Positions 1 through 36,076 of a DNA stretch of 36,076 bases are shown here, piece after piece (the first letter of the stretch is position 1; every line of letters begins with the position of its first letter). The stretch is taken from the sequence record SRR20825006_1663; one strand, given 5' to 3'. The position numbers were made by a program, and so were the translations under genes. The notes under the pieces were generated by a model. That model was not told where the DNA came from, ran no database searches, and worked only from the letters and a program-made list of their open reading frames with translations.

Positions 1-43
1 TCATTAAATCAACAGCCCGCTATGCCACACTTTCAATCGGGAT

Positions 44-763
44 TCACTCCGTCGCGAAAACTTTCAAGTTGTCAAAATCAATGGTGGTTCCATTCACCGT
101 CATCCCAAATTGGGTCTTGGTTGGGTGAGCGAATCCGGTCGAGTCCAACGTGACAACTTGTTTGCCATCCAAATGCACGGTCATCACGGTTCCGCGAATG
201 ATCACTTCCAAATGATGCCATTCTCCTTGCTTCGCACTGATTTCGGCGGATACCTGCGTGCGAGCCAACAGCGAATCCAACGCCTTTTGTTCTTCCGGCG
301 GCAATGACTTCTGCTTGCGTTTCTCACGAACATCCAGGTTCATGGATCCCAGTTTGTCATCGCTGATCGAGATCCGTTTGGGCGACACAGATGCACGCGC
401 GACGTGTCCCGCGTGCACCGACTTTTCATTGTTGTCATCGATCACGAAGTTAAAGCGACTTCCACCACTAAACCGGAAGTCAAACGACACATGAAGATCA
501 CCAAACTCCATTTGCTTTCGCATGGTGGAACCATGGTCGTCCCGAACTTGCTCGCCAAACAAAACCCCGTCGCGAATGTTCCATCCGGCCTCCATCCCAC
601 GTCCGGTCCGGTATCCTTCGCCCAATTTCGAACGACCTTCGAAATCATCCTCGAATAGGACAGGTGTATCGGGCGCCGCCGAGGATGCATCGTCAGCGAC
701 AACCGCTGAAAGCGCCGACAACACAATCGTCATGAATGCGATGGAGAGCAAAGTTCGAGACAT
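44..763 (-). CDS. Secreted DUF1080 (3-keto-disaccharide hydrolase-like, ConA/GH16-like fold) protein
   Basis: Signal peptide; LFEDDF, WNIRDG, GEWHHLEV..G..MTVHLDG and FDNLKV pattern typical of DUF1080 beta-sandwich. Confidence 0.75.
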   Translation of the reverse strand: MSRTLLSIAFMTIVLSALSAVVADDASSAAPDTPVLFEDDFEGRSKLGEGYRTGRGMEAGWNIRDGVLFGEQVRDDHGSTMRKQMEFGDLHVSFDFRFSGGSRFNFVIDDNNEKSVHAGHVARASVSPKRISISDDKLGSMNLDVREKRKQKSLPPEEQKALDSLLARTQVSAEISAKQGEWHHLEVIIRGTVMTVHLDGKQVVTLDSTGFAHPTKTQFGMTVNGTTIDFDNLKVFATE

Positions 764-838
764 GGTTTGCGATGGGTTCGAGAATAGAGAGAGTGATGGA
801 AGGACAATGGTGCAGAGGTCGGCACCTCGCTGAATTCG

Positions 839-1852
839 CTACGGGTCCGTTGGCGACCGTGGAACGATCCAAATGTTGCGGAACCGATTGGGATTGCCGT
901 GGTTTTGAAGGTAGATCGGTCCTTCGCCCACCTCGGGTCGCGGCCCCGCCGGACCGCCGCCGGTTCCGCTGGGCAATTCAACTTGATCGTGAAGCAAGAC
1001 CCCATTTTGGGTCACCGAGATGACCGCGGGCGTGACTTTCTTTCCGTTCTCAAATCTCGCCGCGGTGAAATCAATTTCCATGCTCTGCCACGACAACGGC
1101 GGCAAGCAGACATTCCAATCGGCTTCGCGAATTCCGTAGATGCTTCCGCACCAAGTGTTGACGGGCTTCAACATGTCCATGTCTTGCCAGACCCGAGGAT
1201 CAGGATCCAAACCGAAGTTGTCCGATATTTGGACTTCATAAGCCCCCACCGCAAAGACGCCACTGTTGCCGCGATGTGGATGGCTGATCGGTGGCTCGGG
1301 TTTCAAAGGGATCGTGAACTCGAGGTAGAGCCGAAAATCCCGGAACGTGTCTTTGGTTCGCGCCCCGGCTTTGAGAACGCCATCCTCGATCTTGCCATTC
1401 TGCCATGCCTCAGTGTTGCTGCCATCGAACAACACAATCGCGTCGGCCGGTGGCTTCTTTCCAACGAACGCTGCACTGCGATCGACCTTTTGCCAGCCCG
1501 CGACACGCGACTCGATCCCTTCGCGATCCAACCACTCGTGCACAATCGGTTTGCCATTCCATCCGGTGCCGGGGAACCCACCATCGTAAATGGAAACGTA
1601 GAAACGACCTTCGGATGGCGTGACCTGCATCGCCCGATCGTCTTGGATAAATTCACCCACAAAATCAAAACCATCCCATTCCATTGAGGCCTTGGCAGCG
1701 TCTGTCCAAACAGCAGCATCAAGGTACGGTTGAATCTTGGGTTTGCTTTGGGACGGGTGGTCCTCCGCCGATATCCCCAATCCGGAACCGCAAACAATCC
1801 AGGCGCACACGATGCAGCGGACGTAGGGCAGCAGAGAACGATTCAAAAACAT
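839..1852 (-). CDS. Secreted DUF1080 domain protein
   Basis: PPADAIVLFDG, DFRLYLEF, GNSGVF, YEVQI, GSIYG, WQSMEIDF, LQNHGNP.RFRNIW are hallmark DUF1080 motifs; ORF open to 1930, ATG at 1852 preferred. Confidence 0.88.
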   Translation of the reverse strand: MFLNRSLLPYVRCIVCAWIVCGSGLGISAEDHPSQSKPKIQPYLDAAVWTDAAKASMEWDGFDFVGEFIQDDRAMQVTPSEGRFYVSIYDGGFPGTGWNGKPIVHEWLDREGIESRVAGWQKVDRSAAFVGKKPPADAIVLFDGSNTEAWQNGKIEDGVLKAGARTKDTFRDFRLYLEFTIPLKPEPPISHPHRGNSGVFAVGAYEVQISDNFGLDPDPRVWQDMDMLKPVNTWCGSIYGIREADWNVCLPPLSWQSMEIDFTAARFENGKKVTPAVISVTQNGVLLHDQVELPSGTGGGPAGPRPEVGEGPIYLQNHGNPNRFRNIWIVPRSPTDP

Positions 1853-1926
1853 GGGTGAGACAAAAGGGTCGGTGGAGAAACGCGTCGAAGGATATCGACT
1901 GGGCCAAAACGAAACGGCACTAGGAA

Positions 1927-3300
1927 TCACATGTCGATTTCGTAGCCCGCCCGGTACGGTCGTTTCATCATCGCAGCGGCCTGTTCATCCCCCACGACAC
2001 TTTCGGTTGCTTGATCCCACTCGACCTTGCGTCCCAACCGGCAACAGATACCGGCCAAGTGGCACACGTTGAGCATTTTCATGTGAGAATGCACGTCCGA
2101 AATCGGCAGCACTCGATTGTCGATCGCGTGCATGAAATTGGCCCAGTGTGCTGGACGATCGTTTCCTTCCATTGGCATCCCGCGATAGATTTTGGCAATC
2201 GCGTCTTCGGCCAGCGGGTTCGTCTTCAAATCCTCGACGGGTTTGCCAACCAGCTTGCCACGATTGACGAAGATTCGACCGCGTTCGCCTTCAAACAAAA
2301 TCCCGTTGTCAACGTCGTGGCGAATGTTCATCTCAACATCGCCATCCGCAAACGCCACCTTCAGATCGAACGCTCGCGCCGTGTTGTAGCGATTGTTTTG
2401 CAACGGCATCCCATCGCGAAATTCAACGTCGTGTTTGGCAGTCCCATCGACCGACACGGGATCGTTGTTCTGTCCTGCTGCCGCGATTCCCAACATGGCG
2501 ATGTCGACGTGGTGGGCTCCCCAGTCAGTTAGTTTGCCACCGGAATGTTCGTACCACCAACGAAAATGAGTGTGCCCGTTGGTGTAATTCTTGTCCGACC
2601 GCTTGGCGTCTAACGCGTAGCGATATTCCATTTCAGGGCCCGGCCCCAACCAACGATCCCAATCCAATCCCTCGGGTACCTCCGCTACCGGGATCTCTGG
2701 GCTCCATCCGCCCGCATCAATTCCGACGACCAGGCGTTTGAGTTTGCCGAGTCGTCCTTCCGCGATGATCGCCAGAGCATGATTGAACTTGTCGAAACTG
2801 CTTCGTTGCTGCGTTCCAACTTGAACAACACGTCCGGTCTGCTGCTGGACCTTCCGGACCAGTTTGCCTTCGTCGATCGTCAAAGTCAGCGGCTTTTCGC
2901 AATAGGCATCTTTGCCCGCCAACATCGCCTCGATCAAAATTTTCGCGTGCCAGTGATCCGGCGTTGAGATCTGAACCAAGTCGATGTCATCACGGGATAG
3001 CAGCTCGCGATAGTCGCGAAACAATTCTGCTTTGCCATCACACAGCAACTCGTTGCCATATTTCAGATGCGTTTGGTCCACATCGCACAGCGCGACCAAG
3101 TCCGCGAATTCTTTGCCCACCGGAGCGGTTCGTGTCCCGTTCCCTCCCACCCCGATCAACGCAAATCGCTTGCGTTCATTCGGTGATTTGGCGAGAGATT
3201 GCCGAGCGGGCAATGCCCATGGAGTCAGGGTCGCCGCGGAGACAACACCAACGGTCTTCAAAAAATCACGACGTGAATTGGGTTGGCAAACTGTGTTCAT
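1927..3300 (-). CDS. Tat-exported Gfo/Idh/MocA family oxidoreductase
   Basis: SRRDFLK Tat motif, IGVGGNG Rossmann, STPDHWH, YCEKP, QVGTQQRS, DWGAHHVD; ORF open to 3363, ATG at 3300 preferred. Confidence 0.92.
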   Translation of the reverse strand: MNTVCQPNSRRDFLKTVGVVSAATLTPWALPARQSLAKSPNERKRFALIGVGGNGTRTAPVGKEFADLVALCDVDQTHLKYGNELLCDGKAELFRDYRELLSRDDIDLVQISTPDHWHAKILIEAMLAGKDAYCEKPLTLTIDEGKLVRKVQQQTGRVVQVGTQQRSSFDKFNHALAIIAEGRLGKLKRLVVGIDAGGWSPEIPVAEVPEGLDWDRWLGPGPEMEYRYALDAKRSDKNYTNGHTHFRWWYEHSGGKLTDWGAHHVDIAMLGIAAAGQNNDPVSVDGTAKHDVEFRDGMPLQNNRYNTARAFDLKVAFADGDVEMNIRHDVDNGILFEGERGRIFVNRGKLVGKPVEDLKTNPLAEDAIAKIYRGMPMEGNDRPAHWANFMHAIDNRVLPISDVHSHMKMLNVCHLAGICCRLGRKVEWDQATESVVGDEQAAAMMKRPYRAGYEIDM

Positions 3301-3390
3301 CAAAGAAACCAAACGGAGTGGGGATGGAATGCGATCGTCAAGCGACGAAGACGGTTTGGTCAATCAGCGGATGCCTGGACCAGGACGGCG

Positions 3391-4941
3391 TCACTTCTTT
3401 TTCTTTTGATTTCGCTGCTGTTCGCGAATCGTCACGCCAGGTCGTTGCATTTTCGAATTCACATCGCGAAAAACCCAGGGTTCCCAAGCCTCGCGAGCAC
3501 GTTCCCATTGCTCCAGTGTGCGGGTCGGGTACCAACTCGGCCATCCAAATTTCTCGTAGTCGTACTTGTCCGCATTCGCGTGAGCCCATTCGTCCACCGA
3601 ACCGGCAGGCAGCGATTCGGGGAAGACATCCAAAGCACGAAAGTCGTCGCTGACGCCTTGATCAAGGATCACCTCATTTCGCCAGCGGTTGAGTTCCTGA
3701 AGCATTTCCTCGCGAACACTGGCGTACTTGGGATCATCCGCGACGTTGTGAACTTCGTGCGGATCGGTTCGCAAGTCGTACAGTTCCAACTCTGGCTTGG
3801 ACGCGGCGAAAAAGGCCGCTTGTTCGGGCGTGAGTTCACCACGCATGTGCATGACGTTCATTTCGGCCAGCACCGGATAGGCCCCTTCCTTGTACTGGTT
3901 GTATTGGCAGTAGGCCCGCTCGGGCATCAAGTTGTGAATCAGCTTGAAATCAGCGGAACGGATCGCTCGCATCGCATCGTGTGTTTCATCCATTTTGTCG
4001 CGGGCCGCAAAGACGTACTGCCGATTCCGAACTTCGTCGCTGAACAGATTCTTGCCATGCAGCGGCACGGGTGCTTCGATCCCAGCGGCTTCCAAAATTG
4101 TGGCGCAAATGTCAATCGACATCACCAAGTCGTCGCTGACTTCACCGGGCGAGACTTTTCCTGGCCAACGCAAGATCATGGGAATGCGAATCCCACCGTC
4201 GTAAAGAAATTGCTTTCCGCGAATGTGACATCGACCATGATCGCCGATGAAAAAAACGATCGTGTTGTCAGCAAGGCCTTCGTCGCTCAAACGCTGCAGC
4301 AGTTCCCCCACCTCGCGGTCGACCAATTGCATCTGTTCCAAACCATTCGCCCAATCCCGTCTGACAAAAGGCGTGTCGGGGTAATAAGGCGGCAACTCAA
4401 CATCTTCGATCGCAATGGGCCGCTGCGGGTCACGCTTCCACTGACGGTGAGTGCCACCGAAAGTGATTCGTGCAAAGAAAGGTTGTCCGTCAGCTCGTTG
4501 TTTCCAATCAGTTCCCTCGAACAACTCGTCCTTCCGATTGGGCACGAAGTTGCAGTCGGTTTTGTAGCTCATCAAAGCGGTGAAGTAGCCCGCATCGGCA
4601 AACAGATGCGGGATCGGACGAACGCCGTGCGGCAACGGTTGCTTGTCATATTCGCGGTGTTGATTGGCACCGATGTAGTTCTGATGGAACCCCGTCATCA
4701 TCGCTGACCGTGAGGTCGAACAAACCGGCGAAGTCGTGAAGGCACGCTCGTACCGGATACCTTCGGAGGCCAGCTTGTCCACGTTTGGGGTGTGAATGCC
4801 TTTCGTGCCGTAACAAGACAGGTCGGCCGACCAATCTTCGATGGTGATCCAAAGGACGTTGGGTCGGTCATCCGCGAACGTGGAAACCGCGTCCACGGCA
4901 CCGATGGCGAAAACCAAAAGAGCAGGAAGGATGTATTTCAT
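3391..4941 (-). CDS. Sulfatase (S1, N-sulfoglucosamine sulfohydrolase-like), secreted
   Basis: RPNVLWITIED, CSTSRSAMMTG, GDHG, KQFLYDGGIRIPMILRWPG, ELYDL..DP.E..N; signal peptide from ATG 4941. Confidence 0.92.
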   Translation of the reverse strand: MKYILPALLVFAIGAVDAVSTFADDRPNVLWITIEDWSADLSCYGTKGIHTPNVDKLASEGIRYERAFTTSPVCSTSRSAMMTGFHQNYIGANQHREYDKQPLPHGVRPIPHLFADAGYFTALMSYKTDCNFVPNRKDELFEGTDWKQRADGQPFFARITFGGTHRQWKRDPQRPIAIEDVELPPYYPDTPFVRRDWANGLEQMQLVDREVGELLQRLSDEGLADNTIVFFIGDHGRCHIRGKQFLYDGGIRIPMILRWPGKVSPGEVSDDLVMSIDICATILEAAGIEAPVPLHGKNLFSDEVRNRQYVFAARDKMDETHDAMRAIRSADFKLIHNLMPERAYCQYNQYKEGAYPVLAEMNVMHMRGELTPEQAAFFAASKPELELYDLRTDPHEVHNVADDPKYASVREEMLQELNRWRNEVILDQGVSDDFRALDVFPESLPAGSVDEWAHANADKYDYEKFGWPSWYPTRTLEQWERAREAWEPWVFRDVNSKMQRPGVTIREQQRNQKKKK

Positions 4942-4998
4942 GGGGAAACTGAAATGAGGTGGGGATGGTGGATGAAAAGGTCCTTCGATCAAGTGGGC

Positions 4999-6480
4999 TC
5001 AGTAGGCCCCGTTTGTTCCAAACATTTCCTTCTTGGATGGACGCGGGCGGACGCGAACGGAATGGTCTGGCTCGCCCGTCACACGGTCAAACTCATCTGG
5101 CGTTCGGCGACTCGGCAGGTAGTCGCCGGTTCGCTCGGTCCAATCGGCGAGTGCTGACTGCAATTGAGCTCGTACAGATTGATAGGCGGGATCATCCAAT
5201 CGGTTTTGCAATTCCCCCGGATCACGCTGCAGGTCATAGAGCTCCCACTTCGCGCGAGGCGAGCTGAAACAAGCCTCCTGCTCCGGCGTGAGTTCTCCTG
5301 CGTCATGCAAACGCAACATGGCTTGCCAAGTCAGGCCTCGTCCCGCGTCAGCGGATGGCGTCGGAGGCAGATCGACATAGTCGTTGCGAATCAATTTGTA
5401 TTGCTGCGTCGCAACGGCGCGAGCGTGATCCTCGTAGTCGTGCCAGTGATCTTCCGCAAACGCGAATTCGCGATGCGGTCGGGTGCTGTCTTTCAAAACC
5501 GGAACAAAGCTCCGACTGGATGCGGAGAACGTTTCGCTGCCTTCTACACCAGCCAATTCAAGGAACGTGGCACCGATATCGACCGCGCTGACCAAGGCCT
5601 CCGTTGTCTGGCCAGGCTTCACTTGATCGGGATAGCGAACGATCCAAGGAGTGCGAATGCCTCCGTCGTAGAGCGACGTCTTGTCCCGAGGAAACGGACG
5701 TCCATTGTCGCTGTTGAACAGAACAACCGTGTTGTCAGCGACGCCTTGTTCGGCCAGCTTGCGCATGACCTTGCCGACGTAGGAATCCAGACGACCAATC
5801 TCGTCATAGTAAAGCCGCAGGTCTTCGCGAACATCAGCCACATCCGGAAGGTGAGCCGGAACGATGACATCATCGTGCGTGTGAGGTGGATCCAACGCAC
5901 CGTCGTTGTATTCGCGGTGTGGGTCCAGAGCCGCCAACCACAGGAAAAACGGTTGATCTTTAGGACGTTCCTCACAGGCTCGCTCCCAATCTTCGCATCC
6001 GCTGGGCTGCGCCGCGATCATTTTCGCGGGCTGGCCGTCTTTACCGGACGGCAAAACAAAACCAGCTGTGGAGGCTTCATAGATTTTGTCAAAGTGGTCG
6101 CGAACGGCGTCACCCATGTGCCACTTGCCAGCCGCGGCGGTGTAGTAACCGGATGACTGCAAACGTTCGACAAATGTGTCACTGTCATCGGGCAAAGGCC
6201 AATGCAGTTGCTCAGCACCGGTGTTGTGCGGATACTTGCCCGTGATGATGCTCGCCCGGGACGGGCTGCACGAATTGGTGGTCAGGTAAGCGTGCTTGAA
6301 ACGCATGCCTTCCGCCGCCAGACGATCGATGTTGGGAGTTCGAATCGCTGGATGCCCATAGGCTCCACAATCGTCCCAGTTCATGTCATCCGCGATGATC
6401 AGAACGATGTTGGGAGGGGACTGAGCCATCACGGACGAGGTGAGGCAACAAGCAAGCAAAGCAACAAAGAATCGGTGCAC
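4999..6480 (-). CDS. Sulfatase (S1, heparan N-sulfatase/SGSH-like), secreted
   Basis: PNIVLIIADD, CSPSRASIITG, GKWH, SDNG, ELYDLQRDPGE; GTG start and signal peptide. Confidence 0.94.
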   Translation of the reverse strand: MHRFFVALLACCLTSSVMAQSPPNIVLIIADDMNWDDCGAYGHPAIRTPNIDRLAAEGMRFKHAYLTTNSCSPSRASIITGKYPHNTGAEQLHWPLPDDSDTFVERLQSSGYYTAAAGKWHMGDAVRDHFDKIYEASTAGFVLPSGKDGQPAKMIAAQPSGCEDWERACEERPKDQPFFLWLAALDPHREYNDGALDPPHTHDDVIVPAHLPDVADVREDLRLYYDEIGRLDSYVGKVMRKLAEQGVADNTVVLFNSDNGRPFPRDKTSLYDGGIRTPWIVRYPDQVKPGQTTEALVSAVDIGATFLELAGVEGSETFSASSRSFVPVLKDSTRPHREFAFAEDHWHDYEDHARAVATQQYKLIRNDYVDLPPTPSADAGRGLTWQAMLRLHDAGELTPEQEACFSSPRAKWELYDLQRDPGELQNRLDDPAYQSVRAQLQSALADWTERTGDYLPSRRTPDEFDRVTGEPDHSVRVRPRPSKKEMFGTNGAY

Positions 6481-6637
6481 GAGAATCCAGCGGAACAGAG
6501 GCGGGTAAACGTTCGCTTTCGCAAGCGACGACGAACATCAACGATCAGGCCTCGATACAAAACGCATTGAACCAAAGGAACACGTCACGCCCTTGGCAAC
6601 ATCAAAGCGTTACTGATCAAGCCTTCAACGGCCCGTC

Positions 6638-6643
6638 AGTCTA
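6638..6643 (-). promoter_or_regulatory. Candidate -10 element (TAGACT) for the sulfatase/oxidoreductase/DUF1080 cluster
   Basis: agtcta on + strand = TAGACT on -, about 160 bp upstream of the 6480 start; same hexamer lies upstream of araC (12625-12630, -) and the PSD1 gene (22995-23000, +). Confidence 0.3.
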
Positions 6644-6840
6644 CACCGATTCAACAAATCTCGCGCCGGTTTGACGTCAACCAAAGTGAGTTTTCGATGA
6701 CTTCAAACGTATAGATCCTAAGCGGAATCAATCGATCTCTCTCCGCTCATAAAACCAGCGAGTGTCTATACATTTCTAAACACTGCGCTCGTTTGCTTCC
6801 ACTTACCTGCCCCAAGACTTCAAACTGTTGCATCGGGCTT

Positions 6841-7989
6841 CTACTGATTTCCCATCGCTTTGCGAAGCACGGGATCAAACACGTCGGCCTGACGCATAAA
6901 GCCAAGGTCGCTGGCGTGAGAACCATCGGTCGCGCCGTCGCCGTCGGTACCATACAGTTCATCGCCAGCGATGTAGTGTAGCCCAGTCACACCGTCGGCT
7001 AACAGGGTTTTGTAGGCTTCTTGCAAAGCCTGATGATTCGCGGTGTGATGAGCATCACGTGCGGGCAAGATCCAACTGTTCGTGTTCCGGCGATCTTCCA
7101 CCAACACAATCGGCGTGTTGGGCTTTGCCTTGCGAATCTGCTTGACCAACGGAACGCATTTTTCGGACACCATCGCCGCGTTCATGTTGGGCAAGCAGTC
7201 GATCACATAGACCGCGGCGTCGACTTGGACCAAGAACTCTCCGACTTCAGCATCCATCTTACCGTTGCCGGAAAAGCCAAGGTTCACGACGGGCTGATCA
7301 AAGCGACGGCCCAAGATCGCGGTGTGGACCATCCCGGGGCGACTGGCACAGGCACCGTGCGTGATGCTAGTTCCGTAGAACACGATCGGCTTCTCACGTG
7401 TCGGCAACTGTTCAAACTTGCTGCCCGGTGAAACTCCAATTTTCAATGACTCGATCCCGTTGTACAGCGGAAGGTACGCGGCGTACTCTCGCATCCCCGG
7501 TGCCAATGAATCGATGACCTTGGTTTTGACCTCTTGCGATGTCGGGCGAGTGACCTGCACCCAACGCCAATTGCCTTCCCCGTCGCGAGCATAGAAGTCG
7601 ACGCCGCTGACTCCGGTTGCCGGCATGTGCGGCATCGCCAGATTGCTGTTGAGCAATTTGTAGTGAGCGTGAAGGGCAGTGGAATCTGTTTTAAAGCGAA
7701 CCATCATGCCCGCCGAATGACGACTTAGGTTCCAAACGTTCGAAGTCACCGAACCGTTCGCGGACGCCGGGAATCGATCGAACCATCTCGCCCGTTCTTG
7801 ATCGGGCAAAATTCTGCCTTCGATATTCTGTTCCGCCACGTCGTACCATGCGACGCCGCCTTCGACCGTTCGCCCGGTTACCATCTCCGGATCCAAATTG
7901 CCTATCGAGCCGGCAACCTTCTCTTGAGCCTCAACCGGGACGACAAACCAAGGCAACGCAGCGACGAGGACGAACCAACGAATCTTCAT
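6841..7989 (-). CDS. SGNH/GDSL hydrolase with GxDLY-type N-terminal domain
   Basis: GVSGVDFY, FYGTSITHG, NLGFSGNG, DCLPN, DGSH; signal peptide from ATG 7989 (ORF open to 8043). Confidence 0.9.
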   Translation of the reverse strand: MKIRWFVLVAALPWFVVPVEAQEKVAGSIGNLDPEMVTGRTVEGGVAWYDVAEQNIEGRILPDQERARWFDRFPASANGSVTSNVWNLSRHSAGMMVRFKTDSTALHAHYKLLNSNLAMPHMPATGVSGVDFYARDGEGNWRWVQVTRPTSQEVKTKVIDSLAPGMREYAAYLPLYNGIESLKIGVSPGSKFEQLPTREKPIVFYGTSITHGACASRPGMVHTAILGRRFDQPVVNLGFSGNGKMDAEVGEFLVQVDAAVYVIDCLPNMNAAMVSEKCVPLVKQIRKAKPNTPIVLVEDRRNTNSWILPARDAHHTANHQALQEAYKTLLADGVTGLHYIAGDELYGTDGDGATDGSHASDLGFMRQADVFDPVLRKAMGNQ

Positions 7990-8180
7990 CTGGAAAGACT
8001 TTCTGATGCGGGGCAGGGGAGGGGGGAAGGCGATGGATCCCATTGCAGATCAATCCCGCGTCGTTTGCGAGGCAAAGAAGCGGCTGACTAACATAGTCGC
8101 CCCGACGCTCTCAATGTGGGCCGGGAAAACGGAGCAGGGCAGGGCGGCTTTGTAGGAACAGGCCCCTGAGCGAACCTAGC

Positions 8181-8774
8181 TCACCCCTGGTTGATCCGGC
8201 TTCCCAATGATTTCAACCGGAATGCAAACGCGATCATCGCGATGCTGGCGATGATCGCCAACGCGCCCAAAATCCTGACCAGTGTCAGCCCGAACCCCAT
8301 CGGCGCGACCAACAGAGCGATCCCGATCAACACGGAAAGGATGCCGGCCAAGATCAACCAACCTTCGCCTTGAATGTGCCGGCGGTCTTGAATCGCGGCT
8401 GCGATCTCGACCACACCGGAAACGACCACCATCGCACCAATGACGCTGATCACAATCGTCGCGGTCAATCCAGCAACCAACATCGGATTGGCAAACACAA
8501 ATGTGCCGGCCAAAACTTCGATCACACCTCGAACAATCGTCCCCGTTCTTGACGGCGTGTCTCCAATCACTCCCGCGATGATCGCCATGACACCATCGAA
8601 CGCCAAGAAGAACCCGGCGACCTGAGCGAACGTTGCCAATGTCATCCCGGGCTGAAACAACGCATAGATCCCGAGAACCGAAAGCAACAAGCCTCGGATC
8701 AGCGGCAGCCACCAGAGCGACGCCACATCCACCAGCACGTTCCTCATTGCGTCCTTCGGTTCTAAATCAGACAT
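8181..8774 (-). CDS. HdeD family (DUF308) membrane protein
   Basis: WWLPLIRG start of about 6 hydrophobic helices in duplicated DUF308 pattern (GILSVLIGIALL..P). Confidence 0.88.
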   Translation of the reverse strand: MSDLEPKDAMRNVLVDVASLWWLPLIRGLLLSVLGIYALFQPGMTLATFAQVAGFFLAFDGVMAIIAGVIGDTPSRTGTIVRGVIEVLAGTFVFANPMLVAGLTATIVISVIGAMVVVSGVVEIAAAIQDRRHIQGEGWLILAGILSVLIGIALLVAPMGFGLTLVRILGALAIIASIAMIAFAFRLKSLGSRINQG

Positions 8775-9065
8775 GCTTCGATTTCCCTAAGTCTTGAAGT
8801 TGGTTCGTGTGCTTGCTGAGCCAAGCTGGCTATGCCGATGTGATCTCGCTTAGCCTTTCGCGACGGCGACGACTCCAATCTTCCCACTTTAGGAGCAGCA
8901 ATCCAAGCGACGAACGAGTTTTCACCAATTCGATCGACTGGTTTTCAAGGACACGGTTCGGCACAACTCAATGAACTTTGATGTTCTTCGCAGAGAGCAA
9001 TCTTTCTCAATCGTGGGGCAGGGCAGGGCGGATGGAGTAGCCTGAATCTGGATTGGGCTCCACAA

Positions 9066-9080
9066 TGGCACGGGAACCGC
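9066..9080 (+). promoter_or_regulatory. Possible sigma54 -24/-12 promoter upstream of the SYLF gene
   Basis: tGGcacgggaaccGC: TGGCACG plus GG-N10-GC spacing, but the -12 box is CCGC rather than TTGC. Confidence 0.25.
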
Positions 9081-9180
9081 GTCGGTCGCTGCAATGCGAT
9101 GTTCAATCGCAGCGGTCGCAACCAACTCACCCGATCAGACGTTCACGACTGAAATCGATCTCACCAAAGGAATGTGCACG

Positions 9181-10233
9181 ATGGAGCCTTCGACCCAACC
9201 GCAATTTCGTTTTGCTCGCCGGATCGCGATGACGACTGCCTTTGTGCTGATCGGATGGACGCAATCCGTGACCGCGCAGGTCATCGAAGAACAAACCATT
9301 CAGTCCGCGACAGCGGTTTTGAATGAAACCATGTCGACGCCGCTGAGCCAAATCCCCGCACAAATGTTGCAGGACTGCCACGGGGTTGCGATCGTTCCCA
9401 ATGTGATCAAGGGCAGCTTCATCGTCGGGGCTCGCCACGGCAAAGGACTGCTATTCATCCGCGATCCCGATGGAACTTGGCACGCCCCCGTGTTCATCAC
9501 GCTGACGGGCGGCAATGTCGGCTGGCAAGTCGGCGTGCAGGCTTCCGACATCATCTTGGTATTCAAAACAGCGCGCAGTGTGCAAGGCATCTTGTCGGGC
9601 AAACTCACGCTGGGCGGTGACGCATCCGCGGCAGCGGGCCCGGTCGGACGTCAAGCTGCCGTTGCCACCGATGGGCAATTGCAAGCGGAGATCTACACCT
9701 ACTCTCGCAGCCGCGGCCTATTCGCGGGCGTCTCGATTGATGGAACGGTGCTTCGAGTCGATCAAGTCGCGACGGGTATGTACTACCAAAGCCCCGCTCC
9801 CGGCCAACCGGTCGTGATCCCACCTTCGGCGGCCCAACTGACGCAGGCCATCGCACGCTATGCGGACCAACAGGCCCAGGTCACTCCGCCGGAACCACAA
9901 TCCCAGTTCGCTCAACAATACCGAAGTGATCGACCAGCGGTGTTGCAGGATCAGTTGCTGCAGATCGCTCCGGAGCTTTTCAAGCTATTGGATCCTCAAT
10001 GGACCGCTCACCTGGCACTGCCACTGTCCGCCAACCCGAATGAAGCCCCTGATCCAAAGGCGTTGGCAGCCACCGTCGCACGCTATGACCAAGTCGCTCA
10101 AGACCCACAGTATGCTTCCTTAGCAGGACGTCCTGAGTTTCAATCCGTCTACAGTCTGTTGAAGCACTATCAACACGCGCTGACCCCCAACGCCCAAACG
10201 ATCCAGCTTCCACCACCACCGGGCACTCGTTGA
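9181..10233 (+). CDS. Lipid-binding SYLF (Ysc84/DUF500) domain protein with Pro/Gln-rich C-terminal extension
   Basis: GVAIVPNVIKGSFIVGARHGKG, GGNVGWQVGVQ, AAAGPVGR, YTYSRSRGLFAGVSIDG; signal peptide; aaagga upstream; alternative ATG 9172. Confidence 0.92.
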   Translation: MEPSTQPQFRFARRIAMTTAFVLIGWTQSVTAQVIEEQTIQSATAVLNETMSTPLSQIPAQMLQDCHGVAIVPNVIKGSFIVGARHGKGLLFIRDPDGTWHAPVFITLTGGNVGWQVGVQASDIILVFKTARSVQGILSGKLTLGGDASAAAGPVGRQAAVATDGQLQAEIYTYSRSRGLFAGVSIDGTVLRVDQVATGMYYQSPAPGQPVVIPPSAAQLTQAIARYADQQAQVTPPEPQSQFAQQYRSDRPAVLQDQLLQIAPELFKLLDPQWTAHLALPLSANPNEAPDPKALAATVARYDQVAQDPQYASLAGRPEFQSVYSLLKHYQHALTPNAQTIQLPPPPGTR

Positions 10234-10291
10234 TTATCCTCGAATCGATTCCATTGCCCCATCAGCCCAACATTCCTAGCGAATTTGCCGA

Positions 10292-11668
10292 ATGCGTTTC
10301 CTCCTGATCTTTCTTGCTTGTCTTCCGCTGACCGTTTCAACTGCCAACGATTCGCGGCCGAACATCGTTTTGATCATGGCCGACGACATCGGCATCGAAG
10401 GGCTAGGATGTTACGGCGGGGTCTCTTACGACACGCCAGCCCTGGATCAGTTGGCCAGCGATGGAGTCCGGTTCACCCACGCGTATTCGCAACCGCTGTG
10501 CACCCCGACTCGTGTTCAACTGATGTCGGGCAAGTACAACCATCGCAACTGGAAGACGTTTGGAATCCTTGACCCGAATGTGAAGACCTTTGGTCATCGC
10601 ATGAAGGAAGAGGGCTACGCCACGGCGATCTTCGGCAAGTGGCAATTGCAATCTTACGACCCGCCGGGTTACCCCGGTGCCGATGAACGTCGCGGAACGG
10701 GCATGCATCCCAAGGATGCGGGCTTCGACCAGTATGCATTGTTCCATGCATTGCACACCGAAGACAAAGGCTCGCGTTACGCCAACCCAACCATGCTGGA
10801 AGGCGAAGCAGGGCAGGGCGGTGAGCTGAAAACTTACCCCGGACAGTTTGGAGAAGACATCTGGGTCAAGAAGACGATCGACTTCCTCAAACGGGATCGC
10901 AATGAACCCGCCTTCGTTTACTACCCCGTGGCGTTGCCGCACTGGCCGTTTGTCTCAACGCCAATCAGCGACGACTGGGATCCATCCCAACCGGTCGTGG
11001 AGCAACTGAAGTATTTCAAAGACATGGTCGAGTACATGGACGTTGCGGTTGGGAATCTGATTCAGGGGCTGCAGTCAAATGGTTTGCGAGAAAACACGGT
11101 CGTTATCTTTTACGGTGACAACGGCACTCATCTGAAAGTCGTCTCCGAACTCTCCGATGGACGTTCGATCCAAGGAGGAAAAGGCCTGACCAAACAGACC
11201 GGCATCCATGTCCCCTTGATCGTTTCGTGGCCTGGGCATATCCAGCCCAATGTGAGCGACAAACTGATCGACGCCTCCGATTTTTATCCGACGTTGGTTG
11301 AACTGGCAGGCGGCAAAGTGGCGGAAGACCCAACCATGGACGGAGTCAGCTTCGCGCCGGACTTGTTTGGTAAGCAGGGCCAGGAAAAAGATTCCTTGTT
11401 CTTTTGGTACGACCCTCGTCCCGGCGAAGACAAATCGCAGTTCACTCGCGAAGTCTTCGCACTCAATCGGACTCACAAGTACTTTCGCGACGGCCGTCTG
11501 TTTCGTTTGACAGATCGTCCACTAGAAGAAATCGCGATCGACCGAGACCAAGCCACCGCCGAAGACAAAGCTGCGATGAAAGAACTGCAGCAGCGGATCG
11601 CCGATGCGATGGCGGGAGTCGACGAACCACCTTTGCTCGATGCGACCGGTCAACCGATCTCAAACTGA
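10292..11668 (+). CDS. Sulfatase (arylsulfatase-like S1), secreted
   Basis: RPNIVLIMADD, CTPTRVQLMSG, GKWQL, GDNGT, GIHVPLIVSWPG. Confidence 0.93.
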   Translation: MRFLLIFLACLPLTVSTANDSRPNIVLIMADDIGIEGLGCYGGVSYDTPALDQLASDGVRFTHAYSQPLCTPTRVQLMSGKYNHRNWKTFGILDPNVKTFGHRMKEEGYATAIFGKWQLQSYDPPGYPGADERRGTGMHPKDAGFDQYALFHALHTEDKGSRYANPTMLEGEAGQGGELKTYPGQFGEDIWVKKTIDFLKRDRNEPAFVYYPVALPHWPFVSTPISDDWDPSQPVVEQLKYFKDMVEYMDVAVGNLIQGLQSNGLRENTVVIFYGDNGTHLKVVSELSDGRSIQGGKGLTKQTGIHVPLIVSWPGHIQPNVSDKLIDASDFYPTLVELAGGKVAEDPTMDGVSFAPDLFGKQGQEKDSLFFWYDPRPGEDKSQFTREVFALNRTHKYFRDGRLFRLTDRPLEEIAIDRDQATAEDKAAMKELQQRIADAMAGVDEPPLLDATGQPISN

Positions 11669-11737
11669 ATGGTTCCATCACCTGATGTTGTGATCATGAA
11701 TCAATCATTTGGCATGGCGATCGCCAAACATCCCTCA

Positions 11738-12562
11738 TCAAGTGACGCGGTGGTTCGCCCGAAACTTTCTGGGGGAACAACCACACGCCTTTCGAAACAC
11801 TTCGTTGAACCGGCTCAGACTTTGAAACCCTGATGCCAAGCTGACATCGAGCACCGATCGATTGGTCGTGACAAGCAACCGCTGGGCTTCCGACAAGCGA
11901 TGCTGAGTGATGAAGCTGGTAATCGAGATACCGAACGTCTTTCGAAACAAAGTCATGGCATAGTTCGGATGCAGGTCGACCGCATTGGTGATCGTCTCGG
12001 AAGTCAGTGGCTGATGAAAATGGCGAGCGATGTAGCACGCCAACTGATCGGCGCTGGACAAGTCCTCCATCGGCTCCCCTGTTCCACCAATGGACTTGTC
12101 TTGAGCAAAACGGAGCAGACGAGCCTGTATCTCAAGCTGTGCGGCACGAGCGAGTGCGGGGTCCTGGCTCGCCAAATCAGACTCCCATCTTTGAAAAGAC
12201 GCTGAGTCCCGCTCGTCCTGAACGGAGCTGATCAACACCTCGCCCTGCAGCGTTCGGTTCACGATATCAGCGTCGATCCCCGATCGCATGAATTCGTTCA
12301 GTGGCAGTGTCACCACAAAGTAAGGATCGTCCCCGTCAAACTCGACGATCTGATGAGGAACGGCTGCCCAAAACAAACCCATCTGCCCTGCATGAATGGT
12401 GTCCCGGTGTCCGCCCACCAAGTACGTCAGCGACCCGGACGCAAGGAAATTTACTTCGATTTCGCTGTGGCGATCGGCACGCGGCATCGCCACAGGCGTC
12501 CACCTTTCACAGGTGAATCCGTAAGGAGCGAACTCGGGACGCGTCGTATCAAACTGCTTCAT
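11738..12562 (-). CDS. AraC family transcriptional regulator (MelR-like, cupin + HTH)
   Basis: HSEIEVN cupin, FWAAVPHQ, LHPNYAMTLFRK, GFQSLSRFNEVFRK..GCSPR; ORF open to 12595. Confidence 0.93.
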   Translation of the reverse strand: MKQFDTTRPEFAPYGFTCERWTPVAMPRADRHSEIEVNFLASGSLTYLVGGHRDTIHAGQMGLFWAAVPHQIVEFDGDDPYFVVTLPLNEFMRSGIDADIVNRTLQGEVLISSVQDERDSASFQRWESDLASQDPALARAAQLEIQARLLRFAQDKSIGGTGEPMEDLSSADQLACYIARHFHQPLTSETITNAVDLHPNYAMTLFRKTFGISITSFITQHRLSEAQRLLVTTNRSVLDVSLASGFQSLSRFNEVFRKACGCSPRKFRANHRVT

Positions 12563-12730
12563 CGACCTTAGAATTCCGTTACTTATCCGCTGCAAACGAG
12601 AAGACTCTCGGAAGAACGAAGCTTAGTCTAATCCCATTAGGTACGACCAAGCAGTACGAACAGCCTGTCAAATTGCGGCTGCTGCGGCAGCAACTTCGTT
12701 GCTCAACAAACTCGTTTTTGAACGCCCCAC

Positions 12731-14314
12731 ATGATTCAACTATCTCGAAAAGCATCTCTCGCCTGCCTCTCGGTTCTGTTGATGTTCGCGATGGATGCTT
12801 CCCTCCCAGCGAACACGGCGGGTTCCGAGATTGAATTTGGTGGCGATGCAACAGGTCAGGCAGCAGACGGCAAAACGGCCTCACCCAAGACTCAACCATC
12901 GGGAACCAATCGCACCACAACCGTCGCTCTCGGCGTGCCGAAGCAGTCAAAAGCGAAGAAGAAACCACGGGTGCTGGTCACCAGCGATGGCGAGATCGAC
13001 GACCAGTGTTCGCTGGTGCGGTTTCTACTTTACGCCAATGAGTGGGACATCGAAGGAATCATCACGTCGAGTTCCCAGTATCACGCCCACGGTCACAGAT
13101 GGCCTGGCGATGATTGGGTGCAACCATTCTTGGCGGCTTACTCAAAGATCTATCCAAACCTGGTCCAGCATGACCCGGAATACCCAACCACCGAGTTTCT
13201 TCAATCACGCACGCTGCTTGGCAACGTGCGAACAGAAGGTGAGATGGATGAAATCACGCCCGGATCGCAACACATCGTGAAGGTGTTGTTAGACGAAACG
13301 GACGACCGACCGATTTGGATTCAAGCCTGGGGCGGAACGAACACGATCGCTCGCGCCCTGAAAACGATCGAGTTGGACCATCCTGACAAAATGGAATCCG
13401 TGGCAAACAAGATTCGGTTCTTTTTCATCTGGGAACAAGACACCACGTACCAGTCCTACATTCGACCGCACTGGGGCAAGTACAACATTCCAACGATCAT
13501 CTCCGATCAGTTCATCGCGATCTTTTACCGCTGGAAGAAATACCTTCCCGCTGAGCAGCAGTCATTCCTGTCCGGCTCGTGGATGCAGCCCAACATTTTG
13601 AAAGACCACGGTCCTTTGTGCGCGTTGTACCCAGCTCACACGGGAGACGACAAAGGTTTCGACACTGGCGATTTTCGTTCCGAAGGTGACTCCCCCGCCT
13701 TCCTGCATACGATTCCGGTTGGACTTCGCAGCATGGAATCACCGGGCTGGGGCGGTTGGGGAGGCCGGTACGTCAAAGTCCGCGAGAACACTTGGTTGGA
13801 TCCCGTCGCGGATGCGAATTACCGCTATCCCGATGGTCGCTGGTACGGAAACTCAGCCTGGGGACGTTCGCGGCTTCGTGAGAACAGGCCAAACGATACG
13901 GAACTCACTCAGTACGTCAAACCCATTTGGCGATGGATGGAAGCGATGCAAAACGACTTTGCCTCCCGAGCAGATTGGTGCGTCAAGTCTTTTGCCGAAG
14001 CCAACCATCCGCCCATGGTCAAACTTGCGATGCCACTCGACTTGCAGGTTCAAGCCGGCAATGAAGTGAGTTTGAGTGCACATGGATCGAGTGATCCCGA
14101 CGGAGATCAACTGAGCTACCGTTGGTGGCACTACCAAGAAGCGGGCTCCTTCCCACACACCATCCAGATCCGTGATGCCGCCCAACAAGACGCCTCGTTC
14201 AGCGTGCCTGAGTCGGCTCGGCAAGGCGAAACCATTCATCTGATCTGTGAAATCACCGACAATGGGACGCCCGCACTGACTCGCTACCAACGCGTTGTCA
14301 TCCAAGTCAAATGA
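12731..14314 (+). CDS. DUF1593 (nucleoside hydrolase-like) protein with C-terminal PKD/REJ-like domain, secreted
   Basis: RVLVTSDGEIDD..SLVRFLLYANEWDIEG, WGGTNT, EGDSPAFL, WGGWGGRY, QNDFASRADW, ANHPP, SSDPDGD. Confidence 0.9.
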   Translation: MIQLSRKASLACLSVLLMFAMDASLPANTAGSEIEFGGDATGQAADGKTASPKTQPSGTNRTTTVALGVPKQSKAKKKPRVLVTSDGEIDDQCSLVRFLLYANEWDIEGIITSSSQYHAHGHRWPGDDWVQPFLAAYSKIYPNLVQHDPEYPTTEFLQSRTLLGNVRTEGEMDEITPGSQHIVKVLLDETDDRPIWIQAWGGTNTIARALKTIELDHPDKMESVANKIRFFFIWEQDTTYQSYIRPHWGKYNIPTIISDQFIAIFYRWKKYLPAEQQSFLSGSWMQPNILKDHGPLCALYPAHTGDDKGFDTGDFRSEGDSPAFLHTIPVGLRSMESPGWGGWGGRYVKVRENTWLDPVADANYRYPDGRWYGNSAWGRSRLRENRPNDTELTQYVKPIWRWMEAMQNDFASRADWCVKSFAEANHPPMVKLAMPLDLQVQAGNEVSLSAHGSSDPDGDQLSYRWWHYQEAGSFPHTIQIRDAAQQDASFSVPESARQGETIHLICEITDNGTPALTRYQRVVIQVK

Positions 14315-14403
14315 CGAAGCCGCCGTTTGCTCATCGCGAAAAACGGCGGTGATCTTTCCTACCGAAGACCGCCACCTCCCCACACTTCATCAAGTCCCCA
14401 TCC

Positions 14404-15771
14404 ATGACTCGTCCTTTCCTCAATGTGATCGCCATCGTTGGCATCCTGTTCATCGCCGCGGATGCTTCCGCACAGAAACCTTTGGCCTTTCCGACCGCAG
14501 AAGGATACGGAAAGTACACGACGGGCGGTCGCGGTGGCCAAGTGTTCGAAGTGACCAACCTCAACGATTCCGGTGAAGGCAGCCTGCGGGCCGCGGTGGA
14601 GGCGAAAGGACCGCGAACAGTCGTCTTCCGAGTGTCCGGAACCATCAAGCTGAACAGCGACCTGCGAATCAAAAATCCGAACATCACCATCGCTGGCCAA
14701 ACCGCCCCTGGAGACGGAATCTGCCTCCGAGGTTACCCGCTGATGATCAGCGCTGACGAAGTGATCATCCGATACATCCGCGTCCGATTCGGCGATGAAT
14801 CGGGGAAAGACGCCGACGCGATCTCGGCCAGGTACGTCAAGAACTTGATCCTCGATCATGTGTCGGCCAGTTGGAGCGTTGACGAAACGATGTCCATCTA
14901 CCACTGCGAAAACGTCACGGTCCAGTGGTGCATGATCACAGAGAGTTTGTTCGACTCCAACCATTCCAAAAGCAACCACGGTTTCGGCGGCATTTGGGGA
15001 TCCAACCACAGCACTTACCACCACAACCTGATCGCACATCATTCCAGTCGCAACCCTCGGTTCGCATCCGGATGCGGCAACACGGATTATCGCAACAACG
15101 TGGTGTACAACTGGGGCTATCGGAGTTGCTATGGAGGCGAAAAAAGACAGAACGATAAGTTCAACTTCACCAACATCAACATGGTGGCCAACTACTACAA
15201 ACCCGGCCCGGCGACGGATCCTGCCAGGGCAGCAGAACTGGCCGAACCGTCGTCTCGAGGCCCCGACGACAAAGGTCATTGGTATGTCGCCGAAAACGTG
15301 ATCGAGGGCAGTCCTTCGGTCTCAGCGGACAACTGGAGCGGTGTTCGCGGCAGCAACTTCATCCAACTTGACCAGCCCTGGGAAGCGATGCCAATCAACC
15401 AACAAACCGCTGAAGAAGCATTCGAGGCCGTTCTTCAGCATGCAGGAGCGTCCTGGCCCAAACGCGATCCGATCGATACGCGGATCATTCAAGAAGTTCG
15501 TGATGGAACGGCAACCTACGAAGGCGTCTACAAAACCAAGAAACGCGTCAGCAGTGACACTCAAATCACGGGCATCATTGATTCGCAACAGGACGTCGGC
15601 GGCTGGCCTGAACTCAAAAACGCAACTGCGGCTCCCGATACGGACCACGACGGCATCCCCAATGCATGGGAAGCGGAGCATGGCATGGACCCGAACGATG
15701 CCAGCGACGGAAACCAAACCGGCAACGACGGATACACCATGTTGGAACAATACATCAACAGCATCCCGTAA
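14404..15771 (+). CDS. Pectate lyase (PL1, AFPxAEG type), secreted
   Basis: LAFPTAEGYG.YTTGGRGG, VTNLNDSGEGSLR, TIAGQTAPGDGI, DH.SASWSVDE, SRNPRF, DTDHDGIPNAWE. Confidence 0.92.
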   Translation: MTRPFLNVIAIVGILFIAADASAQKPLAFPTAEGYGKYTTGGRGGQVFEVTNLNDSGEGSLRAAVEAKGPRTVVFRVSGTIKLNSDLRIKNPNITIAGQTAPGDGICLRGYPLMISADEVIIRYIRVRFGDESGKDADAISARYVKNLILDHVSASWSVDETMSIYHCENVTVQWCMITESLFDSNHSKSNHGFGGIWGSNHSTYHHNLIAHHSSRNPRFASGCGNTDYRNNVVYNWGYRSCYGGEKRQNDKFNFTNINMVANYYKPGPATDPARAAELAEPSSRGPDDKGHWYVAENVIEGSPSVSADNWSGVRGSNFIQLDQPWEAMPINQQTAEEAFEAVLQHAGASWPKRDPIDTRIIQEVRDGTATYEGVYKTKKRVSSDTQITGIIDSQQDVGGWPELKNATAAPDTDHDGIPNAWEAEHGMDPNDASDGNQTGNDGYTMLEQYINSIP

Positions 15772-15786
15772 ACGCTTCCAACCAGC

Positions 15787-17859
15787 ATGCTTGTGACGCA
15801 TTCATTCTACCTCGCCAACGCCGTTGGCATCGGACAACGCATCATGCGAATCGCTTGCAACATCCTTGCAATCCACGTTGGCATCTGTCTGTGCGTCTGC
15901 AATGCCAACGCTCAGCCGACCGCGTCTCCTCCTTTTCGCTCTGTTGAACCAGTCGCGGTTGGGGACGTGAAATGGACCGACGGTTTCTGGGCCCAATGCC
16001 TGGAGACTTGTCGTGAAAAGACGATCCCAGCGATGTGGGAGATCATGCGTGGCACCCAGTACAAGCCTTATCTGGAACATTTCCGCATCGCGGCCGGGTT
16101 GGCAGAAGGCAGGTACCGCGGGGCGTCGTTCAACGACGGTGACTTCTACAAGTGGATGGAGGCAGTTTGCTTGCTTCAAGCCGTCGACAAGGATCATGTC
16201 TGGGACCAACGACTCAATGAAATCATCAGGGTCATTGGCAAAGCACAACGAAGCGATGGTTACCTCCACACACCTGTCCTGATCGCAAACCGAAATGGCG
16301 ATGACAGTGTCCAACCATTTGGCGATCGCTTCAACTTCGAGATGTACAACATGGGGCACCTGATGACCGCGGCATGCGTCCACCATCAGGTGACCGGCAA
16401 GGACAGCTTGCTCCGCATCGCACAACGCGCCGCTGACTTTCTCGACGATGCCTACCGCAATCCAACGCCTGAACAAGCGGGACATGCGATCTGCCCATCC
16501 CACTACATGGCATTGCTCGATCTGTATCGCACCACCGGAGAAGCCCGTTACTTGGATCTCGCGAAGCGACTGGTCAAAATGCGTGACCTGACGGTCGACG
16601 GGGGAGACGACAACCAAGATCGCATGCCGTTCACGCAACAAACCGAAGCGGTCGGCCACGCGGTGCGAGCCACCTATCTCTACGCGGGAATCGCTGACCT
16701 CTACGCGGAAACCGGCGACGATGCCTTGTGGTCGTCTCTGGAAAAGATCTGGCAGAACGTGGTCCACCAAAAGATGTACATCACGGGCGGCTGTGGTGCC
16801 CTGCATGATGGTGCTTCTCCTGATGGATCCAAGAACCAGCGAGAAATCACTCGCGTCCACCAAGCCTTCGGCCGCAACTACCAACTCCCCAACACAACGG
16901 CACACAACGAAACCTGTGCGAACATCGGCAACGTGCTTTGGAATTGGCGGATGTTTCTTGCCAACGGCGAATCGAAACACATCGATGTCTTGGAACTTGC
17001 ACTCTACAACTCCGTTCTGTCGGGCGTCGACCTCGACGGCACAAACTTCTTCTACACCAATCCACTTCGGCAATCTGACACGGCACCAGTTGCACTGCGA
17101 TGGGGCGGAGGACGAAAGCCGTTCGTGACATCGTTCTGTTGCCCACCCAACCTGGCGAGGACGATTGCTGGTGTTGGCCAATACGCCTACGAAAAATCAG
17201 ACGACACGGTCTGGGTCAACTTGTATGGCAGCAACACGCTGGACACCCACCTCACCAACGGCGGCCGCGTTCGCATCGAACAAACCACCGACTACCCATG
17301 GGATGGTCGCATTCAAATCACCATCGCAGAGTGCCAAAACCAACCGGTGTGCTTGAAGCTGCGAATTCCTGGCTGGGCGACGACGACCACTTTGAAAATC
17401 GACGGTGTTCCAACCAAAACAACCATCAAGTCGGGCAGCTATGTTTCACTAAAACGAGCCTGGAGTCCGGGCACAGTCATCGAACTGGACTTCGCCATGC
17501 CCGCACGCCTCATCGAGTCGCATCCGCTCGTGGAAGAGACCCGCAATCACGTGGCAGTCAAACGCGGCCCAATCGTTTACTGCCTGGAATCTGTCGACCT
17601 GCCAGACGACACCTCGCTAGCGGATCTTCGAGTCCCGGAAGACGTGGATCTGACCCCACGTTTTGAGCCGGAACTTCTCGACGGAGTCACGGTTCTCGAA
17701 GGCGAGCTGAGTTTGAAGCAGAGCGGCCAATGGCGAAACCAGCTTTACCGCGAATTCAATCCGACACCGTCTTCCCCCGTTGCAGTCCAGCTCATTCCCT
17801 ATTTCGCTTGGGCCAATCGCGGGAAATCTGAAATGTCGGTGTGGCTACCGCTCGATTGA
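15787..17859 (+). CDS. GH127 glycoside hydrolase, aceric-acid-hydrolase-like variant
   Basis: DGDFYKWMEA, YNMGHL, GHAVRATYLY, HNETCA, FCCPPN, VKRGPIVYCLE, IPYFAWANRG; Gln at acid/base position; alternative ATG 15844. Confidence 0.9.
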   Translation: MLVTHSFYLANAVGIGQRIMRIACNILAIHVGICLCVCNANAQPTASPPFRSVEPVAVGDVKWTDGFWAQCLETCREKTIPAMWEIMRGTQYKPYLEHFRIAAGLAEGRYRGASFNDGDFYKWMEAVCLLQAVDKDHVWDQRLNEIIRVIGKAQRSDGYLHTPVLIANRNGDDSVQPFGDRFNFEMYNMGHLMTAACVHHQVTGKDSLLRIAQRAADFLDDAYRNPTPEQAGHAICPSHYMALLDLYRTTGEARYLDLAKRLVKMRDLTVDGGDDNQDRMPFTQQTEAVGHAVRATYLYAGIADLYAETGDDALWSSLEKIWQNVVHQKMYITGGCGALHDGASPDGSKNQREITRVHQAFGRNYQLPNTTAHNETCANIGNVLWNWRMFLANGESKHIDVLELALYNSVLSGVDLDGTNFFYTNPLRQSDTAPVALRWGGGRKPFVTSFCCPPNLARTIAGVGQYAYEKSDDTVWVNLYGSNTLDTHLTNGGRVRIEQTTDYPWDGRIQITIAECQNQPVCLKLRIPGWATTTTLKIDGVPTKTTIKSGSYVSLKRAWSPGTVIELDFAMPARLIESHPLVEETRNHVAVKRGPIVYCLESVDLPDDTSLADLRVPEDVDLTPRFEPELLDGVTVLEGELSLKQSGQWRNQLYREFNPTPSSPVAVQLIPYFAWANRGKSEMSVWLPLD

Positions 17860-17891
17860 AACTGCCCAGTGCCTCCAATTCCTATCACTCG

Positions 17892-18902
17892 ATGGCGAAC
17901 CTCAGCATGAATGACCAACCGTCCAATCCGCTATTTGCCGGACTTCTATCAATTTTCTTCGCCGCCTTCGTGTGGACGTCGCTCGCTTCCGCCGAGGAAA
18001 GTGACGCTCCCATCGGATGGGCCTCCGTCAATGGCCGTGGAGTTGAAACGACCACTGGAGGGGCAAACGGTGACATCGTGACAGCCCGCACCGCAGAGAA
18101 GTTGGCCGAGTACGCGTCCAGCCCCGAGCCACTGACCATTTTGATCGAAGGAACCATCACCGGAGACGGTCAAATCAAGATCTCGTCCAACAAAACACTG
18201 CTTGGTTTGGGAGCATCCACATCGCTTAAGAACATCGAACTGAATATGAGCGGTGTTTCGAACATCATCATTCGCAACCTCCACATCTCGGACGCTCGCG
18301 ATGCGATCGCGCTGCGTCGAACCCACCATGTGTGGGTCGATCACTGTAACCTTTCGGAATGTGGTGATGGCTTGCTCGACATCACCCACCAGTCCGACTT
18401 CGTGACCGTTTCCTGGACTCGGTTTTCGAAGCATCACAAAACGATGTTGATCAACAGCGGCACCAGCCAACCGGAAGATTCCGGCTACCTCAACACAACG
18501 ATCCATCATTGCTGGTTCGATGGTTCCGACACGCGCAACCCGCGAGTGGGCTACGGGAAGGTTCACGTGTTCAATTGCCTTTACACAAAAAATGACTACG
18601 GGATTGGATTGCACTCGCAGTGCTTGGTACTCGCCGAACGGAATCACTTTGATCAAGTGAAGCATCCGATCAAACAGATGTATCGCCCCGATCCGACCGA
18701 CATCCATCATGGATTTTGCGAGTCGGTGGAGAATGTTTTTCAGGATTGTCGAGGAGCACAGGACGACGAGGGAAAGAGCTTTCCCGCGAAAGAATTTTAC
18801 GAATACGAATCCAAGATGGATGACGTGGCCCGTGTACCGGAGATTGTCCAATCCAACGCGGGCCCCCAAGAACACATCGGGAGAACAGCGTCGCGACAGT
18901 GA
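17892..18902 (+). CDS. Pectate lyase (PL1, classical Pec_lyase_C type)
   Basis: TTGG, SNKTLLG, NIIIRNL, HVWVDH, DGLLDI, VTVSW, RNPRVGYG.VHVFN; start uncertain (17892 or 17907). Confidence 0.9.
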   Translation: MANLSMNDQPSNPLFAGLLSIFFAAFVWTSLASAEESDAPIGWASVNGRGVETTTGGANGDIVTARTAEKLAEYASSPEPLTILIEGTITGDGQIKISSNKTLLGLGASTSLKNIELNMSGVSNIIIRNLHISDARDAIALRRTHHVWVDHCNLSECGDGLLDITHQSDFVTVSWTRFSKHHKTMLINSGTSQPEDSGYLNTTIHHCWFDGSDTRNPRVGYGKVHVFNCLYTKNDYGIGLHSQCLVLAERNHFDQVKHPIKQMYRPDPTDIHHGFCESVENVFQDCRGAQDDEGKSFPAKEFYEYESKMDDVARVPEIVQSNAGPQEHIGRTASRQ

Positions 18903-18957
18903 CGAATGGATGAGAGTGAATTCTCGCGTGAAAGACCTCGGGCACATCGGAATGGGA

Positions 18958-18963
18958 TACAAT
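18958..18963 (+). promoter_or_regulatory. Candidate internal -10 element (TACAAT) for the HPS-like/dehydrogenase/isomerase genes
   Basis: tacaat about 55 bp upstream of ATG 19016 followed by a C-rich leader; no clear -35. Confidence 0.3.
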
Positions 18964-19015
18964 TCGGGCCTCCCGCCTGAACCCCACCATCCCTCCCTCC
19001 CCACGAGGCCGCGAC

Positions 19016-19708
19016 ATGCGTCCAATCGTCCAAATTTCGTTGGACCTGACCAACATTGATGAAGCCCTTGAGACCGCCGAACTGGCCATGCGGGCTGGCG
19101 TGGATTGGTTGGAAGCGGGAACTCCGCTGATTCTTGCCGAAGGCTTGCACGGCGTCCGAGAACTTCGCGCGACGTTTCCCAAAACGCCAATCGTCGCCGA
19201 CCTCAAAACGATGGACGGCGGGTACCTCGAAGCCGAGATGATGGCCAACGCCGGCGCGACCCACGTCGTGGTGATGGCTCGAGCTCATGAAGAAACGATC
19301 CGCTGCGTCGTTAGAGCTGGAGCTGACTTTGGTTGCCAAGTCATGGGCGACAACATGGTCAGCGAAGACATGGTCGCCGGTGCCAAACGACTGGAAGACC
19401 TGGGGTGCGGTTTCGTGATTCACCACATCGGCTACGACGAACGTCGCGGCATTGCAGATCGCGGCGATCGCATGCCCAGTCCGCTCGATCAACTGCGTGA
19501 AGTCGTGGAAGCGGTCGAGGTACCCGTTCAAGCCGTCGGTGGCTTGTCGATCGAACAAGCCATCGAGTGTCCCAAGTACGGCGCCCCTTTGGTGGTTTTG
19601 GGCGCACCTCTGACGATCGACGCCGATGCGTTTCGCACCGCCGATGGTGACCTGGAAGCGTCGCTGCGAATGATCTGCGACGCCGTGCACGCCCAAGATG
19701 TCGCCTAA
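19016..19708 (+). CDS. HPS/KGPDC family (OMP decarboxylase superfamily) protein, 3-hexulose-6-phosphate synthase-like
   Basis: QISLD, LEAGTPLI, IVADLKTMDGG (DxKxxD), HIGYD, AVGGL; substrate not certain. Confidence 0.88.
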   Translation: MRPIVQISLDLTNIDEALETAELAMRAGVDWLEAGTPLILAEGLHGVRELRATFPKTPIVADLKTMDGGYLEAEMMANAGATHVVVMARAHEETIRCVVRAGADFGCQVMGDNMVSEDMVAGAKRLEDLGCGFVIHHIGYDERRGIADRGDRMPSPLDQLREVVEAVEVPVQAVGGLSIEQAIECPKYGAPLVVLGAPLTIDADAFRTADGDLEASLRMICDAVHAQDVA

Positions 19709-19724
19709 CAGCGACAACAAGCTC

Positions 19725-19797
19725 TCTGTCATAACCCGCAGCGTTAGCAAGGGACGGAGTTGCCCCGAACTCCACGCGACTGCCCTCGGATTATCAG
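19725..19797. repeat. Degenerate REP-like palindromic element
   Basis: ataacccgcagcgttagcaaggga left arm, inner hairpin ggagtt-gccccg-aactcc, shortened right arm ccctcggattatcaga; resembles planctomycete intergenic palindromes as recalled. Confidence 0.5.
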
Positions 19798-19841
19798 ACG
19801 TTCCGACTCAACCTTTCTATCGTCAATCAACAGGCAATCCC

Positions 19842-20870
19842 ATGCAATCCGCTGCGGTGGTGAACTACGCTCCCGAACCAGGCTCCGTCGAAATTCGCGA
19901 AATTGATCGTCCGGAGATCGGCTCGCAAGATGTGCTGTTGGAAGTGTCACACGTGGGAGTCTGCGGCAGCGATCTTCATCAGTGGACCGCACACCATTCT
20001 TGGCCGGTGAACTACCCCGTGGTGCTGGGACACGAGTTTGGCGGGCACATCGTGCAGCTTGGTAACGATGTCGAAGGTTGGAAAGAAGGCGACCGCGTGG
20101 TCAGCGAAACCGCCGCGATCATCGACTCAAACAATCCCATGACGCGGCGTGGTCTCTACAACCTGGACCCAACGCGAAAAGGTTTTGGCTACGGAGTCAA
20201 TGGTGCGATGACTCGCTATGTTCGCGTTCCGTCGCGAATTCTTCATGAGGTCCCTCATTCGCTCGCGTTTGAACACGCGTGCCTGACCGAACCCTGCTGC
20301 GTCGCTTACAACGCCGTCGTTCGCAATGCATGCATTGAGCCGGGTGATCGAGTCATCGTGATGGGGCCCGGGACCATTGGCATTTTATGCGCCGCCATGG
20401 CGCGGCTTTGTGGCGCCGAGGTGGCTTTGGTTGGACTGGAGTCCGATCGTCATCGTTTGAACATCGCGGAAGAGAACTACGGCTGCCAAGGCATCGTCGG
20501 TGATCCAACCGATTGGGCCAACCAACGCGACGGGCTGGGATGCGACGGCGTGATCGATGCCGCTGGATCCAGCGTCACGCTTGAAATTGCCATGCAAGTT
20601 GTCCGTCCTGCGGGATGGATCAGCAAAGTTGGCTGGGGTCCACAACCGCTCGGATACAACTTGGATCCGCTGGTCCAAAAGAACGTGACCTTGCAAGGAA
20701 GCTTCAGCCACAACTGGCCGATCTGGGAACGCGTGCTGGCATTGCTCACCAGCGGACAACTGAACGTTGCCCCGATCATCGGCGGCATCTGGCCAATCGA
20801 CCAATGGCAAACCGCCTTTGACAAAATGCATCGTGGCGAAGTCGTGAAATCGGTGCTCCAACCCATTTAA
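19842..20870 (+). CDS. Zn-dependent MDR dehydrogenase (sorbitol/threonine dehydrogenase-like)
   Basis: GVCGSDLH, VLGHEFGG, GDRVV, LTEP, GPGTIG; ATG 19842 preferred over 19698. Confidence 0.92.
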   Translation: MQSAAVVNYAPEPGSVEIREIDRPEIGSQDVLLEVSHVGVCGSDLHQWTAHHSWPVNYPVVLGHEFGGHIVQLGNDVEGWKEGDRVVSETAAIIDSNNPMTRRGLYNLDPTRKGFGYGVNGAMTRYVRVPSRILHEVPHSLAFEHACLTEPCCVAYNAVVRNACIEPGDRVIVMGPGTIGILCAAMARLCGAEVALVGLESDRHRLNIAEENYGCQGIVGDPTDWANQRDGLGCDGVIDAAGSSVTLEIAMQVVRPAGWISKVGWGPQPLGYNLDPLVQKNVTLQGSFSHNWPIWERVLALLTSGQLNVAPIIGGIWPIDQWQTAFDKMHRGEVVKSVLQPI

Positions 20871-20890
20871 TCCCAATTGAACTGTTCAAA

Positions 20891-20920
20891 CGAATTAGCC
20901 GACGGCCGTTAGGCCCGGTT
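20891..20920. repeat. Degenerate half REP-like unit
   Basis: cgaattagccgacggccgttaggcccggtt in the intergenic gap; resembles a Rhodopirellula-type ATTAGCCG..GGCGTTAGCC.CGGTT repeat arm as recalled, partner arm absent. Confidence 0.4.
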
Positions 20921-20954
20921 CTCACATTGCTTCATAGAAAACAGCAGTCCAACC

Positions 20955-21839
20955 ATGCCTCGACTGGCCGCGTTTCCCAAAGCCTACATGACCGCTCTTT
21001 GCAAAGATGGCTCGATGAAGCTGTCCGAGTGGTTTGAGCTCGCCTCGACCCTGGACGTTCAAGGACTGGAGTTCTATGCCGGCTTCCTCGAACTGGATAG
21101 CCAAAGCAATTGGCCCTTGCTACGCCAACAAGTTGCAGACCGTGGGATGGTCATCCCCATGCTTTGTTGCTCACCCGATTTCACCCACCCCGACCAAACG
21201 TTCCGCGACGCTCAAATCCAACGACAACTGCGTTGGATTGAGATGACGGAGACGCTTGGTGGCAGCTACTGCCGAGTGCTCAGCGGACAAAGGCGTCCCG
21301 AATTGACCATCGAGGAAGGCATTCGATTGGCCGCCGACTGCATCACTCAGTGCTTGCCTCATGCCGCCGATCGAGGCATCACGCTGATTCTCGAAAACCA
21401 CTACAAGGATGACTTCTGGGAATACCCCGAGTTTGCCCAATCCATGGATGTGTTTTGCGATCTGGTGTCCTCGATCGATCACCCGAACTTCGGCGTCAAC
21501 TACGACCCCAGCAACGCTTTCTTGGCCGGCGATGATCCTTTGGAATTGCTCCGCCGCGTGTCGGACCGCGTTGTGACCATGCACGCCAGCGATCGCTTTC
21601 TAGTCGAAGGCACGCTCGAGGACCTGCGGGCTGAAGAAAGCGGATCGGTCGGTTACGCTCAACGACTCCGTCATGGTGAAATCGGCAAAGGTCTGAATGA
21701 TTACGATGCGATCTTTCGCGAACTAAAATCCAAAGGGTTTGATTCTTGGATCAGCATCGAAGACGGCGTGGATGGCATCGACCAACTCCGCCGCAGTGCC
21801 GATTTCTTACGCCAAAAGATTGCTGAACATTGGAATTGA
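20955..21839 (+). CDS. Sugar phosphate isomerase/epimerase (xylose isomerase-like TIM barrel, AP_endonuc_2)
   Basis: GLEFY, RVLSG, LILENH, VNYDPSN, TMHASD, IGKGLNDY, ISIED metal-binding pattern. Confidence 0.9.
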   Translation: MPRLAAFPKAYMTALCKDGSMKLSEWFELASTLDVQGLEFYAGFLELDSQSNWPLLRQQVADRGMVIPMLCCSPDFTHPDQTFRDAQIQRQLRWIEMTETLGGSYCRVLSGQRRPELTIEEGIRLAADCITQCLPHAADRGITLILENHYKDDFWEYPEFAQSMDVFCDLVSSIDHPNFGVNYDPSNAFLAGDDPLELLRRVSDRVVTMHASDRFLVEGTLEDLRAEESGSVGYAQRLRHGEIGKGLNDYDAIFRELKSKGFDSWISIEDGVDGIDQLRRSADFLRQKIAEHWN

Positions 21840-21903
21840 TCCGACCGGCCCATCCCACCTTCACTCCATTCAATCATTGCCCCACCTCGAAAGAACGCCG
21901 CTC

Positions 21904-22866
21904 ATGTCTCGTCGCCGGCCAGCCAACATTGACGCAAACATCCTCAAACAGCCCGCTCGGTTCGGTTTCACAATCGCTGCTTGTTTGCTTTTCATCTGCC
22001 TTTCATCGAAGCCGCTCTGTGCAGACGAATCTGACATTGAATTGCTGGCCGAATCTCGCATCGCTGTCGTTGGAGACAGCATCACACAAGCCGGTCACTA
22101 CGTCTCGTTTCTGTCGTATCAGTTGCAAAAGAGTTACCCCAATCGAACCTTCGACGTTTACCCATTGGGATTGTCCAGTGAAACTGTTTCGGGACTAAGC
22201 GAAGATGGTCACGCGGGAGGCCGATTCCCGCGACCATGTTTGTTCGAGCGATTCGACCGATTGCTTAGCAAAGTCAAACCGGACGTTCTGATCGCATGTT
22301 ACGGAATGAACGATGGAATCTACCAACCGCTGGAAAAAAGTCGTTTCGCGGCATTCCAAAACGGCATTCAACACATGATCGCTCAAGCCCAACAGGCCGG
22401 AGTGAAAAAGATCTATCTGGTCACGCCGCCGATCTACGACTACCAACCCACAGACGGTTCCTTCAACTACGAATCGGTGCTTAGCGAATACGCTCGCTGG
22501 GAAACCAAACTGAAGCTCCCCAATGTCAAAGTCATCGACTTGCACACCGCGATGAGAGACGCCCGCAAGAAGCGCGACCAACCGTTTTCCAACGACAAAG
22601 TGCACCCCAATGAGGAAGGGCATTGGCTGATGGCACAAACCATCGCGTCCGCATTGGGAGCAAGCGAAACGAGCATGACATTGGCGGAAGCCAAAGCGGA
22701 TCCCGTGTTCGCGTCGATCGATGCGATCCGCAACCTGCGTTGGAAAGCCTGGATGAACCACATCGGCTACACGCGAGAAAAGACCTATCCACCACAACCC
22801 CTCGGCGGGTCAGAAGCTCTCGTTGCGGAACAGCAGGAAGCGATCAAGACACTTCTTGCCCGGTAA
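21904..22866 (+). CDS. SGNH/GDSL hydrolase (putative carbohydrate acetylesterase), secreted
   Basis: VGDSIT, GLSSETVSG, YGMND, DKVHPNEEGH; signal peptide-like segment. Confidence 0.9.
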   Translation: MSRRRPANIDANILKQPARFGFTIAACLLFICLSSKPLCADESDIELLAESRIAVVGDSITQAGHYVSFLSYQLQKSYPNRTFDVYPLGLSSETVSGLSEDGHAGGRFPRPCLFERFDRLLSKVKPDVLIACYGMNDGIYQPLEKSRFAAFQNGIQHMIAQAQQAGVKKIYLVTPPIYDYQPTDGSFNYESVLSEYARWETKLKLPNVKVIDLHTAMRDARKKRDQPFSNDKVHPNEEGHWLMAQTIASALGASETSMTLAEAKADPVFASIDAIRNLRWKAWMNHIGYTREKTYPPQPLGGSEALVAEQQEAIKTLLAR

Positions 22867-22895
22867 GACATGCAATTTGCTCGGTAAGACATGCA
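22856..22895. repeat. Tandem direct repeat, 19 bp x2, 21-bp period
   Basis: ttgcccggtaagacatgca (22856-22874) and ttgctcggtaagacatgca (22877-22895), 1 mismatch. Confidence 0.85.
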
Positions 22896-23173
22896 TGCGA
22901 AATAGCTACAAATCCTTCGTTTCGCCCAGTTCTCCAACTCAAGAAAGAACCTGAAAAGTTGATTCGAACGCCCCATGGGAGGGCCATCAGTCGATAGACT
23001 AGGGGAGCGTTGTCGATTTGTTTCCCTCCGGCTTTCGTTAAGGGCTGCGGATCGGCCACGCAGGCATGCGGTTGGCCAGCGTTCCAATGGCAAACGCGAG
23101 GCCTTCCGGCCCGTGTCCAGACGGCATGCTTCCCACCAACCAAGCCATCACCCGGGAAAAGACTCGCCAAGCA

Positions 23174-25646
<2,473 letters not shown>

Positions 25647-25657
<11 letters not shown>

Positions 25658-27104
25658 AACATCCGCCTCTTCCAACGGATTCTCACCACGAATTTCGTCG
25701 CGAAGAGAAATGCTGCTGCAATGCGGTGGTGGCTTCGGGTCGCTGGCATTGGCGGGATTGCTACAAGACACCGCGTCGGCCGGGCCCTCTACGGAAGCCC
25801 CCTCGCCGCTGGCATCTAAATTGGTCCATCATCCGGCCAAAGCCAAAAGCGTGATCTTCTTATTCATGGATGGCGGCCCCAGCCATCTGGACACGTTCGA
25901 TCCAAAACCTGAGCTGGAACGGTTGGCGGGCAAACCGATCCCTGAAAGTTTTGGCCGCGTGCTGACGGCCATGGGTGAATTTGATTCTCCAATCCTTCCC
26001 ACCCAACGAAAATGGGCTCAATACGGCGAAGGTGGCCTGTGGATCTCGGATTGGTTGCCACACACCGCGAAGATGGCGGACGAGTTGGCCGTCATTCGCT
26101 CATGCTGGACCAACGGCATCAACCATTCAGGCGGTATCTGCCAAATGAACACGGGCAGCCAGTTCGCTGGGCGTCCTTCGTTGGGTAGTTGGGTCACTTA
26201 TGGAATGGGGACCGAAAATGAAAACCTGCCCGCCTTTGTGGTCATGCAAGAAGGCAAGGGCAGGGTGATCAACGGAGCTCGCAATTGGGGTGCCGGCTTC
26301 ATGCCGGCGATCTATCAAGGCACCACGATGCAGCGTACAGGATCGCCATTTACAAACTTGGACCGCCCCGAGCACGTTGCTGGCCCCCAACAACGCGCTG
26401 CGCTCGATTTCTTGGCCGACCTGAATCAAGCACATGCCGCCGAACGATCCGACAACAGCGAATTGGAAGCCCGTATCCGTAGCTTCGAACTCGCATATCA
26501 AATGCAGTCTCATGCTCCGGATGCGGTGGATCTGTCACAGGAAACCGAGCAAACCAAATCGATGTACGGGCTCGATCAAAAGGAAACTGCCGACTACGGA
26601 CGACAGCTGCTAATGGCTCGGCGTTTAGTCGAACGCGGCGTCCGGTTCGTGCAGTGCTATCACGGCGCGGGAAGCAAGTGGGACGCGCATGCCAAAATCG
26701 AATCCAACCACACACGAATGTGCCGCGGAATGGACTTGCCCGTCGCAGGATTGATCCAAGACCTGAAGCAACGCGGTTTGCTCGATCAAACACTGATCGT
26801 GTGGGGTGGTGAGTTTGGACGGACACCGATGAGCGAGAAGGGTGACGGCCGCGACCACAATCCAACCGGTTTTTCAATGTGGATGGCGGGCGGTGGCGTG
26901 CAAGGTGGCCAGGCCTATGGCACGACCGACGATCTCGGCTTGCACGCCGTGGAAGATCGCTTGCATGTGCACGACATCCATTCCACGATCTTGCACTTGA
27001 TGGGCATCGATCATCGGAAGCTGATTTACTTGCACAAAGGCCGCCCCGAACGGATCGATCAAAACGAGGGCCGGGCTTACACAAAAATTGTGAAAGAGAC
27101 TTAA
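25647..27104 (+). CDS. DUF1501 domain protein (Tat-exported, sulfatase-like fold)
   Basis: SRREML Tat motif, AKAKSVIFLFMDGGPSHLDTFDPKP, ARRLVERGVRFVQ, WGGEFGRTP, GRDHNP; 11-bp overlap with the upstream gene. Confidence 0.94.
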
Positions 27105-27249
27105 AGATATTTCGCGGTTCGGGGAAAGATGGTGCGGTGCTCCACGACTGTTCCGTAGTGGCAACGTTTCACCGCTTGGCGGCATCCTCACCCAATCAAA
27201 TTCCAACGCTTTCGCGTCGCGTTTCTCGAAAACACGAACCCTTCACGTA

Positions 27250-27268
27250 AACGTTTGAGACAAACGTT
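27250..27268. terminator. Perfect 8-bp hairpin between convergent genes
   Basis: aacgtttg-aga-caaacgtt immediately after the phosphoesterase stop; AT-rich stem, no clear U-tract. Confidence 0.25.
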
Positions 27269-27892
27269 CTACTTTGGGACGTCCACCAAAACGCCGCGCG
27301 GCCCAGCGTTCAAAATCGGTGTCGCACCCAGCGTCACTTGGCGTTCCCAATCGCTGTGAATGTGCCCGCAAACGGCGAAACGTGGCTTCTTCGTTAGGAT
27401 CGCATCGCGAATGCTCTGGCTGCCGCGAATTTTGCCGGCGCTGTCGTGATCGACGGTGTCCAGCGCCGGTGAATGCGTGATCAAAATCGCTCCCTCGGGA
27501 CACCCCGCCAGCATCTCGGTGGCTTGGTCTTCATCAAAGTCGTAGCTCCATGCACCAAACGGCGTCACCGGGATTCCGCCGCCCACGCCCCAAACAGGAA
27601 CGGTGCTGTTGTGCAGCTCGATCTCGCATCCTTCCCCGTGCAACACAATCGCGGATTGCCAATTCGCGGTCGCCTCTCGTAATTCGTCCGCCGTCTCGCC
27701 GTTGCCAGGAACCAACACCGTGGGCCGCGTGATCGATTGCAGAATATCCAACGTGTCAGCCAAACCTTCGTGCCGGTTGGCAAAGTCACCAGCACCGAGA
27801 ACCAAGTCCGCTTGATCGGCAAGTTCCACCAACCGCTTGGCGGCCTCCTGGTCGCGATGCAGGTCACTGAAGCAAAGAATTCGAATGGTCAT
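27269..27892 (-). CDS. Calcineurin-like metallophosphoesterase
   Basis: SDLH, AGD, VPGNGE, THSP, CGHIH, LNAG; ATGA overlap with the radical SAM stop. Confidence 0.9.
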   Translation of the reverse strand: MTIRILCFSDLHRDQEAAKRLVELADQADLVLGAGDFANRHEGLADTLDILQSITRPTVLVPGNGETADELREATANWQSAIVLHGEGCEIELHNSTVPVWGVGGGIPVTPFGAWSYDFDEDQATEMLAGCPEGAILITHSPALDTVDHDSAGKIRGSQSIRDAILTKKPRFAVCGHIHSDWERQVTLGATPILNAGPRGVLVDVPK

Positions 27893-29727
27893 GTCGCGTT
27901 CGCCATGTCGGTCAATTGGATGGTCGCTCGAGTTTGTTCTTTCTCAAGATACGTGCGTCCAAACTTCACATTGACGTGATCCCAAGGGAGTTTGTCCATC
28001 ATCTCGTACTTCTGATGAACCTGTTGATCAACATCGATCCCAGCGTCCTCGATCGCTTGCCACCAACGCTCTGAATCGAGGTGCTCAGTCCAACCATCCA
28101 TGCGGGCCCCGCGTTCCCAGGCCAGACGAATGGCTTTCCCGGTCCGCCGGTCACCGCGGCTGATCACGCCTTCCAGCAAACTCGTTTCGATGTCGTGACA
28201 CTTGATGTTCACGCTGCGGATTTTTCGACGCTTCCAGAGGTAGTCGTGGGCCCAGCGGAAATATTCGCGAGACTGCATCCCGTTCCATTGATACGGCGTG
28301 TGTGATTTCGGAACGAAGTTCGAAACGCTGGCCGTGACTCTCGCATACCGGCCGTTGACTTCTTTGCCAACCGTCGAAATCGTTTCTGCCAAGTCAACGA
28401 TGCCGTCCAAATCGACAGGTCGTTCACCAGGCAATCCGCACATGAAGTACAGCTTCACGCTTTCGAATCCATTTTGAAACGCTGCTCGGCAACCCTCGAT
28501 CAGATCGCTGTTCTTGATCTTCTTGCGGATCTGTTGCCGCATGTCATCACGAGCGACTTCGGGGGCCAACGTCAGTGATTTCCGCCGAGTGCTTCCGAGC
28601 AACTCCGGCAGCGTTCGCAGTTGATCGTTGACTCGCAAACTCGGCACACTGATGTTCACATCCAGCGGCACGAAGACTTCATGCAATCGCTTCACCAACT
28701 CAGCAAAGTGCGGGTAGTCACTGCTGGAAAGCGACAGGATGCTGATCTCGTTGAAGCCCGTGCTTCGATAGCTCTCCAGGGCCGCGTCAACAATCGTGTC
28801 AACTTCGCGAATTCGCAGCGGGCGTTTGATAACCGTGCTCTGACAGAACCGGCACAGGTGCGGGCAACCTCGCATGATCTCGATCGCGATTCGGTCGTGC
28901 ACGCAGTTGACGTACGGAACGATGGGATTCGTCGGCAACGGCATGCCATCCAAATCGCTGATCACGCTGGGTGCGATCGTTTCTGGCACGTCATCACGCG
29001 TTCGAACGATCGATCCGATGCGATTGTTGTCGGAGTATTGAGGCTCGTAAAATCGTGGCACATAGGCGAATGGCAATTGCTGAGCCACGCGAGCCAAAGC
29101 GTCTTCGCGTTGCTGGCGTCCTTCTTCGCCAGTCGCATAGCTTCCATCGGGCAACCGAACCTCTTCGCGAAGGCTCAGCCACAAATCGCAGATTTCAGGC
29201 AGCGCCGGTTCACCATCGCCAGTCACCATGACGTCGAAGACATCGGCCATCGGTTCTGGGTTTTGACAACACGGTCCGCCTGCGACCAACAACGGATCCG
29301 CCATCGTCCGATCGACTGCATCGAGCGGCAGACCGCCCAGATCGACCATCGTCAACACGTTGGGCGAGCTGATTTCATACTGCAGCGACAATCCGATGAC
29401 GTCGAACTCGCTGAGCGGCGTGAACGTTTCCAGCGTGTAAAGCGGCAAGTTGTGCTCCCGCAGCTTGGCTTCCATGTCCGGCCAAGGCATGAAGACTCGC
29501 TCAGCACACCAATCGTCTCGCCGATTGATCATCGAATACAGAACTTGCAACCCGTGATGGCTCATCCCGATCGTGTACGCATCAGGGAACCCAACGGCGA
29601 TTTTCCCGCGTAGTTTTCGATGGTCTTTGACGACGATGTTGCGTTCCCCGCCGACATACTGAGCCGGCGTTTGCACGTGAGGCAAAACACGAGATTCGAG
29701 TTTTCGTCGGAGTTCGTGATGAATCAT
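27889..29727 (-). CDS. TIGR03960-type B12-binding radical SAM protein
   Basis: PAQYVGGE.N, FPDAYTIGMSHHG, ERVF.PW.D, GGPC..NPEP, EIMRGCPHLCRFCQ (CxxxCxxC), KLYFMCGLP, FVPKSHTPYQW; ATG 29727 preferred. Confidence 0.92.
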   Translation of the reverse strand: MIHHELRRKLESRVLPHVQTPAQYVGGERNIVVKDHRKLRGKIAVGFPDAYTIGMSHHGLQVLYSMINRRDDWCAERVFMPWPDMEAKLREHNLPLYTLETFTPLSEFDVIGLSLQYEISSPNVLTMVDLGGLPLDAVDRTMADPLLVAGGPCCQNPEPMADVFDVMVTGDGEPALPEICDLWLSLREEVRLPDGSYATGEEGRQQREDALARVAQQLPFAYVPRFYEPQYSDNNRIGSIVRTRDDVPETIAPSVISDLDGMPLPTNPIVPYVNCVHDRIAIEIMRGCPHLCRFCQSTVIKRPLRIREVDTIVDAALESYRSTGFNEISILSLSSSDYPHFAELVKRLHEVFVPLDVNISVPSLRVNDQLRTLPELLGSTRRKSLTLAPEVARDDMRQQIRKKIKNSDLIEGCRAAFQNGFESVKLYFMCGLPGERPVDLDGIVDLAETISTVGKEVNGRYARVTASVSNFVPKSHTPYQWNGMQSREYFRWAHDYLWKRRKIRSVNIKCHDIETSLLEGVISRGDRRTGKAIRLAWERGARMDGWTEHLDSERWWQAIEDAGIDVDQQVHQKYEMMDKLPWDHVNVKFGRTYLEKEQTRATIQLTDMANAT

Positions 29728-29906
29728 AAAAAACTGGCACCAAAAATGGATCGAGTGGTCAAGTGACAACCGGACGTCCATTAAAGCGAATCCGGCCGCT
29801 CGAGTCATCCTCAGCCTCATTGGGGAATTGGCTGGGGTGAGATAAAACGGTTGATCAGAACGCTGAGCGGCGAGAACGCAGTCCAAATCAAACAGAGAAT
29901 CAAGCA

Positions 29907-30227
29907 ATGAGCGAATACGAAAGCGTCGGCAAGGTTTCCGATTTCGAAGACAACGTGGGAAAAGCGGTCCCCGTCGACGGCCGAATGGTCGCGGTTTTTC
30001 GCAAGGGCGACGAATGGTACGCCATCGACGATCTTTGCCCCCACATGGGTGCGTCGCTGGCCGAAGGTCACGTCGAAGATCACTCGGTGACTTGCCCTTG
30101 GCACGCCTGGAGATTCTGCATCAAAGACGGCACCTGGGAAGACAACCCGCGAACCAAAGTCGATTGCTTTGACATCAAAATTGAGAACGACGAGGTTTGG
30201 GTGCGAGAAAAGCCTGACGCGGAATAG
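29907..30227 (+). CDS. Rieske [2Fe-2S] ferredoxin (NirD/dioxygenase ferredoxin-like)
   Basis: CPHMGASLAEG..CPWHAWRF Rieske box pair. Confidence 0.93.
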   Translation: MSEYESVGKVSDFEDNVGKAVPVDGRMVAVFRKGDEWYAIDDLCPHMGASLAEGHVEDHSVTCPWHAWRFCIKDGTWEDNPRTKVDCFDIKIENDEVWVREKPDAE

Positions 30228-30299
30228 AACCGCGTTTCCGCCGCATTCGACACTGCGTTCCCCGCTCGCCACCCACCGCGAATCCCCAATTCAAACCGA

Positions 30300-33206
30300 A
30301 TGACGCAAACAATCTTTCTGGGATGGAACCAACCACTGCTGGTCTCGAGCCTGCAGTGGCTGAAAGAAACCAACGGGCCGAAAAACAAAGGCGACTGGAA
30401 TTTGTCGCATTTGGATTTGGTATTTCCGTCTCGCCGCGCCATCGATCGCATGAGCGAACTTCTGCTCGCGGAAGCCAACGCGGCGAAGCAAACCGTTCGT
30501 CTGCCGCGAATGCTGACGGTCGGCGATCTGCCTTCACGCTTGTACGAATCGGACACCGCGGCTCTGGACTTCGAACAGACATTGGCTTGGGCCCGCGTCC
30601 TCGCGGCAGCCAACCAAGACGACTTGAGCGTGCTGATCTCCAGTCCACCGGCGCCCGATGCAGCCGACGCTTGGCTGGAACTGGGTGGCACGATGCGGCG
30701 GCTTCACAATTCCATCGCCGCCGAAGGCTTGACCTACGCTGACGTGCTGGACATGTGCGACTCGGCCGGTGAACGTCGTCGCTGGCAGTTCTTTGTCGAC
30801 TTGATGAAGGCTTATTTGGCGGAACTGGCAGCCGCGGGAAAAGCCGATCCCAACGAAGCCCAACTCGAAGCGATCCGCAACAACGCTTGCCGCGCGACCC
30901 GGCCGCTGGTGCTGATCGGAACCTCCGACATTTCAAAACTCTTGGTCTCGATGCTCGGCCAAGTCGAATCGTCCAAGAAGTCCGCCGCGATCACCGCATT
31001 GGTTGCGGCTCCAGAAAGTCACTCAAAACGATTCGACTCGTTTGGAAATTTGAACGCCGGCCTTTGGCAATCGCACTGCCTGCCATTGCAAGACGACCAA
31101 CTGATTCCCGCCGGAGACATCTCGGATCAAACCGCTGCGGTGATGGAAACGCTCGCAGAGTTTGGCCAGAAGTACCGCGTCGATCAAATCACCATTGGCG
31201 TCACCGACGAATCGCAAGTCGAACCGATCGAGAACCGCTGCGATTTGCTGGGCGTCGCCACGCATCGACACTTGGGCCACCGCGTCGGACAAACCGCGGT
31301 TGGACGGTTGATGCACCTGATTGTCACGTACCTGCAGCGACGGACTTGGCGATCGCTGGCCGCGCTCGTCCGTCACGCCGATGTGACTCGGTATGTCAGC
31401 GAGCGTATCCCTGACCATCCCGAATCGGAAAAGTGGCTCAGAGAGCTCGATCAACTTCTCTCGTCTGCGTTTCCCCGGTCAGTCGACGAGCCTCTGCCTG
31501 CAGAAGTCCAACAAACCGAAACCGCCGACCAAATCCGCACCGTGTTGGACCAGTGGTTGTCGCCGCTGATCCAAAACACAGAACCACAACCGATTCGGCA
31601 ATGGAGCGAAACACTTCAGGCGATCTTGCTCGAACTGCACGGCGAAGCCGCTCAAACGCTTCTGCCCGTCGATCCCGATTCAATGGACGAGTCTGCAGAG
31701 ACGGAACCCGACGCTTCGCTTTCCAGAACACAGCAAGCCCTGCGTGCCGTCTTCCGACTGCTTCACCGATTCGCCGATCTCAGCCCATCGCTCGATGAGC
31801 CAGTCGAGGGCTCCGTTGCCGTTGAAATGCTCGCGTCACGGATGAGCGAAGTGCGTTGGGTCGACGATCCCTCGCCCACCGAGATTGAATTGCTGGGTTG
31901 GCTGGACCTTGCTCTCGATGATTCGCCGGCTCTCGTTGTTTGTGGATTGAATCATCCGTTCGTTCCCGAAGCTCAATCGGGCGACCCGTTCTTGCCGCAA
32001 TCACTGCGATCGACCCTGCACCAATCCGCCAACGATCGCCGCTACGCTCGTGACGTGCATGCGATGCAGCAATTGCTCATGTCTCGCGAAACGGTTCGCT
32101 TCCTGGTCGGTTCGCACAGCGCCGACGGATCTCCGACTCCGCCATCACGTTTGCTCGCCGCAGCGACTCCCGAAGAAGCCGCCAAGCGGGTTTGTGATTT
32201 GCTGACGATTCCACGTCCCAAGATCGAGATCGAACCGGTCCAACCACCTCCTGCGGTCAGCGTTGATTCGCAAGTCTTCTTCGCTCCTCCACCTCCGGAA
32301 CCTGGGCGGACAATCGACACGCTCAGCGTCACCGCGTTTTCGGCCTACCTCGCCTGCCCTTACCGGTTTTACCTGCGGCATGTTTTAAGGCTGCGACCAC
32401 TGGATGATTCCCCCTTGGAGTTGGCCGCCAATCAGTTTGGTGACCTGGTCCACGGAGCACTCGAAGAGTTCGGAAGAGGTGACTACAAGAACGAGACCGA
32501 TCCCAAACGCATCGAAGAAGCGTTGATCGAAGAGCTTCATCGGTACGCGGCCAAACATTTCGGCGACAACACATCCACGACGGTGAAGCTGCAAGTTCGC
32601 CAAGCCCAACGGCGTTTGAAAACGGTCGCCCTTCGACAAGCCGAGCGTGCCGCCGCCGGATGGCAAATTCACGCTGTGGAGGACGCCGTCGATGAGAAAA
32701 AGATTCACCCGATCACCGGCAAACCCAAGAAGCCAACCGGCATCACTTTGGATGGCCAGTTCACAGGCCTACGCGGACGTTTTGACCGCATTGACTTTCA
32801 TCCCGAAACCGGGCGTTGGGCAATCCTGGACTACAAGACACACGGTCACAAACCGGAAAAGAAACACCTCAAAAAACTGCCCGACGGATCGACTCAGTGG
32901 GTGGATTTGCAGTTGCCACTGTACCGTCGTTTCATTCCCGATCTTGGCATCGATGCGGACCCGGTGGACGTTGAACTGGGATACTTCAACGTTGCCGAAA
33001 AGGACACCGAAACTCAAATTAATCTGGCCGAGTTCACTCCGGCACAATTTGCCGCGGCGGACGAACTGATTCATCACTGCGTACGCGAAATCCGTGCTTG
33101 TCACTTCGAGCCCAATCCCGACGGCGTCGAGTTTGACGACTACGAAATGCTGATGAACGAGAGCGTGTTCATTCCCATGGACGACGACACGGAGGCCTTC
33201 GAATGA
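30300..33206 (+). CDS. AddB/RexB-like protein: inactive helicase-like N-terminus + PD-(D/E)XK nuclease
   Basis: LVFPSRRA, LSVTAFSAYLACPYRFY, FGDLVHGALE, LRGRFDRID, ILDYKT, LQLPLY; ATGA overlap with the helicase gene. Confidence 0.85.
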   Translation: MTQTIFLGWNQPLLVSSLQWLKETNGPKNKGDWNLSHLDLVFPSRRAIDRMSELLLAEANAAKQTVRLPRMLTVGDLPSRLYESDTAALDFEQTLAWARVLAAANQDDLSVLISSPPAPDAADAWLELGGTMRRLHNSIAAEGLTYADVLDMCDSAGERRRWQFFVDLMKAYLAELAAAGKADPNEAQLEAIRNNACRATRPLVLIGTSDISKLLVSMLGQVESSKKSAAITALVAAPESHSKRFDSFGNLNAGLWQSHCLPLQDDQLIPAGDISDQTAAVMETLAEFGQKYRVDQITIGVTDESQVEPIENRCDLLGVATHRHLGHRVGQTAVGRLMHLIVTYLQRRTWRSLAALVRHADVTRYVSERIPDHPESEKWLRELDQLLSSAFPRSVDEPLPAEVQQTETADQIRTVLDQWLSPLIQNTEPQPIRQWSETLQAILLELHGEAAQTLLPVDPDSMDESAETEPDASLSRTQQALRAVFRLLHRFADLSPSLDEPVEGSVAVEMLASRMSEVRWVDDPSPTEIELLGWLDLALDDSPALVVCGLNHPFVPEAQSGDPFLPQSLRSTLHQSANDRRYARDVHAMQQLLMSRETVRFLVGSHSADGSPTPPSRLLAAATPEEAAKRVCDLLTIPRPKIEIEPVQPPPAVSVDSQVFFAPPPPEPGRTIDTLSVTAFSAYLACPYRFYLRHVLRLRPLDDSPLELAANQFGDLVHGALEEFGRGDYKNETDPKRIEEALIEELHRYAAKHFGDNTSTTVKLQVRQAQRRLKTVALRQAERAAAGWQIHAVEDAVDEKKIHPITGKPKKPTGITLDGQFTGLRGRFDRIDFHPETGRWAILDYKTHGHKPEKKHLKKLPDGSTQWVDLQLPLYRRFIPDLGIDADPVDVELGYFNVAEKDTETQINLAEFTPAQFAAADELIHHCVREIRACHFEPNPDGVEFDDYEMLMNESVFIPMDDDTEAFE

Positions 33207-35977
33207 GCAACCCATCTGAACACCCTTTGTTTGACGACAACCCGTTCTTCGAAGAGGAAGCCCAGCCTTCGGAAGCCGAGATGCTTCACGACGACAATCA
33301 ACTTCCAGACGACGACTCGCTTCCCGACGAACTGGACTTTGTTGTCGAATCACCGACCACGCTGCGAGAAGCCTTTGAGCCGACGTTGGTGCGTGCTTCG
33401 GCCGGCACGGGCAAGACCTATCAACTGACCGCTCGGTTGTTGAAGATTCTGCTGACCGGTGCACCACCGGAAACGATCCTCGCAACCACGTTCACTCGCA
33501 AAGCCGCGGGCGAAATTCTCGAACGAGTCTTGATCACTCTTGGTAAAGCCGCGATCGATCCGAGTGAAAAAGCGATCACGGAACTGCGACAACAAGTCGG
33601 CATCGAAGGCTTGCCGCGTCACGTCTGTGGACAACTCTTCCATCGCTTGCTGCGCAACATCCACCGATTGCGCATTTGCACGCTGGACAGTTTGTTCTCG
33701 CAACTTGCCCGGGCACTGCCGTTTGAATTGGATCTGCCGCCTGGTTGGCGTTTGACCGACGAGGTCGAGGAAATCTGGTTGCGACAAGTCGCGATCGGAA
33801 ACTTAATCGAGTCCCTGCAGCCCGCCGAAACGGAAACTCTGATTTCGATGCTCAGCCGCGGCGATGTCAAACGCAACATCGCACGTGAATTGATCGATGT
33901 GGTCGAGAACACCTACAACTTGGCTCGCCAAGCCGACGTCGAACGATGGGACCAATTGAAAGTTCCCGAACTGCCTGAGTCAGCCGACATCACACGCACG
34001 TCGGGCATGCTCCGGTCCGCCGACGTGCCGCAAAAGTCACTCGTCAAAGCACTCGAATCCGCGGCCGACAGCCTCGAAATTCGCGACTTCGGACCGCTTG
34101 TTGAAGCCACGCTGACCAAGAACATCGCGAAAGCGCGGTTGCATGGTGAAGAAGTCAAATTTGGACGCAGCAAGTTCCCGCCGGGCTTGGATCCTGAATT
34201 CGATCTGATCTACGAAGTCGCCCGGCATGAGTCCCTGTCGTTGCTGCGGGCTCAGAACCAGGCCACCGGCACGCTGGTCGACCACTACGACACGTTGATC
34301 CAATTGGTCAAGCAAGCCCAACGGGCACTCGCGTTTGATGACATCGCGGTCCGCTTGGCCGGCGTGTTCACGCAGCTTGACAATCACACTTTGCAAGACC
34401 GACTCGACGCCTCGATCGATCACTTGTTGCTCGATGAATTCCAAGACACCTCGCCGGTGCAGTGGCAAGTCCTTCGTTTGCTGGCGCAATCGGTGACCGG
34501 CGAATCAACGGATTCGTCGTCCAATGTTCTGGATCCCAAACGATCAAAATCGTTCTTCTGCGTGGGTGATACCAAACAAGCCATCTACGGTTGGCGTGGC
34601 GGTGTGGCAGAGATCTTTGATGCCGTCGACAAGCAGATCCCAGGCATCATTTCGAAGCAGCAAGACGAGAGCTATCGCAGCAGCAGCGTGGTGCTCGACG
34701 CGGTCACCGATGCGTTTCAACATTTGCCTCGTCACCCGATGGCGGAGGGAACGGATCCGCCCAACCCCGCCGACAAGGCGACCTATGAAGCCAAGGCACT
34801 CAAGCGGTTCGCGAAACGTTTTCCCAAGCACACCGCGGCCAGAAAGCTGCCCGGCTTCGTTCAGTTTCGGACCGCGGAATTGAATTTGAAACCGCCTGCG
34901 GACTCCGACGAAAAAACAAAGAGCAAACCATCCGCCGCTGACATTCAGAAAGGCTTGCTGGACGACGTCGCGAAACAAATTGCCGAGTTGCACCACCAAT
35001 CGCCACACCTGACGATTGGCGTGCTGACTCGCACAAACAGCACCGTCGGTGCGTTGATCAATCGATTGGAACACCTCGATGTCGACGTCAGTGCCGAAGG
35101 CGGCAACCCGCTTGTCGATTCCGTCGCGGTGCGTTGGATTTTGTCTGCATTGATGATGTGCGAACATCCCGGCGACGGTCGCTGGCGATTGCATATCGCC
35201 AACAGCCCGCTCAAGTTTGTCTTGCCGCTGTCCGACAGCGATGGCAAAGGCGAAGCTGCCGATCAGCTTCGAGCACGAATCGAGGACCAGGGTCTCGCCA
35301 AAACAATTCTGTTTCTTGCGAAAGCGTTGATGCCTCACTGTTACAGTCGTGAGAATGTGCGTTTGGAACAATTGATCGAATTGGCGACGCTCTACCAACA
35401 CACCGCCGACAGCCGCCTGCGAGACTTCGTCGAATTGGTGCACGAAAAACGAGTCCAGCGACCGCGTGCCGCCGTGGTGCGAGTGATGACGGTTCACCAA
35501 TCCAAGGGGTTGGAATTCGACGCGGTTTTCTTGCCCGAGATCCACAAGGCGTTGTTGGGCCCATCACCGCAATGCTTGGCCGACATCCCGGAGATTGGGC
35601 AACCCGCACGCGGGCTCAGTCGTTCGGTCGGCGAAGCCCAATGGCACTTTCTTCCCAAACGTTGGCAAGCGGTGTTTGGCGGTTCCGTTGCCGCCCGTTT
35701 GACCGAAGCGATGTGCTTGCTCTACGTCGCGATGACACGTGCTCGGCAAGGTTTGTACTTGGTGATCCCGCCCGCTGGCAAAAAGGACTTCAACAACAAA
35801 ACCGCCGCGTCGCTGCTGTATCACGCTTGGAAGTGCGAAGCCGACCCAACCGCCGAAGGCGAGGTGTTGTTCGAGAGCGGCGATGCCGATTGGTTTGGCG
35901 ATTCGAAGGTTGAATCAGTGGATGAAAACAAAAGCGAAAAGGAAGACGTGCCGACTCGACGATTGTCGTTCGTATGA
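33203..35977 (+). CDS. AddA/RecB-like UvrD family ATP-dependent helicase, no C-terminal nuclease visible
   Basis: ASAGTGKT, TFTRKAA.E, LDEFQDTS, VGD.KQAIYGWRG, SYRS, MTVHQSKGLEF, LYVAMTRA. Confidence 0.9.
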   Translation: MSNPSEHPLFDDNPFFEEEAQPSEAEMLHDDNQLPDDDSLPDELDFVVESPTTLREAFEPTLVRASAGTGKTYQLTARLLKILLTGAPPETILATTFTRKAAGEILERVLITLGKAAIDPSEKAITELRQQVGIEGLPRHVCGQLFHRLLRNIHRLRICTLDSLFSQLARALPFELDLPPGWRLTDEVEEIWLRQVAIGNLIESLQPAETETLISMLSRGDVKRNIARELIDVVENTYNLARQADVERWDQLKVPELPESADITRTSGMLRSADVPQKSLVKALESAADSLEIRDFGPLVEATLTKNIAKARLHGEEVKFGRSKFPPGLDPEFDLIYEVARHESLSLLRAQNQATGTLVDHYDTLIQLVKQAQRALAFDDIAVRLAGVFTQLDNHTLQDRLDASIDHLLLDEFQDTSPVQWQVLRLLAQSVTGESTDSSSNVLDPKRSKSFFCVGDTKQAIYGWRGGVAEIFDAVDKQIPGIISKQQDESYRSSSVVLDAVTDAFQHLPRHPMAEGTDPPNPADKATYEAKALKRFAKRFPKHTAARKLPGFVQFRTAELNLKPPADSDEKTKSKPSAADIQKGLLDDVAKQIAELHHQSPHLTIGVLTRTNSTVGALINRLEHLDVDVSAEGGNPLVDSVAVRWILSALMMCEHPGDGRWRLHIANSPLKFVLPLSDSDGKGEAADQLRARIEDQGLAKTILFLAKALMPHCYSRENVRLEQLIELATLYQHTADSRLRDFVELVHEKRVQRPRAAVVRVMTVHQSKGLEFDAVFLPEIHKALLGPSPQCLADIPEIGQPARGLSRSVGEAQWHFLPKRWQAVFGGSVAARLTEAMCLLYVAMTRARQGLYLVIPPAGKKDFNNKTAASLLYHAWKCEADPTAEGEVLFESGDADWFGDSKVESVDENKSEKEDVPTRRLSFV

Positions 35978-36076
35978 TCGAAGACAATCGCGTCCTCGGA
36001 AGATGAAATTCAAACCTCTCGAATGGGATTGTTGCATCACACGAGTCAACGCCGGCCCCATCCGGGGCGATGTTCG

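Follow-up and report, generated by a model that had tools for sequence, protein, structure and literature searches.

The genes of an HPS/KGPDC-like enzyme, a Zn-dependent dehydrogenase and a xylose-isomerase-like TIM barrel lie together at positions 19016-21839 of a 36,076-nt stretch of SRR20825006_1663 (the whole stretch analyzed, hereafter the window) and form a functional unit, as shown by their conserved adjacency and phyletic coupling. The fuller module consists of the HPS-like, Zn-dehydrogenase, SDR and TIM barrel genes, with or without an SMP-30 lactonase, and it is independent of the aceric-type GH127 that lies upstream in the window. The trio is not a pathway dedicated to aceric acid, and its substrate is not aceric acid specifically. 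It represents, in this stretch, a cytoplasmic module that is widespread and very strongly conserved, and we give an even chance to the role in sugar catabolism that we propose for it. This module of three to five genes is without a characterized member and is a good target for pathway discovery.

Gene layout and conservation of the module

All three ORFs were present on the + strand, as the original prediction had placed them. The HPS/KGPDC-like enzyme, which belongs to the OMP-decarboxylase suprafamily and is the core of the module, is encoded at 19016..19708 (+, 230 aa) and matched Pfam PF00215 (OMPdecase/HUMPS) with 74.6 bits. The ORF of the Zn-dependent medium-chain dehydrogenase, of the polyol/threonine dehydrogenase type, opens at 19698 (390 aa). 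Since orthologues elsewhere align from residue 49 of this ORF, the start is likely the ATG at 19842, which gives a gene at 19842..20870 (+, 342 aa) with the domains PF08240 and PF00107. The TIM barrel (AP_endonuc_2), a putative metal-dependent ketose or keto-acid isomerase or epimerase, is encoded at 20955..21839 (+, 294 aa). In the nearest genome used for genome-wide searches (G001), which shares 96.9% DNA identity over the trio region, the gene order over this region was identical.

The trio is part of a gene run on the + strand (12731-27104), from which an AraC-family gene at 11738..12595 (-; PF12833 and PF00165) diverges, and judging from its position the encoded protein is a possible regulator of the locus. 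The genes before the trio encode a Sde182-type nucleoside-hydrolase-like protein with a C-terminal PKD-like domain (12731..14314, +; PF07632, 242 bits; PF21027, 111 bits), a PelZ-like pectate lyase (14404..15771, +; NF041900, 159.5 bits, under the cut-off of 840, and no Pfam match), the GH127 of the aceric acid hydrolase type (15787..17859, +), which lies outside the conserved module, and a PL1 pectate lyase (17841..18902, +; PF00544, 115.6 bits), which sits between the GH127 gene and the trio. After the trio, the ORF of a GDSL/SGNH esterase (21739..22866, +; PF13472, 76 bits) overlaps the 3' end of the TIM barrel gene. The domain match starts at residue 110, and the true start is probably later than the opening of the ORF at 21739. 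In Rhodopirellula the module is simply placed within a pectin-related gene run. Domain scans of 24 large ORFs in the window found no SIS/PHI and no sugar-kinase domain, which agreed with the original prediction that the window holds neither PHI nor sugar kinase. A scan for promoters and terminators gave no more sites than in shuffled sequence.

The three genes had been treated as one unit in the original prediction, and the comparison of related loci supported this. Besides the HPS-like gene, the dehydrogenase was present in 80 of 103 related loci, the TIM barrel in 48, the SDR in 37 and the lactonase in 12. For the Cytophagales loci, the corresponding numbers were 18/18, 18/18, 16/18, and 8/18. 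The SDR was therefore a frequent fourth gene and the SMP-30 lactonase a fifth. The version of the module in the window has neither of them, and G001 had no close SDR orthologue (best 35%). Among 43 Planctomycetota genomes, a TIM barrel orthologue was found in all 23 that bear the HPS-like gene compared to 5 of the 20 that lack it, and a dehydrogenase orthologue in 17 of 23 compared to 0 of 20. Six module-type genomes (family f59) carried the HPS-like and TIM barrel genes and no dehydrogenase orthologue.

The module was found in Planctomycetota, Verrucomicrobiota, and Bacteroidota. In a species-level collection with one genome per species, 588 of 600 candidate stretches encode a relative, and relatives of the HPS-like protein at 82-93% identity occupied 80 loci in three phyla. 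The protein identity across phyla was about 85%, within an overall range of roughly 70-90%, although synonymous sites look near saturation. Distant relatives, with 46-68% identity, keep the gene set in the order TIM-SDR-HPS-ADH. Near distant HPS-like genes, frames of 489-498 aa suggested fusions, which we rejected; since the neighboring genes are separate, these frames have most likely been over-extended in DNA rich in G+C. The tree of the HPS-like proteins, built with a quick search only, was poorly resolved.

Properties of the encoded enzymes

The HPS-like protein shares its fold and suprafamily with HPS (HxlA; TIGR03128; 9lj9, 3ajx, 3f4w) and is nearer in sequence to HPS than to KGPDC. It scored 138.6 bits to the solved HPS 9lj9, with about 41% identity by a manual count along the HMMER match line, compared to 50-56 bits to the KGPDC of E. 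coli. Against the HPS equivalog TIGR03128 it reached 136 bits (135 bits for the G001 copy; cut-off 200), and against the KGPDC models NF009831 and NF009832 it reached 62.5 and 79.1 bits (cut-offs 294 and 250), so that none of the cut-offs was passed. The residues E33, D62, K64, D67, D112, and H137 were invariant across 20 family members and align with the solved HPS and KGPDC chains; E33, D62, K64, D67, and H137 are the Mg and catalytic residues of HPS/KGPDC. We take KGPDC to be distinguished from HPS by E112, R139, and T169, positions at which the alignment to 3ieb and 1kv8-type chains and the family alignment placed D112, Y140, and V174. These HPS-like residues favor formaldehyde over CO2 as the leaving group. 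In contrast to HPS, the protein carries a seven-residue insert after the HxGxDE motif, and the genes that constantly accompany it encode dehydrogenases and a TIM barrel. The G-G and G-x-x-L/I-T loops, which presumably bind phosphate in the OMPDC suprafamily, look retained.

PHI, the usual partner of HPS, was largely missing. The best match to the canonical PHI (TIGR03127) in G001 was 45.5 bits at a cut-off of 160, and of the 35 other module-bearing genomes, 33 were without a PHI over the cut-off, while two encode one on other contigs.

In the Zn-dehydrogenase, both Pfam domains exceeded their gathering scores (ADH_N, 79.1 vs 23.5 bits; ADH_zinc_N, 56 vs 31.8 bits). Its best NCBIfam matches were all under the cut-off (TDH, 172 of 380; IolM, 161 of 450) and no equivalog was reached, and the closest solved structures were TDH and sorbitol dehydrogenase. 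The SDR of the fuller module also matched NCBIfam models below their cut-offs only, the best including a generic oxidoreductase subfamily and glucose, xylose, and fucose 1-dehydrogenases.

The TIM barrel matched PF01261 with 141.6 bits (gathering score 31.1). In its Glu-Asp-His-Glu metal site, E147, D184, and E269 were invariant and H210 was nearly invariant. A Foldseek search with the predicted model (pLDDT 90) returned generic family members at no more than 19% identity and gave no functional assignment. The neighbors were the Art22 isomerase, ketose 3-epimerases, UlaE, IolE/IolI, and 3-keto-glucal hydratase. UlaE and the ketose 3-epimerases had TM scores of 0.73-0.78 at 13-17% identity, with other subfamilies equally near, and a sequence search of the PDB gave no match to them at E <= 1e-5. 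By both searches, the TIM barrel has no close characterized relative.

Possible reactions and related routes

We consider it an evenly balanced proposition that one or more dehydrogenases produce a 3-keto sugar or sugar acid, from which the HPS/KGPDC-like enzyme splits off C1 in the form of CO2 or formaldehyde, with the TIM barrel acting as the isomerase. The sequence of reactions, the leaving group and the type of substrate that we infer are as follows. In the lineages that have them, the SDR and lactonase would first oxidize an aldose to the lactone and then to the acid; this step is absent from the window, where the entry compound would instead be an acid or a central sugar phosphate. Next, the Zn-dehydrogenase, either by itself or with the help of the TIM-barrel isomerase, would form a 3-ketose or a sugar acid with a 3-keto (beta-keto) group. 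The HPS/KGPDC-like enzyme may hold the 3-keto group via Mg2+ and break the C1-C2 bond through an enediolate, which would give CO2 (KGPDC-type) or formaldehyde (HPS-type) together with a ketose that has lost one carbon. Finally, the TIM barrel would isomerize or epimerize the shortened ketose, or its 2-keto precursor, toward central metabolism. The original prediction had already combined a beta-keto intermediate, enediolate C-C cleavage and a TIM-type isomerase, and this part of it stays the most plausible kind of mechanism, while aceric acid as the substrate was not supported.

The last step would resemble two known arrangements. UlaD/SgbH is a 3-keto-L-gulonate-6-P decarboxylase and UlaE/SgbU an L-xylulose-5-P 3-epimerase, and they serve the use of ascorbate and L-xylulose. 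They likewise pair a C1-cleaving enzyme of the OMPDC suprafamily with an AP_endonuc_2 TIM barrel, and UlaE is a structural neighbor of our TIM model (TM 0.75), but the identity is 16%. Unlike UlaD/SgbH, the window protein scored only 62-79 bits with the KGPDC models (250-294) and lacks the presumed marker residues of KGPDC, and the module has no kinase, PTS or 4-epimerase genes nearby. The other arrangement is that of the tetronate and D-ribonate routes (Ltn2D/Den2D-OtnI-OtnK-OtnC; Rib2D-OrnI), whose isomerase step presumably uses a TIM barrel of the same kind as the module. According to an excerpt of the report on these routes, a dehydrogenase, an isomerase and a decarboxylase convert the acid sugar via the 2-oxo and the 3-oxo acid to a decarboxylated, shorter ketose (PMC13753588). 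In contrast to the module, their dehydrogenases and decarboxylases come from other families. Moreover, no DUF1537 kinase stood out among the annotated part of the recurrent neighbors of the module, and the sole match of the hydroxypyruvate-isomerase type had 20 bits.

The main reading is supported by the joint occurrence of the genes, by the conserved catalytic and metal-binding residues, by the precedent of the tetronate and D-ribonate routes and by a sugar-related context. This context comprises the SDR matches, the LacI or AraC regulators and sugar transporters of scattered loci, the PF06439 and glycoside-3-dehydrogenase-like neighbors, and the gene run of L119/L120, all described above or below. 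Several observations stand against the main reading, namely the f59 genomes without a dehydrogenase, the TIM barrel without a close characterized relative and the HPS-like residues at the KGPDC-specific positions. The origin of a phosphorylated substrate is a further difficulty, since the phosphate-type loops look retained, yet no kinase or transporter was a constant neighbor among the annotated part of the recurrent neighbors.

The main rival is a PHI-independent formaldehyde module of the RuMP type, which we consider unlikely. Here formaldehyde, originating from methanol or from glycans that are methyl-esterified or O-methylated, would be condensed with ribulose-5-P by the HPS-like enzyme. 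The TIM barrel would take the place of 6-phospho-3-hexuloisomerase, and the dehydrogenases would supply the cycle or draw from it. The greater similarity to HPS than to KGPDC and the HPS-like residues at the KGPDC-specific positions both fit this explanation, although the TIGR03128 score is under the curated cut-off. Since canonical PHI is mostly missing, such a module would need a substitute isomerase, and the ketose 3-epimerase-type barrels among the Foldseek neighbors use the 2,3-enediol chemistry that this isomerase would need. In addition, marine polysaccharide degraders have been reported, in the consulted part of the source, to apply RuMP genes to the formaldehyde from methoxy sugars (PMC9400963). 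On the other hand, detoxification would require no Zn-dehydrogenase, SDR or lactonase, although no other partners accompany the HPS-like gene as constantly as these. LacI or AraC regulators of the sugar type, and GntP, SSF or gluP/fucP-like transporters, were also found in scattered module loci, and glycosidases occur as neighbors. The handling of formaldehyde, which the original prediction had named as its alternative, is still a live rival.

The neighborhood also recalls the oxidative 3-keto-glycoside pathways, which contain a GFO-type glycoside 3-dehydrogenase, an AP_endonuc_2 lyase or hydratase and PF06439. Of the 103 loci, 20 had PF06439 genes ('3-keto-disaccharide hydrolase') within 3 kb of the module, and in two (L123, L128) the TIM gene is followed by glycoside-3-dehydrogenase-like genes. 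In addition, the 3-keto-glucal hydratase is a structural neighbor of the TIM model. Unlike the module, those pathways include no HPS/KGPDC-like enzyme, and they serve to regenerate glucose. A literature search at the level of titles and abstract beginnings found no work that links the two.

More tentatively, and with less confidence than in the main reading, we suggest an undescribed C1-cleaving sugar pathway around a PHI-less enzyme of the HPS type. It could be either a RuMP variant in which the TIM barrel converts 3-hexulose-6-P, or a formaldehyde-lyase or decarboxylase that shortens a 3-keto sugar made by the dehydrogenases, and it may link periplasmic 3-keto-glycoside or debranching enzymes to the pentose phosphate pool. 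The module would explain the annotation 'orphan HPS without PHI' in these polysaccharide degraders, and it may reveal the way in which 3-keto sugars, or C1 units derived from complex glycans, are fed into central metabolism.

It appears improbable that the module degrades a plant sugar of the branched or furanosidic kind, for example apiose. In such a route, the HPS-like enzyme would be a formaldehyde-lyase that takes the hydroxymethyl branch off an oxidized intermediate (for example, 2-oxo-apionate to 2-oxo-tetronate), and the TIM barrel would isomerize the product. In its favor, two loci (L119/L120) have a PF13204 'apiosidase-like' (GH140) gene immediately before the HPS-like gene, in the same orientation, and a GH127-like gene immediately after the TIM gene. 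The GH140-like gene, the four module genes and the GH127-like gene form one closely spaced run on the same strand, which is likely one operon. Furthermore, the SDR and lactonase suit a start from aldose to aldonate, and the apiose routes described in the consulted part of the literature use other enzymes than the set of HPS-like enzyme, Zn-dehydrogenase and TIM barrel (PMC13753588). However, the GH140-like adjacency was limited to these 2 closely related loci of 103, the geometry would be unlike that of an HPS substrate, with the anionic group adjoining the keto group, and the annotated part of the recurrent neighbors included no conspicuous tetronate kinase or decarboxylase.

Relationship between the module and the aceric-type GH127

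The original prediction was that the trio is a dedicated route for aceric acid freed by the adjacent GH127, in which the acid would be isomerized or oxidized to a beta-keto acid and decarboxylated to a deoxypentulose. The position of the trio downstream of an aceric-type GH127 was borne out: the protein passed the NF049879 cut-off of 950 with 973.4 bits in the window and 969.5 bits in G001, and in both cases the gene is 1.2 kb upstream on the same strand. The missing SDR and lactonase in the window, and the lack of a close SDR orthologue in G001, would fit a substrate that is already an acid. Moreover, a literature search, mostly of titles and abstract beginnings, found no paper on a catabolic route for aceric acid or on the gene set of the trio.

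The co-occurrence of the trio with this GH127, which the prediction expected, was examined in 802 genomes (401 Planctomycetota and 401 Cytophagales), with the aceric type defined by the NF049879 cut-off. The aceric-type GH127 was present in 3 Planctomycetota genomes and the HPS-like gene in 23, with both in one. For the Cytophagales these numbers were 20, 21, and two, and in the latter two the genes were far apart. Conversely, 2 of the 3 Planctomycetota and 18 of the 20 Cytophagales genomes with an aceric-type GH127 had no module, and none of the 103 related loci had a GH127 that reached the aceric cut-off. The two are uncoupled across the survey, and independence of the trio from this GH127 had been named beforehand as the outcome that would speak against aceric acid. 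Because of this distribution the aceric acid route is largely refuted, and we regard it as very improbable. Setting it aside avoids the mis-annotation of a very common gene set as a speciality of RG-II degradation.

Further observations pointed in the same direction. Aceric acid is without a terminal anionic group that the retained phosphate-type loops could be expected to bind. In two further lineages (L068; L119/L120) the module has GH127-family genes next to it, yet these scored only 427 and 93 bits against the cut-off of 950, and an aceric-type GH127 lay beside the module in the window and G001 only. Orthologues of 82-93% identity occur in genomes without an aceric-type GH127, which makes a lineage-specific change of substrate unlikely.

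The gene run of the window and its HPS-like enzyme

The source of the window is a Rhodopirellula-like planctomycete, as relatives of its HPS-like protein at 96-99% identity bear Rhodopirellula names. The nearest genome in the collection searched, G001 (a single contig of 7.1 Mb), was 96.9% identical to it over 18 kb, with identical gene order. The gene run on the plus strand begins with a Sde182-type protein (12731-14314), followed by a PelZ-like lyase (14404-15771), a GH127 gene (15787-17859), and a PL1 pectate lyase (17841-18902), and the ORFs of the last two overlap by 19 bases (17841-17859). An AraC regulator (11738-12595) is divergent from this run. The GH127 protein scored 973.4 bits with the NCBI aceric acid hydrolase model, compared to an equivalog cut-off of 950; from the NCBIfam model name, we take BT1003-type GH127 to be the aceric acid hydrolase. 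The trio follows on the same strand and consists of the HPS/KGPDC-like gene (19016-19708), a Zn-dehydrogenase (ORF 19698-20870), and a xylose-isomerase-like TIM barrel (20955-21839), with a GDSL esterase directly after it. Upstream, the dehydrogenase ORF is extended by 48 codons (19698-19841), a stretch which overlaps the stop codon of the HPS-like gene and was matched by no orthologue; the start in orthologues is the ATG at 19842. Among the 24 large window ORFs scanned there was no sugar kinase and no PHI (6-phospho-3-hexuloisomerase) or SIS protein. Since the GH127 was also above the aceric cut-off, the gene content described in the original prediction was correct. PHI was not found in G001 either, where the best match reached 45.5 bits against a cut-off of 160.

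The HPS-like enzyme was about 41% identical to the solved HPS 9lj9 (138.6 bits), while E. coli KGPDC was much more distant (50-56 bits). The Mg2+-binding and catalytic residues of the group (E33, D62, K64, D67, and H137), as well as the GG and G-A-P-L loops, were invariant in 20 members. At the three positions which separate KGPDC from HPS (E112, R139, and T169), the enzyme shows the HPS pattern, with D112, Y140, and V174. A seven-residue insert follows its HxGxDE motif, and its 136 bits did not reach the HPS equivalog cut-off of 200. Canonical PHI was above the cut-off in only 2 of the 35 module-bearing genomes, namely G246 and G389 of family f74. Each of these has a second HPS-like paralogue on another contig (171-178 bits on TIGR03128), and may thus possess a RuMP-type pair of its own alongside the module.

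The dehydrogenase, which belongs to the polyol/threonine dehydrogenase type, reached no equivalog. The TIM barrel kept its Glu-Asp-His-Glu metal site, and its structural model (pLDDT 90) was equally similar to many AP_endonuc_2 subfamilies, at no more than 19% identity. Between phyla the HPS-like protein was about 85% identical (window 19016-19696 compared with loci L068, L061, L011, and others), while the codons for identical residues differed in 49-60%. This combination points to strong purifying selection and not to very recent transfer, and this small enzyme is under unusually strong constraint. Conservation was similar for the dehydrogenase (71-85% identity) and for the TIM barrel (68-82%), and in a quick tree of little resolution the conserved HPS-like clade grouped mostly by phylum.

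Distribution and genomic context of the module

When a single genome was scanned for each species, at least 600 candidate stretches were obtained, at least 588 of which encode an HPS-like relative. The best 80 loci (HPS-like identity 82-93%) belong to Planctomycetota, Verrucomicrobiota, and Bacteroidota, and 5 loci from distant Planctomycetota and 18 from Cytophagales brought the set to 103. The HPS-like gene shared its locus with the dehydrogenase in 80 of the 103, with the TIM barrel in 48, with an SDR in 37 (mostly between dehydrogenase and TIM barrel), and with an SMP-30 lactonase in 12, and contig ends shorten many of the loci that seem incomplete. Of the 49 first-set loci with full flanks, 39 contained the dehydrogenase, 21 the TIM barrel, and 16 the SDR. 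The Cytophagales operon HPS-ADH-SDR-TIM was near-constant (18/18, 18/18, 16/18, and 18/18, respectively), and the distant Planctomycetota copies (46-68% identity) retained the same genes, arranged as TIM-SDR-HPS-ADH.

Of 43 Planctomycetota genomes, those with the HPS-like gene all had a TIM orthologue (23/23), compared to 5/20 of those without it, the latter at only 49-54% identity; for the dehydrogenase the numbers were 17/23 and 0/20. The six genomes in which the HPS-like gene was present but a dehydrogenase orthologue was not found (E <= 1e-60) all belong to family f59 (G067, G092, G155, G284, G299, and G329; loci L084 and L088). They carry the HPS-like gene at 60-77% identity and a TIM orthologue, on separate contigs in G067, the one checked, and may represent a variant of the module. 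No close SDR orthologue was found in G001 (best 35%), and the window therefore has the three-gene form. These results indicated that the trio is a conserved module.

The gene context of the module is that of a sugar-catabolic unit. A LacI regulator was present in six Algoriphagus-type loci, while 24 verrucomicrobial loci had a regulator of the AraC type, and transporters (GntP, SSF, and gluP/fucP-like) occurred at scattered loci. PF06439 ('3-keto-disaccharide hydrolase') genes lay within 3 kb in 20 of the 103 loci, mostly within about 130 bp, and their position differed between Pirellulaceae and Verrucomicrobiaceae. Among the representatives checked with Pfam, three were confirmed, one of them only marginally, and that in L121 was not. 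In L123 and L128, the TIM gene is succeeded by a glycoside-3-dehydrogenase-like gene (434 bits vs 750). In two Cytophagales genomes, a tightly spaced run of six genes on one strand (L119, 4873-12281; L120, 8316-15771) encodes GH140-like (PF13204, apiosidase-like), HPS-like, ADH, SDR, TIM, and GH127-like proteins, and adjoins an ECF sigma factor, a FecR anti-sigma factor, and an STN-domain SusC-like gene.

Candidate reactions of the module

The OMPDC-suprafamily branch acts on 3-keto sugars (3-hexulose-6-P and 3-keto-L-gulonate-6-P) and cleaves the bond between C1 and C2 via a metal-bound enediolate. The Zn-dehydrogenase and SDR could make a keto group, and the TIM barrel could move or epimerise one. 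From this chemistry and these constant partners, we propose an oxidative chain-shortening route, to which we give about an even chance; its leaving group, step order, substrate, and any phosphorylation of that substrate are part of what we infer. A sugar or sugar acid would be converted into a 3-keto intermediate, C1 would be lost as CO2 or formaldehyde, and the shortened ketose would then be isomerised. Where SDR and lactonase are present, entry is likely from aldose to aldonate. UlaD/UlaE offer a parallel, as does the dehydrogenase-isomerase-decarboxylase logic of the tetronate and ribonate routes (PMC13753588).

The main rival, ranked second and rather unlikely, is a RuMP-type formaldehyde module with the TIM barrel in place of PHI, which agrees with the HPS-type residues of the enzyme and with its methylated pectin context, yet leaves the dehydrogenases and the lactonase unexplained. 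A formaldehyde-lyase route for branched sugars of the apiose type, a sugar reportedly studied by Carter et al. in 2018, ranks third and is improbable. The enzyme families are known, while their combination and distribution appear undescribed; no description of the gene set or of aceric acid catabolism was found in the literature searched, which included few subscription papers. The chain-shortening function is a putative one, drawn from sequence and gene context.

Relation to aceric-type GH127 and other window genes

The trio had been predicted to be a catabolic route for aceric acid. In 401 Planctomycetota genomes, a GH127 that reached or closely approached the aceric cut-off (at least 945 bits) occurred in three (G001, G300, and G330) and the HPS-like gene in 23, and only G001 had both. 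In 401 Cytophagales genomes, 20 were above the cut-off, 21 had the HPS-like gene, and two had both (G519 and G800), about one being expected by chance; in these two the genes were separated by 1.7 Mb or belonged to different contigs. Most organisms able to release aceric acid lack the module. With no coupling in either group, a dedicated aceric acid route ranks last and is very improbable. Among the 103 loci, a GH127-family gene adjoined the module in L068 (427 bits) and the near-identical pair L119/L120 (93 bits), compared to the cut-off of 950. Given the genome-wide uncoupling and these low scores, the GH127 beside the trio is a Rhodopirellula-specific juxtaposition. By rough estimate rather than by test, GH127-family adjacency in three lineages exceeds chance expectation, so a looser link of the module to furanosidase-type debranching enzymes is possible.

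On the minus strand of the window, 16 kb from the trio, two PF06439 proteins (44-763 and 839-1930) adjoin a GFO/IDH/MocA oxidoreductase (1927-3363) that carries a TAT signal, and together they resemble a periplasmic set for 3-keto-glycosides. Three sulfatase genes (in 3391-6480 and 10292-11668) and a GxDLY/SGNH esterase (6841-8043) flank the pectin-type genes. At 23066-27104, the gene for a PSCyt1/PSCyt2/PSD1 protein (863 aa) overlaps at its end with the next one, which encodes a DUF1501 protein (485 aa), and DUF1501 genes were near the module in 9 of 80 related loci. Further genes are a radical SAM protein with a Radical_SAM_N2 domain adjoining a metallophosphoesterase (27269-29907, minus strand), and a pair of an AddB-like PD-(D/E)XK nuclease and a UvrD-type helicase (30300-35977, plus strand).
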